Assembly: GCA_964629815.1 (NCBI GenBank)
Contig: CAZVTA010000001.1
Coordinates: 189,226-253,225 of the forward strand
Direction of reading: 5' to 3'
DNA length: 64,000 nt
From: an uncultured Candidatus Saccharibacteria bacterium
GTDB lineage: Bacteria; Patescibacteriota; Saccharimonadia; Saccharimonadales; AWTP1-31
In this document: one piece after another, positions 1-64,000 of the stretch
Layout of the letters: every line of letters begins with the position of its first letter
Position numbering within the stretch: position 1 is the first letter of the stretch
Position numbers and translations under genes: made by a program
The notes under the pieces: model-generated
Database searches by the model: none
Told to the model about the DNA's origin: nothing
Seen by the model: the letters and a program-made list of their open reading frames with translations, nothing else

Positions 1-729
1 ATTGAGCGAACTACTTGGAAGTCCAAGCCAATTCCACAGTACATTGGTATCTCGAATAATCGCAATGACCAGAGGAAGCAGCAAGATTATAAGCCCAGCG
101 AACATAAATGGAAGAATAGGTTTTACTGCAAATATAGTTTTGATAAGTTTTTTTCGTTGCCAAAATACACCAAGCAGTACAAGCCACACAAGGCCCGGAA
201 TATATAGCAGCCACACGCCAACTGCAGTAATGCCCACGATAGCCCGTATAGGTGCTTTTTGATTGGGTAACCATGCTCCGAGCCCAAGCGGGAGCATGAT
301 GCTAAGCATCATAATGTCTGGTGTTGCAAGCCGCGCAATATGCAAAAACCAGCTTGAACACACAAACAGAATGCTCGTAATCGCTGCTACACGGTGGCTA
401 TACCACCGTCTAATAACGTAATAAAACAGCAAACCAAACAATAGGCCAAATAGCGCGGTAACGCCACGCATGGCAATAATTCCATCCTTGCCAAATGTTT
501 GGAGTGCAAGCTGGAGTAGTTTATGAGGCAAATTCAGCGGGTTTGCCAAGATGGTGTCCAGACTAGACGACGCTTTAATGGCTGCTGCTTCCGGTGCGCT
601 AAAACCAGGAACGAGTGCGCGTAGTCGAAAAAAGAAGAGCCCAAACGCGGCCAAAACACCCACAACTCCCAGCAAGACTTGCTGCCAAGAGCCAACTTCG
701 ATCCAGCGCTTTATGTTGAGTTTACGCAT
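1..729 (-). CDS. GT-C type (ArnT/PMT-like) membrane glycosyltransferase, N-terminal 243 codons; continues past left edge
   Basis: Absent from ORF track because no stop lies in the window. Own translation from ATG 729-727: MRKLNIKRWIEVGSWQQVLLGVVGVLAAFGLFFFRLRALVPGFSAPEAAAIKASS...LFYYVIRRWYSHRVAAITSILFVCSSWFLHIARLATPDIMMLSIMLPLGLGAW, open through position 1, several hydrophobic helices. Family call is by resemblance only. Confidence 0.5.
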   Translation of the reverse strand, partial: MRKLNIKRWIEVGSWQQVLLGVVGVLAAFGLFFFRLRALVPGFSAPEAAAIKASSSLDTILANPLNLPHKLLQLALQTFGKDGIIAMRGVTALFGLLFGLLFYYVIRRWYSHRVAAITSILFVCSSWFLHIARLATPDIMMLSIMLPLGLGAWLPNQKAPIRAIVGITAVGVWLLYIPGLVWLVLLGVFWQRKKLIKTIFAVKPILPFMFAGLIILLLPLVIAIIRDTNVLWNWLGLPSSSLN

Positions 730-756
730 AATACTTACGTTTAGTATACCATCATA

Positions 757-2112
757 CTATTCAAACGGATTGCTATGTCTTGTATCAAGGCTACGGAAGC
801 GCTGCTTCTCTTTATCGAAGTACAGTTCGACTGCGCCGGTCGGACCATTACGATGCTTACGAATCAATATGTCGGTAACACCTTTTCGTTCAGAGTCGGG
901 GTTGTAGTACTCTTCGCGGTAAATAAATGCCACCACATCGGCATCCTGCTCGATAGATCCAGATTCGCGAAGATCCTGTAATTGAGGGATTTGTGGAGTA
1001 CGGTTTTCGACCGAACGACTCAACTGACTAAGCGCAATAAGGGGTACATTGAGTTCACGGGCTATACCCTTCAGTCCGCGAGAGATTTCGGATATTTCCT
1101 GCACTCGGTTGCCGTCGCCACTAAAACGAGCACCGCCACTCATAAGCTGTAAGTAGTCGACAATAATAAGCCCAAGAGGTCGTATGTGTGCCTCACGGCG
1201 TGCTTTAGTCCTAAGGTCGCTAACCGTAATGCCAGGAGTGTCATCGATAAAAATCTGCGCCTCGCTCAGGGCGCCCATAGCATGACCGATCTTTTCAAAG
1301 TCGGCGTCAGTAAGATTACCCGTTCGTAGTGCCCAGGCATCAACACCTGATTCCATAGCAAGCATGCGGTCTACGAGCTGCTCTTTGCTCATTTCTAGAC
1401 TAAAGAACAACACAGGTTCGCCGGCACCCAAGCCAACATTGTGTGCAAGGTTGAGCGATAGAGCGGTCTTACCCATAGAAGGTCGTGCCGCAAGAATGAA
1501 AAGGTCCGATCGCTGTAGCCCAGCAAGAATATTATCCATATCTTTAAAACCGGTTGGCACCCCACGAATTTTACCTTTGTCTTTATGTAGTTCGTCGAGA
1601 CGATCAAAACTTTCTGCAAGGATAGTCTCCATACTGGTGATATCTTGTTTGATATGGCGTTGGCTTACTTCGAAGAGTTTACTCTCTGCCTGTTCGATAA
1701 GTTGTTGCAGGTTACTTTCTTCCTGGTAGCCAAGCTCCACAATGTCTTGCGATGCTTTTATGAGTCGTCGTCGTAAGGCTTTTTGGGCAACAATCTCTGC
1801 GTATTTTTCGACATGCGCGGCTGTTGGTACGAAGTTTGTAAGCTGCGTAAGATATGCGCTGCCTCCAACATATTCAAGAAAGCCAGTTGTTTTGAGTTGA
1901 TCAGACAGGGTTAGCACATCGATAGGTTGATGCTTTTCATATAATTGCGTGATTGCTTCGAAGATACGCCCGTGCTTTTCATCGTAAAAATCAGGGGGCT
2001 GTACGATGTCGGCAATTTTTACGATTGCATCGCTATCAATTAGAATAGCGCCCAAAAGACTGGCTTCGGCATCGACGTTTTGCGGCGGGATGATTGCCTT
2101 ACTTCGGTCCAT
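757..2112 (-). CDS. dnaB: Replicative DNA helicase DnaB
   Basis: 451 aa. N-terminal DnaB domain (PPQNVDAEASLLGAIL), Walker A ARPSMGKTALSLNLA, IIVDYLQLM, SQLSR motifs. Confidence 0.97.
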   Translation of the reverse strand: MDRSKAIIPPQNVDAEASLLGAILIDSDAIVKIADIVQPPDFYDEKHGRIFEAITQLYEKHQPIDVLTLSDQLKTTGFLEYVGGSAYLTQLTNFVPTAAHVEKYAEIVAQKALRRRLIKASQDIVELGYQEESNLQQLIEQAESKLFEVSQRHIKQDITSMETILAESFDRLDELHKDKGKIRGVPTGFKDMDNILAGLQRSDLFILAARPSMGKTALSLNLAHNVGLGAGEPVLFFSLEMSKEQLVDRMLAMESGVDAWALRTGNLTDADFEKIGHAMGALSEAQIFIDDTPGITVSDLRTKARREAHIRPLGLIIVDYLQLMSGGARFSGDGNRVQEISEISRGLKGIARELNVPLIALSQLSRSVENRTPQIPQLQDLRESGSIEQDADVVAFIYREEYYNPDSERKGVTDILIRKHRNGPTGAVELYFDKEKQRFRSLDTRHSNPFE

Positions 2113-2117
2113 AGTAC

Positions 2118-3596
2118 TTAGGATTCTACCACTTCGGCGCCACCGAAAATATTGCTTATGGCGTTAATATCTACTGACTCTGCAGGAGGTTCTTGAGGCG
2201 TGGCTACTTTGTTAGACGGGGTGTCTTTGTTTGCTTTGTCGCAAGCTATTTCTAGGTTGTCTCCGGAAATTTCATGAATAGTATCGGCGATAATTTGTCG
2301 ATTTTTTTGTTCGTTAACCTGTTTTTGATGAAACCCAAACTTAAAGTGCAGCACAAGCTTGCCATCATATAGTTTTGGCTCGGCCATGCGAAGTATGCCA
2401 TAGAGTGTATTAAACTTGGTTTTAATCTTTGCAAGTACAAGCGGCCACTGTGAAATGTCGAATGCCCCGTTAGAGGGGAGTTGTTCTTCTTTTGCACTAG
2501 GTGCTTCGGCTGGGGGTTTCTTGGCTGCTTTTGCAGCAGGTTTAGATGTGGTAGGCTCGATTGTTGGCTTTGGCGACGGCTTTGTTGGTGTTGATGGACC
2601 TTGTTGCAGTGGTGGTGTAATGGTTGCGTGTTGTGGCTGTTTGGGCAGGGCTTCGAGCAAAGCGATTTCGAGCATTCTATCGGGAAGTGAGCTAGCTTGT
2701 ACATCAATAAGACTCCGTAACAACGTTGTTGTTGCTATGCCAGCCGACTCGAGTTCATTGTAGTGCTGCAGCGCATATGTACTGATCTGTTCGGCCAAGC
2801 TGCTGCTTTTTGCACCGGCATTACGGGCGTTTAGTAGCGCTGTTAAGACCGTACTAGGGCTGCCTGACTGTAGAGCCGTAACCAGCTCGTCTAAACGGTC
2901 GTGCGAAGCAATACCCAGCAGTGATTCGATTTCTGGGCGGCCGATTTTTCCTTCAATGCTGCGCGTTTGGTCGAGCATACTAATGCTGTCGCGTACACTG
3001 CCTTCAGAGTGATTAACGATGAGCTCAAGTGCGTCTGTATCTATAGCGATCTTTTCTTTCTTTGCAATTGTCGCCAGATGCTTGGTGAGTGTTTTGCTGT
3101 CAACGGGTCGAAAGGCGAAGTGCTGGGTGCGGCTTACAATGGTTTCGGGGAGTTTGTGTAGTTCGGTCGTTGCTAAAATAAAGATGACGTGTTTTGGCGG
3201 CTCTTCGAGTGTCTTGAGGAGAGCATTAAATGCTTCGCGCGTGAGCATGTGTACCTCGTCGATAATGTATACCTTGTAGGTTGCACTGGTAGGCAGGATG
3301 TGAACTTTGTCGCGCAGGTCGCGAATCTCATCGATTCGGCGATTGCTTGCAGCATCTATTTCGATAATGTCTAGGTGTGCGGTTTCGTCAGTATACGGCA
3401 AGCTGTTTAGTTCGTGGGCTAATATGCGAGCAATGCTTGTTTTTCCGACGCCGCGTGGTCCTGTAAATAAATATGCATGCCCAAAGGTTTTATTTTTTAG
3501 GGCATTTTTGAGCGTAGCAGTAACATGCTCCTGACCGATAACATCGTCAAGCTGCTTCGAACGGTATTTTCGATATAACGCCTTCCCCATAGCCAT
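2118..3596 (-). CDS. dnaX: DNA polymerase III subunit gamma/tau
   Basis: 492 aa. Clamp-loader AAA+ motifs FTGPRGVGKTS, IIDEVHML, LEEPP, SRTQ, then a Pro/Ala/Lys-rich linker and C-terminal domain. Confidence 0.95.
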   Translation of the reverse strand: MAMGKALYRKYRSKQLDDVIGQEHVTATLKNALKNKTFGHAYLFTGPRGVGKTSIARILAHELNSLPYTDETAHLDIIEIDAASNRRIDEIRDLRDKVHILPTSATYKVYIIDEVHMLTREAFNALLKTLEEPPKHVIFILATTELHKLPETIVSRTQHFAFRPVDSKTLTKHLATIAKKEKIAIDTDALELIVNHSEGSVRDSISMLDQTRSIEGKIGRPEIESLLGIASHDRLDELVTALQSGSPSTVLTALLNARNAGAKSSSLAEQISTYALQHYNELESAGIATTTLLRSLIDVQASSLPDRMLEIALLEALPKQPQHATITPPLQQGPSTPTKPSPKPTIEPTTSKPAAKAAKKPPAEAPSAKEEQLPSNGAFDISQWPLVLAKIKTKFNTLYGILRMAEPKLYDGKLVLHFKFGFHQKQVNEQKNRQIIADTIHEISGDNLEIACDKANKDTPSNKVATPQEPPAESVDINAISNIFGGAEVVES

Positions 3597-3664
3597 AGTA
3601 TTATACCGAATACAGCAATATTAATCCGTTGCGCAATCCACACCGCTTCAATACTAAACAGATG

Positions 3665-4174
3665 CTACAGTGCTGCTTCGAGTGCTGCCCACTCTGCGTT
3701 GTCGTCGTCTTCAGGGATGTTGACACTGACTTGATCGCCGGGCTTTGCTTTAAAATACGTTACGCTCGCAAGCAGTACACGGTATGATTTTTTACCAGAG
3801 ATTACGAAATAATGGCCGTCACGTAGTTCTAGCATGCCTACAATTTGTTTGCGCGCTATCGGGCCGATTTGCTTGTACATAAAAGTGCCGTCGTCGGCTA
3901 TGGTCAGCTTAAGGATGTCTCCTTGTACAAGTTTTGACTTACTAGCATAGTTTGCTGGCACAGGGTACGTCTTGCCATCGCTGCCAACCATGTTTTGACC
4001 ATCAAACACACCTTCAATGACCTTGCCGAGTGCTTCTTCGGGTGTAGCTAAGTTAAGCGCACTATCGTCGCCCACTAAACTCACTAACAGCTCTTTTGCA
4101 GCTGCCAGACTTGTTTCAGCCTCCTGAATAAGGCTGCGTAATCTTTTTATTTGTTTCTCCGGAACATCCGCCAT
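3665..4174 (-). CDS. Hypothetical protein (169 aa)
   Basis: ORF-track ORF on the operon strand with protein-like composition; N-terminal coiled helix then beta-rich region. No family recognised. Confidence 0.6.
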   Translation of the reverse strand: MADVPEKQIKRLRSLIQEAETSLAAAKELLVSLVGDDSALNLATPEEALGKVIEGVFDGQNMVGSDGKTYPVPANYASKSKLVQGDILKLTIADDGTFMYKQIGPIARKQIVGMLELRDGHYFVISGKKSYRVLLASVTYFKAKPGDQVSVNIPEDDDNAEWAALEAAL

Positions 4175-4349
4175 CTCGGCCCCTATCGTAGTGTTTGTTT
4201 AGGTACACTTACGCTAAAACTATCATGTTTGTTTTGGCAAGTCAAAACTTTTCAACAAAACCTGTGGATAAAATACGTATGTTTTTCTACGACACCTACA
4301 AATAATTTTGAATGTCTCCTAAGTATGCGTGGTTATGCAAGTAGAGTTT

Positions 4350-5333
4350 TTAGAATTTACGACGTCCAAATCTTCTGCTTTGGGGTGGTGGGGGTGGAAC
4401 AAAACTTCGAGCCGGGGTTTCAGGGGCTGGATGTAATGGGGGTACGCGGTCGGTAGTAGATGTGGTGTATGATGATTGTTTGGTAAGAATAGCTTCTATG
4501 ATTTGCATCATCTGTTCGGCGGAGAGTGTCATGGGTGTTCTTACGCCATCAGCTAGCTCGGCTAATTTGAATTTTTTTCTGCTTTCACGATGTCCGGCAG
4601 ATTTGTCGCCTGCGAATGCTTTAAATAGTTCGAGGAATAATTCAGGATCGGAGTCGAGCTGTTCAATCTCTTGCTCTAGCTGGCTGATCTTTGGAATTGA
4701 TACTATCATATCTACATCAGGTCTCATTTTTACTGCTTTTGGCGATGCCATAACAAGCTTATATGTGACGCCGTCCTCGTTCTCTAGCCTGATTACCGCC
4801 GAAGGCAATTTTACCGAAAGCACTCCTGCCGTCTCAGGATAAACTACGCCTTGAACATCTTGCCTGGAGAGTAAAAGTAGTCTATCAAAGTCTTGCCTAA
4901 GTAGTTCAGAGTCTCTTGTTTCGTCTGATACTCTCTTAATCTTGTATCTACTTAATGCACTGTACGCTGCACCTTCGTCCCAATAATCTATCCCTACTGA
5001 TATCGCAGGATTTGAAACGATCGATTCTATTGCATGTCTTTTTTCTGCCGATAGCCCCTCTGTTTCGTTGGGTTCGTCTACTGTCTCGGTTATTCCTTTG
5101 GAGGTTACACTGTTTAGGGCGATGTCTCCAGCTCTACTGCTCTCTTTATTGTCAGTGTCAACCTGTTCTTCTGGCCAGCTTCCACCCAGTTCATTAACAA
5201 TTGCAGCTCTCTGTGCTTCTGATAATCCCTTGAGATAATTTAACTCAGTGGGCCTTAGTCCAGTTCTTTGATCAATAATATTTTCTGAACTATCTTGAGG
5301 AGGGAGTAGATCGCTGTTTGGTGTGTCGGTCAT
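4350..5333 (-). CDS. Hypothetical protein (327 aa), Pro-rich basic C-terminus
   Basis: ORF-track ORF. Extended -10 TGCTATAAT (5349-5341) lies 7 nt upstream of the ATG with no SD, so it is a leaderless candidate. No family recognised. Confidence 0.6.
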   Translation of the reverse strand: MTDTPNSDLLPPQDSSENIIDQRTGLRPTELNYLKGLSEAQRAAIVNELGGSWPEEQVDTDNKESSRAGDIALNSVTSKGITETVDEPNETEGLSAEKRHAIESIVSNPAISVGIDYWDEGAAYSALSRYKIKRVSDETRDSELLRQDFDRLLLLSRQDVQGVVYPETAGVLSVKLPSAVIRLENEDGVTYKLVMASPKAVKMRPDVDMIVSIPKISQLEQEIEQLDSDPELFLELFKAFAGDKSAGHRESRKKFKLAELADGVRTPMTLSAEQMMQIIEAILTKQSSYTTSTTDRVPPLHPAPETPARSFVPPPPPQSRRFGRRKF

Positions 5334-5358
5334 TAATATTATTATAGCATTTATATAT

Positions 5359-5384
5359 AAAGACCGCTGTTGCCAGCGGTCTTT
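5359..5384 (-). terminator. Hairpin terminator after rplL
   Basis: AAAGACCGCTG-loop-CAGCGGTCTTT followed on the minus strand by a U/A-rich tail (TTTATATATAAAT). Confidence 0.6.
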
Positions 5385-5404
5385 AATGTCGGTTGCTCTA
5401 GTGT

Positions 5405-5788
5405 TTAGGCGAGTTCGACAGTAGCACCTGCTTCTTCGAGGGCTTTTTTAGCTGCTTCTGCGTCTTCTTTCTTTGCTTTTTCAAGCACAGTTTTTGGAGC
5501 GCCGTCTACAACAGCTTTTGCTTCACCAAGACCAAGACCAGTAAGTTCTTTTACTGCCTTGATGACTGCTACTTTTTGTGCACCAGCGTCTTTAAGAACG
5601 ACGTCAAATTCGCTCTTTTCGTCTGCTGCAGCTGCAGCGCCATCGCCACCAGCTGCTGGAGCAGCTACGACAGCAGCGGCTGCTGCTGGCTCGATGCCAT
5701 ATTCTTCTTTGAGGATTGTTGCAAGTTCGTTAACTTCTAATACAGTAAGACCAACGAGCTGTTCTGCAAATTTCTTTAGATCTGCCAT
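5405..5788 (-). CDS. rplL: 50S ribosomal protein bL12 (L7/L12)
   Basis: [34 protein letters not shown], Ala-rich hinge, conserved C-terminal domain. The track ORF starts at an upstream GTG (5818); ATG 5788 fits the family N-terminus. Confidence 0.95.
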
Positions 5789-5926
5789 TGTTAGTTCGCT
5801 TCGCTTTTTGAAGGACACCTACGGTTTCCCTCAACGCGCCGGGTAAAAAACGCGATTTTTACTCGGGCTGCTCTCTTCCCTGTGAAGTGAGCAAAACGAA
5901 ACTCTCCTTTCTATAGATTAATTATA

Positions 5927-6448
5927 TTACGCGGCCTTTGCCTCGATAGCCTTTAATAGGCCATGGAGATTACCGCCAAGACCACTCATGACCTCGTTTA
6001 CCGGGCCGTTGAGTGTGTTGATGATTCCGGCAATGAGCTGGTGCTTGCTTGGTAGTGCTGACAATGCAGTTACCTCTTCTGCGCTCAAGAATTTGCCGTC
6101 TGCGCTGATGGCGCCGACAAACTTGATCGAAGGATTGGTTTTTGCAAAGGTAGCTAGTACTTTGGCAGGCATAACTTCATCGTTGTCATTAAATGCATAG
6201 AGCAACTGGCCTTTAAGTGCGCCGAGTTCGACGTCTTTAAGTGCTTCGCTATTCTGTGCAGCTTTAATGACAAGCCGGTTTTTTGCGACTTTTACGATGG
6301 TACCTTCGTTCTTTGCATCACGGCGAAGTTGCTGGAGTGCTTTAACGGTTGTACCTTGGTAGTCTGCGACAACAGTCATCTTTGAAGCAGCGAGTAAATC
6401 GCTTACTTCTTGTACGACTTGCTGTTTTTTGTCCTTTGTTAGTGCCAT
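5927..6448 (-). CDS. rplJ: 50S ribosomal protein uL10
   Basis: 173 aa with a typical L10 N-terminus (MALTKDKKQQVVQEVSDLL...TVVADYQGTTV); lies upstream of rplL. Confidence 0.95.
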   Translation of the reverse strand: MALTKDKKQQVVQEVSDLLAASKMTVVADYQGTTVKALQQLRRDAKNEGTIVKVAKNRLVIKAAQNSEALKDVELGALKGQLLYAFNDNDEVMPAKVLATFAKTNPSIKFVGAISADGKFLSAEEVTALSALPSKHQLIAGIINTLNGPVNEVMSGLGGNLHGLLKAIEAKAA

Positions 6449-6657
6449 GGAATATTGTTCCCTTCACTGTTATTCGAAAACCGTATCGACCGTTTGGTTC
6501 TCACGTTACCTGCAAATAAAAATGCCTCTGGCTAAGCCAAAGACATTAATGAGTATGCGAAACTAATGTTTCTACCTCGGTAGCATGTTTAAGCTGTTTC
6601 CAGCCGCTACTGTCTTTGGTAACGATACAAGTATTTTACCTCTGTTACGGATTATTG

Positions 6658-7050
6658 TCAACGACAATCTTCGGGTGGATTTGGGCCGTATCTGTGCAAA
6701 ATGGTGCGATGTGAAAATGGTCTATTCAGGGCCGATGACTTGCTTCGGCGCAAACGATCAACATGAGGCTGTAATACTGGGTCGTTATGTTCGGCAAATG
6801 CTTCTAAAACTGCTAGACCAAATGGGTCGACCGTGTCAATTCGATACGGTGGGTTTATTTTAACTGCATGCCAATAGAGACTGCCAACTCGTTCGGCTGT
6901 TGTGCAGAGCTCGTCGAGACTGAGTGTTGCTACAAGCCACTGGCCAAGCTCTTTACTGAACTGTAACATGTCTTCGTGCGACCGAAAGGTCGTGGCTTTG
7001 ACTTCTTCGAATTCGTGTTTGGTTGGTAGGTGGCTGATTTGTTCGTTCAT
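6658..7050 (-). CDS. Hypothetical protein (130 aa)
   Basis: ORF-track ORF with SD AAAGGAAG 5 nt upstream of the ATG, directly after terminator 7072-7093. No family recognised. Confidence 0.5.
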   Translation of the reverse strand: MNEQISHLPTKHEFEEVKATTFRSHEDMLQFSKELGQWLVATLSLDELCTTAERVGSLYWHAVKINPPYRIDTVDPFGLAVLEAFAEHNDPVLQPHVDRLRRSKSSALNRPFSHRTILHRYGPNPPEDCR

Positions 7051-7071
7051 GGTCTTCCTTTAGACATAAAA

Positions 7072-7093
7072 AATACCCCTGGTGCGGGGTATT
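7072..7093 (-). terminator. Rho-independent terminator
   Basis: Minus strand AAAATACCCC-GCACCA-GGGGTATTTTTT. Confidence 0.75.
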
Positions 7094-7119
7094 TTGGTAT
7101 CAACAAGAATAGTGCCCGC

Positions 7120-7164
7120 TTAGTAGGGTGTGGTAATAATCTCGTTGATAATTATTGATTGCAT
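7120..7164 (-). promoter_or_regulatory. Candidate leaderless leader peptide MQSIIINEIITTPY (Ile/Thr-rich)
   Basis: Own reading. The ATG lies 7 nt downstream of TATACT (7177-7172), with -35 TTGCGA at 7200-7195 and a 17-nt spacer. Followed by terminator 7072-7093, then the SD and ATG of the 130-aa ORF. Confidence 0.3.
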
Positions 7165-7171
7165 GAACGCG

Positions 7172-7200
7172 AGTATAGTATAAAAATCCGGTATTCGCAA
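7172..7200 (-). promoter_or_regulatory. Sigma70-like promoter TTGCGA-N17-TATACT
   Basis: Motif read directly after the stop of ORF 7210-7632. Confidence 0.45.
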
Positions 7201-7209
7201 GAACCTTAT

Positions 7210-7632
7210 TTAAATTCCATGTGCAAGTGGATCGCGTGGTGTGGGTACGACGACTGGTACGTCTGCCATGCTTTCTGTGCCGCCGTACGGAACAATAACC
7301 GGCAAAATACTGCGCGGGATAACAATCCCAGCCTTTTCTGCTGCTATAAACGCTTCCTTGCGTGTAGTAGGTTCAAACATATCTGGATTTTGCGCAATAG
7401 CCAGTATGACGGCGCCTATAGCGGTACGTTCTTCGATTGCATTGTTATCTTCCTCTGTATCCTCTGGCCACCAATCTACAAGCTCTTCCCAGCGTTTTCG
7501 ACTACCGGTTTCAGGATCAATGTTGCCATCTCGTTCTATTGCTTTTGCTATTCCTTCGGGCGTGCACGGAAATAATTCCGTACCATACGTTGCTACCTGG
7601 CTGTCGTGCCAGTCTGCTACAGTTTGTCTCAT
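7210..7632 (-). CDS. Hypothetical acidic protein (140 aa)
   Basis: ORF-track ORF with SD GGAG (TATGGAGAATAATACATG). Chosen over two overlapping plus-strand shadow ORFs because of composition and operon strand. Confidence 0.55.
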   Translation of the reverse strand: MRQTVADWHDSQVATYGTELFPCTPEGIAKAIERDGNIDPETGSRKRWEELVDWWPEDTEEDNNAIEERTAIGAVILAIAQNPDMFEPTTRKEAFIAAEKAGIVIPRSILPVIVPYGGTESMADVPVVVPTPRDPLAHGI

Positions 7633-7651
7633 GTATTATTCTCCATAAATT

Positions 7652-7674
7652 AAAAATCAGGCGGTGAAGCCTGA
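7652..7674 (-). terminator. Rho-independent terminator
   Basis: Minus strand TCAGGC-TTCACC-GCCTGA followed by TTTTTAATTT. Confidence 0.7.
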
Positions 7675-7706
7675 TTGATGGGGCTGTGCTAAGGCGCGAA
7701 AAACGC

Positions 7707-7778
7707 TCAGGCTTCAACCATGCTGAAGCACAGCCCAGTAAGGCTGAGAAGGAGCATGTTTAAAGCTTGTTGTATCAT
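7707..7778 (-). promoter_or_regulatory. Candidate leaderless mini-ORF MIQQALNMLLLSLTGLCFSMVEA (Leu-rich) inside a structured leader
   Basis: Own reading. The ATG lies 7 nt after TATGGT (7791-7786), with -35 TTGACA at 7815-7810 and an 18-nt spacer. The ORF ends inside a long hairpin (GGGCTGTGCT...AGCACAGCCC, 7681-7737), and terminator 7652-7674 follows. Confidence 0.3.
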
Positions 7779-7829
7779 GAGTAGTACCATACCGTAGATG
7801 TAGATGATGTGTCAAGGAGTGGTAGTGGT

Positions 7830-10145
7830 CTAACCGCCTAGTTCTTTGAGTTTTGCCTGAGTGTACTTTTCTGCTGCCAATCGCGTCAGCTCGGCATCTT
7901 CACCTTGGTTAACAAACTTCATAGACTCGGCCATGAGTGGGTGTACTTCGGCCAGCCTGTCGTGCATTTGTTGTACAAGCTTGCGGTAGCCGGGGTGCCC
8001 CTGTGGGCTGGTGCGTAGTTCGTGGAAATGGAATGCTTCGCGTGCATTGTAGGTAAGTTTCCAGCGCATGCGGTGCCCGAGCAGTGTTGCATATTGTGCT
8101 TCTTGTTCATAGCCAGCACTTTGCAGGGCGCTGTAAAGCTGCAGACTGAGGTCGAAGCAAGTTTCGAATTCATCGACTAGGCCGGCATCTTCTATAAGTT
8201 TTGGTACTTCATACCCATAGCGCGGGGTTAGTGATTGCCACTCTAAGTCGTCGACGATGCGATGGCGTTGTAGATCGCGGAAAATGCCATAGTCGCAAAT
8301 AAGGTCCCAACTGTAATGTGCTTTTTCCATGGCGCGACCGGGTTTGTGTCTGCGGTTATAGCGATCACCTACATAGGTCTGAAAGGCCTGAAGCTTTTTA
8401 GCGTAGGGCCACGATTCTACTTGTCTGCGAATGTCTTGTAACGATTGGTGACTGTGTTCGTACAGCATATCTGGTACAAGGTCGAGTTCGTTTTTGGGCC
8501 AGTAGTCGGTCAGAGTTACGGCGCTGTTGCTGTCGGGCGTGTGCGTTTGGTTAAGATTGTCATTTGCAAACTCTTTAACGCTTTCGTAGGTAAATACGCG
8601 GTAGCCCTGTAGAGCAGCGCCTCTGTCTGAAATGTCTATACGTTCAAGAAAAGCTGGAATGACTTTTCGGGCTTGTACTAGCAAGCTACGACCGACATGA
8701 TGCGCTTCGGGTAGTGGGTCGGATAGCAAATGAGAAATAAGGCTTTCAACCGCTTGCCCAGACGCATAAATACCAACAGTAGATTCGGTTGCTACGGGCA
8801 GCACCGGTCGTACAGCATCGCAGGCTTGTGCGCGCGTGGCGCCCATCCAGGCTATGTCGCGTTCTTCTGCCGGTACACTCGATTCTTTACGAACGTAGTC
8901 GGTTAGGTCATGTACCATTTTGCTGTATAGATCAAATATCTTGTCCAAGGATTGTACGTATTGGCGTTTAGTGGTGGCGTCGAGATATGCGGGTACGTGG
9001 TAACGATATTTACCATCTTTGTTTTTTTGGTCAAAGTAAATATAGCGAGTAGATTGTTCAAGATACGCTGCAAGCCTGCCCCATTCGAGTTTTTTGGTTA
9101 GTATATTGCTGGCCTTCTCTACTACGAGGTGTAAGCCAACAAGTTGTTGTACCGAATCATCTCCGTATGCGGTAATAACTCGCCGTAGAAGCTGTTCGTC
9201 TTTTTCGGCAGCAACGGCGAATTCGTCGAGTAGCGTAACGCGCATATCATCGCCGCGGCGACTCAGTCGTGCCATGGCGGCAGCAATGGTGACCGGACTC
9301 ATTTTGCCAGTAAAGGCGTACACGTTATCTGTAGTTGAGGTTACGGCACCATCGAGGTAGCTTTCGCCTGCTTTAGTGACTCGGTAAACCCCGTTTTCGT
9401 CTTTTTCGACATACGGATTATCGGTGCTTGCAGTTGCATTCGAAGATTTTTGCTGTGAAAGAGGGGGCAAAAGTGGTTCGATGGTTTGCCAGAGCATCTC
9501 AGCTACGGTATCGACATCCATGAGTTTGCCTGAGCGTATACAGTCGATACGTTGAAAGTCCTGCGGAAAGAGCTTGCACATGTCGTCGTATACTTCGACG
9601 GCTGTTTCGAGGTGCTTAAGGTCGGCTTCGTGGATGTCACGTTGTTTATCGGTGTAGCTTCGCTTGGCCTTTTTGTCGACAAGACTTTGTGCTATGTCGG
9701 CGGGAACGCGCAAGACAATGCTTTTTGTTGGTCGAGGAATTTTAAGCATTTCGAACTCGAGATTATCGAGCCAGATAAAGTAGCCTCGACGTTCTTCGGC
9801 GCTGGAAAATTTGGTGCCTTGGTGCGCCATGTTACTGCCAGTAAATCGGTTGGCAAGCACTACCTTGCCTTGCTCGAGCGCAGTACGGATGGCTTTGGCG
9901 GCTTCGTAGCGGTCGAGCGCGTAAAAGAGCGACCCTGTATAGGGGCCAACCTCGTCCGCGCTGCCATAGTTTCCGTTCAAATATTCGCGAACAAAATAAC
10001 TCGATGGCTGTTCGTACTGCGGAAAGTCGAACGCTGCAACGTCGTACCCAGCATCCTCGAGTCGACGTTTTAGTAATGCAAACTGTGTACCTTTACCAGA
10101 ACCATCGGTACCTTCTATAACTAAGAACGTTCCTGCTGAATTCAT
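7830..10145 (-). CDS. Fusion protein: thymidylate kinase (N-terminal) + ThyX-like FAD-dependent thymidylate synthase (C-terminal, two-repeat type)
   Basis: N-terminal Tmk P-loop FLVIEGTDGSGKGTQFALL and lid region. The C-terminal ~560 aa carries ThyX-like motifs: a degenerate first repeat (LEWGRLAAYLEQSTRY) and a second repeat with LQRHRIVDDLEWQSLTPRY plus FHELRTSPQGHPGYRKL. ATG 10145 preceded by GGGGAAAGG is preferred over the track GTG at 10163. Confidence 0.8.
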   Translation of the reverse strand: MNSAGTFLVIEGTDGSGKGTQFALLKRRLEDAGYDVAAFDFPQYEQPSSYFVREYLNGNYGSADEVGPYTGSLFYALDRYEAAKAIRTALEQGKVVLANRFTGSNMAHQGTKFSSAEERRGYFIWLDNLEFEMLKIPRPTKSIVLRVPADIAQSLVDKKAKRSYTDKQRDIHEADLKHLETAVEVYDDMCKLFPQDFQRIDCIRSGKLMDVDTVAEMLWQTIEPLLPPLSQQKSSNATASTDNPYVEKDENGVYRVTKAGESYLDGAVTSTTDNVYAFTGKMSPVTIAAAMARLSRRGDDMRVTLLDEFAVAAEKDEQLLRRVITAYGDDSVQQLVGLHLVVEKASNILTKKLEWGRLAAYLEQSTRYIYFDQKNKDGKYRYHVPAYLDATTKRQYVQSLDKIFDLYSKMVHDLTDYVRKESSVPAEERDIAWMGATRAQACDAVRPVLPVATESTVGIYASGQAVESLISHLLSDPLPEAHHVGRSLLVQARKVIPAFLERIDISDRGAALQGYRVFTYESVKEFANDNLNQTHTPDSNSAVTLTDYWPKNELDLVPDMLYEHSHQSLQDIRRQVESWPYAKKLQAFQTYVGDRYNRRHKPGRAMEKAHYSWDLICDYGIFRDLQRHRIVDDLEWQSLTPRYGYEVPKLIEDAGLVDEFETCFDLSLQLYSALQSAGYEQEAQYATLLGHRMRWKLTYNAREAFHFHELRTSPQGHPGYRKLVQQMHDRLAEVHPLMAESMKFVNQGEDAELTRLAAEKYTQAKLKELGG

Positions 10146-10187
10146 TATTCTACCTTTCCCCACCCAACTTGGATCGAAAAAGGAGCG

Positions 10188-10901
10188 TTAATCACCCTTA
10201 AGACCCTCGACCTTTTGTGGCAAACGCCGTTTATCTAAATATGCACGAGGTAGCATCTGGCTCGGCGCCCAGTTTTTGATAAGGGATTTTAGGTCCGTGC
10301 CAAGCTGGTACTTACCACTAAAGCCACCGTGGCGGCCTTCGCCGTAGTTGCCTTCTACTTCGCCTGTTTCGAGGAAGACGGCCTGAGCAATACGTTCTCC
10401 AACAGGTAGTAGTACAGTTTCTTTCTGGTTGAGGTTGTATATTTCGAGGGTGAGGCGGTTAATGTAGCCTGGATCCACCCAGCCGGCATCGAAGCATACT
10501 GCAATACCATTACGTCCCCAGCTTGAACGAGCTTTTACTTCGTAGGCGCCGGGTGGTTTGATGCCGAAAAATTCGTGGGTATGCGCTAAGATACGCTCAC
10601 CAGGTTTGAGTGGAATAACGGGGTGATTGGCAGGAATATTTTTGAGGAGTTTAAAGCCATTAGCCTCACACCACTCTTTGTGGGGTACGGCTTTTAATGG
10701 GCCCTCAAAATAGCGCGCTACATCTTCTTCGTCGAACGGGTTGTAAATGGTGTGGTCATCGACACGTTCGGTCCGGTAGTAGTAATACCCAAGGGTTACA
10801 TCAAGACTGGCATGCGATACATGCTTTGGATTGAATGGGGTGCAGACAATATGACCATCTTTTAAGGCCTGTTTTATCTGAATATTGCTATATACCCCCA
10901 T
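10188..10901 (-). CDS. dcd: dCTP deaminase family protein
   Basis: 237 aa; SLDVTLG, LKPGERILAHTHE, ARSSWGRNGI, VDPGYINRLTLEIYN match the Dcd/dUTPase-fold family. Confidence 0.85.
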   Translation of the reverse strand: MGVYSNIQIKQALKDGHIVCTPFNPKHVSHASLDVTLGYYYYRTERVDDHTIYNPFDEEDVARYFEGPLKAVPHKEWCEANGFKLLKNIPANHPVIPLKPGERILAHTHEFFGIKPPGAYEVKARSSWGRNGIAVCFDAGWVDPGYINRLTLEIYNLNQKETVLLPVGERIAQAVFLETGEVEGNYGEGRHGGFSGKYQLGTDLKSLIKNWAPSQMLPRAYLDKRRLPQKVEGLKGD

Positions 10902-10925
10902 TAATCCTCCCTCTTTTCGTATTCT

Positions 10926-10955
10926 ATTGTACGAAATAAATCAGAGGATTTTCAA
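10926..10955 (-). promoter_or_regulatory. Sigma70-like promoter TTGAAA-N18-TACAAT upstream of dcd
   Basis: Motif reading; followed by SD GAGGGAGGA. Confidence 0.45.
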
Positions 10956-10978
10956 GCGTAACGTCTATATTACAACTA

Positions 10979-11914
10979 CTAGTTGACTTCGCTGAGTGCA
11001 ACTTTAATGCTTGGACCCATGGTAGTGGTTACGAATAGGGTCTTAAAGTAGTTGCCTTTTACGCTGGCTGGTTTTGCGTTTTTGATGCTTGCAAGAACGG
11101 CGTTGGCATTTTCGAGTAGTTTTGCTGCCTCGAAGCTTACCTTACCGACACCGATATGCACGATACCAGTGCTGTCTACGCGATATTCTACGCGGCCCGC
11201 CTTGGCTTCGGCAACTGCTTTAGCTGGGACGGTGGTAACGGTACCGCTCTTAGGGTTTGGCATAAGTCCGCGTGGACCAAGAAGCCGAGCATATTTGCCG
11301 AGTTTAGCCATCATGCTTGGTGTCGCAACGAGAACGTCAAAGTTAATCTGGCCTTTGTCGAGAGCGTTGGTGATTTCTTCTGCGCCGGCGATATCTGCAC
11401 CAGCCTTAGCGGCCTTGGCAGCATCGTCAACATCTGCAAATACTGCAACACGAACGGTTTTACCGGTTCCGGCAGGCAAAACAAGGTTTTCGCGTATGTT
11501 CTGATCGGCATGTCGTGGGTCAACGCCCAGGCGAATGTGTAGTTCAACACTTGCATCGAACTTAACCTTGCTTGTTTTTGCGGCAAGGTTAAGCGCTTCT
11601 TTCAGGGTGTATTCCTTGTCTGCTTCGATAAGCTTTGCAGCTTCTCGGTAGTGCTTGCTGCGTCGCTCGAGGCGTGAACGTGTTTTCGGTGCAGGTTTTG
11701 CTGCTGGTTTTTCGGCTTCAGCTGCTTTGGTTTCTGCTTTTCGTGCTTCTTTCGCTTCTTTTTCTTCTGCTTCGCGGAGTGATTTTTCGCTGCGCTTACC
11801 GGCCTTAGCGGTTTTTACTTCTTGGTTTTTAGTATCTGCTTGGTCCTGAGTAGCAGTACTTTCTTGAGTAGTCCCATCCTCTACATTCTCGACTTTCTTG
11901 GCGTCTTCGGCCAT
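10979..11914 (-). CDS. rplA: 50S ribosomal protein uL1 with ~85-aa Lys/Glu/Ala-rich N-terminal extension
   Basis: 311 aa. The L1 core starts near RSKHYREAAKLIEADKEYTLKEALNL...MPNPKSGTVT. The residues before it are low-complexity charged sequence. Confidence 0.95.
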   Translation of the reverse strand: MAEDAKKVENVEDGTTQESTATQDQADTKNQEVKTAKAGKRSEKSLREAEEKEAKEARKAETKAAEAEKPAAKPAPKTRSRLERRSKHYREAAKLIEADKEYTLKEALNLAAKTSKVKFDASVELHIRLGVDPRHADQNIRENLVLPAGTGKTVRVAVFADVDDAAKAAKAGADIAGAEEITNALDKGQINFDVLVATPSMMAKLGKYARLLGPRGLMPNPKSGTVTTVPAKAVAEAKAGRVEYRVDSTGIVHIGVGKVSFEAAKLLENANAVLASIKNAKPASVKGNYFKTLFVTTTMGPSIKVALSEVN

Positions 11915-11979
11915 AGTGTGTGCTCCTTCCGTGGTGCATGCGGCTTATTGCCTCCCACAGCTTGGTTAGTAATACGTAA

Positions 11980-11988
11980 ATAATACCA
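11980..11988 (-). promoter_or_regulatory. Extended -10 promoter element TGGTATTAT upstream of rplA
   Basis: Read on the minus strand just after the stop of ORF 11997-12293. A ~65-nt leader with hairpin GTGGGAGGCAATAAGCCGCATGCACCAC (11958-11931) and SD GGAAGGAG follows. Confidence 0.4.
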
Positions 11989-11996
11989 CAAAATCT

Positions 11997-12293
11997 CTAT
12001 AATTGGAAGTAGTTTACGGGCCCTAGGTCGGGGTGATCTGAGTTGCCAGGTGTTGCATCGCGATTCGCTTGCAAATAGGCGTTAATCAGAAATTTCGCAC
12101 GAAAACTATTAAGTACTGTCGCTTGTTCGTGTAGTCGAGTATACAGATCGAGTGGCATACAAAGCTCACCAATAGCCTTCCATGCTGCTTGGCTATCGCG
12201 TTCGGTAAACAAAAGCTCCTCATGACCTACTTCGTTGAACTTTGGCTGAGGTAATGCTGCTACGTGTTTTTGGGTTTGGCCGGCGTATAACAT
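11997..12293 (-). CDS. Hypothetical protein (98 aa)
   Basis: ORF-track ORF, last of four small ORFs between rplK and rplA. No family recognised. Confidence 0.5.
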   Translation of the reverse strand: MLYAGQTQKHVAALPQPKFNEVGHEELLFTERDSQAAWKAIGELCMPLDLYTRLHEQATVLNSFRAKFLINAYLQANRDATPGNSDHPDLGPVNYFQL

Positions 12294-12295
12294 AG

Positions 12296-12610
12296 CTATC
12301 TGCTGTCGCTATTTTTTGATCCATGAATCATCACAAAGCAGGCCAATGCAATTGGTGCACCGATCGCGGCACCTCTTAAGACGCTGCCAAGTGTATTGTT
12401 CGGAAATAAATCAGGGTGCGTCATTCCAGCAAGAGCTATTAGACCAAGGTTGTTCTGGGCTACAGGTTCAAATGGTATGACATCTCCGGTTTCAGGGTCT
12501 TTACCTGCAAAGGCGGCAACTTCGTGCTCGCGGTTACGATGAAAGTAGTCACGCTGAAGTTGTAACCAGCGACTGTCTACTTCCGTAGGTACATGGGGGG
12601 TGTTGTCCAT
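12296..12610 (-). CDS. Hypothetical protein (104 aa), Gly/Ala-rich hydrophobic C-terminus
   Basis: ORF-track ORF with SD GGAG 9 nt upstream; its start overlaps the upstream ORF by 34 nt. Confidence 0.5.
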   Translation of the reverse strand: MDNTPHVPTEVDSRWLQLQRDYFHRNREHEVAAFAGKDPETGDVIPFEPVAQNNLGLIALAGMTHPDLFPNNTLGSVLRGAAIGAPIALACFVMIHGSKNSDSR

Positions 12611-12894
12611 GATTTTTTCTCCGTGGTTTCTAATGCCTCTGGGCTTTCAATTGTTTCTGCACCTGGCACATCGGCCGCGTAGCGAGCGGTCGAATATATC
12701 CAGTGATCGGTTAGTTGCTCTGATAATCCTCGTGCAACAACGACAGGCCCTAGGTACTCTGCTATCTCGGCTCTTAGTTCGGGGGGCTGAACAAGGGCTA
12801 ACTGATCGGCAATGTCGGCGATGTCTTCTGGTTGGCATGTCTGTACAGCATGCTCCCATGTTTGTATATCTGTAGTTTCGCTTAGTAATGACAT
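12577..12894 (-). CDS. Hypothetical acidic protein (105 aa)
   Basis: ORF-track ORF; its SD GGAG lies within the last codons of the upstream ORF. Confidence 0.5.
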   Translation of the reverse strand: MSLLSETTDIQTWEHAVQTCQPEDIADIADQLALVQPPELRAEIAEYLGPVVVARGLSEQLTDHWIYSTARYAADVPGAETIESPEALETTEKKSWTTPPMYLRK

Positions 12895-12898
12895 ACTT

Positions 12899-13240
12899 TT
12901 ACTCCTTTTGTGTATCTACGGTAGTAGTTTGGTTTGTATTCTGATCGGGCGCACTGGTAAACGATTTTCCGATATTATACGACAATAACTCTGCGGCAAT
13001 ACTTCCGAGCAAAAGCTGTTTGCCCAGGGTTGTGCCATATAGTTCAGTAGCGAGCGCAAAGCTACCAAGTCCCCCAACGGCAAACGCGGTCGTCAATTTG
13101 TCGAATGTCTTGACGGCTCGATCAAGTCGTCTCTGTTCTTTGGGGGCATGACATGGCTCCCCTTGTTCATCACGTAGCGGCCAATCAACATTGTAGGCTT
13201 CTACAGCTCTGTCGAGGTGATTCGTGCCAAAGTCGGACAT
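12899..13240 (-). CDS. Hypothetical protein (113 aa) with glycine-zipper-like hydrophobic segment
   Basis: ORF-track ORF starting 4 nt after the rplK stop, with SD GAGG. Confidence 0.5.
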   Translation of the reverse strand: MSDFGTNHLDRAVEAYNVDWPLRDEQGEPCHAPKEQRRLDRAVKTFDKLTTAFAVGGLGSFALATELYGTTLGKQLLLGSIAAELLSYNIGKSFTSAPDQNTNQTTTVDTQKE

Positions 13241-13243
13241 GTA

Positions 13244-13675
13244 CTAAGCCTCTATTTCTACACCCATGCTGCGGGCAGTACCAGCGACCATTTTCTTTAC
13301 GGCTTCAACATCGTCGGTATTCATGTCTTTGGCTTTTTCTTCAGCAATTTCAGTCAGTGCAGCATCGCTCAGTTTTTTGGCGATTTTTTCACTGTTTGGT
13401 TTGCCAGAGCCCTTTTGTATACCGAGTTTTGCGCGGATAAGGTCGTCTGTTGGCTGACTGACGACTCGAAAATCCATGGTTCGGTCGTCGTAGATGGTGA
13501 TATGAGCCGTAACGGTGCCTTTCATTTCCTTGGTTGCATCGTTAAACGGTTGAATAAAATCCATCATGTTAACACCGTACTGACCAAGCGTGCTACCTAC
13601 TGGAGGTGCTGCGCTTGCCTTGCCGGCTGGAATCTTCATTTTGAGGTTTGCTTTAACTTGTTTTTTGTCTGCCAT
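13244..13675 (-). CDS. rplK: 50S ribosomal protein uL11
   Basis: MADKKQVKANLKMKIPAGKASAAPPVGSTLGQYGVNMMDF is a classic L11 N-terminus. ATG 13675 with SD GGAG is preferred over the longer track ORF. Confidence 0.95.
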   Translation of the reverse strand: MADKKQVKANLKMKIPAGKASAAPPVGSTLGQYGVNMMDFIQPFNDATKEMKGTVTAHITIYDDRTMDFRVVSQPTDDLIRAKLGIQKGSGKPNSEKIAKKLSDAALTEIAEEKAKDMNTDDVEAVKKMVAGTARSMGVEIEA

Positions 13676-13734
13676 ATTCTTATTCTCCAATTGCATTATG
13701 TCGATGAAGCATTCGACTCGTGCGTAACGACCCA

Positions 13735-13763
13735 ATTATACTATAGCTTACCCCTGTTGTCTA
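13735..13763 (-). promoter_or_regulatory. Sigma70-like promoter TAGACA-N17-TATAAT upstream of rplK
   Basis: Motif reading immediately after the stop of ORF 13774-14133. Confidence 0.5.
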
Positions 13764-13773
13764 GTAAGATGCT

Positions 13774-14133
13774 TTACTTGACGGTATAGTATCCGAACAA
13801 CATTTTTCGTGTGCTGAGGGGTTTTGGTTGAGGTGTATTCGTGTTGGGTGGTGATTGTGCGTCTCGATTGGCTGTGTGTTCCGTTGTATGTGCTTTCATA
13901 AAGGCCTGCACGGCAAGTGTTGCGTAAGCTCCTGCCGGGGCGCTGTATGCTAAGGCTTCCCATGCCTCACCGCCTTTGGCAGCCACAAGAACGCTCATGA
14001 GGCCACTGAGTGCAGCGCAACTACCCGATACGGTTCCTCGGAAAAAAAGTGCACCTTTGTCTGTCGCAAGACTTTCATCCATATGGTGTACGGCTTTGGC
14101 TATTCTTGTAAAAGGTTGATGCTCAGGGTTCAT
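13774..14133 (-). CDS. Hypothetical protein (119 aa), Ala/Gly-rich hydrophobic core
   Basis: ORF-track ORF between nusG and rplK. No family recognised. Confidence 0.5.
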   Translation of the reverse strand: MNPEHQPFTRIAKAVHHMDESLATDKGALFFRGTVSGSCAALSGLMSVLVAAKGGEAWEALAYSAPAGAYATLAVQAFMKAHTTEHTANRDAQSPPNTNTPQPKPLSTRKMLFGYYTVK

Positions 14134-14147
14134 TACATTATCTCTAT

Positions 14148-14399
14148 TTACATTTCGCGGTTAAGGATTTTAGCAGCGCGTTCTTCTACGCTGGCCCAAT
14201 CTTCATCGTGTGGGTTAAGTCTTAATCCGCCCAACGCTACACCGTATATCAGCTCGGCATCTTGAGCTGCGGTTTCTGTGTGCGGTTCAAGTCCGTTTAT
14301 GGCCATCTGCACATCGTGAGGTGTGGCATGGATGCTGCGATTGATGAGCTGGTCAACACTGATTGTTGGTGGTACGGATGGTTCAAGTTCGGGTTGCAT
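14148..14399 (-). CDS. Hypothetical acidic protein (83 aa)
   Basis: ORF-track ORF between nusG and rplK. Confidence 0.5.
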   Translation of the reverse strand: MQPELEPSVPPTISVDQLINRSIHATPHDVQMAINGLEPHTETAAQDAELIYGVALGGLRLNPHDEDWASVEERAAKILNREM

Positions 14400-14431
14400 A
14401 GTTATACCTTAGAAGTGTTTTTGGGTTTTGT

Positions 14432-14872
14432 CTACTCAATTGGAGGTGTAGGTAAAGCATGTGCAATGTCGAACTCTGTAATATCTGTCTCCGGTGAAAT
14501 GGCTAAATGAATATTATCAAAAGCCCAATAAGAATAACTCAAAAAGCAATGATATCTATGAAGATCTTCGTTATTAAGTGGCGTATCAGCAAGACGGTTG
14601 AGTAATTCGATGAGCACATTACGACTAGACTCAAGCGTTATGGGCTGTGTGCCATCTACAATATTGCCAAGACTATAATCTGAGAGTTCAGAGTACTTTG
14701 CGTCTGCCATTAGTCCATTTGATACGACATGCCCGATCCATTTAGGTATTTCGGCAGATGCTCCGCCAAAACAGCCTGTGAGCCACACGGCCATACAGTC
14801 CGTGCTTGTGGCATAGTCAAACAATTCGTCTTGGGTTGGTAAGAGCGGAGGCGGTGTTGTATCTATTGGCAT
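14432..14872 (-). CDS. Hypothetical acidic protein (146 aa)
   Basis: ORF-track ORF between nusG and rplK. Confidence 0.55.
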   Translation of the reverse strand: MPIDTTPPPLLPTQDELFDYATSTDCMAVWLTGCFGGASAEIPKWIGHVVSNGLMADAKYSELSDYSLGNIVDGTQPITLESSRNVLIELLNRLADTPLNNEDLHRYHCFLSYSYWAFDNIHLAISPETDITEFDIAHALPTPPIE

Positions 14873-14884
14873 TAGTGCAAAACT

Positions 14885-15061
14885 TTATAATCTATCGACA
14901 TCATTTGACGTTGCATCTACTTGGGACTGTTGTTCGGTTTCGCGGCGATGCTCAAGGTTCGCAAGGCTAGCCAAAGCAAGCATTGGTATGCTGATAATCC
15001 CGCCCCAGATCATTCCTTCCCCAAGCTCAAAGGTTGTCTTAAGAATTTCTGCACTTTGCAC
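14885..15061 (-). CDS. Possible small single-TM protein (58 aa from GTG, or 43 aa from an internal ATG)
   Basis: Own translation: VQSAEILKTTFELGEGMIWGGIISIPMLALASLANLEHRRETEQQSQVDATSNDVDRL. Below the ORF-track size cutoff, with no convincing SD. Confidence 0.25.
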   Translation of the reverse strand: MQSAEILKTTFELGEGMIWGGIISIPMLALASLANLEHRRETEQQSQVDATSNDVDRL

Positions 15062-15064
15062 GGG

Positions 15065-15607
15065 CTATACTCGTTTTACTTGGAGGCTGTCTAGTTCGAC
15101 CGGCGTTTCGCGGCCAAACATATTGACGAGTACCTTGAGCTTGCCTTTGGCTTCGTCTACTTCATTGATAGTTCCATCGAAGCTCTTGAACGGACCATCG
15201 GTAATACTTACGACGTCGCCCACTTTGTAGTCGATTTTGTGTTTTGGCTGGTCTAGACCCATTCGCTTGTTTATCTTTTCCATTTCTTCTTCGCTAATTG
15301 GTGTTGGGTCGGTTCCACTACCAACAAAGCCGGTAACACCGGGTGTGTTACGTACGATATACCACGCGTCTTCGCTGAGTTTCATCTGTACCATAACGTA
15401 ACCCTGAAAGATTCGTTTTTCTACGACTTTGCGCTTGCCGTTCTTAATTTCGATCATTTTTTCTTTTGGTACGATAACCTGAAAGATTTTGTCTTTCATG
15501 TCGAGGCTGTCTGCGCGTTGACGGATGCTTTCTGCGACCTTTTCTTCGTAACCGCTATATGTGTGAATGGCGTACCATTGTTTGCTTGTATCGTAACGTT
15601 TGCTCAT
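15065..15607 (-). CDS. nusG: Transcription termination/antitermination factor NusG
   Basis: 180 aa; WYAIHTYSGYEEKV NGN domain and a C-terminal KOW (VGDVVSITDGPFKSFDGTI). Confidence 0.95.
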   Translation of the reverse strand: MSKRYDTSKQWYAIHTYSGYEEKVAESIRQRADSLDMKDKIFQVIVPKEKMIEIKNGKRKVVEKRIFQGYVMVQMKLSEDAWYIVRNTPGVTGFVGSGTDPTPISEEEMEKINKRMGLDQPKHKIDYKVGDVVSITDGPFKSFDGTINEVDEAKGKLKVLVNMFGRETPVELDSLQVKRV

Positions 15608-15618
15608 TGTGTGCTCCT

Positions 15619-16035
15619 TTATTGCAACAAGATTTTTCTAAAGATTTTATCGAGGCCGTAGTCAACGGTACTGACGAGTGCACCAAAGACAATAGCGAAT
15701 GCAATGACAGCAAAAAACAGCTGTCTGGTTTCGCGTCGGTCTGGCCAGGTTACCTCCCGAAGTTCGCCCCATGCTTCTTTGAAGTATTTTACAAAGAAGA
15801 CTTTAGCGAGGATTCTACCAACAAACCGAGCAGGTCGAGTTTTGAATGGTCGAAGCAAAAAACGAAGTGGTCGTAAAGCTCTAACGATTACGCTCCAAAA
15901 TTTGACCAATGGTCGCTTGCCTGCGGTAGCAGCCCGACGAATGCGTCGAGGACGATTGTTGGTTTTTTGAACGGTGCGTTCGCGAACAGTTTCGGTTTTT
16001 CGTTCTTTTAATGACTTGACTGGTAGCTTGGCCAC
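15619..16035 (-). CDS. secE: Preprotein translocase subunit SecE with long basic N-terminal extension
   Basis: The C-terminus YFKEAWGELREVTWPDRRETRQLFFAVIAFAIVFGALV is the SecE TM region. GTG start with SD AGGAGG; lies upstream of nusG. Confidence 0.85.
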   Translation of the reverse strand: MAKLPVKSLKERKTETVRERTVQKTNNRPRRIRRAATAGKRPLVKFWSVIVRALRPLRFLLRPFKTRPARFVGRILAKVFFVKYFKEAWGELREVTWPDRRETRQLFFAVIAFAIVFGALVSTVDYGLDKIFRKILLQ

Positions 16036-16048
16036 ACTGCCTCCTATA

Positions 16049-16078
16049 TTAAAAAGAGCCTACAATAATGTAGGTCTC
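16049..16078 (-). terminator. Rho-independent terminator after the histidine kinase gene
   Basis: Minus strand GAGACCTACA-TTAT-TGTAGGCTC followed by TTTTTAATAT; the secE SD follows directly. Confidence 0.65.
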
Positions 16079-16120
16079 GATATGTCAAGCATACGCTCTT
16101 CGGTTGCAACTGTCAACAGA

Positions 16121-17227
16121 TTAGATTTTGAGGTTTGGTATGTAGATACTAAAGGTAGAGCCTTTGTTGAGTTCGCTATCGAGCGAAATGCTGGCGTGGA
16201 TAAGGTTTGCGAGCTTCGCCGTAACGTACAGACCAAGTCCCGTACCGCCGGTTTCGCGCGTTCGGTAGTCTTCGCTGCGGAAGAATTTATCGAAAACTTT
16301 TTCTTGGTCGCCCTTACTGATGCCGATGCCGGTATCGCGTACGGTAAACATAATGCCCTTCAGGTGTGGTGTGGCCGAGATAGTTACGCTGCCTTCTTTG
16401 GTGTATTTAATGGCGTTAGTAATAAAGTTCTGCAAAATTTCTTTAACGTACAACTCGCTCGAGTGTAATAGTTCGAGCGACCCGTCGATTTCGCTATGCA
16501 GCTTCAAGCCTTTGCTCTCTGCTTGGGGTGAATAGTTGTCAACAATGCTCTTAATAAGGTCATGAGCGTTTATATCGCTCGTTTCTACGGTGAGTTTGCC
16601 TCGTTCGGCACGCGATAGCATAGACAGGTCGTTAATCATGCCAGACAAAAACTCCACCTGATCATACGCTTGCTTAACGGCGGATACGACATCGGCGTGT
16701 GTTTTGTGCTTTTGCATAATAAACTGTGCGTTACTGAGGTTGCCTTCTGCTATAGCAATTGGTGTGCGAAGCTCATGGCTCACCACACTAATAAATTCGT
16801 CTCGCTCTTCCTCGAGCGATTTTTCGTGTGTGATGTCGCGCAGCACAATTACGTAGCCTTGGTCGGAGTTTTTGCCATAGCCTAGGTGTACGGGGGCAAT
16901 GCTGATGTATACGTGAATACTGCTTTTGTCGCCGTATACGAGTTTGTAGTCGCGCGAAGACCACGCAGTATGAGCGCGTTTTATGAGGTCTTCGACGCTA
17001 ATGCGTCGGTTGGCTTTGTTTAGTAGGTGTAAAACTTTGGTAATGTCAGCGCCGGGTGCCATGGTATTGACATCGAGAATATTGAGCGCAGCGCCGTTAT
17101 AGACGATCACTTTTAGGTGGTTGTCTATGGCAAAAACGCCATCCGCCATGCTGTTGATGAGGCTGGTTAATCGCTCACGCTCAAGAATCGCCGCTACCGG
17201 CGACTCAGCTTTACTTGTTTTAGGCAT
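16121..17227 (-). CDS. Cytoplasmic sensor histidine kinase (PAS + HisKA + HATPase_c)
   Basis: 368 aa with H-box SHELRTPIAIAEG, N/G boxes (NAIKYT, DTGIGI, GGTGLGL) and no TM segment. No adjacent response regulator. Confidence 0.9.
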   Translation of the reverse strand: MPKTSKAESPVAAILERERLTSLINSMADGVFAIDNHLKVIVYNGAALNILDVNTMAPGADITKVLHLLNKANRRISVEDLIKRAHTAWSSRDYKLVYGDKSSIHVYISIAPVHLGYGKNSDQGYVIVLRDITHEKSLEEERDEFISVVSHELRTPIAIAEGNLSNAQFIMQKHKTHADVVSAVKQAYDQVEFLSGMINDLSMLSRAERGKLTVETSDINAHDLIKSIVDNYSPQAESKGLKLHSEIDGSLELLHSSELYVKEILQNFITNAIKYTKEGSVTISATPHLKGIMFTVRDTGIGISKGDQEKVFDKFFRSEDYRTRETGGTGLGLYVTAKLANLIHASISLDSELNKGSTFSIYIPNLKI

Positions 17228-17254
17228 ACATCCATTATGCCATAAAAGCTTATG

Positions 17255-17950
17255 TTACAAGGCTGGTTTGTACGATTTTAGGGTTTTTCGGAATTGTTTT
17301 GCACCCGGATATACTGTTTCGAACAACCCCCAGAAGTCTGCTCCATGGTGCAAATGCTTGGTGTGTGTGAGCTCATGGAGAATGACATAATCGATAAGTT
17401 CCCACGGTAGCTGCATAAGGTATAGATTAAGCGTGATTTCTTGCTTGTTATTACAGCTTCCCCAACGGGCCTTTAGCGTGCGGATAGCGACAGAGGTATA
17501 CGAGAATCCATGCGTCTGTGCAAGACGCTCAACTCGCATAGGGAGAAGTTTTTCGGCTTCTGCGCGCAAAGATTTTAAAGCGTGTTGTTTGGCTGCTTTT
17601 TGTACTGCTGGGTCGTCAAACGACATATGCGATGGTACGACCACGCGAATTTGGCTTCCAATGGTTTTAGTTTGCACTGTTTTTGCTTGGTCGCTTGCCG
17701 CGAAATATATGTGGTGCGCCTTACCAATAGCAGATCCGTTTTGTAATATCGATTGCTCGGTTCGGTGCTGCAAAATCCAGTCTCGCTTGCTTTCGGTGTA
17801 AGCAATGCCAGTGGCGTAAGGAGTCCACCAAGGAATTGTCACGCGTATCTCGCCATTGGGCAATAGCGCAATGCGTACACTGCGGGCCCGGCGGTGCTTG
17901 CGAATAGTCACCGAACCAATGTCGGGCAGCTGAACGACCTTGTCGGCCAT
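17255..17950 (-). CDS. YgjP-like (DUF45/M48 family) zinc metallopeptidase
   Basis: 231 aa with HExxH motif ILHELTHTKHLHH near the C-terminus and the typical YgjP layout. Confidence 0.8.
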   Translation of the reverse strand: MADKVVQLPDIGSVTIRKHRRARSVRIALLPNGEIRVTIPWWTPYATGIAYTESKRDWILQHRTEQSILQNGSAIGKAHHIYFAASDQAKTVQTKTIGSQIRVVVPSHMSFDDPAVQKAAKQHALKSLRAEAEKLLPMRVERLAQTHGFSYTSVAIRTLKARWGSCNNKQEITLNLYLMQLPWELIDYVILHELTHTKHLHHGADFWGLFETVYPGAKQFRKTLKSYKPAL

Positions 17951-18609
17951 TATCGAATAACTATATTTCGACGTTGATCGTCTATGCGGCCAGAGAATGG
18001 GTTCGGTACAAGGTTTACGAGCTCTGGCTTTACGACGTTGCTTGCAGTCGTAGTGGTGTTAATGGCGCCCAGCTCGTACAGTCGTTTTATAACAGCACTC
18101 TTCTGCGTATTAAAGGTATGCTTACCGCTAATTACCATGTAATCTTCTTCTTTAGGGTTCTGCATGCGTGCCATTGCCGCCTTGAAAGACTCTTTGGTGT
18201 ACACCTTGGCGTATTTGTCTTCGGCCCGGCGCCGGTCACGTTTGCCGAGTCGTATATAAGCAGATTCTGCATCTATCTGGAGCCAAATAAGCAGCGGTTG
18301 TGCCTTTGCTTTGCGGGCAATGTTTCGTAGTTCGCGGCGTTCTACCAGCCTATCGACGGGCGCATCGTAAATAACGCTGACGCCAGCGCTCAAAAATTCT
18401 TCGCTCATATAGCTAAGCAAATGGTCGACAATTCCGTTTTCTTCTTTGTCGTAACGAGGTTTTTCAAAAAGTTCGCCGCGGATCCGATCACTGCTGAGGT
18501 GAGCGGCGTGAAGCGTATGACTCAGTTCGCGTGCAAAGTGTGACTTGCCTGCGCCCGGGTAGCCGTACAGCATGATAAAGAGTGGTTTGTTTGGAGTTAC
18601 TTTACCCAT
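17950..18609 (-). CDS. P-loop kinase/ATPase (AAA_33 / zeta-toxin-like fold)
   Basis: 219 aa with Walker A LYGYPGAGKSHFA. Its stop overlaps the start of the metallopeptidase gene by 1 nt. Confidence 0.7.
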   Translation of the reverse strand: MGKVTPNKPLFIMLYGYPGAGKSHFARELSHTLHAAHLSSDRIRGELFEKPRYDKEENGIVDHLLSYMSEEFLSAGVSVIYDAPVDRLVERRELRNIARKAKAQPLLIWLQIDAESAYIRLGKRDRRRAEDKYAKVYTKESFKAAMARMQNPKEEDYMVISGKHTFNTQKSAVIKRLYELGAINTTTTASNVVKPELVNLVPNPFSGRIDDQRRNIVIR

Positions 18610-18659
18610 ACGTAGATATTATTGTATACCATTGTTCACCGATTAAGAAAAGACTCTGG

Positions 18660-18688
18660 TCGACAAGAGGTAGAAAATCTACTATTAT
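18660..18688 (+). promoter_or_regulatory. Sigma70-like promoter TCGACA-N17-TATTAT upstream of tRNA-Trp
   Basis: Motif reading. Confidence 0.45.
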
Positions 18689-18725
18689 AGAGGCTGTTTC
18701 CTGACGAAACTGCACCAAAAAATAC

Positions 18726-18800
18726 AGGGGTATAGTACATCGGCTAGTATAGCGGTCTCCAAAACCGCAGAGGTAGGTTCGACTCCTACTACCCCTGCCA
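18726..18800 (+). tRNA. trnW: tRNA-Trp (anticodon CCA), CCA-encoded
   Basis: Manual cloverleaf: acceptor AGGGGTA/TACCCCT, anticodon arm GCGGT-CTCCAAA-ACCGC, T arm GTAGG-TTCGACT-CCTAC; 75 nt. Confidence 0.9.
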
Positions 18801-18809
18801 TGATGGACA

Positions 18810-18839
18810 AACGAGCATTTTGAGCTCGTTTTTCTGTTT
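18810..18839 (+). terminator. Rho-independent terminator after tRNA-Trp
   Basis: AACGAGC-ATTTTGA-GCTCGTT followed by TTTCTGTTT. Confidence 0.8.
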
Positions 18840-18994
18840 ATTACCCCCGTTATTTCTTGTAGATTTTGCAGTTCGGTTAAGCCTATTTTGAAAAGGGCTG
18901 ATTTTTGCAATAATCGAACTTTTATAGCGGTATTGAGCCATATAGATAGATTTTTGCGATTAGTTCCATCCGAGCCGCTAATGATAAAAATATA

Positions 18995-19024
18995 TTACGC
19001 CATAATTTGCTGTAGAGGTATAAT
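18995..19024 (+). promoter_or_regulatory. Promoter TTACGC-N18-TATAAT; ATG of the SLATT-like gene lies 8 nt downstream (leaderless candidate)
   Basis: Motif reading; there is no SD between the -10 box and ATG 19033. Confidence 0.45.
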
Positions 19025-19032
19025 GTATAGTA

Positions 19033-19560
19033 ATGAAGAAGCTCAAAATCCCCGCAGACATTCCAAAAAATAAAATGCAACTCGCCAAAGAGATGCATCG
19101 TCTACACGAGAGCTGCCTATATAGCAGCCAAGGTCAGTTTGAGTTAGGAAAGCAGTGGCGATTGAATAATATTTTGCTGGGAGTACCGGCATCTATATTG
19201 GCCGCATTAGCAGGTAGTGTGGGCCTTGCTCAAGATGATAAGACGCTGCTTCCTCCGATATTAGCACTACTATCTGCTGGATTTGGGGCGGCACTAACAA
19301 CTTTAAATCCATCTAGGCGAAGTGAATTGGCGCAAATCGCAGGAAACAGTTATTTAGAGATACAAACAGCAGCAAGACAGTACATACTGGTTGACCTGAA
19401 AGATATGGATAATACCAAGGCAAGACAAAAACTAGACGAACTAACTACTAAGCGAAATAAAATCAACAAAACTGCAGACCCACCTAACAGGCTTGCTAGG
19501 TTTATGGCAAAACGCATTATTGACGGTGGCGGACAGGACTACTCAATTGACGAAAAATAA
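19033..19560 (+). CDS. SLATT-like two-transmembrane effector protein (175 aa)
   Basis: Helical N-terminal region, two adjacent hydrophobic helices (ILLGVPASILAALAGSVGLA, LLPPILALLSAGFGAALTTL), then a helical C-terminal region. Translationally coupled (TAATG) to the downstream nucleotidyltransferase. Family call is by architecture and context only. Confidence 0.6.
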   Translation: MKKLKIPADIPKNKMQLAKEMHRLHESCLYSSQGQFELGKQWRLNNILLGVPASILAALAGSVGLAQDDKTLLPPILALLSAGFGAALTTLNPSRRSELAQIAGNSYLEIQTAARQYILVDLKDMDNTKARQKLDELTTKRNKINKTADPPNRLARFMAKRIIDGGGQDYSIDEK

Positions 19561-20432
19561 TGGCTACAACTGTTGCACAAGCATTTAATGAGTTTAAAGA
19601 TAAGATTAAACTGACAAGTTCTCAAGAAGAAACGGTTAGAAATCGCCGCCAAACTGCTCATAATTATCTTGCTAGTCATTTTGACAGCACATCAACAATG
19701 CCGCTTTTACGTACTACACTTATCGGTTCCGCTCAGCGAGACACAATAATTCGTCCGTTAGACGATATAGATATACTTGCCGTATTTGAGAATAAAGAAC
19801 ATATATTTGAAACATACCGGAATGATTCCTTTGCTTTCATTAACAGGGTGAGGAACGCCCTCAACCAGTATGAAGTACAGCTTGTAGGTACTAGAGGTCA
19901 GGCTGTCAGGCTTTTTTACCAAAATCGTCCACACGTAGATATTGCACCCGTTTTTAAATGGTCAACGGGTGGATACGGGTTGCCTGATGGCAGTGGTGGC
20001 TGGATAACAACTGACCCCGATTTTCACCTTCAATGGATAAATACAAAAAACCAAGAATTGAATTACCGCTTAAACCCAATTATTAGAATGATTAAGCGAT
20101 GGAATAATACTTACGAGACAAAACTTAAGTCATTTCACTTAGAAATGATGGTAGCCAATACATTTACGAGTTTGGGTAACGATAGCCGAGAGGCACTCGA
20201 AATGTTTTTTGATTCCGCTCCATCACTAATGCGAACGATTGACCCTTCTGGTAGAGGTGGAGATTTATCTGTATACCTCACGGCGACCAACAGACAGTTA
20301 ATTACTAATAGATTTAACAGGTATAAGAATAAGTGTGCGGAAGCAAACCGTCTTGAAATCAACGGCAACCACCGAGACTCAATTGAAAAGTGGCGAGAAA
20401 TATTCGGGAATGATTTTCCGACTTACGGCTAA
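19560..20432 (+). CDS. SMODS/CD-NTase-like nucleotidyltransferase (290 aa)
   Basis: Pol-beta NTase signature: G56-S57 (LIGSAQRDT), D69-I-D71 (PLDDIDILAVF) and a third acidic residue D127 (HVDIAPVF). The N-terminal helix AQAFNEFKDKIKLT is typical of SMODS-type proteins. Confidence 0.7.
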   Translation: MATTVAQAFNEFKDKIKLTSSQEETVRNRRQTAHNYLASHFDSTSTMPLLRTTLIGSAQRDTIIRPLDDIDILAVFENKEHIFETYRNDSFAFINRVRNALNQYEVQLVGTRGQAVRLFYQNRPHVDIAPVFKWSTGGYGLPDGSGGWITTDPDFHLQWINTKNQELNYRLNPIIRMIKRWNNTYETKLKSFHLEMMVANTFTSLGNDSREALEMFFDSAPSLMRTIDPSGRGGDLSVYLTATNRQLITNRFNRYKNKCAEANRLEINGNHRDSIEKWREIFGNDFPTYG

Positions 20433-20558
20433 ATGAAAAATCATACGTCCATACTTTCAAATGTAGCAAGTCTCTTGGTGTAATCAACTACCTTCCCCAT
20501 AGTTATCATTTCAGTTTTAATGCTGTTCTGTCTCTCCATGCGCATCGCTGCAATAGCC

Positions 20559-20583
20559 AGTTCGATTCCCGTGTTTCCTGCCA
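20559..20583 (+). other. tRNA 3'-end-like fragment (possible attachment-site remnant)
   Basis: AGTTCGATTCCCGTGTTTCCTGCCA matches 16 of 25 positions of the tRNA-Trp 3' end (GGTTCGACTCCTACTACCCCTGCCA), including the T-loop core and the terminal CCTGCCA. It cannot fold as a T arm. Confidence 0.3.
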
Positions 20584-20743
20584 GTTCAATTTTCGATCAA
20601 TGTAACAGAACTCCCTTTCTACTAGTTTCGATCATCATCCACTAGCCTCGCTTTCATGCAGAGCAGTTCAGTTACTTACAATCGATAATCATCATTTGGC
20701 TGCCGACAGGTATCGTACTAGCATTTATAGTAGAGACAGGGTT

Positions 20744-20772
20744 TTGACAATTCTAGTTAAAGCTTGTACGAT
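20744..20772 (+). promoter_or_regulatory. Sigma70-like promoter TTGACA-N17-TACGAT
   Basis: Motif reading; ATG of the mini-ORF lies 6 nt downstream. Confidence 0.45.
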
Positions 20773-20778
20773 TCGTGT

Positions 20779-20823
20779 ATGAGTATGTTTTGCTTGCATA
20801 TAGTACCGCCCACGCCTCGTTGA
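20779..20823 (+). promoter_or_regulatory. Candidate leaderless leader peptide MSMFCLHIVPPTPR (Pro codons CCG CCC .. CCT)
   Basis: Own reading. Followed by GGGGC (possible antiterminator partner of the GCCCC in the terminator 5' arm), terminator 20875-20899, then the SD GAAGGA and ATG 20922 of the glutamate-5-kinase-like gene. Confidence 0.35.
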
Positions 20824-20874
20824 CCCGGGGGCTATGATAGTGCAAAAAAATAACGAATAATACGAAACAACAGA

Positions 20875-20899
20875 ACGGCCCCACGGGTCGTATTTTTTT
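20875..20899 (+). terminator. Rho-independent terminator
   Basis: ACGGCCC-CAC-GGGTCGT followed by ATTTTTTTCTGTTTG. An A-rich 5' flank (CGAAACAACAGAA) can extend the stem. Confidence 0.75.
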
Positions 20900-20921
20900 C
20901 TGTTTGTTTCGAAGGAATAGC

Positions 20922-21797
20922 ATGGAGAAAAAAGAATTAACAATTATAAAAGTAGGCACCGGTGTAATTGCTAATCGGCAAAGAACAGCGATTGATTATA
21001 CTGCCATGGCATCGATTGGGCGCGATATTGCACGTATAGAAGGCCGCGAGCGTAAAGACGAAAAAGTTTCTACATTGGACCATGAAGGTTCGGTAATTTT
21101 GGTTAGCTCTGGTGCGGTTGCTGCCGGAAAAGAAAAACTTGGCATGAACGGTTCTGATGTTTGTAATACGCGCCAAAAGCAAATGGCAGCCATGGTTGGA
21201 AATACGGCACTTTTTGGGTTGTGGGAGGCTGCAACCGGTATAGTTGTAGGCCACGACTTGCCCACTCATAATGATCTTGAGCTGCAAGAGCATTGGGACA
21301 ATATGGTTGGTGTTATTGCAACTAACTTAGAGTACGGCGTTTTGTCTGGTTTTAATGAAGGCGATGTACGCAGTACTGAAGAGCTCGAAACAAACGTGCG
21401 TGCCGCCGGCCGGCAATTTAAACGTTTCGGTGACAATGACCAGCTAGCCGCCATTATTGGCGTGCAGATTGGTGCGTTTGCAAAAAGTTTTGTAGGTCAG
21501 TCAACGCGCGTAATATTTCTGACCAATACAAATGGAGTGCTCGAAGATGTGCGGAGGCCCGATTCTCGTATAGATGAGCTACGATACAAAGATATCGATG
21601 AAATTATTGAGCAATGCTTGCACGACGAAACAGCAGATATTAGTAATGGCGGTATGCTGTCTAAATTGCTTGCTGCAAAGCAGCTGGTTGGTGCCGGCGT
21701 GTCGGTAAGTATAGGCGCGGGAAAAAATGCTTCTGGTCGCCCTTTGCTCGATTTGTATAATCGGGTAGAACATGTGGGCACACACATACTTGCATAG
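20922..21797 (+). CDS. proB: Glutamate 5-kinase-like amino-acid kinase (no PUA domain)
   Basis: IIKVGTGVI, VILVSSGAVAAGKEKLG, KQMAAMVGN..LFGLWE, FGDNDQLAA, LTNTNGV and SNGGMLSKLLAAK align with ProB motifs. ATG 20922 has SD GAAGGA. Confidence 0.7.
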   Translation: MEKKELTIIKVGTGVIANRQRTAIDYTAMASIGRDIARIEGRERKDEKVSTLDHEGSVILVSSGAVAAGKEKLGMNGSDVCNTRQKQMAAMVGNTALFGLWEAATGIVVGHDLPTHNDLELQEHWDNMVGVIATNLEYGVLSGFNEGDVRSTEELETNVRAAGRQFKRFGDNDQLAAIIGVQIGAFAKSFVGQSTRVIFLTNTNGVLEDVRRPDSRIDELRYKDIDEIIEQCLHDETADISNGGMLSKLLAAKQLVGAGVSVSIGAGKNASGRPLLDLYNRVEHVGTHILA

Positions 21798-21844
21798 TCG
21801 ACCATGACGCTTATGCTTGCTATACTCTGTATAGAAAGTTAGTA

Positions 21845-22570
21845 ATGGCCAAACAGAAAAAGTACAAATTCCGACTCAGTAGCCACCGATTGATTGTTGT
21901 CGCGGACAAAATTTTGTTAATTCGCCTGCTCCGCAGTTTGAACGGAAGGTTTTGGGGCGTATTTGGATTGTTTGTGCTGTATGTAAGCTTGGCGATTTGT
22001 TTTTCAATTCGGCCCGAGCTTCGGGTTTGGTCTACCGCATTTAGCGACTTTGGCACCGATATCAAGACAACAACTATATTTTCGTTTGGGCTGTTTGTGT
22101 GCGGGTATGGGTTGTGGCGATGGCGAAACTACTTGGTGCAGTCATCGAAAACAACAGGCCTTGTGCTAATTAGCCTAACTGCAATTATTATTGGGGCGTA
22201 TTTGGTCGCTCTTATGCCCATAAATATTAATGATCGCATAGATGACCTGCACTATTTTGGATTCTTTCTTGGCGGTGGTGGCATGATAGCTACAGTCATG
22301 GTTGATATGCTCCTAAGAAAGGTCAAAAAAGGTGGCAACCGTATGTACTGGCAGTTATTGCGCTTCGTTTCGTTACTGCTAATTGTTGCAGGTTTGGTGG
22401 TGACGCTGTTGTCGCACCAGCGCTTTGGTGGCAAGATGGATCATGCTTTGCTTGGTGAGTTGCTGGTGTTGAGTGGCTTTGGATTATGGGTGGTTATACG
22501 CACAATTCAAGGCGAAGGTGTTAAAACAAATTTTTCGAGAGTGCTTGGGAAAGTGCTCATCGTTGATTAA
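21845..22570 (+). CDS. Multi-pass membrane protein (241 aa)
   Basis: ORF-track ORF with about six hydrophobic helices. An extended -10 TGCTATACT lies upstream. No family assigned. Confidence 0.6.
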   Translation: MAKQKKYKFRLSSHRLIVVADKILLIRLLRSLNGRFWGVFGLFVLYVSLAICFSIRPELRVWSTAFSDFGTDIKTTTIFSFGLFVCGYGLWRWRNYLVQSSKTTGLVLISLTAIIIGAYLVALMPININDRIDDLHYFGFFLGGGGMIATVMVDMLLRKVKKGGNRMYWQLLRFVSLLLIVAGLVVTLLSHQRFGGKMDHALLGELLVLSGFGLWVVIRTIQGEGVKTNFSRVLGKVLIVD

Positions 22571-22579
22571 TTGTACTGG

Positions 22580-23500
22580 CTACCCAACAACAAAACGACC
22601 CATTTGAATACCAGCGGGGTTTGCAGTATACAGTTCGATGAGGCTATCCTCTGTGTCAATGAATAAACCCGCTGCCATATTTGAATTGGTGTTCTTCGGG
22701 TCAATATCGAGCATGGCACGAACCTCAGTTAGCTCCATAAGATTACTGTCTGAAACGAACGCACCTAGTTCATAGAGTGTGTAGTAATATGTCAATGCAT
22801 CCACGAGAGTGGCGGCCCGTACAGCGGGGTGTTTTGCTTGTAGATCGTGTAGCATTTCTTCTTGAACGGATACTGACCCATACGTTCCGGGGGTGTATTT
22901 GGTGGGGATAATACTAAAATGTATATATTTTGGAGTATTGTATGCAGGAAGTCGAGGATTGCGAGTTAGCGGTGTCCCAAAGGCGCGGTCGCATATTTTT
23001 GCATACACGCCGAGCTTGAGAGCAAATTCTTTAGTTGCATGAGCGATGGCGTTTAGGGGCGGTTCAATTGAGGGGGCTGCAACCAGTACAAAATTCGCGT
23101 CGGGGTTGATTGCTCGGGCGGAGTCGATTTTTTCCTGACTGAACCATGCATCAAAGGCTTGCTCTATCTCAGGACCAGTGAGTGTTCCATAGTCCTCCAT
23201 ATAAAATCTGTTGTCGTGGCGATCGGGCCGATAGGAGGCAAAGGCTTTTACAGTTTCTCGATAGCCCGTATGTGTAAAAATGAGCTGCTCACGCAATGAT
23301 TCTTTTGTAAGCGCTTCCCCGGCAATACCTAAAGTCCGATTATTGTTGTCGAGCGTGTTGGCTATGTCGATTGAGCCGGGCGTTAAAAGACCGCGTTCTA
23401 CGGCAACTGCAGCTAATTCACGCAAAGACGAAACAAGCCATTCATCTGGCTGTGTGCGTACATCGAGTGTGGTGCCTTCAGCTTCTAAGGGGATCTCCAT
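22580..23500 (-). CDS. Hypothetical protein (306 aa)
   Basis: ORF-track ORF. ATG 23500 with SD GAGGT is preferred over the track TTG at 23527. No family recognised. Confidence 0.6.
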   Translation of the reverse strand: MEIPLEAEGTTLDVRTQPDEWLVSSLRELAAVAVERGLLTPGSIDIANTLDNNNRTLGIAGEALTKESLREQLIFTHTGYRETVKAFASYRPDRHDNRFYMEDYGTLTGPEIEQAFDAWFSQEKIDSARAINPDANFVLVAAPSIEPPLNAIAHATKEFALKLGVYAKICDRAFGTPLTRNPRLPAYNTPKYIHFSIIPTKYTPGTYGSVSVQEEMLHDLQAKHPAVRAATLVDALTYYYTLYELGAFVSDSNLMELTEVRAMLDIDPKNTNSNMAAGLFIDTEDSLIELYTANPAGIQMGRFVVG

Positions 23501-23605
23501 AGTACCTCTAGAGGTACTGTATAACAAACGACAAATAATGCAAGAACTATTTCAGTGGCTCGTTGCCCTTTACAATCTATATAATGTTGCTACAATATTT
23601 TGCTA

Positions 23606-24049
23606 ATGACAACTATTGACACGTCTGTCTTGCGTCCACCATCACATCTTGACCGAATAGTCTTGGATATGGCGGAATTAGAGATTCTCGATGGAACTAT
23701 AGAGACGGCTGTTCAGGGTATTGACCCTTTGCACGATGACCCGGTCAATCTTGGTGCTCACTGGCTGTTAATGAAAGTTTGCAACGGGTGCTTAGATGAT
23801 TTTGATCGCCAAAACTTAACACTCGAGGATGGAGTAGTAAGACACCATGCGCTCGAGGAAGTAGCTTTTATGAATAGCGTACTGTGTGAGCGTGCTGCTG
23901 GACTCATCGTTGCGAATTCCTTAGATCTAATGAACCCAAGATTGAAAACATGGCAACGTATAGAACAAAAAGTAGAAGAACTTGCGAACCCTGCAAAGGT
24001 TATGGCGCTGCTTGTTTATTGTCAGCAGCTACGGGAACTGAAGGATTAA
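23606..24049 (+). CDS. Hypothetical protein (147 aa)
   Basis: ORF-track ORF; ATG 23606 is preferred over TTG 23600. No family recognised. Confidence 0.5.
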   Translation: MTTIDTSVLRPPSHLDRIVLDMAELEILDGTIETAVQGIDPLHDDPVNLGAHWLLMKVCNGCLDDFDRQNLTLEDGVVRHHALEEVAFMNSVLCERAAGLIVANSLDLMNPRLKTWQRIEQKVEELANPAKVMALLVYCQQLRELKD

Positions 24050-25191
24050 GAACGTGCAAGCTGTTTTTTGGTCGTAGCTGTTAGTTCACGTTTTGCAAAG
24101 GCGGCGCATTCTGCTTTTGCATCGGCGTACATCATTTGTTGAGGCGGCGTCTTTTGTGTCCATGCGCTTGGGCCACGAAGGGCGCCAACAATGCCCATTT
24201 CGTGCGCTACTTTTAGGTAACGAATAGCGTCGATAACAACGCCCGCACTGTTTTCGCTATCTTGGACGGATAGCTTAGCATCAATAGTTACTTCTGCTTC
24301 ACCAAATCCGCGTAAACGAATATTGAAGTATGCTACTTTATTGTCTTTTAGGTATGGCAGATAGGTGCTGGGACCTGCAAACAAGCTGTTCTTCTCCACT
24401 GGAATGCCGCGTATGTCATTCTGTGCTCGTATGACATTTTCTTTGCTCTTCTTCTTGCTCGCAAGGCGCGATTGCACCATCATATTATTAAAGTCGGTAT
24501 TGCCGCCGATATTGAGTTGCTGATGAAAATCAACAATCATGCCACGGTCAAACGCAAGCTCTTGTAGTACTTGACTCATTACACTTGCGCCCAACTGGCT
24601 GCGCATGTCGTCGCCGACGATCGGTAACCGTGCATCAATGAACTTTTTCTCCCAAGCAGGATCGCTCGCAATAAAGACAGGTATACAGTTTAGGAAAGCA
24701 ACCCCTGCGTCCAGAGCTGCTTGCGCATAAAACTCTGTAGCCTTTTGCGATCCGACGGGCAGATAGTTAATAAGTATGTCTGCTCCACTCTTTTTGAGTG
24801 CATCAACAATATCGATCGGCTTTTGTTTGCTAATGCGAAAACCCTCGTCTTCGGGCTGTTCGAGCATATAGTCCGAAACCCCATCGAGTACAGGACCCAT
24901 TTGCACAACAGGACCATCCGTTACGTTGGGGCAAAATACACGGGCGCAGTTTGGTTTTGCAAAAATTGCACGCCCAATTGGTTGGCCAACTTTGCGTGCA
25001 TCGACGTCAAATGCGGCAACGACCTCGATGTCTGTAGGTCCATAGCCGCCAATATCGTCGAACATAATACCAGGTACTTTTTTGCCCTTGTGGGCAGCGT
25101 AGTATGCAAAACCTTGGTATAGTGCAGAACAGCAATTGCCTACGCCGGCAATAGCTACTTTTATGGTTTTGCTGTTTTTGTGTGTAGTCAT
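24046..25191 (-). CDS. ino1: Inositol-3-phosphate synthase (myo-inositol-1-phosphate synthase)
   Basis: 381 aa. N-terminal Rossmann KVAIAGVGNCCSALYQG plus conserved core (NGSPVGSQKAT-like LPVGSQKATEF, GDDMRSQLGA, KKKSKENV region) typical of bacterial/archaeal MIPS. Confidence 0.9.
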   Translation of the reverse strand: MTTHKNSKTIKVAIAGVGNCCSALYQGFAYYAAHKGKKVPGIMFDDIGGYGPTDIEVVAAFDVDARKVGQPIGRAIFAKPNCARVFCPNVTDGPVVQMGPVLDGVSDYMLEQPEDEGFRISKQKPIDIVDALKKSGADILINYLPVGSQKATEFYAQAALDAGVAFLNCIPVFIASDPAWEKKFIDARLPIVGDDMRSQLGASVMSQVLQELAFDRGMIVDFHQQLNIGGNTDFNNMMVQSRLASKKKSKENVIRAQNDIRGIPVEKNSLFAGPSTYLPYLKDNKVAYFNIRLRGFGEAEVTIDAKLSVQDSENSAGVVIDAIRYLKVAHEMGIVGALRGPSAWTQKTPPQQMMYADAKAECAAFAKRELTATTKKQLARS

Positions 25192-25239
25192 CCTTCTCCC
25201 CTAATGTATGTACAAAAAGTGTACTATGCTGCGTTAAAA

Positions 25240-25272
25240 TAAAAAAGAAAAATCGCTTCCATTGAAAGCGAT
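25240..25272 (-). terminator. Rho-independent terminator after rpmG
   Basis: Minus strand ATCGCTT-TCAATGG-AAGCGAT followed by TTTTTCTTTTTTATTTT. Confidence 0.7.
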
Positions 25273-25469
25273 TATTTCTTTACTTCGTTTCGGCCCAGAC
25301 TTTTCTTCGTTTCGCTGTACCACGTGTATTTTCGAAGCACGGGGTTGTATTTACGTAAGCGAAGCTTGTCGGGCGTATTCATTGTGTTCTTCGATGTGTA
25401 GTAGTGGCGGTGGCCAGACTCTTCACATACCAAACCAATGAGCTTGCGTTTATCGGTTTTCTTTGCCAT
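25272..25469 (-). CDS. rpmG: 50S ribosomal protein bL33
   Basis: MAKKTDKRKLIGLVCEESGHRHYYTSKNTMNTPDKLRLRKYNPVLRKYTWYSETK shows the L33 pattern. Confidence 0.85.
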   Translation of the reverse strand: MAKKTDKRKLIGLVCEESGHRHYYTSKNTMNTPDKLRLRKYNPVLRKYTWYSETKKSLGRNEVKK

Positions 25470-25571
25470 AGACACTCATTTTAACAGATTAACAAAAGAA
25501 ATACAAATAGTAGTTGCTTGTTATATCGGATATTACAAACAAAAAAATGCCAACAAACTGGCATTTTGTAG

Positions 25572-25648
25572 TGGAGCCGGCAGAGGGATTCGAACCCACG
25601 ACCTACGGTTTACAAAACCGCCGCTCTAACCAACTGAGCTATGCCGGC
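25572..25648 (-). tRNA. trnT: tRNA-Thr (anticodon TGT), CCA-encoded
   Basis: Manual cloverleaf of the reverse complement: acceptor GCCGGCA/TGCCGGC, anticodon arm GCGGT-TTTGTAA-ACCGT, T loop TTCGAAT (one U-U mismatch in the T stem). Confidence 0.85.
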
Positions 25649-25717
25649 GAGGTTAACAGTAGTAAAGTGTAGCAAAAACCGAAGAAATTTGCTACTATAT
25701 TTAGGTTGATTGGTTTT

Positions 25718-25803
25718 GCAGGGATAGTGAAGCGGTCAAACACGGCAGACTGTAAATCTGTTGGCATTCGCCTTCGGGGGTTCGAATCCCTCTCCCTGCA
25801 CCA
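25718..25803 (+). tRNA. trnY: tRNA-Tyr (anticodon GTA), long variable arm, CCA-encoded
   Basis: Acceptor GCAGGGA/TCCCTGC, anticodon arm GCAGA-CTGTAAA-TCTGT, variable arm TGGCATTCGCCTTC, T loop TTCGAAT; 86 nt. Confidence 0.9.
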
Positions 25804-25861
25804 CACACTAGAGCATTAGGGATGTTAGAACTTTTCAATAGCTAACGTTATATCAGACATT

Positions 25862-26230
25862 ATGAAGTACGTCATTAGGTCAATATTCAGGCCCATCTCA
25901 AATCGTCACTATACCAATAAAAAAGTGAGTGCTGTTTTGTATGCATTAAGCTTCTTCCCCGGAATTTTGATTAGTCTATTCGGGGCAATTGCTGTTGATT
26001 CATTTTTCTGGTTCGTACTCATTGCTTTAGTGTTGTATGGATTTATAGATTATATTGTGTTTGATGCATTTTTAGATAAATTAAGTTGGAAATTATTTTG
26101 GCGTCACTTTTACTCAGATGAAGTCTATGAGCCCACACAAGAATATGATGTAATGAAAGCTTATGAATCAGATCCAACTGAAGAAAATTATCAAGCACTT
26201 CAAAAACATCTAAAAGACAAGTGGCTTTAA
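25862..26230 (+). CDS. Hypothetical membrane protein (122 aa)
   Basis: ORF-track ORF with two hydrophobic helices, in an AT-rich stretch. Confidence 0.5.
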   Translation: MKYVIRSIFRPISNRHYTNKKVSAVLYALSFFPGILISLFGAIAVDSFFWFVLIALVLYGFIDYIVFDAFLDKLSWKLFWRHFYSDEVYEPTQEYDVMKAYESDPTEENYQALQKHLKDKWL

Positions 26231-26299
26231 TTAGTGGATGCTATTAAAGTGGTTCTAGCAGCGTAGATTATGCTGCATCACACCCGGTAAGTATTAAGA

Positions 26300-26327
26300 G
26301 TGTTAGATTAAATCTAACACTCTTTTG
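26300..26327 (+). terminator. Hairpin terminator (perfect 9-bp inverted repeat)
   Basis: GTGTTAGAT-TAA-ATCTAACAC followed by TCTTTTGTT; overlaps the promoter region of the next gene. Confidence 0.6.
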
Positions 26328-26343
26328 TTATACTAACCGTATC

Positions 26344-26829
26344 ATGACGAAGTTATTTATTAGACATAGTCTTTCAGAAGCAAATAACCGTGAGAATTAT
26401 GGCACTCCCGCTTTTGGCAGCGCGCGTGTGGGACTTATGCCCGAAGGATGGGAACAATCTGCAAAGATGGGTCGTGTATTAGAGGATAATTATGGAATCG
26501 ACGTGACCACCGAGCCGGTGGCAGTATCTACTTTGTTGCGTACTCAAGAAACGGCCATTGGTGCAGGTTTTGAAAATTTGATAGTTTATTCTTGCTTGGA
26601 CGAAGAAAAAGGCACTATGAATGACATAGAGACAAGATGGGCGTTGGATCATCGCCTATCACCTGAAGCAACAATCAAAGCCGCTCGTTATATTATTGCT
26701 AATACACCCGAAGAAAGGGTAATAATTACTCACGCATATATAATTGCGACCATCTGTCAGCAGCTTGGTCTGTATACGGACGCAAAGTTTACACCAAAGT
26801 TCTGCGAAATCAGAGAGTTGCCATTGTAG
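26344..26829 (+). CDS. Histidine phosphatase superfamily protein (phosphoglycerate-mutase-like)
   Basis: 161 aa with N-terminal LFIRHSLSEAN (an RHG-like catalytic motif). Extended -10 TGTTATACT lies 9 nt upstream of the ATG with no SD. Confidence 0.55.
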   Translation: MTKLFIRHSLSEANNRENYGTPAFGSARVGLMPEGWEQSAKMGRVLEDNYGIDVTTEPVAVSTLLRTQETAIGAGFENLIVYSCLDEEKGTMNDIETRWALDHRLSPEATIKAARYIIANTPEERVIITHAYIIATICQQLGLYTDAKFTPKFCEIRELPL

Positions 26830-27030
26830 CCAGCAGCCTTACCAACGGGCTTTATAAGCATAAGCGAGATGCCGACATTGATAGCCCAAAAGTTAGGTAT
26901 CATGAAGGGGCGCATTACGCACTTAAGATGGCAGTAAGTGGCTTAAGCCATATCATGAAAACAACTGGCTAGCTCATACATTGTGAATTAGACGTTGCAT
27001 GACTTGTGCTCATGCCTATACAGTATAAGT

Positions 27031-28470
27031 ATGGGCGAGGTGTTGCACGAAAAATGTGCAGTTGTGGGCGTGGCAGATGCAAGCGGTGAACAGCGACTCG
27101 CTGCTGCTCTTACTCATATGGGTTTGTTTACGCTACAGCATCGTGGCACCGAATCTTCTGGAATCGTTTCGTCTAATGACGGCGGGTATCTTCAAAAACA
27201 TCATGGCTTTGGGCTTGTTAAAGATGTTTACGCTATTGATGACCTCATGAAGCTCGAGGGAGATGTTGCGGTTGGTCAAAATAGATATGCAACTAACGGC
27301 GGCAAGAAAGATAAAAAATACATCCAACCATTTTGGTATTTAAGTACAGGCATATCGTTTGGCCACAATGGAAATTTGCCAGATACAGATAGACTTGAGC
27401 AACATCTAAGGCAAAGGCGAGTTAGAACTGAAGACATGAATGACTCGCGAATGATGGGCGCACTCATAAACGAAAATATTCGGGTTGCCGATGATGTATT
27501 GGGTGCCGTAGCCCAGTCGACAGAATTTTTCGACGGTGCATATTCGTGCGTTACTTCGCATGATGGCTGGCTGGTTGGCTTTCGTGATCCGTTTGGTATT
27601 CGACCACTTGCGATTGGTAGGCTAGATAATGCGTATGTTATTGCTTCAGAAAGCTGCGCCCTGGACACCATGAACGCCGAGTTTGTGCGAGAAGTTGAAC
27701 CAGGCGAAATTGTAGCAACAGATGGCAAACAGATAATTTCGAAACGGTTCGCCGAAGCCACACCAAAGCTTGATATGTTTGAGTTTGTTTATTTTGCACG
27801 TCCTGACAGTGTATTAAACGGCAAAGTAGTTGACCAGGTGCGCAGGAATTTTGGTAAAACACTTGCAGAACAATTTTCACCAAATGCAAATAGAGCAGAT
27901 AACGTAGTGGTGGTACCGGTGCCTGCAACGTCTGTTCCAGTTGCAGAGGCTTATGCAGAGGCGCATGGCATACCAATGCGAAGCGCAATTGTGAAAAGCA
28001 GTTATGTTGGCCGTACGTTTATCGCACCAGAGCAGCAAGTGCGTGAAGTCGAACTGAGCCTCAAGCATAATCTGATGGAGCATTTGATCAAGGGTAAGGA
28101 TGTGATATTTGTTGATGATTCGATTGTACGACTCAACACGATTCCGGCATTAGTAAGAAGGGCTCGTGAACTTGGTGCGCGAACAGTCTCGGTACTGATT
28201 TCGTCGCCTCCTGTACGCTTTCCTGATTACTATGGAATTGACACTCCCCTTCAGGCTGATTTAGCGGCAGCAAATATGACCGTTGAGGAAATGAGACGAC
28301 AGATAGAAGGTAACAGGCTTGGCTTTCTTTCTGTTTCTCAGACGGTAGAAGCAACTGGGCTACCGTTTAGTAGTTTCAATCTGTCTCCGTTTACGGGGCA
28401 TTACCCAATTCCTATTGGAAAAAATCAATACGAGATTTATTCACCAGCCAGCATGGAATATGTGGATTAG
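27031..28470 (+). CDS. purF: Amidophosphoribosyltransferase
   Basis: Ntn Cys after a short propeptide (MGEVLHEKCAVVGV), LQHRGTESSGI, and a PRTase motif VIFVDDSIVRLNT. ATG 27031 is preferred over the track TTG at 26995. Confidence 0.9.
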   Translation: MGEVLHEKCAVVGVADASGEQRLAAALTHMGLFTLQHRGTESSGIVSSNDGGYLQKHHGFGLVKDVYAIDDLMKLEGDVAVGQNRYATNGGKKDKKYIQPFWYLSTGISFGHNGNLPDTDRLEQHLRQRRVRTEDMNDSRMMGALINENIRVADDVLGAVAQSTEFFDGAYSCVTSHDGWLVGFRDPFGIRPLAIGRLDNAYVIASESCALDTMNAEFVREVEPGEIVATDGKQIISKRFAEATPKLDMFEFVYFARPDSVLNGKVVDQVRRNFGKTLAEQFSPNANRADNVVVVPVPATSVPVAEAYAEAHGIPMRSAIVKSSYVGRTFIAPEQQVREVELSLKHNLMEHLIKGKDVIFVDDSIVRLNTIPALVRRARELGARTVSVLISSPPVRFPDYYGIDTPLQADLAAANMTVEEMRRQIEGNRLGFLSVSQTVEATGLPFSSFNLSPFTGHYPIPIGKNQYEIYSPASMEYVD

Positions 28471-28522
28471 ATCAACTTACTCTCCACAAAAAGTGTATTA
28501 TCTGGTAAAATAGTGCGGTTGC

Positions 28523-28597
<75 letters not shown>

Positions 28598-28608
28598 TAA
28601 AAAATTAG

Positions 28609-28633
28609 AGCACCGAGCCAGGGTGCTTTTTTA
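28609..28633. terminator. Bidirectional rho-independent terminator
   Basis: AGCACC-GAGCCAG-GGTGCT flanked by an A-run upstream and a T-run downstream. It serves tRNA-Thr on the plus strand and the TPR gene on the minus strand. Confidence 0.8.
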
Positions 28634-28636
28634 TTG

Positions 28637-29290
28637 CTATACTACGACGCGCTTTGGTCGGATGACTCGTTTTGGTTTGCCTGACGGAACGATGAGTTTC
28701 TTGAGACGCTGTTCTATTTGGTCGGCTTCGGCATGCATGTCGTTATCGAGATACGCCTTCTGTAGAAGTTGTAAAGATTCTTTGTTGGTTTCGAGTTCTA
28801 CAGCTTTTTCAAGTTCTTCGAGCATGAGCTTGGTATTGCCGAGTTTTTCTTGTACTTTTGCATAGGCTATATGCCGCGCGGCAAGGTTGTCTTCTAGCTT
28901 TAGGGCTTGCTCGAAAGCGATGGCTGCCTTAGGGTAGTTTTCGGTTTCGAAATAGATGAGACCAAGGTTGTGTAGGCTCGAAGGCGTAGACTCGATACTG
29001 CTGGCTATCTCGAAACAATCAATAGCGTCTTTATATTCTTTTTGTTTTGCATACAAAATACCAAGACGGTTATACGCAGCAGCGTTCTTTTGGTCGATCT
29101 TTAGGATAGTCAGCAAGGCTTTCTCTGCGCGAAGAAAACGATTTTCTCGCATGCCTTGGTGAGCAATGTCCCATAGCTTACCAACTTTGTCACTAATTTT
29201 TCGAGGAAAGTCCGATAGCTCATCTTCGCGGACGACGGTGCCGCGGATGGCGAGTATTCCAAAGCCAACAACTAGTGCTAGTTCATACAT
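28637..29290 (-). CDS. TPR-repeat protein with N-terminal membrane anchor
   Basis: 217 aa with N-terminal hydrophobic helix MYELALVVGFGILAI, followed by TPR-like repeats (AAAYNRLGILYAKQKEYKDAIDCFE...). Confidence 0.75.
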   Translation of the reverse strand: MYELALVVGFGILAIRGTVVREDELSDFPRKISDKVGKLWDIAHQGMRENRFLRAEKALLTILKIDQKNAAAYNRLGILYAKQKEYKDAIDCFEIASSIESTPSSLHNLGLIYFETENYPKAAIAFEQALKLEDNLAARHIAYAKVQEKLGNTKLMLEELEKAVELETNKESLQLLQKAYLDNDMHAEADQIEQRLKKLIVPSGKPKRVIRPKRVVV

Positions 29291-29311
29291 GTATCTACTA
29301 GTATATCAAAT

Positions 29312-30169
29312 TTAGAGCGCTAACATAACCGAAGTGGCTACGAGCTTGCTGTTTGTCCCCTGCTCTAACTGTTGGATACTGCGTAGTACGAGCTTCTGTT
29401 TTTGCAGCCATTGCGTTACCTTCTGGTCATTTTGTTGTTTGGCAGCATGTATCATGGCGGCATTAATGACACGCAGTAAAGCAGCAAGAAGAGACTGTAG
29501 CGCTTCTTTGTTTTTGGATAATTCTTCAACACGTAGCATTTTCTCAAAGGAGCTTTTGCTTAATAATAGCTTCGCCTCGTTAATGGTTTGCAGCGATGTG
29601 TCATCTGGGTTATCGAGCAGAGTCTGTAATAAACGAGGTGCGCCTTCGCTCATAAAAAATGCTTTCTCTATTGCCGCCTGTTCGTGGGTGCTTGCAAAGG
29701 TTTGCACGGCTTGTTCCAGCGAAAGCGGTGTTGATTGTATTGTTTGCACACGCGACAAAATCGTAGGTAATAACTGTCTCGGGTTGCCTGTACAGAGCAC
29801 AAAGATAGTGTCTGCAGGTGGCTCCTCGAGCATTTTAAGGAGTGCGTTCTGGGCTTCGGTGCTAATAGTTTCTGCTTCGTTTATGAGAATGGCTCTTCTC
29901 AATGCACTTGTGCCTGGAACTACAAGTTTTATAAATTGCTGGATTTCGCGAACCGCTTCGATGCCGATAGAGCTGGGGGTGGGGTTAATCAGAAGAATGT
30001 ACGGATGCGATGCGGTATTGGCTACGCCAAGCAGCGAAGCAATAATGTAATGTGCTATATCTGCTTTGTGAGTGTAGGCTTGTCCACTAATCACTAACCC
30101 GTGTGCAGGGCTTGCCAAGAATCGATCGACTTGCTGCATTGTATCTTGAGAAAGCAATGGTTTATTCAT
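29312..30169 (-). CDS. holB: DNA polymerase III subunit delta'
   Basis: AAA+ clamp-loader-like: LINEAETISTEAQNALLKMLEEPP, ILSRVQ. ATG 30169 overlaps the rluD stop (ATGAATAA) and is preferred over the longer track ORF. Confidence 0.8.
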   Translation of the reverse strand: MNKPLLSQDTMQQVDRFLASPAHGLVISGQAYTHKADIAHYIIASLLGVANTASHPYILLINPTPSSIGIEAVREIQQFIKLVVPGTSALRRAILINEAETISTEAQNALLKMLEEPPADTIFVLCTGNPRQLLPTILSRVQTIQSTPLSLEQAVQTFASTHEQAAIEKAFFMSEGAPRLLQTLLDNPDDTSLQTINEAKLLLSKSSFEKMLRVEELSKNKEALQSLLAALLRVINAAMIHAAKQQNDQKVTQWLQKQKLVLRSIQQLEQGTNSKLVATSVMLAL

Positions 30170-31019
30170 GCTGAAATATTTCCTCGAACGCTGGTGGTAC
30201 AGGAGAAGTAAAGACCTTGTGTTGTTTATTAGGGAGTGTGATATCAAGTTTATGGGCGTGCAAGTAGGTTCGTTTAGCAGGTTTGCCACCGTAGAGTTCA
30301 TCGCCTAAAATTGGGCAACCCATGTAGGCCATATGTACGCGGAGTTGGTGTGTGCGACCAGTCTCTGGACGTAATTCAATAAGGCTGAGTTCTGGTGTGG
30401 TCTTTAATGTATGATACTGCGTTTTTGCAGGTTTGCCGTTTACGCCGACCCGGAATGTTTGTGGTTTCTTAGGATTGCGTTCGATAGGCATGTCGATAAT
30501 TGCTTCGCTTGGGTTTGGCGACCCTTGAACGACTGCAACGTATGTTTTTTTGGCCTTTCGTTCACTAAACTGTTTTTGCAGCCATGACATTGCCGTCGGT
30601 GTTTTGGCACAGATAATTACCCCAGATGTAACGCGGTCGAGTCGGTGTACAATGCCGCCGCGGTCAGTGTCGAGGTCTTGGGTGTGAGGTCGAATAAAGG
30701 TCGATACTGTAGCTTCTGGGTTAAAGGCACCCTTGCTGTGCGTCAAGACACCGGCCGGTTTATCGATAACTAAACAATCATTGTCTTCGTACAAAATAGG
30801 TAGGCTGACTTCTGGTATTTCATTGGTAGAAACAGGCTCGTAATTTATATGAATGCTATCCGTCTGCGATACTTTAGTAGAAGGTTTAAATACTGTTGTG
30901 CCGTCGATGGAGACTTTGCCCTGGTCGAGAAGCACGCTCGCAAATGAGCGACTTACGCCAAGTTCTTTAGCAATGCAGGCATCGATACGGCCGCTAGCTG
31001 ATGGAATGATTGTTTGCAT
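30162..31019 (-). CDS. rluD: RluA-family pseudouridine synthase (RluD-like, S4 domain)
   Basis: 285 aa; catalytic motif HRLDRVTSGVI and C-terminal GRTHQLRVH. Confidence 0.9.
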   Translation of the reverse strand: MQTIIPSASGRIDACIAKELGVSRSFASVLLDQGKVSIDGTTVFKPSTKVSQTDSIHINYEPVSTNEIPEVSLPILYEDNDCLVIDKPAGVLTHSKGAFNPEATVSTFIRPHTQDLDTDRGGIVHRLDRVTSGVIICAKTPTAMSWLQKQFSERKAKKTYVAVVQGSPNPSEAIIDMPIERNPKKPQTFRVGVNGKPAKTQYHTLKTTPELSLIELRPETGRTHQLRVHMAYMGCPILGDELYGGKPAKRTYLHAHKLDITLPNKQHKVFTSPVPPAFEEIFQHE

Positions 31020-31024
31020 GGTGC

Positions 31025-31309
31025 TTACGCCGTTGGCTCTGCCTCGTCACCAACAATTACAATAACTTTAACCGCTGTTTCGCCAATTCTGCCAAAACAT
31101 TCTTGCGGTGCAAGCTCTGTGCGTGCAAGACGATCTGGTTTTGCGGTTATAGTAACTTCAAGTGGTCCGTTATCAAACTTGAGTGTTACAGGATGTACTA
31201 TTGGCGGTAGTAATTGTCTTCTTGGATGTACGGCCCTACTAGTGCCTCTTACCCAGATTGTTTCGCCGCTTGTTGCAGGGGCCTCCATTCCAAGATCTTC
31301 GTGACTCAT
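31025..31309 (-). CDS. Hypothetical protein (94 aa)
   Basis: ORF-track ORF whose start overlaps the trpS stop by 4 nt (ATGA). A plus-strand ORF of similar size overlaps it, so the strand choice rests on operon context. Confidence 0.45.
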   Translation of the reverse strand: MSHEDLGMEAPATSGETIWVRGTSRAVHPRRQLLPPIVHPVTLKFDNGPLEVTITAKPDRLARTELAPQECFGRIGETAVKVIVIVGDEAEPTA

Positions 31310-32328
31310 CGGAGGCCCACAGCTTTCTGTACCGCAAGAAGTGTTTGTTGTGCGACTTCGTTCATAGCACGTTCGGATGACTCTAATTTGCTCGTGAGGA
31401 CATTGTCGTCGACATCTGCAAGACGCTTCTGAAACGAATCCAAAAAGGCGGCAACTGCATCTGCAACGTCGGTTTTGAGTAGACCATATTGAGATTGGCC
31501 TGCATATACTGCCGCAACTTCATTGACAGGACGATCCGAGAGCGCTGCGAGTATATCAAGCAGGTTGCTAATACCAGGTTGTGTATCGTAGTCGTAGTTA
31601 ATGCTCGCAAGGCTATCTGTGGTGGCAGACATGACCTTTTTACGCGCTGCCTCTGGTGTATCGCCCAGGAATATAACACCCTTGCCTGATTCGTCTGATT
31701 TGCTCATTTTTTTGTCGGGTTTTTGTAGGTCACGAATACGTAGGCGCTGAGCGGTTTTTGCGAACGCAATTTGTTCTTTTTCTGCTTCGGGTGGAGTGAA
31801 TATCTCACCAAACTTATTGTTCATGCGTAGTGCAATATCGCGCGCAAGCTCTACATGCTGTGTTTGGTCTGCCCCAACGGGCACATACTTCGCGCCATAT
31901 AGCAAAATGTCTGCAGCCATAAGAACCGGGTAGTCGAATAAACCGACGCTGACATTCTGTTGCCCTTCGCCTTTCTCTTTAAACTGCGTCATTCGACTCA
32001 GTTCGCCCATGTAAGCAAAACAATTCAAGATAACAGTGAGTTCACTGTGGGCGGGTATACGGCTTTGTCGATACAGATACGTATGTGAATTGTCGAGATC
32101 TAACCCAGCAGCAATAAACAGACGCAAGTTGTGCATGGTTTGCTTGTAGAGCGTACTGTGGTCGATAGGGGTTGTGAAGCTGTGTAGGTCTGGGACGAAT
32201 AAGTTGATTTGATAGTCACCTGCCATTTCTTGTTGCATTTTGACAATAGGAAGCAGTGCACCCAGGTAGTTACCAAGGTGAAGATCGTTATTGGCGCGAA
32301 GGCCTGTGAGTATTACCGGTGTATTCAT
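31306..32328 (-). CDS. trpS: Tryptophan--tRNA ligase
   Basis: 340 aa; class I motifs HLGNYLGA (HIGH-like) and KMSKS. Confidence 0.95.
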   Translation of the reverse strand: MNTPVILTGLRANNDLHLGNYLGALLPIVKMQQEMAGDYQINLFVPDLHSFTTPIDHSTLYKQTMHNLRLFIAAGLDLDNSHTYLYRQSRIPAHSELTVILNCFAYMGELSRMTQFKEKGEGQQNVSVGLFDYPVLMAADILLYGAKYVPVGADQTQHVELARDIALRMNNKFGEIFTPPEAEKEQIAFAKTAQRLRIRDLQKPDKKMSKSDESGKGVIFLGDTPEAARKKVMSATTDSLASINYDYDTQPGISNLLDILAALSDRPVNEVAAVYAGQSQYGLLKTDVADAVAAFLDSFQKRLADVDDNVLTSKLESSERAMNEVAQQTLLAVQKAVGLR

Positions 32329-32390
32329 ATTATCTCCATTATAGTATATCTGTTGTATATGTCAGTATTTCTGATACGAGTGTGGCATTT

Positions 32391-33515
32391 TTACAATGCT
32401 TTCACAAAAAGTTCGATGCTGCTTCGTAAGACCGGAACCGAATCATGCGTCAGCAGAAAATTTGGATCGGTTCTGCCGGTGTTTACGCCAATTTCGGCAA
32501 TCATGCCGCGTAAGCAGTGTGCATCGGCTATGCGACCTATGTTTATGGCGCCAGTGATTTCATCGAGCACGTTAATGACTCTGTTGTGACCCTTTCGAGG
32601 GATATCAAGCATTGGCGGTACGCCATGGGTTGCGTCGAGCAGCACTGCGCTTCCAAGCGACTCACCAAGCAGACACATGCGCGAAAGGTGTAATAACGCA
32701 GCATTACGGCGTTGTTCTGCGCTGAGTCCTTCTGGAAGCTCGTGTCCACGCGCAATAAACGCTATCGATTGGTTGCCCTGTTCGACCGGTACAAGTGGCG
32801 TTGCGATACCCGGATGTATCGCGGTTCGGCCCAGATTACCAATAAACACTCCTGAATTGTCATTTATATTACTGTTCCCTCGGATAGTTTCGTGAGCCTG
32901 CATGAGTAGATCTTCGTCATTACCACGAGTACTATTCTTGAGGCCTACTGGCAAATGGTATGCGCTCATGGTATCGCGTCGCTCAGTTGGTTCTATATCG
33001 CGTGCGCCAATCCATACTGCGCTGAGCCATGGTGCGAGTGCAGCTAGTTGCTCGGTTTCGGTTATTTCAGTAACGACGGGAATATGTCTGTTAAATGCTT
33101 GCTGTACCGCCCAAAAAACACTTTGTCGCTCGGTCGGGTCGAGGCTATTAAATGCTCCTCTCCAACCAGTGCTCGTGCGTGGTTTTGCTCCATTTGCCCG
33201 AAAGGCAATTAAGCAGTCGGGGTTTTGCTGTTGTAGTTCGGCAATAAATTCGAAGAGCGGGCCGTAGTCAACGCCTCGGTCGAGCGAACACGGGCCTATG
33301 ATGACAAGTTTTTTGCCCGATTCAGTTCTGAATATTTTGCCGATTTCTTCTCGGTAGATATCCCGAGATAATGTCGCGTCTGCTGCAAGTTTGTCGCTCA
33401 GTGCACGTAAGTGGTCTTGTCCACGGATGTCGTGTGCCAAAAACATGTCGAGTGCAATCGCTGCTCCGTTGTCGAGTGCCCAATGATGTTTTAATATGTC
33501 TTCTATATTTTCCAT
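32391..33515 (-). CDS. Class I DAHP synthase-like protein (3-deoxy-7-phosphoheptulonate synthase family)
   Basis: VIIGPCSLD, AKPRTSTGWRGAFNS, WIGARD and LPVGLKNS align with AroG-type motifs (VIGPCS, EKPRTTVGWKG, IGAR, PVGFKN). Confidence 0.7.
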   Translation of the reverse strand: MENIEDILKHHWALDNGAAIALDMFLAHDIRGQDHLRALSDKLAADATLSRDIYREEIGKIFRTESGKKLVIIGPCSLDRGVDYGPLFEFIAELQQQNPDCLIAFRANGAKPRTSTGWRGAFNSLDPTERQSVFWAVQQAFNRHIPVVTEITETEQLAALAPWLSAVWIGARDIEPTERRDTMSAYHLPVGLKNSTRGNDEDLLMQAHETIRGNSNINDNSGVFIGNLGRTAIHPGIATPLVPVEQGNQSIAFIARGHELPEGLSAEQRRNAALLHLSRMCLLGESLGSAVLLDATHGVPPMLDIPRKGHNRVINVLDEITGAINIGRIADAHCLRGMIAEIGVNTGRTDPNFLLTHDSVPVLRSSIELFVKAL

Positions 33516-33533
33516 ACTGTTTTCCTTTGTATT

Positions 33534-33561
33534 AAAAAAGCCCGCTGTCGTGGCGGGCTTT
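33534..33561 (-). terminator. Rho-independent terminator about 20 nt upstream of the DAHP-synthase-like start
   Basis: Minus strand AAAGCCCGC-CACGACA-GCGGGCTTTTTT, followed by AATACAAAGGAAAACAGTATG. Confidence 0.75.
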
Positions 33562-33583
33562 AGAGAATGTATTTATTGCATTA

Positions 33584-33652
33584 CTAATAAAACCGCCAAC
33601 GTCGTGAGTTCACGTAATACCATGTTGAAGCTGTTGAATTTTGTATTTGCAT
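33584..33652 (-). promoter_or_regulatory. Candidate leader peptide P2 MQIQNSTASTWYYVNSRRWRFY (aromatic-rich)
   Basis: Own reading; 6 of 22 residues are W/Y/F, with W19-R20-F21 as in P1. The stop lies 22 nt before terminator 33534-33561. Confidence 0.35.
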
Positions 33653-33680
33653 AGTCTGTTTCCGTGTGAGTGTTATGTTG

Positions 33681-33965
33681 CTAATATGCGAGATACGTCC
33701 GAGTTTCGCGTCGGACTGGCCTTACTGGGTCTGGACCGAGATCTGCGGGGTTTTGTGATGTTGTGTCTGTTTCCAGTGCGGCACATAGTTTTAACGATAG
33801 TTGCCCGCATGCATGCGTGCAGCGTGATGCATCTGTATCTGAAGGGCAGCCTTCTATATAGACGGCTTTAAGTCTGTTATAGACACCGAGCCTGTTGGTT
33901 TGTGGGTTTATGCGCTCGATTGCACCGTTGACTGCACCATATCCATTTTGGTCGAGTTGAATCAT
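33681..33965 (-). CDS. Hypothetical small Cys-containing protein (94 aa)
   Basis: ATG 33965 with a strong SD (AAGGAAATAATCATG). The longer track ORF reads through terminator 33997-34026 and is rejected. Contains CPSDTDASRCTHACGQLSLKLC. Confidence 0.45.
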   Translation of the reverse strand: MIQLDQNGYGAVNGAIERINPQTNRLGVYNRLKAVYIEGCPSDTDASRCTHACGQLSLKLCAALETDTTSQNPADLGPDPVRPVRRETRTYLAY

Positions 33966-33996
33966 GATTATTTCCTTGTTTCGTGTTATTGCTGAT

Positions 33997-34026
33997 ATAA
34001 AAAAACCGCCGTTACTGGGCGGTTTG
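33997..34026 (-). terminator. Rho-independent terminator
   Basis: Minus strand AAACCGCC-CAGTAAC-GGCGGTTTTTTTT. Confidence 0.8.
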
Positions 34027-34045
34027 TTATTCGTTAATTGGTGTT

Positions 34046-34126
34046 TTATTGATATGAATAAGCAAAGCGCCACGTATATGACGGTGTAAACCAAACTGAA
34101 TAAAATTGCTGTATTAAACTCTTCAT
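34046..34126 (-). promoter_or_regulatory. Candidate leaderless leader peptide P1 MKSLIQQFYSVWFTPSYTWRFAYSYQ (aromatic-rich)
   Basis: Own reading; 9 of 26 residues are W/Y/F. -35 TTGACA at 34164-34159, -10 TAGAGT at 34141-34136, and the ATG 9 nt downstream. The stop lies 19 nt before terminator 33997-34026. Confidence 0.35.
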
Positions 34127-34163
34127 AACACCACTACTCTATACAATATAGTACTGTTTGTCA

Positions 34164-34191
34164 AACAAAAAACCGCCCCGAAGGGCGGTTT
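34164..34191 (-). terminator. Rho-independent terminator after the 78-aa ORF
   Basis: Minus strand AAACCGCCC-TTCG-GGGCGGTTTTTTG. Confidence 0.85.
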
Positions 34192-34209
34192 AGATGAAGC
34201 TATATAAAC

Positions 34210-34446
34210 TTACTTTTCGAAGTCATTGATTGACACGGTTGATGTATCAATCGCTCCCTCTATTTGTACACTAATTCGAGGAATCAGTAGAGATCTGGTT
34301 TCGCGCCCGGTATCTTCGTCTATAAGCGTATGTAGTATACCTACAGTTAGAGCTTGTCTTTTCACCAATGGGGCATTCATATTACCTCCAACCCTGTAGT
34401 ATGATTCTCCTGGTGTCCCAGGTTCAAGTTCTGGTGTTAGTCTCAT
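34210..34446 (-). CDS. Hypothetical protein (78 aa)
   Basis: ORF-track ORF starting 10 nt after the rpsI stop. No family recognised. Confidence 0.45.
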   Translation of the reverse strand: MRLTPELEPGTPGESYYRVGGNMNAPLVKRQALTVGILHTLIDEDTGRETRSLLIPRISVQIEGAIDTSTVSINDFEK

Positions 34447-34456
34447 CGAACAATCC

Positions 34457-34858
34457 CTAACGCTTGGTGAACTGGCGTTGTTTTCGAGCGCCTTTTAGAC
34501 CAAACTTCTTGCGTTCTTTCTCGCGAGGATCACGACCCAGTAGGTCAGCACGTTTAAGGGTGCTTTTAAGATCTTCGTTCATGACTGACAGGGCTTTGGC
34601 GATGCCGAGCTTGATTGCATCGGCTTGGCCATTATGTCCGCCGCCAGAAACAACAACAGAAACGTCATATTTACCATTTTGCTCGATAACTGTGAATGGT
34701 TTTTCGAGTTCATTGAGTAGATATTTGCTGTTTTCGAAGTAGTCTGCAGCAGGTTTGTCGTTGATGACAACATTGCCCTTGCCTGTTGATAGACGGATCC
34801 GTGCAGTAGCACTTTTACGTCGACCGAGAGCATAGAAGTAGCTTTTAGCAGTAGCCAT
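34457..34858 (-). CDS. rpsI: 30S ribosomal protein uS9
   Basis: 133 aa; GGGHNGQADAIKLGIAKAL and a C-terminal ...KKFGLKGARKQRQFTKR. Confidence 0.96.
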   Translation of the reverse strand: MATAKSYFYALGRRKSATARIRLSTGKGNVVINDKPAADYFENSKYLLNELEKPFTVIEQNGKYDVSVVVSGGGHNGQADAIKLGIAKALSVMNEDLKSTLKRADLLGRDPREKERKKFGLKGARKQRQFTKR

Positions 34859-35301
34859 TATTTAGCCTCCTTCTTTAGTGAATATAGAGCTGGACTTTGT
34901 GCATGATGATTGTGATCTTCACCAGCGTATACCTTGAGCCTATCGAGGCGACCATCGCGTAGTTTGTTTACGGGTAGCATACCGCGAATAGCTTTGGTTA
35001 ATACAACGGTTGAATCGTCGGCCATCTGATCTTTAAGTGTCTTTTCCTTCAGGCCGCCTGGATGGTGTGAGTGGCGGTAATAGATTTTGCCTGTTTCTTT
35101 GTTGCCGGTTGCCACAAGTTTGTCGGTATTGATGATTACTACGTAGTCACCGCAATCGACATGACTTGTTACCATTGGCTTGCCTTTGCCGATAAGCAGG
35201 CTTGCTGCAACGGTTGCTACGCGTCCGATAGGTGCTTGACTGGCATCAAGTACGTACCAGCTGCGAGTGACGTCGCCTGGTTTTGCGCTAAATGTCTTCA
35301 T
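34858..35301 (-). CDS. rplM: 50S ribosomal protein uL13
   Basis: 147 aa; WYVLDASQAPIGRVA..., YYRHSHHPGGLK. Confidence 0.96.
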   Translation of the reverse strand: MKTFSAKPGDVTRSWYVLDASQAPIGRVATVAASLLIGKGKPMVTSHVDCGDYVVIINTDKLVATGNKETGKIYYRHSHHPGGLKEKTLKDQMADDSTVVLTKAIRGMLPVNKLRDGRLDRLKVYAGEDHNHHAQSPALYSLKKEAK

Positions 35302-35759
35302 TATTTGTCTTCCTTTGCTTCAGCTTTGGCTGTCTTCTTTGCAGGTGCCACTGTTTTCTTTTCAACAGGTGTAGCTGCTTTTGCAACAGGAGCTTCTGTA
35401 AGATTATCTACAAAACTTACGCGTGCCATTTCGGCGTTATCGCCGCGTCGGAGACCGAGGCGTTCGATGCGCAAATGACCACTTGCTCGTCCAGATAGTT
35501 TTGGTGCGATTTCATCGACGAGTTTATGTGCACTTTCGATGGTGCTCAAGCTGGCGATAATTTGGCGTCGGTTATGCAAGTCGCCCTTTTTGGCTTTTGT
35601 GATGAGTTTTTCGACATAAGGAACAACTTCCTTAGCTTTCTGAATGGTCGTTTTGATCGATTCGTCGCGAATAAGCGATTCAGCAAGACCCTTGATAAGG
35701 GCATTGCGTTGATCACGCTCGCGTCCGAATTTACGACCTTGATATCCGTGACGATGCAT
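35301..35759 (-). CDS. rplQ: 50S ribosomal protein bL17 with Ala/Lys-rich C-terminal tail
   Basis: 152 aa; MHRHGYQGRKFGRERDQRNAL is a typical L17 N-terminus. Confidence 0.95.
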   Translation of the reverse strand: MHRHGYQGRKFGRERDQRNALIKGLAESLIRDESIKTTIQKAKEVVPYVEKLITKAKKGDLHNRRQIIASLSTIESAHKLVDEIAPKLSGRASGHLRIERLGLRRGDNAEMARVSFVDNLTEAPVAKAATPVEKKTVAPAKKTAKAEAKEDK

Positions 35760-35761
35760 GG

Positions 35762-36703
35762 TTAGAGCTCCATCTCCGCCATTTTATCCTTAACTTCGTC
35801 GAGTGCTTTGCTACCAAAGCCTTTTAGATCACGAAGCTCAGAATCGCTGAGGCTAAACAAGTCTTTAAGTGTATGAATGTCGTTGTTAATCAATGCGTTC
35901 GTTGTGCGGGCAGAAAGATTCAAATCTTCGATGCTCGTGTTGAGTTCGTTTGAGTCTTCGCTATCGTCACCACCTGTGTCACCGGTATCTGCAGTTACAG
36001 GAGCGGCTGCTTCAACGCGAGTTTGTCCTGCAAGCGCAGTGTATTGGTTAACCAAAATTGCTGCAGCTTCTTCAAACGCATCACGTGGTGTAATGCTACC
36101 GTCAGTGTCGACAGTGATAAGTAGCTTATCAAGGTCGGTAATTTGACCAACACGAGTGTTTTCTACTTTATAGCGAACACGCATTACAGGGCTAAACACT
36201 GCGTCGAGTGCAATCATGTCGCTGTGCTTGCGGCTTGCTGACTCTTCAACCGTGTGGTAACCACGACCAGTTTCCACGACTAGGTCCATGACGAACTTTG
36301 TTTTGTCGTCGTCAACGGTTGCAATTACGTGCTCTGGGTTTACTACTTCAACATCTGCGTTAACAGTGATATCTTTAGCAGTAATTACGCCCTTGCCTGA
36401 TTTAGTAATTCGTAGCGTGTGGTTGTCGCCGTTAAATACACGGAAACGGATACCTTTGAGGTTAAGCATGATATCTACGACATCTTCTTTGACGCCCTTG
36501 ATGGTAGTGAATTCGTGTGTTGCACCTTCAACTTTGAAGGCGGTTATTGCGGCACCAGCAATGCTCGAGAGTAGTACTCTGCGGAGTGAGTTCCCGAGTG
36601 TCATGCCATAGCCTGTGTGTAGTGGCTCGATAGTAAATGTTGCAGATGTTTTACCGTGGTCATCAACCTTTACGAGCCCTGGTGTGTGAATAATTTTTGA
36701 CAT
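35762..36703 (-). CDS. rpoA: DNA-directed RNA polymerase subunit alpha
   Basis: 313 aa; an N-terminal domain (EPLHTGYGMTLGNSLRRVLLSS) and a C-terminal HhH domain (LNLSARTTNALINNDIHTLKDL). Confidence 0.96.
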   Translation of the reverse strand: MSKIIHTPGLVKVDDHGKTSATFTIEPLHTGYGMTLGNSLRRVLLSSIAGAAITAFKVEGATHEFTTIKGVKEDVVDIMLNLKGIRFRVFNGDNHTLRITKSGKGVITAKDITVNADVEVVNPEHVIATVDDDKTKFVMDLVVETGRGYHTVEESASRKHSDMIALDAVFSPVMRVRYKVENTRVGQITDLDKLLITVDTDGSITPRDAFEEAAAILVNQYTALAGQTRVEAAAPVTADTGDTGGDDSEDSNELNTSIEDLNLSARTTNALINNDIHTLKDLFSLSDSELRDLKGFGSKALDEVKDKMAEMEL

Positions 36704-36718
36704 ATTCGTTCGCCTCCC

Positions 36719-37342
36719 TTAGCGTGAGTAGTATTCTACGATTAGTTGCTCATTGATTTCTGGCTCTGCATCTTCTCGGGTTGGAAGACCAGTGACAGAT
36801 ATTTCAAATTTCTTACGATTAACTTTTAGCCAGCCAGGGATCTGGTCGTTTGCTGCTGGGCTAACATCATCGATACGTTTGAAGTATTCGTTATTTTTGC
36901 TCGCATCGCGAAGGACAATAGCATCTCCCTGACGAACACGAATAGATGGAATATCAACACGGCGACCATTAAGTACAAAATGACCATGTGTTACCAGCTG
37001 ACGCGCTGCGCGCCGGCTCACTGCAAGACCGCTTCGGTATATAACATTGTCGAGGCGTAGCTCTAGGTACTGCAACAGGTTTTCACCAGATTGGCCTTCT
37101 TTACGCTCTGCCTCGCTCATGAGACGCGCGAACTGCTTCTCTAGTAGTCCGTATAGTCGTTTTACTTTTTGCTTTTCGCGAAGCTGCAAACTATATTGGC
37201 TTGGTTTGCTGCGCATACCGCGACCATTTGCAGATGCACCAGGCATGCTGGTTCGCTTCATGAGAGCTTTGTGAGCTTTTGGATGAAGTGCGTAGCCTTC
37301 GCGACGACTCATCTTAACAATTGATTGTGTATCTCGTGCCAT
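36719..37342 (-). CDS. rpsD: 30S ribosomal protein uS4
   Basis: 207 aa; YSLQLREKQKVKRLYG and the S4 domain RLDNVIYRSGLAVSRRAARQLV. Confidence 0.96.
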   Translation of the reverse strand: MARDTQSIVKMSRREGYALHPKAHKALMKRTSMPGASANGRGMRSKPSQYSLQLREKQKVKRLYGLLEKQFARLMSEAERKEGQSGENLLQYLELRLDNVIYRSGLAVSRRAARQLVTHGHFVLNGRRVDIPSIRVRQGDAIVLRDASKNNEYFKRIDDVSPAANDQIPGWLKVNRKKFEISVTGLPTREDAEPEINEQLIVEYYSR

Positions 37343-37344
37343 GA

Positions 37345-37746
37345 TTAGATCCTTCGCGCTTTCTTAGGTCGGGTTCCACCGTGTGCCATACCTGTAACAT
37401 CATGAATGCTGTCTACGTGGATACCAAGCGTATGCACGGTACGAATAGCTGATTCTCGCCCAAGGCCAATGCCTTTTACAAAAACTGAAGCTTTCGAGAA
37501 CCCGTAATTTTGCTTAGCTGCATTGCCAGCTTTTTCTGCTGCAACTTGAGCTGCATAGGCAGTGCCCTTTTTAGAGCCACGAAAACCGCAACCGCCTGCG
37601 CTTGCTTGTGTAAGTGCGCCGCCGCTAGGGTCGGTAAACGTGATAATGGTGTTGTTGAACGAAGCGTAAATGTGGACTTGACCACTAGGAACTGATCGCT
37701 TGGTCTTCTTTTTCTTTACTGGAGTAGTTGTAGTTGTTTCAGCCAT
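37345..37746 (-). CDS. rpsK: 30S ribosomal protein uS11
   Basis: 133 aa; HIYASFNNTIITFTD and GFRGSKKGTAYAAQ. Confidence 0.96.
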   Translation of the reverse strand: MAETTTTTPVKKKKTKRSVPSGQVHIYASFNNTIITFTDPSGGALTQASAGGCGFRGSKKGTAYAAQVAAEKAGNAAKQNYGFSKASVFVKGIGLGRESAIRTVHTLGIHVDSIHDVTGMAHGGTRPKKARRI

Positions 37747-37753
37747 AATAATC

Positions 37754-38140
37754 CTATGTCTTAGAAGCTACTTTCTTAGCGGTACCACCAACAGTGACTT
37801 TTTTGCCACGGCGGGTTCGCGCATTTGTTTTGGTTCGTTGCCCACGTGATGGAAGTCCTTGCTTGTGACGAAGGCCACGGTAAGAACCGATATCTTTGAG
37901 ACGTTTGATGTTGGTACTTACGATTCGTTGTAAGTCGCCTTCGACGGTGTAGTTGTCGTTAATAAAATCTTGGATTCTAGAAATCTCTGCATCGGTAAGG
38001 TTTTTAACTCTTACGGTTGGTTCAACTTTTGTTGCATCCAAGATAGCTTGGCTTGTCTTTGGCCCGATGCCGTAGACATAGGTGAGAGCAATCTGAATTT
38101 GCTTCTCTGCGGGGATTGTAACACCGGATATTCGTGCCAT
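37754..38140 (-). CDS. rpsM: 30S ribosomal protein uS13
   Basis: 128 aa; [26 protein letters not shown]. Confidence 0.96.
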
Positions 38141-38142
38141 AC

Positions 38143-38259
38143 TTAACCCTGCCTTTGCTTGTGCTTTGGCTTAAACTTGTTGATAACATACAAACGACCT
38201 TTTCGGCGTACGATCTTGTCGTCTGGACTGATTTTTTTTACACTTGCACGCACTTTCAT
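38143..38259 (-). CDS. rpmJ: 50S ribosomal protein bL36
   Basis: Not in the ORF track (38 aa). Own translation [38 protein letters not shown]; lies between infA and rpsM as expected. Confidence 0.9.
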
Positions 38260-38301
38260 GCGGATCATGCTCCTTCTGTAGCGCATAACACACTGCTTAG
38301 T

Positions 38302-38523
38302 TTATGATTTGCGATAGGTGATTCTCCCCTTCGTAAGGTCGTAAGGGGTCAACTCAACCGTCACGCTGTCGCCAGGTACGATGCGAATGTAGTGTTTTCG
38401 CATTTTGCCAGCGACGTGAGCTATGATTTGATGTCCATTTTCAAGTTCGACACGAAATTGGGTACCCGGGAGGGTCTCCACAATTGTTCCCGTTAATTCG
38501 ATTACTTCCTTGTTTCCGGCCAT
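38302..38523 (-). CDS. infA: Translation initiation factor IF-1
   Basis: 73 aa; [41 protein letters not shown]. Confidence 0.96.
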
Positions 38524-38576
38524 AAATATAACTAGAGGTTAATTGTAACAGATTACGTACTCTGTTGTAAAGAGTT

Positions 38577-40058
38577 TTATGATGTTTTCTTTCGTCGCAA
38601 AGGAAGCCTGAGCTTTCGTGTTTGTCGTGGTTCGTCTGAATCGCCGGTAAAGAAATCTGGCTGTTCGTATTGATCGTACGTGACCATAAGCGCACGTGAT
38701 TCGATTTGGCGTAATGTCTCGAGTGCAACAGATACCAAGATGAGTATACTTGTACCTCCCAGAGAAATGTTTGATTCGAGGAAGACCTGTCCAATTATCG
38801 GTAGGAGTGCAAGAAAGCCCAGTGCAAGCGCGCCAAAAAGTGTTAAGCGGTTTACGACACGACCAAGATAATCTTCGGTTTGAGTGCCAGCGCGTACACC
38901 TGCAATAAAGCCGCCCTGTTTATGGAGGTTTTCAGCAATTTCTTTGGCGTTAAATGCAATACTGGTATAGAAGAACGTGAACAAAACAACCAATAAGAAG
39001 TACACAACGGGGTAAATGTACGGCTCCCAGCCGCCTGCTGCAAACGATTGCGAACTGGGCTGTTGAAACCAACGGATGAGGTTTGCACCTATATCTTGTA
39101 GGCGCGCGCTAGATGATCCACTCATAAGTTGTCCCGCGAAGCTCGGCACACTCAGAAATGCAACCGCAAAGATGATTGGTACGACGCCGGCAGTGATGAG
39201 CTTTACAGGTAGTAAAGTTGTGACGCCGCCGTACGCCCGACTACCTTGTACGCGCTTTGCGTAGTTTATGGTGATCTTTCGGGAAGCTTCGTTGAGCTTG
39301 ATGATAAATATTGTCACGAGTAACGTAACTAAAGTTATGGCTAAGCTAATAAGGAAAGCTGTTTTGTTGACGGGAAGTGAAAAACCAAGAAGTTTCCATG
39401 TTTGCCCGCCACCAAATACGCCGCTAAAAATGCTTGCGATGGTACCCGGTAAGCTGCTCACAATGCCGACAGTAATAATCAGCGATATACCGTTACCGAT
39501 ACTTTTTTCGGTTATGAGCTCTCCAAGCCACATAAGAACCATCGATCCACCAGTTAGTGCTGCAACCATAAGGATCCACTGTGTCAATGAGGCATTTGCA
39601 GTAATATCACCAAGCCCTGCAATACTAGAAGCTGACTGGCGCACCAGATAGATTGCGCCGATAGACTGAACGATGGCTAGGGGGAATGTTAAGATGCGGG
39701 TGTACTGATTAATCTTTTTTCTTCCAAATTCGCCTTCTTTATTCAAAGCTTCAAGCTGCGGCAGAGCCCTGGTAAGTAGCTGCATAATGATGGATGCATT
39801 AATGTACGGTCCCAGACCAACGAGCATAATTGAAAAGTTTTTTAGCGCTCCACCCGAAAGAACATTAAGAAAACTTAAGAACTGTGAAGAATTTGATGAA
39901 AATACGTTTTCAAGTACTTGCTTCAGTGTCTTTGGGTCGCTTAAAGGAACAGGGATATGGGCTAGAATTCGAAAGACGAGTAGCATGCCAAGTACCGCAA
40001 GTACACGGTTGCGCATATCGCTGCTACGTAATGATTTCCAGATAACTTTCCAGCTCAT
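38577..40058 (-). CDS. secY: Preprotein translocase subunit SecY
   Basis: 10-TM SecY pattern (LLVFRILAHIPVP, GALKNFSIMLVGLGPYINASI). ATG 40058 with SD GAGGGA is preferred over the longer track ORF. Confidence 0.95.
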   Translation of the reverse strand: MSWKVIWKSLRSSDMRNRVLAVLGMLLVFRILAHIPVPLSDPKTLKQVLENVFSSNSSQFLSFLNVLSGGALKNFSIMLVGLGPYINASIIMQLLTRALPQLEALNKEGEFGRKKINQYTRILTFPLAIVQSIGAIYLVRQSASSIAGLGDITANASLTQWILMVAALTGGSMVLMWLGELITEKSIGNGISLIITVGIVSSLPGTIASIFSGVFGGGQTWKLLGFSLPVNKTAFLISLAITLVTLLVTIFIIKLNEASRKITINYAKRVQGSRAYGGVTTLLPVKLITAGVVPIIFAVAFLSVPSFAGQLMSGSSSARLQDIGANLIRWFQQPSSQSFAAGGWEPYIYPVVYFLLVVLFTFFYTSIAFNAKEIAENLHKQGGFIAGVRAGTQTEDYLGRVVNRLTLFGALALGFLALLPIIGQVFLESNISLGGTSILILVSVALETLRQIESRALMVTYDQYEQPDFFTGDSDEPRQTRKLRLPLRRKKTS

Positions 40059-40124
40059 AAAACATCCCTCATGTACAAAAAGTATAGCAGCTTGCAAGCA
40101 AGCTTTTACACTATATTGTGTATT

Positions 40125-40595
40125 CTACTTTGATTCTTTTTTTGTAGTCTTTGGTCGAGCAGTACGGTCAACAGGCTTGAATGCGCCCCCAGCTTTCTCG
40201 ATACTCTCAATAGCGGTTTTTGTAGCGGCTTGAGTGCTCACCGTGTGCTTTTTGGTGACATCGCCCTTAACAATAACTTTGACGCGAACATATTCACTCG
40301 AAATTAGTCCAGCTTCAGCAAGTTCTTTGTTAGAGATTGTTGCCCCAAGTTTGTCTAGATCGCCGGTATATACAACCTCGCTTGGAGTTTTGTGTGAGGT
40401 GAAGCCACGAAGCTTTGGAAAGCGTTGCATGAGTGGGTTCTGTCCACCTTCAAAACCTGGTTTGCGGCTGTATCCTGTTCGGGATTTCTGACCCTTTGTT
40501 CCGCGACCTGCAGTCTTGCCTTGCCCGGCTGCAATACCACGACCAACACGCTTTGGTGATGATTTGCCAGTGACGTTAAGTTCGTTGAATTTCAT
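40125..40595 (-). CDS. rplO: 50S ribosomal protein uL15
   Basis: 156 aa; KRVGRGIAAGQGKTAGRGTKGQKSR. Confidence 0.96.
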   Translation of the reverse strand: MKFNELNVTGKSSPKRVGRGIAAGQGKTAGRGTKGQKSRTGYSRKPGFEGGQNPLMQRFPKLRGFTSHKTPSEVVYTGDLDKLGATISNKELAEAGLISSEYVRVKVIVKGDVTKKHTVSTQAATKTAIESIEKAGGAFKPVDRTARPKTTKKESK

Positions 40596-40604
40596 GATCT
40601 ATAC

Positions 40605-41138
40605 CTACTTTTCAGTTGCTTTCTTAGCTTTTTTTGGTGTTGTGGTGATCCATTTGTGCGCTGGTTCTATGCTTTGAAGAGCAGCAAGGGTAGCATACGC
40701 AGTATTGGTCTTGTTGTTAGAGCCAAGCGATTTGCTCAGTGCGTTATGCACACCGGCAACTTCTAATACGGTTCGTACAACACCACCTGCGATAAGACCA
40801 GTACCGGCACTTGCAGGCTTGATCAGGATGTTTGCCCCACTTACTTTTGCCATCGCCTCATGAGGCAAGGTGCCTTTGTAAAGGTGGATGCTTACCATGC
40901 TCTTCTTTGCGACTTCCATTGCTTTAGCGACTGCGCTTGTTACGTCTGCGCCTTTAGCAGAGCCGATTCCAACTCGTCCTTTTCCGTCACCCACAACAGT
41001 GAGGGCGCGGAAACGGAAGCGGCGGCCACCTTTTACAACTCGAGCAACACGATCAATGTGTAGAACGCGTTCATCAAACTGTTTTTCTTCGACGATCTTT
41101 TCTCGTGGTTGGCGTTTGTTTGTCGTATCTTGTTGCAT
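40605..41138 (-). CDS. rpsE: 30S ribosomal protein uS5
   Basis: 177 aa; VARVVKGGRRFRFRALTVVGDGKGRVGIG. Confidence 0.96.
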   Translation of the reverse strand: MQQDTTNKRQPREKIVEEKQFDERVLHIDRVARVVKGGRRFRFRALTVVGDGKGRVGIGSAKGADVTSAVAKAMEVAKKSMVSIHLYKGTLPHEAMAKVSGANILIKPASAGTGLIAGGVVRTVLEVAGVHNALSKSLGSNNKTNTAYATLAALQSIEPAHKWITTTPKKAKKATEK

Positions 41139-41492
41139 TTAGAACTCCAGTCCTGCTTCGCGTGCTGCATCGGCAAGAGCCTTAACACGACCGTGATATA
41201 GTTTACCGTTACGATCAAAAACAACTTTATCGATTTTGGCAGCCTTAGCCTTTTTTGCGATTTCCGCACCGAGGTTTGCAGCTTTTTCGCTCATAGAACC
41301 CTTAACAGGCTTTCCTGTTGTGCTGACGTAGGCTAGTGTTTTATGGGTCGTATCGTCAATGATCTGTGCGGTAATGTGTCGGTTGCTAATGAAAACGCTC
41401 ATGCGTGGTCGTTCGGCGGTGCCGGTTACGGTAGCACGAACACGGTGTTTTCGTTGACGAAGATTGTGTAATTTATGTGCAATTCTATTCAT
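41139..41492 (-). CDS. rplR: 50S ribosomal protein uL18
   Basis: 117 aa; [20 protein letters not shown] and [19 protein letters not shown]. Confidence 0.96.
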
Positions 41493-41494
41493 GA

Positions 41495-42034
41495 CTATTT
41501 ATCCTTACCTGACTTACCGCTCTTACGGATGATGCGCTCATCAGCGTACTTTATGCCCTTGCCTTTATATGGCTCTGGCTTCTTAAGTGCACGGATTTCT
41601 GCAGCGACCTGCCCAACTTGTTGGCGGTCAATACCAGTTACGGTGATAGTGTTTTGTTCAACAGTAGCTGTAACGCCGGCAGGAATCTTGTAGATAACGT
41701 CGTGAGATAAGCCAAGGTTGAATTTTAGGTCGGTACCTGCGAGTGCTACACGATAACCAACACCGTTGATTTCGAGCTTTTTACTGAAACCGTTTGTAAC
41801 GCCCGTTACCATGTTTGCAAGTAAAGCTCGCATAAGGCCGTGCTTGGCACGAATTTTTGGTTCGTCGTTCTCACGGGTTACGGTTACGGTTTCACCTTCT
41901 TGCTGAACAGCAATACCGGGCATAGTGAATTGTTTGAGTGTGCCTTTTGGCCCTGCTACAGTAATTTCGTCTGCCGCAATGGTGAAGGTTACGCCACTTG
42001 GTACGGTAATGGGTGTTTTTCCTACGCGACTCAT
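41495..42034 (-). CDS. rplF: 50S ribosomal protein uL6
   Basis: 179 aa; [15 protein letters not shown] and [11 protein letters not shown]. Confidence 0.96.
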
Positions 42035-42035
42035 T

Positions 42036-42437
42036 TTAATACACCTTACAGATTAATTCGCCACCAACACCTTGGGTTTTGGCGTCCTTGCCTGTCATCA
42101 TACCTTTTGAGGTAGAGACAATAACAAGACCACGACCGTTTTTGACGGTTGGGATGTCTTTAGCTGTTGCATACTGACGTCGACCTGGCGTACTGATGCG
42201 CTGAATTTCGGTAATGCGGGCATTGGTTGCTTCGCTGTTAATAACAATGTGCAGGGTCTTGCCGATACTAGCATCGGTAACTTTTACGCTGTCAATAAAG
42301 CGATTATCTGCGAGCAAGCGAGCAACAGCCTCTTTCACGTTTGAGTGAGGCATGACAACATCGTGCTTACGAACCGCTATAGCATTGCGGATTCGAGAAA
42401 GCATGTCTGCGATTGGATCTGTAGTTACTTTTGTCAT
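42036..42437 (-). CDS. rpsH: 30S ribosomal protein uS8
   Basis: 133 aa; DPIADMLSRIRNA. Confidence 0.96.
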   Translation of the reverse strand: MTKVTTDPIADMLSRIRNAIAVRKHDVVMPHSNVKEAVARLLADNRFIDSVKVTDASIGKTLHIVINSEATNARITEIQRISTPGRRQYATAKDIPTVKNGRGLVIVSTSKGMMTGKDAKTQGVGGELICKVY

Positions 42438-42445
42438 AGTGCTCC

Positions 42446-42715
42446 TTACCAGCTGGCCTTTGTTACGCCAGGAATTTCACCTTTGCTTGCATGTTCACGA
42501 AATGCGATACGGCTGAGGCCAAATGTGCGCATGTAAGCATGTGGTCGACCGGTTTCCACACAACGATTCTTCCATCGTGTTGGCGATGAGTTTCGTGGTA
42601 GTTTGTGAAGACCTTCGACGTCTCCCAATGCTTTTAATTCGGCTCGCTTTGCAGCGTACTTTTTAATCATTTTCTGACGCTTTAGGTCGCGTGCCACAAT
42701 TGATTTCTTAGCCAT
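42446..42715 (-). CDS. rpsN: 30S ribosomal protein uS14 (long form)
   Basis: 89 aa; [24 protein letters not shown] ... [21 protein letters not shown]. Confidence 0.95.
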
Positions 42716-43302
42716 TATTTAGACTCCTTTTTGCTCGCAGTTTTCTCAAACGGCATGCCTAGTTTTTCTAGGAGTGCGCGTGAATGTTCCACCTTTTCTG
42801 CACGAACAACAAACACTGCTTGTAGTCCATGAGCGGTTGTAGTTTCTTCGAATGTAAGTTCCGGGAAAACTGATTGGTCGACAAAGCCGACGCTAAAGTT
42901 GCCAGACTTATCGAATGCCGTTGCCTTAACACCGTGGAAGTCACGAAGCCGAGGCATAACAATGTTAACCAATCGATCCATAAATTCATACATACGGTCG
43001 CCTCGTAGGGTTACCTTGAGGCCGATTTTGTTGCCTTCTCGTAATTTGAACGAAGCGATAGACTTTCGGGCAATAGTTTCGATCGGCTGTTGCCCAGTGA
43101 TCTTTCGTAGAGTATTAGCAGCTACTTCGATCATTTTCTTATCGTCTTTTGCTTTACCAAGTCCAACGTTTACGACAATTTTTTCAAGTCGTGGCACCTG
43201 GTTAACGTTATCGAGCTTCAATTCATCTTTCAGTGCGCTCACCAATTCTTTGGTGTAGAGCTCTTTAAGTCGCGAAGTATACTGAGGAGTTGAGGTAGCC
43301 AT
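42715..43302 (-). CDS. rplE: 50S ribosomal protein uL5
   Basis: 195 aa; [12 protein letters not shown] and [12 protein letters not shown]. Confidence 0.96.
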
Positions 43303-43634
43303 TACTTGATCTCCTTTTTGTTCTGAGCGTATACGCGGGTTTTGTTACCATCTTTATCGAGCTTGTATGCAATACGCATTGGTTTCTTGCCGGTAGTATC
43401 CGCGATGCCAACTTTTGATACATAAATTGGTTTTGTTATCTCGATAATGCCACCCTGAGGGTATTGCTTATTTGGCTTTTGGTGCTTCTTAACAACATTA
43501 ATGCCTTCTACGGTAACTTTGTTAAGTCTTGGGTGAGTTGCAATAACTTTGCCTGACTTGCCTTTGTATTTACCGGTTCGGACAACAACAGTGTCACCCT
43601 TTTTTAGTCGAATTTTAAACATAGGAGTATTCAT
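43302..43634 (-). CDS. rplX: 50S ribosomal protein uL24
   Basis: 110 aa; KOW motif KKGDTVVVRTGKYKGKSGKV. Confidence 0.95.
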   Translation of the reverse strand: MNTPMFKIRLKKGDTVVVRTGKYKGKSGKVIATHPRLNKVTVEGINVVKKHQKPNKQYPQGGIIEITKPIYVSKVGIADTTGKKPMRIAYKLDKDGNKTRVYAQNKKEIK

Positions 43635-44002
43635 TATAGTACCTCCGGTGCAAGGCTGATTATTTTGGCGTATCCCATGTCGCGAAGTTCACGCGGCACA
43701 GGCCCAAAGATACGGGTAGCCTTGGGTAGTTTATCGTCACCAATAATAACTGCTGCATTGTCATCAAAACGAATGGTCGAACCGTCTTTACGACGTATTT
43801 GATCTCGTGAACGAACAACAACAGCTCGAACAACAGATTTCTTCTTTACGTTACCTTGCGGGTTAGCTTGTTTAACGGTTGCTACAATGACGTCACCAAC
43901 GCGTGCATAGCGACGGCGAGTACCACCAAGTACACGGATACACAAAATTTCTTTAGCGCCGCTGTTGTCACAGACAACGAGTCGTGATTCTTGTTGTATC
44001 AT
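43634..44002 (-). CDS. rplN: 50S ribosomal protein uL14
   Basis: 122 aa; [27 protein letters not shown]. Confidence 0.97.
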
Positions 44003-44220
44003 TACTGCACCTCGCTTTCGCTCGTGTATGAGAAGGGAGCTTCCCCTCTCATCGCGCCGGCGTTCAGCATAGCTGAACTGTCGGGCTGCTCATCCCTAAT
44101 CTGATTTACTGCATTCCAGAAAAGAGCAAGCTCTTCGCTAGTTGCGTCCAAAGGGGGCAAGGCAATCGCATCGCGCTCGGCATCGTTCAGTGATGCGTAT
44201 GTGATGAACTCTTCTCTCAT
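44002..44220 (-). CDS. Hypothetical acidic protein (72 aa) inserted between rpsQ and rplN
   Basis: ORF-track ORF with 1-nt stop/start overlaps to both neighbours, the same coupling style as the flanking r-protein genes. No family recognised. Confidence 0.5.
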
Positions 44221-44528
44221 TATTTTTCCTCGCCTTCTTGTTCAGTAGGTTCTGCAGTGATTGCTTCAACCGTTTCATCTTGGCTGATGAGCGGTCGCTC
44301 GATAATCTTATCGAGGATATATCGTTTTCGAGCACTCAATGGGCGTGTTTCACTGATAGAAACTTTGTCGCCGACACGTGCTTCGTTCTTCTCATCGTGA
44401 GCCATGAATTTTTTGGTCACAGAATATGCTTTTTTGTAGATTGGGTGTGTTTTGTGGCTCCGCACAGTAACGACAATGGTTTTATCGGTCTTGTCTGACG
44501 ATACGGTGCCAATAATAGTTTTAGCCAT
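44220..44528 (-). CDS. rpsQ: 30S ribosomal protein uS17
   Basis: 102 aa; GTVSSDKTDKTIVVTVRSHKTHPIYKK, with an acidic C-terminal tail. Confidence 0.95.
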   Translation of the reverse strand: MAKTIIGTVSSDKTDKTIVVTVRSHKTHPIYKKAYSVTKKFMAHDEKNEARVGDKVSISETRPLSARKRYILDKIIERPLISQDETVEAITAEPTEQEGEEK

Positions 44529-44728
44529 TATGCGTTCTCCTTTGCGAGCTGTTCGCTCAGTACTGTTAGGACACGAGCAAGATCTTTACGCTTGTGACGA
44601 ATCACACGAACATTTTGCAGTTCGCCCATGTGTACACGGCGCTTTAATTCGACAATTTCTTCACGAAGCTTGGTTGATTCCTTCGCGAGGTCGGCAGTTT
44701 GTAATTTACGGATTTCAGTCATTTTCAT
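44528..44728 (-). CDS. rpmC: 50S ribosomal protein uL29
   Basis: 66 aa; LREEIVELKRRVHMGELQNVRVIRHKRKDLARV. Confidence 0.93.
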   Translation of the reverse strand: MKMTEIRKLQTADLAKESTKLREEIVELKRRVHMGELQNVRVIRHKRKDLARVLTVLSEQLAKENA

Positions 44729-44732
44729 GATC

Positions 44733-45146
44733 TTATGCCTCCTCCCGGACTAAAAACTTAGTCTTGATTGGTAGCTTGTGGCTGGCGAGTCGCATTGCTT
44801 CTCGTGCAACTTCTTCGCTTACGCCCTGCATTTCAAACAAAATAGTGCCAGGTCGTACTTTTGCGACGAAGTATTCAGGGTTACCTTTACCGCTACCCAT
44901 CTTTACGTCCTGTGGTTTTTTAGTGACAGGTGTATGAGGGAATATACGGATCCAGATTTTACCACCACGTTTGATGTAGCGAGTCATTGCCTGTCGAGCT
45001 GCTTCAATTTGGCGGCTGGTGATTCGCTCTGAGCCCTGGCTCTGTAGTGCGAAATCGCCAAACGCAATGTAGTTGCCGCTGGTAGCGACACCAGTAATGC
45101 GTCCTTTACGTACCTTTCGGTACTTGGTTCGGTTTGGTAATAACAT
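44733..45146 (-). CDS. rplP: 50S ribosomal protein uL16
   Basis: 137 aa; [16 protein letters not shown] and [17 protein letters not shown]. Confidence 0.97.
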
Positions 45147-45775
45147 TAACTTACCTCCCCTTTGTAGATCCAGACTTTAACACCGATAACGCCTGCAGGT
45201 GTTTGTGCGCGGGCAGCTGCGTAGTCGATATCTGCGCGAATGGTATGAAGTGGCACACTGCCTTGAACTTCTTTCTCGCGTCGTGACATTTCAGCGCCAT
45301 TAAGTCGGCCGGCTACCTCGATACGAATACCTTGTGCACCTGCGCGCATGGTAGCAGCGGCTGTTGACTTAATTGCACGACGGAATGAAATACGTCGTTC
45401 GAGCTGGTGTGCAATGTTTTCCGCAACAAGCTTTGCGTAGAGTTCTGGTTTCTTTACTTCTTCGATATTGACGCGGGTTTGTGTGCCAAAGATTTTCTCG
45501 ATAGCAGCTTTTAGTTCTTGTGCGCCAGCACCACCGCGACCAATAACAACACCAGCTTTTGCGGTGTAGACAGTTACGGTTACGAGGTTTGGTGATCGTT
45601 CGATGTCGACTTTGTTGATAGCAGCACGGCTACCAAGTTTTTTGTCGATGAGTGTACGAACAGCCAAATCTTGTGCAAGGTACGTAGCATATTCGCGCTT
45701 GTTTGCGAACCATTTACTGCGCCACTCTTTATTGACTTGGAGTCGCATGCTAATAGGATTTACTTTTTGTCCCAT
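45146..45775 (-). CDS. rpsC: 30S ribosomal protein uS3
   Basis: 209 aa; [24 protein letters not shown], with a KH domain. Confidence 0.97.
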
Positions 45776-46149
45776 TACTTGGCCTCCTTTTTGGTGGTTG
45801 TCTTCTTAGGTGCACGGACTTCGCCATCTACTACAACACGAATATGGCTAGAGCGTCGCATGAAAGGTAGCGCGCGACCATGTGCTGCTGGACGGTATCG
45901 TTTAATGCGTGCGCCTGGTGAAACACTAATCTCGGTAATACGGAGGGTGTCTGCTTTGTAGTTGTGATTGTTTTCAGCGTTTGCTTTGGCGCTTTCGATA
46001 GCTTTTTTAACAGGAAGTGCTGCACGACGTGAAGTGTGCGAAAGAATAACAACAGCATCTGCTACGGTACGGCCACGAACGAGGCTTGCAACAACGCCAA
46101 CCTTGCGTGGGCTCATACGAACACCTTTAGCAACAGCTATAACGCTCAT
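45775..46149 (-). CDS. rplV: 50S ribosomal protein uL22
   Basis: 124 aa; VRMSPRKVGVVASLVRGRTVADA. Confidence 0.95.
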   Translation of the reverse strand: MSVIAVAKGVRMSPRKVGVVASLVRGRTVADAVVILSHTSRRAALPVKKAIESAKANAENNHNYKADTLRITEISVSPGARIKRYRPAAHGRALPFMRRSSHIRVVVDGEVRAPKKTTTKKEAK

Positions 46150-46424
46150 TATTTCTTTCCTTTCGCAAGCTTACCACCGTGGCTACGGAATTTACGTGTG
46201 GGGCTAAATTCACCAAGTTTGTGGCCAACCATATTTTCAGTAATAAATACTGGTACATGAACGCGGCCGTTGTGAACAGCAACCGTGTAACCAACAAATT
46301 CAGGTGCAATTGTAGAGCTACGAGCCCATGTTTTGATGATGGTTCGATCTTCGTTGCCAAGTGCTGCAATTTTCTTTGCAAGCTTTGGGTCTACAAATGG
46401 TCCTTTTTTCAGTGATCGACTCAT
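46149..46424 (-). CDS. rpsS: 30S ribosomal protein uS19
   Basis: 91 aa; [15 protein letters not shown] and [26 protein letters not shown]. Confidence 0.97.
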
Positions 46425-46427
46425 ACG

Positions 46428-47264
46428 TTATTTCCTCTTTGCCGCATGTCGGCTCTTAACAATAAACTTATTAGTGCTCTTGCGAGTACGTGTCTTATAA
46501 CCAAGTGTCTTCTGGCCCCATGGGGTTCGAGGGTCTTTAGCGGTACCGTGTCGTCCACCGTCACCACCACCGTGTGGGTGATCTGCCGCGTTCATAACAA
46601 CACCGCGTACTGTTGGGCGGATGCCTTTACGACGGGTGCGACCAGCTTTACCAACTTTGATGTTTTGGTGCTGTTCGTTGCCAAGGCGACCGATGCTTGC
46701 ACTACATTCTAGTAGTACCGAGCGAACTTCGCCGCTTGGTAGGCGTACCTGTGCGTAGTCACCTTCTTTGGCCATAAGCTGTGCACCAGTACCTGCACTG
46801 CGTACAAGCTGTGCGCCACGGCCAGGCTGAAGCTCAATAGCATAAATAACAGTACCAACGGGGATATTCTTGATTGGCAAACGGTTACCATTTTCGATAG
46901 CTACTTCTTCGCCAGCTTGAATTTTTTGTCCAACTTTCATGCTTTTTGCGGCAAGGATGTAATGGTATGTGCCAGTCGTATCTTTTATGCGTGCAATACG
47001 CGCGCTACGGTTTGGATCGTATTCGATCGCTTCAATAGTTGCGGTTACGCCAGATTCTAGCTTAAAGTTTACCAAGCGATAGAACTTGCGTGCGCCACCA
47101 CCACGATGACGTACAGTAATGCGGCCTTGGCTGTTGCGACCACTTTGTTGCTTTTTAACGACAAGCAGACTCTTTAGTGGTTTCTTTGCTGTAATTTCGC
47201 TTGTATCTTGCGAAGTCATGCCGCGTCGGCCAGGAGTGGTCGGGTTGTATGCTTTAATAGCCAT
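46428..47264 (-). CDS. rplB: 50S ribosomal protein uL2
   Basis: 278 aa; RHRGGGARKFYR and MNAADHPHGGGDGG. Confidence 0.97.
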   Translation of the reverse strand: MAIKAYNPTTPGRRGMTSQDTSEITAKKPLKSLLVVKKQQSGRNSQGRITVRHRGGGARKFYRLVNFKLESGVTATIEAIEYDPNRSARIARIKDTTGTYHYILAAKSMKVGQKIQAGEEVAIENGNRLPIKNIPVGTVIYAIELQPGRGAQLVRSAGTGAQLMAKEGDYAQVRLPSGEVRSVLLECSASIGRLGNEQHQNIKVGKAGRTRRKGIRPTVRGVVMNAADHPHGGGDGGRHGTAKDPRTPWGQKTLGYKTRTRKSTNKFIVKSRHAAKRK

Positions 47265-47623
47265 TACTTTGTCTCCTTGCTAGCAGTCTTTTTGGTCTTC
47301 TTTGGATCAGCTGCTTTTGGCTCAGCTTCTTCAGGAACGTCGAAGAATGGCAAACGATGACCCTCTTTTAGGGTGACGTAGGCCTTCTTGATATCTGCTC
47401 GGCTAGCGGTAATAGCGCGACTTCGTTTTCGGTAGCTACTTACGGCTTTTCCTTTAGCGACCAGAGTTTTAACGCTGGCGACTTCAACACCAAACTGTTT
47501 TTCTACTGCTTCTGCAATAACGTTACGATTTGTGTTAGCAGGAACGGTAAAGACATACACGTTCTTGGTTTGGCTAAGCGCATAGGCTTTTTCGCTAATG
47601 CGTGGCTTTAGAACAATGTTCAT
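47264..47623 (-). CDS. rplW: 50S ribosomal protein uL23 with Lys-rich C-terminal tail
   Basis: 119 aa; VLKPRISEKAYALSQTKNVYVFTV. Confidence 0.94.
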   Translation of the reverse strand: MNIVLKPRISEKAYALSQTKNVYVFTVPANTNRNVIAEAVEKQFGVEVASVKTLVAKGKAVSSYRKRSRAITASRADIKKAYVTLKEGHRLPFFDVPEEAEPKAADPKKTKKTASKETK

Positions 47624-48276
47624 TATTTTGCCTCCGCTTTCTTTGCCTCACCAAGCCATGCAGAGATGATCTCGGTTGATTTCTTTTCAATTAGAATTGT
47701 GTCGGCATTCATAACATCGAAAACGTTGAGGTTTTGTGCGTATACGGCTTTTACACCAGGAAGGTTGTTCGTTGCACGGTTTACAAGGGCGTCTTTTTCG
47801 CTTACAACAATGAGCACCTTACGGCCGGCATTAACTTTCTTGAGAAGACTGAGTGTTGAGCTTACTTTACCGTCTTTGCAATCAAATGCTTCAATTACCG
47901 CTACTTTGTTTGCGGCAGTTGCAAGGCTAAGCGCTTGTTTGATAGCAAGTCGTTTCGCTTTGGTGTTCATCTCTTTACGGTAGTTTTCATTACCTGTTGG
48001 GCCGAATACGATACCACCACCGCGCCAAATTGGGTTTCTGGTAGAACCAAAACGTGCTCGGCCGGTGCCTTTTTGCTTCCATGGTTTTTTACCGCCACCA
48101 CTTACAAGTCCGCGTGTCTTTACAACAGCAAGATTCTCACGGCCGTTTGCGAGGTACGATACATAGGCTTGCTTAACAAGCTCGTGATTATCGACACTGA
48201 GTTCGAATACGTTCTTGTCAAGCTTAACGCTAGTTGTAGCCTTGGTTCCCGTTTTTGTGTAAGTAGTCACGCTCAT
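47623..48276 (-). CDS. rplD: 50S ribosomal protein uL4
   Basis: PWKQKGTGRARFGSTRNPIWRGGGIVFGP. ATG 48276 (MSVTTYTK) lies just after the rplC stop and is preferred over the longer track ORF. Confidence 0.95.
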   Translation of the reverse strand: MSVTTYTKTGTKATTSVKLDKNVFELSVDNHELVKQAYVSYLANGRENLAVVKTRGLVSGGGKKPWKQKGTGRARFGSTRNPIWRGGGIVFGPTGNENYRKEMNTKAKRLAIKQALSLATAANKVAVIEAFDCKDGKVSSTLSLLKKVNAGRKVLIVVSEKDALVNRATNNLPGVKAVYAQNLNVFDVMNADTILIEKKSTEIISAWLGEAKKAEAK

Positions 48277-48277
48277 G

Positions 48278-48892
48278 TTAGTTAACTCCTCGCACCAAAA
48301 CGATGCTTTTCTTTGGGCCTGGCACTGCACCAACGACGCCGATTACATTCATGTCTGTATCTACAAGGGCAACCTTAAGGCCGCTGGTAGTTACGCGGGT
48401 GGCGCCGTACTGACCTGCCATTTTCTTGCCTTTAAAGATACGCTGCGGATACATAGAACCAATTGAACCAACTTTTCGGGTATTACCCTTACCACCGTGT
48501 GTTTTGCGCTGTCGGTGGAAATTGTGGCGCTTGATAGTTCCTGCCCAGCCCTTACCTTTGCTGGTACCCGTTACTTTTACTTCGTCACCAACAGAAAAGA
48601 CCTCTGCTGTAAGGGTGTTGCCTAGAGCGAGGTCTTCTTGATGGTCTTCGATACGAAATTCGCGAATGACTTTGCAAGCTGCTTCAGATGCTTTGAGATG
48701 TCCTGCAATAGCTTTGCCGAGCTTGCTCATTGTTTCGGTGCCGAGTTGCACTGCATTATAACCGTCTTTTTCTACGGTCTTAAGCTGAGTAACCACATTT
48801 GGTTGAACAGAAAGCAACGTTACCGGAACAAGGCTACCATCTTCTGAAATGATGCTAGACATACCGACTTTACGTGTAATGAGTGCTTTCAT
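48278..48892 (-). CDS. rplC: 50S ribosomal protein uL3
   Basis: 204 aa; MKALITRKVGMSSI and GTSKGKGWAGTIKRHNF. Confidence 0.97.
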   Translation of the reverse strand: MKALITRKVGMSSIISEDGSLVPVTLLSVQPNVVTQLKTVEKDGYNAVQLGTETMSKLGKAIAGHLKASEAACKVIREFRIEDHQEDLALGNTLTAEVFSVGDEVKVTGTSKGKGWAGTIKRHNFHRQRKTHGGKGNTRKVGSIGSMYPQRIFKGKKMAGQYGATRVTTSGLKVALVDTDMNVIGVVGAVPGPKKSIVLVRGVN

Positions 48893-49020
48893 AGTTCCTT
48901 CTCTTTTTCGTTTTGGCTATTGGCCAGACATTAAAACACTTGGTTGTTGGTGGTATTCACCCCTGTTACAGGAACCGTGAACCTATCAACTCACCAAGAG
49001 ATTTATTGATATACCGTAAT

Positions 49021-49049
49021 AGATTACCAAAAAACCTCTAATCTGTCAA
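49021..49049 (-). promoter_or_regulatory. Sigma70-like promoter TTGACA-N17-TAATCT upstream of rplC
   Basis: Motif reading. A ~120-nt leader follows, containing hairpin GGTTCACGGTTCCTGTAACAGGGGTGAATACC. Confidence 0.45.
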
Positions 49050-49057
49050 TCTGTTGT

Positions 49058-49528
49058 CTATTCTACTGCATTATAATTACGATTGGTAAAATATTCGGTT
49101 TTATCGTACAGCTTGTCTTCGCCTGGGCCTGATCGATCTTCGCAGAAGTGAACCTCAATAATTCCAAACGGAAGTTCTGTGGCATCTGTAGCACGTAACG
49201 CCGCAAAGTTGTTGCTTGTAGTTTCTATGGGTGCCTCTTGGTCTGTAATATATGTACCCATAGGATCATCGGGATTATCGAAATATCCGAATATAGTCCC
49301 GTCGGCTTCTACTCCGCAATAGTTTAATACTGATTGAGCTCCCTTGTGCGTGAGACGCATATCGAAAACGCTCGGATCTTTTGTTTCCATTACTTCTAGA
49401 AGATCATCAGCCGTGATTTCCGAGGAGTATTGGGCAAGTTGACCTAGATTATTATAAATATGGTTTATTCGTGCGAAGTCATCAAGATTTATTGCGACGT
49501 CATAACGAACAACATGTATATTATTCAT
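49058..49528 (-). CDS. Hypothetical acidic protein (156 aa)
   Basis: ATG 49528 lies 6 nt downstream of extended -10 TGTTATAAT (49543-49535) with no SD, so it is a leaderless candidate. The track ORF extends to 49615. AT-rich by eye; no family recognised. Confidence 0.5.
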   Translation of the reverse strand: MNNIHVVRYDVAINLDDFARINHIYNNLGQLAQYSSEITADDLLEVMETKDPSVFDMRLTHKGAQSVLNYCGVEADGTIFGYFDNPDDPMGTYITDQEAPIETTSNNFAALRATDATELPFGIIEVHFCEDRSGPGEDKLYDKTEYFTNRNYNAVE

Positions 49529-49643
49529 GCAGATATTATAACACAAAAAGCAAAACAGCGCTAGTTTCGCTGTATGCTCGGTCTGTTCATGGTGAATATA
49601 AACAATTCTACCCATGAATGGCGTATCGTTCGAGACGAAATTA

Positions 49644-50399
49644 CTACTCTATGGCAAGTGCTTGTTGTCGCCTTTCAGGAGTTAATGAATTTGCAAGAAT
49701 TATTCTCCGTATGCTTGAACCAATGCCTGTGCGTGCATATCCAATACCGTCATTTGGCTGTATTTTTATTGCTTCAGGCACAAGACTGGGGCCAAAATAG
49801 AACAAAGGATCTTGCAATTCATCTACAGCACACAAGATATCTTCAGTACTTGCTGGTTTTGATATGATACTTGTAATTTTATCACCCGAAGTATCTAGTA
49901 GTATAGGGATCCGATATCTATCAGACGATACTCCGTCAACACTAATATTTTCTGCGTCTATTCGGAGTGAAGACTCTCGTTTAGTGGTCACTAGTGCTGC
50001 CCTAATGGCTCGAATTGGAAAAGCTATTGAACCGCCAATGTCTGTATTGTATTGCCAGATATGTAGATACTCGTCTTCGGTTCCCTTTTCTGTGTCTGTT
50101 ATAGCTGGGAAGCCTCCAATATATCCTTCCTGTATTTGATGGTGGTATCTATCTACAGCTGGTGCCCAATACTCAAAGTCATCATAGGTAGCATTGGTTA
50201 TTTGACGCCTACCTTGTGAGTTTTTGTGCCAAGTATTGATCCAAGATGTATCCATCGCGTCTTGATCGACTAAAATTCTAGCCATACGTGGGTGTTGTAA
50301 GTAACTATTTTGTTCTAGCCCAAGCAGCTCAGCGTTCAATACTGGTACTGCATCACCTTCTATTATTGCGCTCATATGTTCATAGTACATGACTAGCAT
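49644..50399 (-). CDS. Hypothetical protein (251 aa)
   Basis: ORF-track ORF, AT-rich by eye. No family recognised. Confidence 0.55.
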   Translation of the reverse strand: MLVMYYEHMSAIIEGDAVPVLNAELLGLEQNSYLQHPRMARILVDQDAMDTSWINTWHKNSQGRRQITNATYDDFEYWAPAVDRYHHQIQEGYIGGFPAITDTEKGTEDEYLHIWQYNTDIGGSIAFPIRAIRAALVTTKRESSLRIDAENISVDGVSSDRYRIPILLDTSGDKITSIISKPASTEDILCAVDELQDPLFYFGPSLVPEAIKIQPNDGIGYARTGIGSSIRRIILANSLTPERRQQALAIE

Positions 50400-50420
50400 G
50401 CAATAGCCAAAAGCGGCTTG

Positions 50421-50702
50421 CTACAGATGAAGATACGTACCCATCGGTAGCCAGAAGCCAATAAACATAGCTATAAGCAGCACCGCGTACTCGATTTTGC
50501 GATCTAAGCGAAAATGCTCTTGGCTTGCAAATAAAAGCCCAATGATGAGGCCAATTGGCACCGGCAGTTCACTGCCTTTATCGACAGAAACATATAGCCA
50601 TTGCGAACCAAGAATTAAAAAGAGCACAAGTTTTAAGATGTAAACGCTGTCAAGCTTGTTGGGATTGGTAGTTTTTGTTTTCTTTGCTTTAGCCATAAGC
50701 AC
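50421..50702 (-). CDS. Small membrane protein (93 aa, ~3 TM)
   Basis: ORF-track ORF with a basic N-terminus followed by hydrophobic helices. Overlaps the Nudix gene stop by 1 nt. Confidence 0.55.
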   Translation of the reverse strand: MLMAKAKKTKTTNPNKLDSVYILKLVLFLILGSQWLYVSVDKGSELPVPIGLIIGLLFASQEHFRLDRKIEYAVLLIAMFIGFWLPMGTYLHL

Positions 50703-51178
50703 TATTGTAACAGATTGTGCTTTTTAGCGATGCGAATCGCGTGGTGGAGCATGCTGTGTTGGGGCTCTGGTAAGTTTGATAGGTTAAACCAGCCAATCTC
50801 GTCGATTTTGTGCGGTTCGCCGACAACAATGTTTTTGGGGTCTACAAGAACTTTGAAGTTTATCGCTACCCAATGTGTGGGTGTGCCTTTATTGTCTCTG
50901 AGTGCGGTGTAGACTTCTGTAAAGCTGTAATCCAGTGGTTTAGCGCAATATTCTTCCATGACTTCACGTTCTAAAGCATCTTCAAGCGTCTCGCCAAATT
51001 CAACAGCTCCCCCGCCAATATCCCACTTGCCTTGTTCATCACGACAGTTTTTGCTTCTTTTCTGCAATAAGATATTGCCTTTACCATCGTGTATAAGGAA
51101 GTTTACAGTTACTCCGATATGATCGACGCCTCGACGTAAGTCTGTCTTTTCATTCGCTTGTTTCACCTGTTTTGCCAT
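50702..51178 (-). CDS. Nudix hydrolase
   Basis: Nudix box GGGAVEFGETLEDALEREVMEEYC. ATG 51178 lies 6 nt downstream of TACTAT (51190-51185). The longer track ORF would run into the rpsJ terminator. Confidence 0.85.
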   Translation of the reverse strand: MAKQVKQANEKTDLRRGVDHIGVTVNFLIHDGKGNILLQKRSKNCRDEQGKWDIGGGAVEFGETLEDALEREVMEEYCAKPLDYSFTEVYTALRDNKGTPTHWVAINFKVLVDPKNIVVGEPHKIDEIGWFNLSNLPEPQHSMLHHAIRIAKKHNLLQ

Positions 51179-51224
51179 ACATCCATAGTACACCAGTATG
51201 GGAAGAGCAGTAACGGTTTTGCAT

Positions 51225-51250
51225 AGCAAAAAGCCGGATTAACTCCGGCT
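51225..51250 (-). terminator. Rho-independent terminator after rpsJ
   Basis: Minus strand AGCCGGA-GTTAA-TCCGGCT followed by TTTTTGCT. Confidence 0.75.
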
Positions 51251-51287
51251 AGTTACGATGAGAAACCCTACAAGGGCGTCTCATTAC

Positions 51288-51614
51288 TTACATTTTAATT
51301 TCGGCATCACAGCCAGCGGGCAAACTGATGCTCATAAGACTGTCAATGGTCTTTGGTGTTGGGTCGAGTACATCGATAAGGCGCTTGTGTACACGCATTT
51401 CGAATTGTTCACGGCCTTTTTTGTATACGTGGGGGCTTTTGACAACAGTATAGGTTGTTCGCTTAGTTGGAAGTGGAATTGGCCCTGCAATGGTTGCACC
51501 GGTACGTAGTGCAGTGTCTACGATCTGCTTTGCAGACTGATCAATTACCTTGTGGTCGTATGCTTTAAGGCGGATACGAATCCGTTGCTTAGTGTCTTTG
51601 TTGGTCTCAGACAT
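51288..51614 (-). CDS. rpsJ: 30S ribosomal protein uS10
   Basis: 108 aa; [23 protein letters not shown] and GPIPLPT. Confidence 0.97.
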
Positions 51615-51733
51615 ATAGAATATATTCCTTTCATATTCTAGTGATGTAACATCTTTTGCGAGCTATACAGAGCTTACGCAAACGACTTTTAGTCATCACA
51701 CTTAATTTACTGCCTTATTCTATAACAAAATTA

Positions 51734-51994
51734 TTAATTTGGGAAGAGTTCTTGTGGTTCGCTCGGGAATTCTCTATGTACTGCACTATGCAATACAGCG
51801 TCTGCTATGATGGCAGCCTTCCTAAAACCCGAGAATGCAGCATAGCCCAGGTCTGCTAACCAAAAACGCACACCCGGCATTTCTTGGTCTAGCATATCTG
51901 CAAGGTGCCAGTATCGTTCGCTTTTGGCGCGTGCATATGCTAGATGACTCGCATATGGTTCCTCAAGACGTAACGACAGATATTCTTCGCTCAT
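51734..51994 (-). CDS. Hypothetical protein (86 aa)
   Basis: ORF-track ORF whose start overlaps the stop of the upstream 85-aa ORF by 4 nt (ATGA). Confidence 0.5.
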   Translation of the reverse strand: MSEEYLSLRLEEPYASHLAYARAKSERYWHLADMLDQEMPGVRFWLADLGYAAFSGFRKAAIIADAVLHSAVHREFPSEPQELFPN

Positions 51995-52248
51995 ACATTA
52001 ACTTCTAGTGTTGGCCGATACTCAATTGATAGCTCGTTCCTGACAAATGCGCTGGCTAGATTCGCAAGCAGCCGAACTTTTTTTACACGGATGGCCGCTT
52101 CGCATATATGCGCGCACGCAGGATTCTCTGCTGCAGCCCATTCCAATGTACGGATTCCAGCTACGCTTTCGTCAATAGCCGTGAGTCTTCTACTAGGTGC
52201 GGAAGCGATTAGTAAAGTTGGCTGTTCATGAGTTTGTTCTTGTTCCAT
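51991..52248 (-). CDS. Hypothetical protein (85 aa)
   Basis: ORF-track ORF with a TATAAT box followed by SD AGGAG upstream. Confidence 0.5.
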   Translation of the reverse strand: MEQEQTHEQPTLLIASAPSRRLTAIDESVAGIRTLEWAAAENPACAHICEAAIRVKKVRLLANLASAFVRNELSIEYRPTLEVNV

Positions 52249-52283
52249 CGAAGCTCCTAATAAACATATTATACATCATTGTG

Positions 52284-52652
52284 TTATCGCCGAGATTGGT
52301 CGATCCAACGGCGCAAATCGCTTAGCATTCCCCCTGCTTCATCGGTACCTATAGGGTAAACAACTATGGTGCTCGCGTAATGAGGATACAGTTGCTCTAG
52401 CTGTGTTCTGCGCGAAACTATGTAGCGTGTTGGGTCTATGTCTCTTTGGGTGAATTCGCTTGCAAATTGAACCTTTTTTACGACAATCTTATCACGAACT
52501 ACTTCTGTGGTAAGTGCGTAGGCACCAAACATGCGGGTATCGAATCGTACGACAGATTCAAGATTCTCTATTGATTCTCTATAAACCTCGCCAAGATTAA
52601 CAAGCGTTGGTAGCTCGATGAGTGCTTGTTCTGGTGGCGTACTGTCTGTCAT
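52284..52652 (-). CDS. Hypothetical protein (122 aa)
   Basis: ATG 52652 (MTDSTPPEQ) lies 6 nt downstream of TACAAT (52664-52659). The track start at 52670 is a TTG inside that promoter-like motif. Confidence 0.5.
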   Translation of the reverse strand: MTDSTPPEQALIELPTLVNLGEVYRESIENLESVVRFDTRMFGAYALTTEVVRDKIVVKKVQFASEFTQRDIDPTRYIVSRRTQLEQLYPHYASTIVVYPIGTDEAGGMLSDLRRWIDQSRR

Positions 52653-52682
52653 GGCTGTATTGTAATACAAAAGAACCGGTTT

Positions 52683-53036
52683 TTAATCTAGGGGAGATAA
52701 AGAAACTTCGCCAGACATGACAAAACGGGCAAAAGATAGTTCGCTGCCGGGATAAATTACCCTATCTGTTTTTACATCAAGTGCATCGCGTTCGTGAATA
52801 TACGGTTCACCGATGCGAATATCAGCGTTGTTGTACTTAATAATATCCGCAATTACGCCAGCTCGACAGTACTCGTCCATAGATGCCACTTCATCTGGAC
52901 GTGGGGTTCGCTGTAGCCATATTGGATTTCTGTCTGGGTTTAAAAAACTTTGGACAAAGCGGCGCATTCGCATTTTTTGCTGTTCTGTGTTGCCGAATAA
53001 ACCTTCGATTTGTTCGGGTGATACATAATTTGGCAT
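52683..53036 (-). CDS. Hypothetical protein (117 aa)
   Basis: ORF-track ORF with SD AAGGAA, directly after the tuf terminator. Confidence 0.5.
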   Translation of the reverse strand: MPNYVSPEQIEGLFGNTEQQKMRMRRFVQSFLNPDRNPIWLQRTPRPDEVASMDEYCRAGVIADIIKYNNADIRIGEPYIHERDALDVKTDRVIYPGSELSFARFVMSGEVSLSPLD

Positions 53037-53050
53037 AGTAATTCCTTGTT

Positions 53051-53086
53051 ATAAAAACATACGCCCCGATGAGTGCATCAGGGCGC
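53051..53086 (-). terminator. Rho-independent terminator after tuf
   Basis: Minus strand GCGCCCTGAT-GCACTC-ATCGGGGCGT followed by ATGTTTTTAT. Confidence 0.75.
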
Positions 53087-53109
53087 AGTGTTCCTAGGAC
53101 AGTCTGTCC

Positions 53110-54294
53110 TTATTTGTTGATCTTGGTTACAACACCAGCACCAACGGTTCGGCCACCTTCACGGATAGCAAAGCGTAGACCTTGTTCCATGGCGATTGGT
53201 GCAAGCAGTTTTACCTTAAAGGTAATTGTGTCACCTGGCATAACCATTTCTTTGTCTGCTGGAAGTTCAACTTCACCAGTTACGTCCGTAGTACGGAAGT
53301 AGAACTGTGGCTTGTATCCCTTGAAGAATGGAGTGTGTCGACCACCTTCTTCTTTAGTAAGGATATAAACTTCAGCGTCAAATTCGGTGTGTGGTGTGAT
53401 GGTACCTGGCTTAGCAAGAACCTGACCACGTTCGATGTCGTCGCGTTCGATACCTCGAAGCAATACACCAGCGTTGTCGCCAGCTTGACCTTGGTCAAGT
53501 TGCTTCTTGAAGGCTTCGATACCAGTTACAACAGATTTCTGAGTGTCGCGGATACCAACGATTTCAACTTCGTCGTTTAGCTTAACAACACCAGATTCAA
53601 CACGACCAGTGGCAACCGTACCACGACCTTTAATGCTGAAGACGTCTTCGATAGGCATAAGGAATGGCTTGTCAAGGTCGCGCTTTGGTTCTGGAATGTA
53701 ATCATCCATAGCTTTTACGAGTTCCATGATTGCATCTTCGTCAGCAGCGTTGCCTTCGAGTGCTTTTGCAGCAGAGCCCTTAACAATTGGTGCATTCTCG
53801 TCGAATTCGTACTTAGCGAGGAGTTCGCGGATGTCCATTTCAACAAGCTCGACGAGCTCTGGATCTGCAAGATCCATCTTGTTCATGAATACGATGATGC
53901 TTGGTACACCAACCTGCTTTGCAAGCAGAACGTGTTCGCGTGTCTGAGGCATAGGGCCGTCAGCTGCAGATACTACCAAAATTGCACCATCAACCTGTGC
54001 AGCACCGGTAATCATGTTCTTAACATAGTCGGCGTGACCTGGCATGTCCACGTGAGCGTAGTGTCGCTTTTCGCTTTCATACTCTTGGTGAGAGGTAGCA
54101 ATGGTAATACCACGTGCTTTTTCTTCTGGTGCATTGTCGATTTGGTCGTATGCAACAGGCTTGTTAACTGCGCTTGGAAGTTTTTTCGCCAATACTGCAG
54201 TAATTGCAGCAGTAAGTGTAGTTTTACCGTGGTCAACGTGTCCCATGGTACCAACATTTACGTGTGGCTTACTTCGGTCAAAGTTGTCTGCCAT
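53110..54294 (-). CDS. tuf: Elongation factor Tu
   Basis: 394 aa; [18 protein letters not shown] and NKMD. Confidence 0.98.
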
Positions 54295-54364
54295 AAATTG
54301 TTTTACTCCTATTGTTACTTATTTAAGCATGAGGTAATTTACCTCACACGAGTTACAAGAAAAA

Positions 54365-54393
54365 ATTATAGTGTATCTACCGATGTTTGTAAA
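54365..54393 (-). promoter_or_regulatory. Near-consensus promoter TTTACA-N17-TATAAT upstream of tuf
   Basis: Motif reading. The ~70-nt leader contains the palindrome TGAGGTA-AAT-TACCTCA and SD AGGAG. Confidence 0.6.
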
Positions 54394-54438
54394 GCGTTAG
54401 TCTTTCTGTTTCTTGACGTGGCGGAATGTCATAGTAGC

Positions 54439-55086
54439 CTAGAGGTTGTCGCGGGCAAAACGGAGTTGATCGAAGAATGCATCGTCTCTATGTGGTGTAT
54501 CGCCGTAGTGCGGTATATATTGTTCAAGAATAGTTTTAGGGCTATCGACTATAGTGTTTGAAATGCCGTAGTCTAGATGGCAATTCATATAATGCCCAAA
54601 ATAGGCGACATACACTTCGCTTGGTTCTTCACTGACCACCGCGGGTCGCATTACAATGTCTGGGTTAATAGGGTAGTCAAATGTAATGGTTTTTGAAAGC
54701 ACAAGGGTTAAGTAGCCTGCGCATGACGTCACCTTGAAGCGAAGTGGTGTTGGTTCTGTTTTACTAGACTCAGGGCTAACACCTAGGCGTGCATATGTTT
54801 GAGGTAAACCCTCTCTAAAATCATATGCAATTACTCGACTATAGTTATGCTTAAAGCGCTCTGTTAATGTATCAACAAGCTCTGCTGCGGGTTCTTCCTT
54901 TTCCTGACCGGACAAAACTGCTTCTTTGAATTCTCGTGCGTTTGCGGCGTAGCCGCCCATTGCTATAATCGCCAATCTTTGCTCTTGTGCAAGTTGCGCT
55001 ATTTCTTCGCGTTGACTATATCTGATGCTTTCTCGTTCTCTTTGTATTTGCTCTATCGATCTAGGTTCTGTCTTGGTTGTTGCCAT
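54439..55086 (-). CDS. Hypothetical protein (215 aa)
   Basis: ORF-track ORF between fusA and tuf. No family recognised. Confidence 0.55.
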   Translation of the reverse strand: MATTKTEPRSIEQIQRERESIRYSQREEIAQLAQEQRLAIIAMGGYAANAREFKEAVLSGQEKEEPAAELVDTLTERFKHNYSRVIAYDFREGLPQTYARLGVSPESSKTEPTPLRFKVTSCAGYLTLVLSKTITFDYPINPDIVMRPAVVSEEPSEVYVAYFGHYMNCHLDYGISNTIVDSPKTILEQYIPHYGDTPHRDDAFFDQLRFARDNL

Positions 55087-55095
55087 GACGCTAGC

Positions 55096-55404
55096 TTATC
55101 CTTCTACTTCCACAAATGCTCTTAGCGGCTCTTCTGGGTTTTGGCGTGCTGCAAGCTCTTCAGGAGTAAAGTAGTGGATAGTCATTTGCTTACCTTCAAT
55201 ACCACAGATATCTGTTGCGCTACCATCGTCAAGGCATCGAAGTAGTCCTGGGCGTATTTCTAGTCTACCGTGCTCTTCATCCTTTGCGCCTTGGCTGGCA
55301 AAGAGTGTCATAGCATCTGCTGCACGTCTGTACCGTCCGCACTGTATTTTGCACCAATCAGATGTTTCGTCGACAAATGCTGCAGTTGGTTGTTTTTCTG
55401 CCAT
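55096..55404 (-). CDS. Hypothetical Cys-containing acidic protein (102 aa)
   Basis: ORF-track ORF with SD AAGGGAG. Confidence 0.5.
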   Translation of the reverse strand: MAEKQPTAAFVDETSDWCKIQCGRYRRAADAMTLFASQGAKDEEHGRLEIRPGLLRCLDDGSATDICGIEGKQMTIHYFTPEELAARQNPEEPLRAFVEVEG

Positions 55405-55477
55405 AATATAGCTCCCTTAATTTTTCTACTGTACAAGATATGTCAGTGAGAGTAAAGGTTCGTGAACAGGGTTGCTA

Positions 55478-57562
55478 TTATTTGGCGTTTTTGGCAATGA
55501 TTGCTTCGGTAACGTTGTTTGGAACATCGGCGTAGTGGTCGAGCTCCATACTGCTACTTGCGCGACCTTGTGTCATAGAACGAAGGTTGGTTGTGTATCC
55601 AAACATCTCGCCAAGCGGTACAAAGGCGGTAATTTCTTTGATGCCGGCTTGCAAGTCTTCCATGCTTTCGATGCGTCCACGCTTACTGTTGAGATCACCA
55701 ATCACGTCACCCATGAATTCTTCAGGTGTAACAACTACGACTTTCATGACAGGTTCAAGGAGTACCGGAGCGGCTTTCTTTACGCCGTCTTGTAGTGCCA
55801 TAGAGCCAGCAATTTTGAAGGCCATTTCGCTGGAGTCAACTTCGTGGTAGCTACCGTCGTACAGTTCGGCTTTAATGTCCACGACTGGGTAGCCAGCAAG
55901 CACACCGTTGTTCATCGCTTCGATAACACCTTGCTCTACTGGTTTGATGTATTCGCCAGGAACTACACCACCCTTGATAGAGTTGATGAATTCGAAACCT
56001 TTGCCAGCTTCGTTTTGACTGAGGCGAAGCCATACGTCGCCGTATTGACCACGTCCACCACTCTGGCGAACAAACTTACCTTGTACTTCGACATCATCTT
56101 TACGGATAGTTTCGCGGTAAGCAACCTGTGGCTGGCCAATGTTTGCTTCGACATTGAACTCGCGCTTCATGCGGTCTACAAGAATTTCGAGGTGAAGCTC
56201 ACCCATACCGCTAATAATGGTTTGGCCGGTTTCATCGTCGACCTTAACACGGAATGTTGGGTCTTCTTCTGCAAGTCGTTGCAGTGCAAGGCTCATCTTT
56301 TCTTGGTCGGCCTTTGTTTTAGGCTCAATAGCGATACTTACTGGCGGTTCTGGGAAGGTTATGGACTCAAGAACGATAGGACTGTTAGGGTCGCACAATG
56401 TGTTACCGGTGGTTGTGCCTTTTAGGCCAACGATAGCAGCGATGTCACCGGCACCTACTTCAGTAACGTCTTCGCGCTTGTCGGCTTGCATACGTACGAT
56501 ACGGCCAACACGTTCTTTTTCACCGGTAGAGCTGTTAAGAATGTAGCTACCAGCCTGGAGTTTGCCAGAGTATACGCGGAAATAAGCAAGCTTACCAACA
56601 AATGGGTCAGTTGCAATCTTGAACGCAAGACCAGCAAAGTTTTCGCTTTCGTCTGGCTTTCGTTCGATTTCGTCGCCAGTCTTTGGATGAGTGCCCCATG
56701 TGCTACCGCGGTCGAGTGGGCTTGGTAGGAGCTCGACAACAAGGTCGAGAACTTTTTCTACGATAACACCACGTCCGTCACCACCTGTTACGGCATAGAA
56801 ATTACCAGAAAGGATCGCGCTGCGGATAGCTTGCTTGATTTCGTCTTCAGTTAAACCTTCTTCGCCCACTTCAAAGTATTTTTCGAGCATAGCTTCGTCT
56901 TCGGCAACGGCATTTTCAATCAAGAGGCTACGATATTTCTTTACTTGATCAAGCATATCGGCAGGCACTTCACCTTCGATAAGTGCTTTGTCGGTAAACT
57001 CTGTGTAGGTGTAGGCCTTCATGGTTACAAGGTCTACAACACCATTGATACCTTGTTCAAAGCCAATTGGTAGGTGAATAGGAAATGCTCGTTTGCTGAG
57101 GCGGTTATGGATAGAGTCGAGCGACTTGTAAAAGTCTCCGCCGGTTTGGTTGATTTTGTTGATAAAACAGATACGAGGTACGTTGTACTTGTCTGCCTGG
57201 CGCCAAACTGTTTCTGACTGGCTTTCTACACCCATTTTTCCATCGAAGACAACAACAGCACCGTCGAGTACGCGCAAGCTTCGTTCTACCTCTACGGTAA
57301 AGTCGATGTGGCCTGGTGTGTCGATAATGTTGATTTGATGGTCTTTCCAATAGCAAGAAACCGCAGCAGATACAATGGTAATACCGCGTTCTCGCTCTTG
57401 TGCCATCCAGTCGGTTGTGGTTTCGCCCTCGTGTACGGCACCGATTTTGTGCTTTAGACCGGTTCGGTACAAAATACCTTCGGTTGTGGTGGTCTTGCCT
57501 GCGTCGATGTGGGCAATAATACCGATGTTACGTAATTTGTCGAGTGTATATTTCTTTGCCAT
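55478..57562 (-). CDS. fusA: Elongation factor G
   Basis: 694 aa; [20 protein letters not shown] and NKIN. Confidence 0.98.
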
Positions 57563-57579
57563 TGCTATCCTTCGTTATT

Positions 57580-57933
57580 TTAGATTGGTCTTATGATGCC
57601 ACTACTTGTACGACCTTGTTCTCTGCACTTGATTACCACATTGTCCCCCCAAGCGTCTACTCGTTGCACAGTGGACCATGCAACATCTTCAATTTTACTG
57701 CTTGACGGTGGTGGCATACCTTTGCTCATAATTGGGCCACCTGAACAAGATTTAGGTATTCTACCTGTGTCTATATGCTCTTCAATCACATCCAGAAGTG
57801 TAATTTCCTCATTATTCAATCCTGTGCGCAAAACAAATTCTGCGGCACAGCTTTGTAATCCTGGGCATTTAGACATGCATTCTAAACTAAACTGAGGTCT
57901 TTGGTTGTCAGAGTTAGGTAGAGCCTCGGGCAT
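57580..57933 (-). CDS. Hypothetical Cys-rich protein (117 aa) between rpsG and fusA
   Basis: ORF-track ORF starting 4 nt after the rpsG stop and ending 17 nt before the fusA start. Seven Cys residues. Confidence 0.5.
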   Translation of the reverse strand: MPEALPNSDNQRPQFSLECMSKCPGLQSCAAEFVLRTGLNNEEITLLDVIEEHIDTGRIPKSCSGGPIMSKGMPPPSSSKIEDVAWSTVQRVDAWGDNVVIKCREQGRTSSGIIRPI

Positions 57934-57936
57934 GAT

Positions 57937-58416
57937 TTAGTACCGTGCGAAGTGGGCAAATGCTCGGTTGGCTTCTGCCATCTTATGGGTATCTTCTTTT
58001 TTCTTGACTGCAGTACCGGTGTTGTTGAATGCATCAACAAGCTCTGCTGCAAGGCGATCTTCCATGCTCATGCCTTTGCGGGCACGTGCAGCCTGCACAA
58101 ACCACATAATGGTAAGGTGGTTTTGTCGCTGGCCTTTTACTTCGAAAGGAATTTGGTAGTTTGCACCACCAACACGACGAGAGCGAGTCTCTACCTGTGG
58201 TTGGATATTCTTGATAGCCTGCTCGAATACCTCGAGTGGGTTGTCTACTTTAAGTTTTTTAGCAGCCTTCTGCATACCGCCATACACCAGTCGTTCTGCA
58301 AGCTGTTTTTTACCATCAAGCATAACGCGGTTAATGACCTTTTGTACCATCACGTTGTTGTACATACGGTCTGGTTGAATGTCTCGAACGAGAGCTTTGG
58401 TTACTTTACGTGGCAT
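57937..58416 (-). CDS. rpsG: 30S ribosomal protein uS7
   Basis: 159 aa; [16 protein letters not shown] and RVGGANYQIP. Confidence 0.97.
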   Translation of the reverse strand: MPRKVTKALVRDIQPDRMYNNVMVQKVINRVMLDGKKQLAERLVYGGMQKAAKKLKVDNPLEVFEQAIKNIQPQVETRSRRVGGANYQIPFEVKGQRQNHLTIMWFVQAARARKGMSMEDRLAAELVDAFNNTGTAVKKKEDTHKMAEANRAFAHFARY

Positions 58417-58829
58417 TATTTACTCTCCTTCTTGGTACCGTACTTACTGCGACCACGTTTGCGGTCGTTTACGCCCTGAAGGTCGAGGCTACCACGAACA
58501 ATGTGGTATCGAACACCTGGAAGGTCTTTGACGCGTCCACCACGAACGAGCACTACGGCGTGTTCTTGTAGGTTGTGGCCTTCGCCTCCAATGTACGCCC
58601 ATACTTCGTAGCCATTGCTGAGGCGAACACGAGCAACTTTACGAAGTGCTGAGTTAGGTTTCTTTGGAGTCTTGGTAGTCACTTTTACACATACTCCACG
58701 CTTAAATGGAGCTGGTTTCTCGTAGTTACGAGTTTTGAGGTTGTTTACCACGCGCTGCATAGCTGGTGACTTACTTTTGCTGGTCACCTTGACACGTGGC
58801 TTACGAACCAATTGATTTACTGTAGGCAT
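58416..58829 (-). CDS. rpsL: 30S ribosomal protein uS12
   Basis: 137 aa; [12 protein letters not shown] and [16 protein letters not shown]. Confidence 0.97.
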
Positions 58830-58951
58830 AGAATACTTCGATTTATCCTTACTTAATTACTAAATCCCGAGCTGTTTCTTCTCTGGAACAGCACTCCGAG
58901 AGAAGAAATGTCGGCTTAAAAGTGAAACTCTTCTAACGAATTGTAACAGAT

Positions 58952-61900
58952 TTACTCCTCTGTTGCAACATCCTCATCGGTTTGCTCGGCAACCACACCA
59001 GTACCTACTGGAATACGTCGTCCAAGGATAACGTTTTCTTTGAGGCCAAACAGGTTGTCGATCTTACCGCTGGTAGCTGCGCTGATGAGTACACGGGTTG
59101 TGTCCTGGAAGCTTGCAGCACTCAGGAACGAGTCGGTAGACAATGATGCTTTGGTAATACCAAGGAGGAGCTGACTGTATTTAGCTGGCTCTAGACCTTT
59201 GCCGGTAAGTGTATCGTTAGCCTCTACAACCGCGAGTTTGCTAACAATATCGCCGGTAACAAATTCGCTATCACCTGCATCTTCTATCTGTACACGACTA
59301 AACATCTGTCGAACGATGAGTTCGAGGTGCTTGTCTGCAATGTTCTGTCCTTGGCTTGCAAAGATGCGCAAGATTTCGTTCATGATGTAGCGCTGCGTAG
59401 CTTCTACACCCTGAAGGTCCATGAGCTCGTGCAGGTTGATAGAACCGTTTGTAAGGCGCTGTCCTGCAACAACTTTGTCGCCGTCTTTAACGACAACTTG
59501 CTTGTACGATGGAATTTCGTACTTAATGGCACTTTGTTTGGTCGGAACAATGATGACCGCTTTTTTGCTGACCTCTGCCTTACCGGCGATTGGTGCAATG
59601 AGTGGGTCTGCGCCCTCTTCGTTTGATGCAACAACATCACCGATAGCTACGTCGCTACCACTCTTGATTTTTGCAGTGCGTTCGCCAAGCGCTAGCTCGA
59701 CTTTTGCACCCTCGTCGGCAGTTACTTGTACCACTTGCTTATCGCCATCTTCCCATACGTTAACGGTACCGTCGATCTGAGAAAGATACGCCTGACCTTT
59801 TGGTGTGCGTACTTCAAACAATTCTTCGACACGTGGGAGACCGGTTGTAATGTCGGCACCTGCAACACCACCGGAGTGGAAGGTACGTAGGGTTAGCTGT
59901 GTACCTGGCTCGCCAATACTTTGTGCAGCAATAACGCCTACTGGGTGGAATGGCGCTACAAGACGACCAGTTGCTGGGTCAAGACCGTAAGACTTGCGGC
60001 TTACGCCTCGTACACTGGTACAGCTGAGTGCGCTCATGATGCGTACGCCATCGAGTTTTTCGTCTTTTTCAATTGCTTCTGCAATATCTTGGGTGATGAG
60101 CTCGTGCTTCTTAACGAGTTTAGCTATATCTTCTGCGGCGAAACGTCCGACAAGACGAGATGCGTAACTTACGCCAATTTCGTCAGCATCTGCGCGGTAA
60201 ATTGCAAAGCCGGGGTCTTCTACATCCTCGTCAAGTGTAAATACATCTTGGCTCACGTCTACAAGACGACGAGTAAGGTAACCAGAGTCGGCAGTCTTTA
60301 GTGCGGTATCGATCATACCCTTACGCGCACCACGAGTTGCTGTAAAGTATTCGAGTGGTTTTAGACCACCTTTATAGTTCGAACGGATAGGGAGCTCGAT
60401 TGGCTTACCGGTAGCGTCGGTGGTTACACCAAGCATACCAACAGCGGTCATAACCTGACCAATGTTACCACGGGCACCAGATACAACAGCTGTAGACATA
60501 GAACTGTCTTCGTGCACGAATTGCTCACTGAGTGCTGTTTGCACTTCGTTCGCAACATCTTGCCAGTTTTCAACGGTCAGACGGTAGCGTTCGTCGTCGG
60601 TGATGAAGCCTTCGTCGTACTGTTCGCTAATTTTCTTTGATTTTTCTTCACCCTTTTCTAGCAGTTCAAGCAAGGTTGGTAGCTCGCTAAAGTCGTCCAT
60701 ACCAAGGCTGAGACCAGATTTGGTTGCGTAGTGGAAACCAATGTCCTTAAGGTCATCGGCGATACGTGCCGTAACGTCTTGACCGTATTGCGTATAAGCC
60801 GCAGCCATGACTTGCTGTAGTTTCTTTTTGGTCATTGCTTCATTTTGGAACGCGAAGTCTTCGGGGAAGATTTCGTTGAAGAGTACGCGACCGAGGGTGG
60901 TTGTTACTCGTTGACCGCGGAAATTAAGTACCACAGGACTCTGAAGCTTGATTGATTCTTCATCGAACGCTTGAATAGCTTCTTCGATATTCATGAATGC
61001 GGATGGCTTGCCATCGAGGCCTGGACGTTCGTAGGTAAGGTAGTAACAGCCAAGCACAATATCTTGCTCAATGTGCAGAATTGGTGAACCATCTGCAGGT
61101 TTGAGGAGGTTGTGGTTTGCGGCCATAATTTCGCGCGCTTCTTCTTGTGCACGATCGCTAAGCGGAAGGTGCACAGCCATCTGGTCACCGTCGAAGTCGG
61201 CGTTGAAACCTTTACAGACAAGTGGGTGTAGCTGAATGGCTTTGCCCTCAATAAGTACTGGCTGAAATGCCTGGATACTCAATCGGTGAAGACTTGGTGC
61301 ACGGTTCAGAAGTACGTATTTACCCTTAATCACTTCGTCGAGTGCGTCCCAAACAGCAGTTTCGTTCGCTTCGATCATGCGTGTTGCAGAGCGAATGTTG
61401 TGTGCAAATTCTTTTTCAATGAGATGACCAATTACGAAAGGTTTGAAGAGTTCAAGAGCCATCATCTTCGGAAGGCCACATTGAGTAATTTTGAGCTCTG
61501 GACCAGCAACAATTACCGAACGGCCAGAGTAGTCGACACGCTTACCAAGCAAGTTTTGTCGGAATCGACCTTGCTTACCTTTTAGCATGTCGCTGAGTGA
61601 CTTGAGGCGGCGGCGCTGACCAGTTGCGGCAACAGCTCGGCCAGAACGAGCATTGTTGTTATCGATGAGTGCATCGACGGCTTCTTGAAGCATACGCTGC
61701 TCGTTACGGCGAATAACTTCTGGTGCGTTAAGGTCAATCAACTTCTTAAGACGGTTGTTTCGGTTAATGACGCGTCGGTATAGGTCGTTGAGGTCGCTTG
61801 TTGCAAAGCGTCCACCGGTAAGCTGAACCATAGGACGAAGATCTGGAGGAATGACTGGAAGTACACTCACACAAAGGCTGCCTGGTGTAATGCCTGCACG

Positions 61901-62752
61901 CTCCATGCTCTCGAGCAAGCGAAGTCGCTTCATGATCTTCTTTTTACGCTGTCCTTTTGCTTCGTCGGCCTCTTTACTGAGGTCGTTAATAAGCTTGCTA
62001 AGGTCAACTTTATCGAGAAGATCTTTGAGTGCCTCACCACCCATACCTACGGTAATGAGTTCACGAAGTTCTTTTGGTAGGTTACGGTAGTCGGTTTCGT
62101 TAATGAGTCGAAGTTCTTCAAGACTTTCGAGCTGTTCTTTAATCTGTTCGTAATCAACAGTCAGTTCTTCGAGTTCTTTTGTTTGAGCTTCTGCAAGTGC
62201 CTTTACATCTGCGCCATCTGCTTTTGCTTCGTTTTCGTAGCGAAGTTTGATTGCTTCTTTTGCAGCATTGAATTCTGCTTCTTTGTCTGCAAGCATTTGA
62301 TCGCGTTTTTCAGTGTTGACTGACTTAATTGCGTAGCTTGCAAAGTATGCAATTCGCTCGAGGTTTTTTACGGTTAGGCCAAGAACAAGACCCATTGCGC
62401 TTGGTGTTCCTCGAAGGAACCAAATGTGCGCTACAGGAGTTGCAAGACTGATGTGACCCATACGTTCACGGCGAACGATAGATTTGGTTACAATCTCGCC
62501 GTTTTTATCGACAGCTGCTTCTCGTGAGCGTACACCCTTGAATTTAGCGTCGTGAGGGCTAATGTCTTTAACAGGTCCAAAAATTCTTTCACAGAATAGA
62601 CCGTCGCGTTCTGGTTTTTGTGTTCGGTAGTTGATTGTTTCTGGCTTGGTAACTTCACCATATGACCAGTCTAGAATATCTGCAGGACTGGCAACGGCCA
62701 ATCGGACTGCGTCAAAATCGGTAATATTTGTTCCGGATGAATAGCGGCGCAT
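58952..62752 (-). CDS. rpoC: DNA-directed RNA polymerase subunit beta'
   Basis: 1266 aa; [16 protein letters not shown] catalytic motif and trigger-loop region. Confidence 0.98.
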
Positions 62753-64000
62753 TATTTGTCCTCCTTGTCTTCGAACTCGCTTGCAATGCTTTCTGAATCG
62801 GTAAGCGCACCAACAGTGCTTGTGTCTTCGTGAAGCGAATCATCGAGTTCCATTATTTCGAATTCGTCACCTAATGCATCTTCGGTTACATCTACTTGTG
62901 ATGCTTCTGGTGCAGGCACTTCTACGTCTGACTGATGTGCAGCTTCGTCTTTAATGACTGTTGCAAGTACATCTTCTGCGTCGATAATCTTATTCGACTT
63001 GCCTTCTACTAGGTCAACCTTCAGACCAAGACCTTGCAGTTCTTTTACCAGCACATTAAAGCTTTCTGGAACTTTTGGTCCAACGATTTCGGTGCCCTTA
63101 ATGATTGACTCATACGCCTTGCTTCGGCCGTATACATCATCTGACTTAATGGTAAGCATTTCTTGTAGCGTGTTCGACGCACCATATGCCTCGAGCGCCC
63201 ATACTTCCATTTCTCCAAAGCGCTGACCACCATTTTGTGCCTTTCCACCAAGTGGCTGCTGAGTAACCATAGTGTATGGTCCGGTAGATCGCGCATGAAT
63301 CTTGTCGGCGATCATGTGGTTCAGCTTAATCATGTACATAGAACCAACAGTTGTGCGTTCTTTGAATGCTTCGCCAGTGCGACCATCAAATAACTGTTGC
63401 TTGCCATCTTCTGGAAGCACAGCTTCTTTTAGGAGTTCTTTAATTTTTTCGGTAGTAACCCCGTCGAAAGATGGCGTAGCAACTGTCATGCCTAGTGCTT
63501 TTGCAGCCATACCAAGGTGAGTTTCAAACAACTGACCAACATTCATACGACTTGGGACACCCAATGGGTTGAGAATGATATCAACAGGAGTGCCGTCTTC
63601 CGTAAATGGCATATCTTCTACAGGCATAATACGGGCGATCACACCCTTGTTGCCGTGTCGTCCACCAAGTTTGTCGCCGACTGCAATTTTGCGCATTTGT
63701 GCAACAAAGATTTGGATTTGCATAATAACGCCTGCCTTGAGTTCGTGGCCATTCTCTCGCGAGAAGATCTTTACGCCGACAACTTTACCGTGCTTACCGT
63801 TACTCATGCGTTGAGAGGTGTCTCGTACTTCTTTGGCCTTTTCACCAAAGATAGCGCGTAGTAGTCGTTCTTCGCTGCTGAGCTCTTGTTCACCTTTTGG
63901 TGTAATCTTACCAACCAAGATATCACCCGGGTGTACTTCTGCGCCGATTCGGACAATACCGTCTTCGTCGAGATGTCGTAGTGATTCTTCTGATACGTTT
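62752..64000 (-). CDS. rpoB: DNA-directed RNA polymerase subunit beta, C-terminal part (continues past right edge)
   Basis: The frame stays open to position 64000 (own translation ...[37 protein letters not shown]), so the track start at 63918 is an internal TTG. Contains GGRHGNKGV and [18 protein letters not shown], and ends in an ~85-aa acidic tail. Confidence 0.97.

Follow-up and report, generated by a model that had tools for sequence, protein, structure and literature searches.

What controls the transcription of a glutamate-5-kinase-like gene in this Saccharibacteria DNA, and why is the gene preceded by a very short ORF with proline codons and by an intrinsic terminator? The original prediction was that these elements constitute a proline attenuator. 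We analysed the 64-kb stretch of DNA (64,000 nucleotides) that carries the gene, referred to here as the window. The elements of the locus are as follows.

20744-20772, plus strand: sigma-70-like promoter, TTGACA / 17-nt spacer / TACGAT (-35 box at 20744-20749, -10 box at 20767-20772).
20779-20823, plus strand: mini-ORF MSMFCLHIVPPTPR followed by TGA (20821-20823), starting with ATG at 20779; a candidate leaderless ORF.
20806-20808, 20809-20811 and 20815-20817, plus strand: the proposed regulatory Pro codons of the mini-ORF.
20822-20833, plus strand: 5' strand of the antiterminator, GACCCGGGGGCU, with its first base inside the stop codon; pairs with 20877-20889.
20824-20832, plus strand: post-stop segment, CCCGGGGGC.
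20834-20862, plus strand: A-rich spacer forming the antiterminator loop; it opens with an ATG (20834-20836), the start of a tiny second ORF.
20863-20874, plus strand: 5' strand of an outer stem, CGAAACAACAGA, whose partner is 20899-20911.
20875-20891, plus strand: terminator hairpin ACGGCCC-CAC-GGGTCGT (-9.6 kcal/mol), both arms of which double as the 3' partner of the antiterminator.
20892-20899, plus strand: U-tract, AUUUUUUU, where premature termination is predicted.
20899-20911, plus strand: 3' strand of the outer stem, UCUGUUUGUUUCG, whose last base is the first base of the Shine-Dalgarno sequence.
20911-20916, plus strand: Shine-Dalgarno sequence of the kinase, GAAGGA (GGAG or GGAA at the same place in relatives).
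20922-21797, plus strand: glutamate-5-kinase-like gene, starting with ATG at 20922 and encoding 291 amino acids without a PUA domain.

The promoter, the mini-ORF, the post-stop segment, the terminator with its U-tract, the Shine-Dalgarno sequence and the kinase start codon were each found where the original prediction had placed them. TTGACA-N17-TACGAT was the top promoter match within 19500-22600 (10/12 positions), and the hairpin (20875-20891) was followed by ATTTTTTT up to 20899. No promoter-like site was found between the U-tract and the kinase ATG, where the outer stem and the Shine-Dalgarno sequence occupy the 22-30 nt. The whole element is compact, measuring about 180 nt. A tmRNA or tRNA had been suggested by a GGGGGCUAUG string, and ARAGORN found none. 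Two antisense ORFs on the minus strand (20725-20943 and 20753-20959) were dismissed as by-products of the palindromic leader.

The module was detected in 10 distinct leaders (that of the window and 9 others), which represent six lineages of one Saccharibacteria-type kinase family with 48-63% protein identity. The order of promoter, mini-ORF, complementary segment, terminator, Shine-Dalgarno sequence and kinase was kept in all 10 leaders, while the flanking genes differed. The claim that the arrangement is more than a random small ORF was thus supported by its recurrence before an orthologous kinase in nine further distinct sequences. The module was found solely before this kinase in 1.08 Mb of fetched DNA and occurred as a single copy in the window. 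The -35/17 nt/-10 arrangement was present in 10/10 leaders, with 6-10 nt between the end of the -10 box and the ATG, and a T-tract stood 3' of the hairpin in every leader. The ATG in the spacer (20834-20836 in the window) was kept in 9/10 leaders, and the remaining spacer was A-rich and poorly conserved. The hairpin was ruled out as a terminator of the upstream gene, because the upstream genes vary among relatives and the conserved promoter intervenes.

Wider searches yielded few additional cases. Scanning of genome contigs with a protein pattern revealed no close relative, the matches being dominated by canonical ProB genes with 25-35% identity, and a metagenome scan with an RNA-only pattern returned one locus (L096). 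Nine 16-mer matches in viral contigs were attributed to chance, as the ORF and terminator context was absent from them. Among 77 canonical proB loci, a mini-ORF with Pro-Pro plus a terminator was seen in one weak case only (L037), indicating that the arrangement is not a general feature of proB.

The pattern of conservation in the mini-ORF was that of a coding sequence. The mini-ORF had 14-15 codons in 9/10 leaders. It had been proposed that the Pro codons would be conserved in relatives that keep the terminator, and this was borne out: two adjacent prolines were invariant in all 10 terminator-keeping leaders, encoded by CCG, CCC or CCT and then by CCC, CCA or CCG, with synonymous drift of the codons; other residues changed. 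A third proline followed two codons after Pro-Pro in 9/10 leaders. The N-terminal residues drifted, and the sole indel was in frame. In the last five codons, the extra states at codon positions 1, 2 and 3 numbered 5, 4 and 10, respectively. The mini-ORFs of L085 and L096 differed in 4 codons, each time synonymously (P about 0.002). In L102, the stop codon was displaced by 8 codons, and both Pro-Pro and its spacing to the RNA strand were unchanged. Judging from these codon patterns, the mini-ORF is probably translated.

No Shine-Dalgarno sequence was found before the mini-ORF in any of the 10 leaders. In the window the -10 box ends 6 nt before the ATG, so transcription is predicted to start at its A. 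The ORF would begin at or beside the transcription start and for that reason lack a Shine-Dalgarno sequence; we therefore consider it a leaderless, or nearly leaderless, candidate.

We then compared the two alternative RNA structures. The segment UGACCCNGGGGCU, which runs from the stop codon on, paired with both arms of the terminator over 12-14 bp at -22 to -28 kcal/mol, whereas the terminator alone reached about -10 to -13 kcal/mol (-9.6 to -12.8). The two helices are mutually exclusive. In the window, the antiterminator duplex (20822-20833 with 20877-20889) amounted to -26.2 kcal/mol, and pairing with the terminator as good as this was achieved by only 13 of the 127,968 16-nt windows of the 64-kb stretch. 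When RNAalifold was run unprompted, the consensus structure was the antiterminator (A3 columns 47-58 with 104-117). The antiterminator was 96% paired with 3 compensatory pairs, compared with 38-57% in controls in which the partner was slid by 1-3 columns. The terminator was present in 10/10 leaders as a 7-bp GC-rich stem with a loop of 3-4 nt, and it was paired in 100% of cells with one compensatory pair. In L102, a joint change of three columns (54 G>A, 108 C>U and 113 G>A) preserved both an antiterminator pair and a terminator pair. The compensatory changes came to 4 cells, which is few because there are only about six independent lineages.

These results refined the antiterminator that had been proposed and showed it to be much stronger. 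The pairing of GGGGC with GCCCC was too narrow a description, since the strand comprises 12-13 nt from the stop codon and sequesters both arms of the terminator. The concern that the antiterminator might be energetically negligible was removed by the RNAalifold consensus, by the 3 compensatory pairs and by an advantage of 10-15 kcal/mol over the terminator with the ribosome on Pro-Pro. In contrast, the proposed 1:2 helix between the Pro codons and the G run was without covariation support. A CCUCG:CGGGG helix of 5 bp was possible in most leaders; it had zero compensatory changes and was not better than in shuffles. The antiterminator is likely blocked by the ribosome itself. Folding of 20779-20905 alone was unremarkable relative to shuffled sequences (z = -0.93), and because such single-sequence z-scores are unremarkable, the case rests on the comparison with relatives, not on energy.

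The effect of ribosome position was simulated by masking about 15 nt during folding, a footprint size assumed from E. coli. With the first or the second Pro codon in the A site, the antiterminator formed (-17.6 to -28.2 kcal/mol), whereas once the stop codon occupied the A site, the terminator alone could form (-9.6 to -12.8 kcal/mol). The second Pro codon preceded the core of the strand by exactly 18 nt in six of six lineages, including L102 despite its moved stop codon. In ribosome-free folding, 7/10 leaders adopted the antiterminator and 3 adopted the terminator, the window among them; the default state of the untranslated leader therefore differs between lineages.

In our judgement, the leader is probably a ribosome-mediated leader-peptide transcription attenuator that is keyed to proline codons and controls a monocistronic glutamate-5-kinase-like gene. 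In silico support for this reading comes from the conservation of the architecture, from the coding signature of the mini-ORF, from compensatory changes in the two exclusive helices and from the constant distance between Pro-Pro and the strand. We infer that proline is the physiological signal, and the scheme presupposes the ribosome footprint used above together with coupling of transcription and translation. Transcription would begin at, or a few nucleotides from, the mini-ORF ATG, and this start would let a 70S ribosome load at the 5' end with no need of a Shine-Dalgarno sequence. When proline is low, the ribosome would stall when the first or second Pro codon occupies its A site, its front edge being just short of UGACCCNGGGGCU; the freed segment would capture the emerging arms of the terminator, which could then not form, and RNA polymerase would enter the kinase gene. 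When Pro-tRNA(Pro) is plentiful, the ribosome would reach the stop codon and cover the antiterminator strand, and in the lineage without that stop codon it would run through the segment and likewise cover the strand. With the strand covered, the terminator hairpin and U-tract would form, and transcription would end about 120 nt from its start.

An outer stem (20863-20874 with 20899-20911) brackets the terminator and covaries. Cognate flanks paired far better than non-cognate flanks across the lineages, and only 1/720 permutations was as good. The stem ended at the Shine-Dalgarno sequence or 1-4 nt before it, and the Shine-Dalgarno sequence lay outside both alternative helices.

The prediction had called the enzyme ProB-like. 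The kinase matched the Pfam AA_kinase family (E = 7e-15), and its PDB matches were glutamate 5-kinases only (E about 1e-13). It shares with ProB the amino-acid-kinase fold and ProB-type motifs, including NE.D, GDND.L and the equivalents of the catalytic Lys. The equivalents of K10, SGA, N134/D137, D148-N149-D150, T169 and K217 were aligned and invariant across the kinase clade; from the E. coli enzyme, we take these to be catalytic or glutamate-site residues of ProB. The designation was upheld by the motifs and PDB matches, but it was weakened in other respects. The best NCBIfam match was proB (TIGR01027) at 87 bits, below the curated cut-off of 186, and the kinase differs from ProB in having no PUA domain, a 12-residue insertion ahead of the GDND motif and no proA neighbour. 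Its clade is small (about 17 clusters) and lies far from canonical ProB. Neither ProA nor ProC was detected by tblastn in the window or in the loci of 24 relatives (about 150 kb of flanks; 217 kb in all), whereas ProA was present in 46/80 canonical proB loci. Glutamate is the presumed substrate of the kinase.

Saccharibacteria are generally regarded as amino-acid auxotrophs. Because of this presumed auxotrophy and of the missing proA and proC neighbours, induction of the kinase under proline shortage would be sensible only if the remainder of the pathway is located elsewhere. A more speculative proposal, to which we give little credence, starts from an orphan kinase in reduced genomes that have no ProA or ProC. 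The leader would then not close a feedback loop on a proline pathway but would sense stress in polyproline translation or proline that comes from the host, and the kinase might have taken on a new role, such as making gamma-glutamyl phosphate that enters a salvage pathway or one dependent on the host. A further, hitherto undescribed layer might come from the outer stem and the conserved second ATG: the read-through mRNA might be refolded or processed, or termination followed by reinitiation might keep a ribosome on the switch.

Several other readings of the leader were weighed against the proline-codon attenuator. The same RNA switch might respond to polyproline handling (EF-P activity or modification, or elongation capacity), with the kinase induced whenever translation of Pro-Pro is slow. 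Apart from tRNA charging, other causes such as dependence on EF-P (elongation factor P) also make ribosomes stall at Pro-Pro, and the invariant feature of the leaders is two adjacent prolines, not a mere abundance of Pro codons. Furthermore, the residue two before Pro-Pro was always Ile or Leu and the residue directly before it was small (V/T/A/S); sequence context of such a kind tunes Pro-Pro stalling (PMC12856214, PMC8129111). Nor is the kinase tied to the proline pathway by any proA or proC neighbour. However, its sole detectable relatives are glutamate 5-kinases, which fits an amino-acid-specific attenuator as in trp, his and leu, and tandem codons followed by three codons and a stop are the layout of E. 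coli trpL, where tRNA charging is sensed. A connection between the kinase and EF-P is lacking, and we regard this reading as unlikely.

A TnaC-like mechanism appears more doubtful still. Here, the nascent peptide ending in PPxPR and a weak UGA-C would hold the ribosome at the stop codon while a small ligand, be it free proline or some other metabolite, is bound, so that the strand is covered and transcription terminates; when the ligand is scarce, quick release would allow the antiterminator to form and the gene to be on. The C-terminal PP[TSA]PR and the TGA-C context were near-identical in 7/10 leaders, and the synonymous nature of all 4 codon differences between L085 and L096 also speaks for this mechanism. 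The preference of most ribosome-free leaders for the antiterminator also fits, and because of that preference, termination needs prolonged occupancy of the stop codon in any case. These points are countered by the variable last residue (R, C or M) and stop codon (TGA or TAA), by the free drift of the N-terminal two thirds of the peptide, and by L102, in which the stop codon has moved by 8 codons and yet Pro-Pro and its distance to the strand are kept.

The promoter, mini-ORF and terminator might also form a separate small gene for a short RNA or micro-peptide, the kinase being expressed by read-through or from a promoter of its own. Termination would leave a discrete RNA of about 120 nt, with a covarying outer stem around its terminator, and attenuator RNAs can act in trans, as does rnTrpL (PMC6614838). 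But the unit was always joined to this kinase though the neighbours vary, with no occurrence elsewhere in the 1.08 Mb, the stretch from the U-tract to the kinase ATG offers no promoter-like site, and a stand-alone gene has no use for a covarying antiterminator; a non-regulatory role is thus very improbable. Last, a metabolite-binding riboswitch with an incidental ORF would account for two mutually exclusive helices ahead of a metabolic gene, but it is scarcely credible given that Rfam gave no match even at E <= 10, that beyond the two helices there was a variable, A-rich spacer and no conserved unpaired core, and that the three-base periodicity, the in-frame indel and the ATG conserved at the predicted transcription start point to translation. 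The search of 20433-20960 with the Rfam 15 covariance models at E <= 10 returned only chance snoRNA and miRNA matches, and no T-box, amino-acid leader or riboswitch; at gathering scores, only an L10 leader and tRNAs were found in the window.

If the proline-codon attenuator is real, it would be, as far as the searched literature shows, the first leader-peptide attenuator linking proline codons to an enzyme of the proline-pathway type, and also the first ribosome-mediated attenuator to be noted in a member of the candidate phyla radiation. The existence of such an attenuator would imply tight coupling of transcription and translation as well as leaderless initiation in these ultra-small bacteria. 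The leader would provide independent regulatory evidence tying a divergent kinase to proline, which is unexpected in presumed importers of amino acids and raises the question of whether proA and proC are retained in these lineages. The switch could also serve as a proline- or translation-responsive part.

Among the closest known systems are the classical E. coli leaders trpL, hisL, leuL, pheL and thrL of amino-acid operons, which likewise combine a short ORF containing cognate codons, an intrinsic terminator and an antiterminator that excludes it, with the position of the ribosome deciding between them. The layout is near that of trpL, whose 14-residue peptide has its tandem regulatory codons at positions 10-11, followed by three further codons and the stop. 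Unlike the trpL-type attenuators, the present leader concerns proline, and has a predicted leaderless ORF and a single target gene instead of an operon; both terminator arms pair with its antiterminator strand, a 1:2 pause or anti-antiterminator hairpin is unsupported, and the host is a Saccharibacteria-like bacterium (candidate phyla radiation). No description of an attenuator on a proline-biosynthesis gene was found in the searched literature. In Bacilli, proBA genes are preceded by Pro-specific T-box leaders, which read the charging of tRNA(Pro) to choose between termination and antitermination. The present leader differs from them in being Rfam-negative and in the proposed sensing, which would rely on the ribosome and not on a tRNA bound directly by the RNA.

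Proline codons are known to be used for sensing in Salmonella, where the mgtP ORF of the mgtCBR leader senses Pro-tRNA(Pro) and responds to conditions expected to lower it (PMC3641672). As in mgtP and in mgtL of the mgtA leader, conserved Pro codons in a leader ORF would, through their translation, alter mRNA structure and downstream transcription. However, mgtP and mgtL control Mg2+ transport and virulence genes via long, multi-signal leaders, and the mgtA leader uses Rho (PMC12856214), whereas an enzyme of the proline-pathway type is concerned here; there is no sequence or structural similarity to those leaders, Rfam having found nothing at this locus. Mycobacterial leaderless polycysteine short ORFs (the 'Cys ribulon') act as amino-acid attenuators through ribosome pausing (bioRxiv 10.1101/834739). 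They resemble our leader in having a short ORF right at the mRNA 5' end (a predicted position here), in the enrichment for codons of one amino acid and in the downstream metabolism genes, and they differ in that here an intrinsic terminator competes with an antiterminator and the downstream Shine-Dalgarno sequence is not sequestered. We place the leader of the kinase among the leader-peptide transcription attenuators, presumably as one that responds to proline.

All elements of the leader that the original prediction had listed were located in the sequence at the positions it gave.

20744-20749, + strand, -35 box TTGACA
20767-20772, + strand, -10 box TACGAT, 17-nt spacer after the -35 box
20779 (ATG) to 20821-20823 (TGA), + strand, mini-ORF MSMFCLHIVPPTPR
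20824-20832, + strand, segment CCCGGGGGC
20875-20891, + strand, terminator hairpin ACGGCCC-CAC-GGGTCGT, then AUUUUUUU
20911-20916, + strand, Shine-Dalgarno sequence GAAGGA; kinase ATG at 20922

In a promoter scan, TTGACA/17 nt/TACGAT was the top promoter-like site within 19500-22600. Folded singly, the window leader did no better than shuffles (z = -0.93 and +0.23), and the window sequence by itself cannot decide the question. The surroundings of twelve clade members were fetched, and one further locus was obtained from a DNA-pattern scan. The module was common to ten distinct leaders from six lineages, in which the neighboring genes differed; the kinases of these lineages showed 48-63% identity to the window kinase.

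Each leader was folded with the nucleotides beneath a parked ribosome forced to be unpaired. The 12-13 nt from the stop codon on (UGACCCNGGGGCU; window 20822-20833) paired with both terminator arms (window 20877-20889), forming an antiterminator of 12-14 bp and -22 to -28 kcal/mol in most leaders (-17.6 kcal/mol in locus L102); the terminator hairpins had energies of -9.6 to -12.8 kcal/mol. When the first or second codon of Pro-Pro occupied the A site, the strand was free, and each of the ten leaders had the antiterminator as its minimum-energy fold. A ribosome with the stop codon in its A site covered the strand, and the terminator alone was possible. The second Pro codon began exactly 18 nt 5' of the strand core in every lineage, including L102, in which the stop codon had moved 8 codons downstream, and L090, which has a TAA stop. 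RNAalifold, with the alignment as its sole input, gave the antiterminator as the consensus structure: its columns were 96% paired, with compensatory double changes at three pairs, versus 38-57% when, as a control, the partner was shifted by 1-3 columns. The terminator was 100% paired across the ten leaders, with one compensatory pair. In L102, columns 54, 108 and 113 of the leader alignment had changed jointly and an antiterminator pair and a terminator pair both survived, as would be expected for two alternative pairings of one strand. The strand:terminator duplex of the window (-26.2 kcal/mol) was matched by just 13 of 127,968 16-mers. The consensus fold and the covariation support the predicted antiterminator helix, but its extent was larger than proposed, taking in both terminator arms.

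The proposed 1:2 helix, in which the third Pro codon and the next codon pair with a G run, did not hold up: it was possible in most leaders, but it showed no compensatory change and was not better than shuffles. In ribosome-free folding, seven of the ten leaders favored the antiterminator, and those of the window, L089 and L096 favored the terminator. Because the 1:2 helix was unsupported and most free leaders favored the antiterminator, our reading is that termination would be made possible by the ribosome itself, as it rests on the strand or moves across it; its occupancy may be prolonged by the weak UGA-C stop context. The best explanation is probably ribosome-mediated attenuation of the classical type with Pro codons as the regulatory codons: ribosomes stalled at Pro-Pro would turn the kinase gene on and ribosomes arriving at the stop codon would turn it off. 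The original observation was confirmed, and its attenuator interpretation is supported with these refinements.

Outside the terminator stem, the 12 nt on its 5' side (20863-20874) paired with 20899-20911, the 13 nt that come after the U-tract and extend to the Shine-Dalgarno sequence. These outer-stem sequences varied between lineages yet remained complementary. Cognate flanks averaged -12.0 kcal/mol and non-cognate flanks -6.1 kcal/mol, and among 720 permutations the true assignment alone was this good. Transcripts ended at the terminator would lack the 3' strand, so that the stem could be made by read-through transcripts alone; candidate roles for it are in mRNA stability, in processing or in insulating the Shine-Dalgarno sequence.

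All ten leaders had a -35 box of the type TTGAC[AG] and, after a spacer of 17 nt, a TAnnnT -10 box ending 6-10 nt 5' of the ATG, and none had a Shine-Dalgarno sequence 5' of the mini-ORF. By the usual rule of 7 nt past the -10 box, transcription in the window would begin at the A of the ATG. Such a leaderless start, which matches that of mycobacterial sensory short ORFs (bioRxiv 10.1101/834739), would answer the objection that the mini-ORF lacks a ribosome-binding site. A second ATG just 3' of the antiterminator strand (20834-20836; alignment columns 59-61) was kept in nine of the ten leaders and begins an ORF of 3-8 codons whose sequence varies; as a speculation, termination-reinitiation there would hold the ribosome on the switch.

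The gene after the leader (20922-21797) encodes an amino-acid-kinase family protein (Pfam PF00696). Its designation as ProB-like was upheld in part: its PDB matches were glutamate 5-kinases only (E ~1e-13) and its top NCBIfam match was proB, but the score of 87 bits falls short of the cut-off, which is 186. In the kinase/PDB alignment the motifs NE.D and GDND.L were retained together with the catalytic lysines, and these positions, whose roles we take to be those of the E. coli residues, were invariant across the clade; a PUA domain was absent from the kinase. The clade is small (about 17 clusters, 39-63% identity, several labelled Candidatus Saccharibacteria or Patescibacteria) and separated by a wide gap from canonical ProB (~30% identity). 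That Pro-Pro reports EF-P/polyproline translation capacity and not proline is improbable, given that glutamate 5-kinases are the sole detectable relatives of the regulated gene. No ProA or ProC homologue was found in the window or in 24 loci from relatives (217 kb in total); for comparison, of 80 canonical proB loci, 46 had ProA.

Directly 5' of the leader region, a SLATT (NF033632) and SMODS/CBASS-cyclase-like gene pair (19033-20432, +) resembles a minimal anti-phage signalling system, here in a genome of Saccharibacteria-like type; relatives lack such genes at the corresponding position, so that an insertion is probable. The stretch 20433-20743, ~310 bp that separate the leader promoter from the SMODS gene, has no ORF of at least 60 aa. 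A string at ~20560-20590 resembles a tRNA 3' end; ARAGORN and Rfam found no gene in 20433-20743. In L081, an 88%-identical copy of the 3' end of a tRNA-Gln (5580-5653) lies 153 nt on, at 5783-5808, immediately next to the leader promoter's -35 box; similar relics are kept in L099 (about 40-68) and L088 (about 2660-2690). This places the kinase module at a tRNA-linked integration scar. A tRNA-Thr/tRNA-Tyr/tRNA-Thr cluster a few kb 3' of the kinase in both the window (25572-28597) and L085 (4296-5768) points to residual synteny, their neighbors differing otherwise. Near the kinase, an ORF (24046-25191, -) carries a myo-inositol-1-phosphate synthase domain (PF01658), an unusual metabolism for a reduced genome. 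The sole cis-regulatory RNA recognised by Rfam in the window was a ribosomal protein L10 leader (6508-6637, -; 80 bits).

The leader peptides were as follows.

Window: MSMFCLHIVPPTPR
L081 and L104: MNKFMVINLTPPTPR
L088: MNKFMTINLTPPAPR
L099: MYKFMIINLTPPTPR
L089: MNKLMFTSIVPPTPC
L085 and L096: MFKLQFSCIAPPSPR
L090: MRQRSDIQIVPPLPM
L102: MNLLKSVSLSPPTNLLHRGYVKY

As the original prediction would have it, the Pro codons were retained in the ten leaders and other residues drifted. Pro-Pro was invariant, its codons varying (CCG/CCC/CCT, then CCC/CCA/CCG); the N-terminal residues drifted, and the sole indel was one codon. Ligand-dependent stalling at the stop codon in the manner of TnaC is quite unlikely, in view of the displaced stop of L102 and the variable last residue.

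The module was absent from four more distant homologues (39-50% identity; L092, L094, L097 and L101). The L094 kinase gene lies 28 nt after another gene, apparently in the same operon. L103 encodes a kinase (P0010) identical to that of L102; upstream of position -17 its sequence is unrelated and the leader absent (L103 1-121 versus L102 1-258), so that it is either a natural variant lacking the module or a chimeric scaffold. Across 1.08 Mb of fetched DNA, the element profile matched only 5' of this kinase, with a single match in the window, and Rfam had no family matching the leader. Canonical proB loci do not carry a Pro-Pro mini-ORF ahead of a terminator (one weak case among 77). An independent small gene is very unlikely, as the element is invariably attached to this kinase and no promoter was found 3' of the U-tract. 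Within the last five mini-ORF codons, variation at codon positions 1/2/3 was 5/4/10, and the closest leaders, L085 and L096, had four codon differences, all synonymous (P ~0.002); with this coding signature, the leader can hardly be a riboswitch.

The limited set of literature searched contained no description of a Pro-codon attenuator controlling a proline-pathway gene or of leader-peptide attenuation in Patescibacteria. The point of interest is why apparently auxotrophic ultra-small bacteria retain a putatively proline-gated glutamate-5-kinase-like enzyme without visible partners. The leader would work in the same way as trpL and hisL, and its geometry is nearly identical to that of trpL, in which tandem regulatory codons occupy positions 10-11 of a 14-residue peptide. 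Among proline-codon leaders, the closest precedents are mgtP and mgtL of Salmonella (PMC3641672; PMC12856214), whose targets, Mg2+ and virulence genes, differ from the kinase. For the leaderless start, the polycysteine short ORFs of mycobacteria come closest; they act at the level of translation.

Follow-up and report, generated by a model that had tools for sequence, protein, structure and literature searches.

In a 64,000-nt stretch of DNA (hereafter the window) from an uncultured Candidatus Saccharibacteria bacterium (assembly GCA_964629815.1, contig CAZVTA010000001.1, positions 189,226-253,225 of the forward strand), two short leader ORFs, P1 and P2, each followed by an intrinsic terminator, are predicted to form two classical ribosome-mediated transcription attenuators in series, a reading to which we assign a probability of roughly 0.85. 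Judging from the sequence, the attenuators most likely tune a DAHP-synthase-like (DAHPS-like) gene and, via read-through, the Trp-tRNA ligase gene trpS to the supply of aromatic amino acids. The computed support consists of sequence anatomy, conservation, co-variation between a GGCG segment and the terminator, spacing and an in-silico switch, and from these we infer that ribosomes stall, that transcripts terminate in vivo, that initiation is leaderless and that the P1/P2 system responds to amino-acid supply. The principle of attenuation is already known, and what is new is its instance in Saccharibacteria/CPR; our literature search returned no earlier report of leader-peptide attenuation in this group, just as the original prediction knew of none from CPR-type bacteria. 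To our knowledge, there are hardly any descriptions of cis-regulatory RNA from CPR/Patescibacteria. The features are given below in window positions, all on the minus strand:

34136..34164, minus strand: promoter of the attenuated unit, TTGACA-17-TAGAGT, 10 of 12 consensus matches
34046..34126, minus strand: leader ORF P1, MKSLIQQFYSVWFTPSYTWRFAYSYQ, 26 codons and stop
34088..34105, minus strand: codons 8-13 of P1 (F Y S V W F), the proposed sensor, at a distance of 19 nt from GGCG
34055..34077, minus strand: P1 region 2, 5' strand of putative antiterminator 1, GGCG core at 34068-34071
34012..34033, minus strand: 3' strand of putative antiterminator 1, overlapping the 5' arm and loop of terminator 1
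33998..34025, minus strand: intrinsic terminator 1, AAACCGCC-CAGTAAC-GGCGGTTT and T-run (8-bp stem, 7-nt loop, 7 T; -11.0 kcal/mol)
ATG at 33965, minus strand: SD-ATG of the 94-aa ORF, AAGGAAATAATCATG
33681..33965, minus strand: 94-aa ORF with four conserved Cys, first gene behind attenuator 1
33584..33652, minus strand: leader ORF P2, MQIQNSTASTWYYVNSRRWRFY, 22 codons and stop
33614..33622, minus strand: codons 11-13 of P2 (W Y Y), the proposed sensor, with the P1 distance of 19 nt to GGCG
33578..33602, minus strand: P2 region 2, 5' strand of putative antiterminator 2, GGCG core at 33594-33597
33534..33561, minus strand: intrinsic terminator 2, AAAGCCCGC-CACGACA-GCGGGCTTT and T-run (9-bp stem, 7-nt loop; -14.2 kcal/mol)
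ATG at 33515, minus strand: SD-ATG of the DAHPS-like gene, AAAGGAAAACAGTATG
32391..33515, minus strand: DAHPS-like gene, 374 aa, the main regulated gene
32338..32365, minus strand: promoter-like element in the interval separating the DAHPS-like gene from trpS, CTGACA-16-TATAAT, 11 of 12 matches
31306..32328, minus strand: trpS, Trp-tRNA ligase (TIGR00233, 290.6 bits)

The anatomy of the original prediction was recovered throughout, i.e., the promoter, P1 (34126..34046), P2 (33652..33584), both terminators and, immediately behind each terminator, an SD and ATG. Its central claim, that aromatic leader peptides with a terminator/antiterminator switch precede the DAHPS-like gene and trpS, agrees with conservation, co-variation and ribosome-masked folding alike. 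In the proposed mechanism, transcription would start at the TTGACA/TAGAGT promoter and the 5'-terminal ATG of P1 would be translated, probably in a leaderless manner. A shortage of charged tRNA-Phe, -Tyr or -Trp would stall the ribosome at P1 codons 8-13 (F-Y-S-V-W-F), with its footprint ending shortly before the GGCG segment some 19 nt further on; the free GGCG segment would pair with the newly transcribed 5' arm and loop of the terminator to form the antiterminator, and RNA polymerase would continue into the 94-aa Cys ORF. With an ample supply of aromatic aminoacyl-tRNAs, the ribosome would cover GGCG, the terminator hairpin and its U-tract would form, and the transcript would end. Transcripts that read through would face a second device at P2, composed of the W-Y-Y cluster, GGCG and terminator 2, ahead of the DAHPS-like gene, and with two attenuators in series DAHPS expression would thus require two successive antitermination events. 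Transcripts passing the DAHPS-like gene would run on into trpS, which would also have a basal promoter of its own.

The -35 (TTGACA) and -10 (TAGAGT) hexamers that had been proposed upstream of P1 are present, and the ATG of P1 lies 9 nt downstream of the end of the -10 hexamer and has no SD. The same layout was found in 15 relatives, in which TTGACA and a spacer of 16-18 nt are followed by a -10 element ending 6-10 nt before a leader ATG without SD (L017 and L021 were read again by eye). Since the short distance and the lack of an SD are shared in this way, the P1 mRNA is probably leaderless. Orthologues of P1 with 26 codons occur in L001, L002, L003 and L005, and one with 35 codons in L024; among relatives the synonymous codons differ (TTT/TTC, TAT/TAC) while the encoded amino acids are kept. 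P2, on the other side of the 94-aa ORF, has an SD-like GGAAA upstream and no promoter of its own, and its positional counterpart is the second leader of L024, MRMRKKIEQNKLNFWYYAYSVKWRYCI. P2 is the weakest of the family, its cluster holding only three aromatic codons and its score in the covariance model being marginal.

Conservation of the attenuator extends across divergent Saccharibacteria (DAHPS 40-52% identical), in which 18 aligned examples and 3 extra copies were found. At 15 other loci, the orthologous DAHPS-like gene is preceded by the unit of promoter, ATG without SD, aromatic cluster, GGCG, terminator and SD-ATG; a lack of mini-ORF conservation in relatives, which the original prediction had named as grounds for rejecting it, was thus not what we observed. 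Throughout the family, GGCG follows the aromatic cluster by about 18 nt and an intrinsic terminator lies about 46 nt further on, and the metagenome contig L024 repeats the complete order seen in the window, namely leader, small Cys ORF, leader, DAHPS and trpS. Leader peptides vary from 14 to 35 aa in length and are not conserved in sequence beyond the aromatic cluster. A covariance model built without the window sequences scored P1 highest (59.5 bits, E~1e-10) of all matches in the 64-kb window and P2 second, at full length and with a marginal score (19.8 bits, E~0.04). When the window and all fetched loci were scanned on both strands (~200 kb) for aromatic mini-ORFs with a terminator behind them, the matches were confined to these leaders and two additional copies of the attenuator. 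The near-identical strain contigs L025 and L026 showed no micro-variation, being 100% identical across the region; the identical contigs stem from runs SRR16481184 and SRR16481182. An Rfam scan of positions 30000-37000 (E<=10) gave no match to a T-box or riboswitch, and matches to Trp_leader (RF00513; 28.0 bits for P2 and 18.5 for P1, gathering score 41) and Phe_leader (RF01859; 23.9 bits for P1 and 23.7 for P2, gathering score 55) lay below the gathering thresholds and rest largely on the terminators. Membership in these enterobacterial families was rejected, though the mode of action would be like theirs.

At least four F/W/Y codons in six were found in 16/18 homologous leaders, as compared to only 8 of the 382 ATG ORFs of 14-40 codons in the window (2.1%). 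Together with the varying synonymous codons, this contrast points to selection on the codons. P1 is among those eight ORFs, and P2, reaching just three F/W/Y in six codons, falls in the top 12%. The window by itself is only suggestive, and it is the comparison with relatives that settles the matter beyond chance. Other aromatic-rich mini-ORFs of the window (54577+, 25946-, 48082-, 4225+ and 12888+) were dismissed as chance occurrences, as they lie inside or antisense to genes and have no promoter/terminator context. The proposed sensor is the F/Y/W cluster, i.e., codons 8-13 of P1 and 11-13 of P2, and across the family it takes such forms as FYFWF, YWF, WFFF, YFFF, YYYFY, FNFFYSF and FGFSYFY. 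Across the leaders, the last codon of the cluster and GGCG are a median of 18.5 nt apart, and the distance remains 19 nt where a leader carries 8 extra N-terminal codons. Trp codons are present in the cluster at 11/11 loci with the trpS-linked layout (trpS was seen downstream in ten of these, the L001 locus ending before it) and at 0/6 loci without trpS. Since the loci lacking Trp codons form roughly one clade, this correlation may reflect a single evolutionary event and was downgraded as independent evidence.

The GGCG segment is invariant in 18/18 leaders, though in two reading frames, and lies at leader nt 56-59, within codons 19-20, in P1 and P2 alike. As GGCG(G/C)U it encodes W-R in 11 leaders and G-G or G-D in 6, and in one it lies past the stop codon; because two reading frames are used and the segment is once located after the stop codon, GGCG is conserved at the level of RNA. 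In accordance with this, the 'W-R-F' that the original prediction had found at codons 19-21 of both leaders stands as the site of the pairing segment, an RNA element, and not as a conserved peptide motif. In P1, the predicted duplex between 34055-34077 and 34012-34033 has an energy of -17.1 kcal/mol, a value reached by 0/200 shuffles. The P2 segment would pair with 33548-33570, which includes the 5' arm and loop of terminator 2 and is the 3' strand of antiterminator 2; at -16.9 kcal/mol (1.5% of shuffles equally good), this duplex is comparable to that of P1, contrary to the earlier view that the P2 antiterminator is the weaker one.

The predicted pairing of the GGCG region favors its own terminator. 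Cognate antiterminator duplexes averaged -17.4 kcal/mol, a mean not matched in any of 20,000 permutations (p<5e-5), versus -14.7 kcal/mol for non-cognate ones. In an anchored ungapped alignment, 61.7% of the cells pair, as compared to 36-44% when the partner is slid, and 13 pairs carry double-sided changes, a number reached in 8/500 shuffles. Co-variation extends to the core in L018 (GGGCGAUCU / AGAUCGCCC / GGCGAUU) and in the independent tyrA attenuator of L009 (GGAGGC / GCCUCC). Compensatory changes between the W-R-F region and the terminator 5' arm are what the original prediction had suggested looking for. Compared with unrelated terminator-like hairpins, antiterminator energies differed significantly (Mann-Whitney p=0.001), but the two distributions overlap widely, and since many of the controls are GC-rich intragenic hairpins, this comparison is of limited value.

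An intrinsic terminator is present in 18/18 leaders, with energies of -8.6 to -15.1 kcal/mol and 20-29 nt past the stop codon, and for terminator 1 an RNAalifold consensus shows compensatory changes in relatives. The switch was analyzed by folding transcripts cut before the terminator 3' arm with the ribosome footprint masked, an approach adopted instead of the minimum free energy (MFE) structure of the complete leader. Under these conditions the terminator 5' arm is sequestered with the A-site anywhere up to the cluster and freed 2-3 codons later, and this switch is clear in about 15/18 leaders, P1 and P2 included. In P1, seven of the eight bases of the 5' arm are sequestered with the A-site at codons 1-15, and 0-5 after the ribosome has passed. 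The masked folding, which the original prediction had proposed as a check, thereby agrees with its view that a ribosome crossing the W-R-F segment masks the antiterminator. With a ribosome on the stop codon, the GGCG core is exposed again in several leaders. In complete-transcript MFE structures, the switch is clear in only about 6/18 leaders, including P1, and elsewhere the terminator always wins; for this reason the attenuation model depends on co-transcriptional kinetics. A 1:2 anti-antiterminator or pause hairpin, which would enforce termination when the leader is not being read, is predicted in 18/18 leaders, where local MFE structures pair GGCG with bases a short way upstream; these hairpins are weak (-2.4 to -12.9 kcal/mol), and they did not differ significantly from those of shuffled sequence.

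If the nascent peptide stalled translation jointly with free aromatic amino acid bound in the ribosome, P1 and P2 would be arrest peptides of the TnaC type, and the free ligand, not tRNA charging, would drive the switch. The leaders are short, with conserved Trp and aromatic residues, the strings 'WFT(P/S)S' and 'W-R' are kept within the P1 clade, and a terminator/antiterminator RNA would suit either type of stall. In contrast, the family as a whole keeps only the aromatic composition of the cluster and no peptide sequence, 'W-R' is an RNA element read in differing frames, and the geometry places the stall at the aromatic codons themselves, as predicted for a sensor of codon supply. Moreover, in the codon-supply scheme an abundance of amino acid gives termination, which is opposite in sign to TnaC, and we consider arrest peptides highly improbable. 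A small chance of the same order is left to a real switch that is set by a trans-acting factor, such as a TRAP- or PyrR-like protein or uncharged tRNA acting in a T-box-like manner, the mini-ORFs being incidental. T-boxes or TRAP control trpS and aromatic genes in Firmicutes, which speaks for such a factor, as does a gene of the Trp_repressor family near the DAHPS-like gene in one relative (L022); T-boxes are discussed in PMC1262725. Within positions 30000-37000, on the other hand, no Rfam family, T-box included, reached threshold; the roughly 125 nt from leader ATG to U-tract are too short for a T-box, and no array of (G/U)AG repeats was seen in the sequence. Nor would an incidental ORF retain aromatic codons clustered in frame, at a constant spacing to GGCG, across 18 divergent sequences whose synonymous codons vary.

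Still less probable, in our estimate, is that P1 and P2 are genes for small peptides with a function of their own (a signal, a toxin or a RiPP precursor) and that the hairpins are ordinary terminators at gene ends. The length of 26 aa and part of the sequence are conserved in the closest clade, and functions in trans are known for leader peptides, e.g., peTrpL in Sinorhizobium (PMC7298713). Against this, leaders of 14-35 aa show no sequence conservation outside the aromatic cluster, no modification, export or immunity genes are adjacent, and a plain gene end would not be expected to give a terminator directly before the SD of a co-oriented gene of the aromatic pathway together with a co-varying upstream mimic of the terminator 3' arm. 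Finally, aromatic-rich short ORFs might stand next to terminators in AT-rich intergenic DNA by chance, and within the window alone P1 is no more than a 2% outlier and P2 a member of the top 12%. Fifteen other loci and three extra copies are conserved, though, the specificity scan of ~200 kb on both strands returned no unrelated matches, and the covariance model gave P1 an E-value of ~1e-10; chance is already refuted by these results.

Read as ribosome-mediated attenuators, P1 and P2 resemble the aroR-aroF system of C. glutamicum, where mixed aromatic codons (Phe-Tyr-Phe) in the aroR leader peptide upstream of a DAHP-synthase gene attenuate aroF (Neshat et al. 2014, described in PMC11802643; first noted in PMC4046766). 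Stalling at the aromatic codons is reported to raise transcription of the operon, and the same is proposed for the system in the window; leaderless translation of a leader peptide has likewise been reported for ilvB of C. glutamicum (reference 42 of PMC4046766). Unlike this actinobacterial system, the one in the window comes from an unrelated phylum, its cluster is longer and includes Trp, two attenuators are arranged in series, trpS is predicted to be co-transcribed and the DAHPS belongs to a divergent clade. Leader ORFs with cognate codons and alternative terminator/antiterminator hairpins are also found at pheST (pheM), pheA (pheL) and trp (trpL) of E. coli, and at pheST the attenuated gene is an aminoacyl-tRNA ligase (PMC11802643). 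The E. coli leaders differ in sensing one amino acid each, as compared to three proposed here, and in using an SD, which P1 lacks; furthermore, a 1:2 pause hairpin is well defined in the trp leader, whereas the hairpin in the window and its relatives is no better than shuffles. Classical attenuators have been predicted upstream of trpS and leuS in Streptomyces (PMC1262725), providing another case of leader-peptide attenuation of a Trp-tRNA ligase gene outside Proteobacteria; they differ in standing at a separate trpS2 and in using Trp codons only, while trpS in the window lies behind a biosynthetic gene and has a putative promoter of its own. With the T-box riboswitches at trpS and aromatic genes of Firmicutes, the proposed device would share the tRNA-charging signal and the output of terminator versus antiterminator, while being far shorter, containing an ORF and lacking a specifier loop and T-box sequence.

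The DAHPS-like protein falls in a divergent clade of type I-alpha DAH7PS that is restricted to Saccharibacteria. It matches Pfam PF00793 (DAHP_synth_1) with 66.7 bits, a profile search against the PDB led to DAH7PS with E=3e-24, and all top Foldseek matches of its structure model (pLDDT 94.9) are type I-alpha DAH7PS (TM 0.67-0.78). Whether catalytic residues are kept had been raised as a check: the metal- and PEP-binding motifs GPCS, KPR, GAR, KN, DxxH and E341 are invariant in the clade, and D350 would be the fourth metal ligand. Scores against NCBIfam equivalogs stay below the cut-offs (best 63.7 bits with a cut-off of 343; TIGR00034, 52.1 versus 173). We predict that the protein is likely to be a DAHP synthase enzymatically. 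The 94-aa ORF had no Pfam or NCBIfam match, and its counterpart is a 95-aa ORF, 37% identical and at the same position in L024. An exhaustive search of 1.8 billion representatives yielded no other credible homologue, a match to a long repeat protein being judged spurious, and a word-index search gave only the identical protein.

No terminator was found in the interval between the DAHPS-like gene and trpS, and read-through into trpS is therefore expected. The CTGACA/TATAAT in this interval is probably a separate basal promoter of trpS, a TATAAT being present 8-12 nt upstream of the trpS ATG in 9/9 loci; with such a conserved element, attenuation would add to a basal level and not be the sole control of trpS.

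The phylum Saccharibacteria is regarded as auxotrophic for amino acids. A coherent regulon that responds to the charging of aromatic tRNAs in environmental Saccharibacteria, embracing the private DAHPS clade, the four-Cys 94-aa protein, tyrA and trpS, is a tentative proposal that we regard as possible but rather doubtful. If true, these Saccharibacteria would synthesize their own aromatic amino acids or, at a minimum, process them, the leaderless leader peptides would entail tight coupling of transcription and translation, and the serial duplicated attenuators would give a steep, multiplicative response. For an ultra-small epibiont lineage, the attenuator itself would imply that transcription is coupled to translation and that tRNA charging is sensed, and it would link an uncharacterized four-Cys protein to an aromatic amino-acid module. 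The mechanism is a textbook one, so that the gain lies in phylogenetic breadth and in the physiology of the lineage and not in a new principle; the conserved signature from promoter to terminator can be used to find more attenuated genes in Saccharibacteria genomes. In relatives, the DAHPS-like gene is found among genes for CM, PDT, PDH, an aminotransferase and tyrS, with tyrA also predicted to be attenuated, which points to DAHPS-like, CM, PDT, PDH, tyrS and trpS as a regulated module in environmental Saccharibacteria. Within the 64-kb window, no other genes of the shikimate pathway were found. An AAA_33 kinase encoded at 17950-18609 gave a marginal, sub-threshold SKI-like match.

When the minus strand of 33000-34600 was read together with the ORF list, all parts of the original prediction were recovered, namely a promoter, two leader ORFs rich in aromatic codons (P1 and P2), two terminators and the SD-ATG sites behind them. 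The unit and the trpS gene that follows comprise:

34164-34136, minus strand: promoter, -35 TTGACA and -10 TAGAGT (10 of 12 consensus positions)
34126-34046, minus strand: P1 leader ORF, peptide MKSLIQQFYSVWFTPSYTWRFAYSYQ (sequence reading and ORF list)
34025-33998, minus strand: terminator 1 (hairpin and T-run), after P1
33965-33681, minus strand: 94-aa ORF with SD-ATG, after terminator 1
33652-33584, minus strand: P2 leader ORF, peptide MQIQNSTASTWYYVNSRRWRFY (sequence reading and ORF list)
33561-33534, minus strand: terminator 2 (hairpin and T-run), after P2
33515-32391, minus strand: DAHPS-like gene (divergent DAHP synthase homologue, 374 aa) with SD-ATG, after terminator 2
32338-32365, minus strand: probable trpS promoter, CTGACA-16-TATAAT (11 of 12 matches)
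32328-31306, minus strand: trpS, next after the DAHPS-like gene, a clear TIGR00233 member

Rfam returned only sub-threshold matches to Trp_leader and Phe_leader at the P1 and P2 sites, and neither a T-box nor a riboswitch. Two further minus-strand ORFs were noted nearby. A 78-aa ORF after rpsI (34170-34446) carries a strong terminator at 34191-34170 (AAACCGCCC-UUCG-GGGCGGUUU), of a AAACCGCC/GGCGGUUU type that the attenuator terminators share; the ORF has no homologue in related loci, and the gene caller gave a 56-aa ORF here in an identical contig. A 94-aa ORF at 31025-31309, overlapping the trpS stop codon by 4 nt, was also called as a gene in identical Logan contigs; neither Pfam nor NCBIfam matches it, and tblastn gave no match to it in the other loci.

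Short aromatic-rich ORFs could arise by chance, and the window taken alone makes a modest case against this. At least four F/W/Y in six consecutive codons occurred in 8 of its 382 ATG ORFs of 14-40 codons (2.1%); P1 belongs to this rare class, of which the seven other ORFs lie in neither promoter nor terminator context, and P2 reaches three in six. We consider the comparison with relatives to be the decisive evidence against chance. The DAHPS-like protein has approximately 26 relatives of at most 52% identity (all eight from the genome collection are Saccharibacteria MAGs, and one database match is labelled Microgenomates), whose loci were gathered by searching collections of genomes and metagenomes and through exact look-ups. 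In 15 of these loci, the leader unit is present within 125-170 nt upstream of the DAHPS-like gene, in the order TTGACA-type promoter, SD-less ATG, aromatic ORF, GGCG, GC-rich hairpin with U-tract, and SD-ATG. The leader ORFs have 14-35 codons and an aromatic cluster (FYFWF, YFYFWF, FYGYWF, WFFF, YWFF, YWF, YFFF, FGFSYFY, YYYFY, FNFFYSF and others). One related locus, L024 (DAHPS 41% identical), shows the same double layout as the window: leader 1 (…YYFWFTPSFAWRY…), terminator, a 95-aa ORF 37% identical to the 94-aa ORF between P1 and P2, leader 2 (…FWYYAYSVKWRY…), terminator, DAHPS and trpS. In a covariance model trained on non-window sequences only, P1 was the top match in the 64-kb window (59.5 bits, E~1e-10) and P2 the second-best (19.8 bits, E~0.04, full length). 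When both strands of the window and all loci were scanned blind for an aromatic mini-ORF with a terminator behind it, only the known leaders and two extra copies came up; a third, in the related locus L003, was spotted by eye.

In the relatives' loci, the leader ATG lacks an SD and lies 6-10 nt past the -10 hexamer, and the mRNAs of P1-type leaders, P1 included, appear to be leaderless. P2 and leader 2 of L024 are without a promoter and carry an SD-like GGAAA or AAAGAAAG instead.

Across the 18 aligned leaders, P1 and P2 included, the amino acids of the aromatic cluster are kept while the codons vary (TTT/TTC, TAT/TAC), as predicted for a sensor of codon supply. The core of the W-R-F string, GGCG, is invariant in all 18, although 11 leaders translate it as W-R and six as G-G or G-D, and in one it comes only after the stop codon, indicating that it is conserved as an RNA element. 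The original prediction was right on the likeness of the W-R-F codons to the terminator 3' arm and is supported on their pairing with the 5' arm; at the peptide level, W-R-F is no conserved motif.

The GGCG segment mimics the terminator 3' arm, and its complement is found in the 5' arm and part of the loop. In the related locus L001, GUGGCGCUUUGCU matches the reverse complement GUGGCGGUUUGCU at 12 of 13 positions, and in L018 GGGCGAUCU pairs with AGAUCGCCC, where the terminator is altered to GAUCGCC/GGCGAUU. The duplex energy of leader segments with their own terminator region averaged -17.4 kcal/mol, compared to -14.7 with the terminators of other members, a cognate mean not attained in any of 20,000 permutations; for 13 of the 18 leaders, no more than 1.5% of the shuffled versions paired as well. 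With the sequences aligned without gaps and anchored on GGCG/CGCC, 61.7% of cells pair, a share that falls to 36-44% once the partner is slid by 1-3 columns. The compensatory changes that had been looked for were present, as 13 of 18 antiterminator pairs are altered on both sides (as many in 8 of 500 shuffles). For the same region RNAalifold returned the terminator, with C-G to U-A compensation. A control comparison with 73 other terminator-like hairpins was significant (p=0.001), though with overlap between the distributions.

The last cluster codon begins a median of 18.5 nt upstream of GGCG, and 19 nt in P1, P2 and most close relatives, as well as in leader 1 of L024 despite its eight extra N-terminal codons. 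Constrained folding bore out the proposed switch for both P1 and P2: when the footprint of a ribosome (A-site -18 to +12) was masked in transcripts ending before the terminator 3' arm, the GGCG segment held the 5' arm at every A-site position as far as the cluster and let it go once the ribosome was 2-3 codons past the cluster, clearly so in approximately 15 of the 18 leaders. The full-transcript MFE of P1 is the antiterminator at A-site codons 1-13 and the terminator from codon 14; most other leaders always have the terminator in the full-length MFE, so the model depends on the RNA folding in the order in which it is transcribed. A local hairpin holding GGCG in the unread leader was predicted everywhere, but is weak and not significant.

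On these sequence comparisons we regard the conserved regulatory element as real, and we put the probability that it is a transcription attenuator at about 85%. We infer that when few tRNA-Phe, -Tyr or -Trp are charged, the ribosome would stall on the cluster, the GGCG segment would pair with the terminator 5' arm and the polymerase would read through, whereas with plentiful charged tRNA the ribosome would cover the GGCG segment and termination would follow. In the window, two such devices would act in series, the first gating the 94-aa ORF and the second DAHPS, so that DAHPS expression would need two read-through events. There is no terminator between the DAHPS-like gene and trpS, but in each of the nine loci examined (the window, L002, L003, L005, L008, L013, L018, L020 and L024) a TATAAT specific to trpS lies 8-12 nt before the trpS ATG. 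The motif points to a basal promoter for trpS alone, almost leaderless, besides read-through from the attenuated unit; attenuation would then add to a basal level, which fits an essential enzyme.

Pfam assigns a DAHP_synth_1 domain (66.7 bits) to the 374-aa protein, which scores far under the NCBIfam equivalog cut-offs. It matches type I-alpha DAH7PS among PDB profiles (E=3e-24), and its model (pLDDT 94.9) has only type I-alpha DAH7PS as top structural matches (TM 0.67-0.78). On the question of catalytic residues, the GPCS, KPR, GAR, KN and DxxH motifs and a Glu residue are invariant in the clade. Its neighbours in relatives are chorismate mutase, prephenate dehydratase, prephenate dehydrogenase, aminotransferase, tyrS and trpS, and a role in aromatic amino-acid metabolism is thus well supported by gene context; no other shikimate genes were found within the window. 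Each of the 11 loci that have the trpS-linked layout carries Trp codons in the cluster (trpS confirmed downstream in 10; the L001 locus ends first), and none of the six without trpS does, a correlation that may reflect a single evolutionary event, since the loci lacking Trp codons form roughly one clade. The 94-aa ORF at 33681-33965, for which no family could be assigned, has the L024 ORF as its single credible homologue, with four conserved Cys (CPSD-x5-C-x3-C-x7-C) and a C-terminal Y-x-A-Y.

The closest analogue is the aroR leader peptide (Phe-Tyr-Phe) upstream of aroF in C. glutamicum (PMC11802643, PMC4046766). Attenuation of aminoacyl-tRNA ligase genes is known for E. coli pheST (PMC11802643) and predicted for Streptomyces trpS (PMC1262725), and C. 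glutamicum ilvB is cited as having a leader peptide without a ribosome-binding site (reference 42 in PMC4046766). Its scores below the gathering thresholds place the window element outside Rfam Trp_leader and Phe_leader, which it would resemble in how it works. The original prediction knew of no such report for CPR-type bacteria, and our full-text search of an incomplete literature library found no paper on leader peptides or attenuation in Saccharibacteria, CPR or Patescibacteria, nor on DAHP synthase in Saccharibacteria. Features particular to this system are the mixed three-amino-acid sensor, the probably leaderless leader ORFs and the recurrent duplication into serial attenuators.

The extra copies precede other genes: in L018 (7385-7545; leader MQTAQTTQYWFTYFMKGDLIRIAA) a 141-aa ORF and trpS, in L003 (5125-5275; leader MMKNTHESKSLYWLRNVFTWRFVKCM) an Asp/Glu-racemase-like gene and trpS, and in L009 (1160-1030, minus strand; leader MVSLIQSIYFDFYFVPLSEACS; same element in L012) a prephenate dehydrogenase gene, the last with a differing core, GGAGGC/GCCUCC. 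A weak covariance-model match (14.3 bits) at 20745-20900 (plus strand) is an attenuator-like unit of different specificity, with TTGACA-17-TACGAT, an SD-less ATG 6 nt later, a leader with three Pro in its last five codons (MSMFCLHIVPPTPR), a GGGGGC segment, a hairpin (ACGGCCC-CAC-GGGUCGU) and a U-tract. The gene downstream (20904-21797) best matches glutamate 5-kinase (proB), sub-threshold at 86.9 bits against a cut-off of 186, and the unit may be a proline attenuator. At 19033-20432 (plus strand), a 290-aa SMODS (second-messenger oligonucleotide synthase) protein follows a 175-aa ORF without Pfam match, and may represent a CBASS-like defence gene in a Saccharibacterium. Finally, a 777-aa ORF at 7830-10163 (minus strand) combines an N-terminal thymidylate kinase domain with ThyX (Thy1) domains, apparently fusing two successive steps in the synthesis of dTTP.
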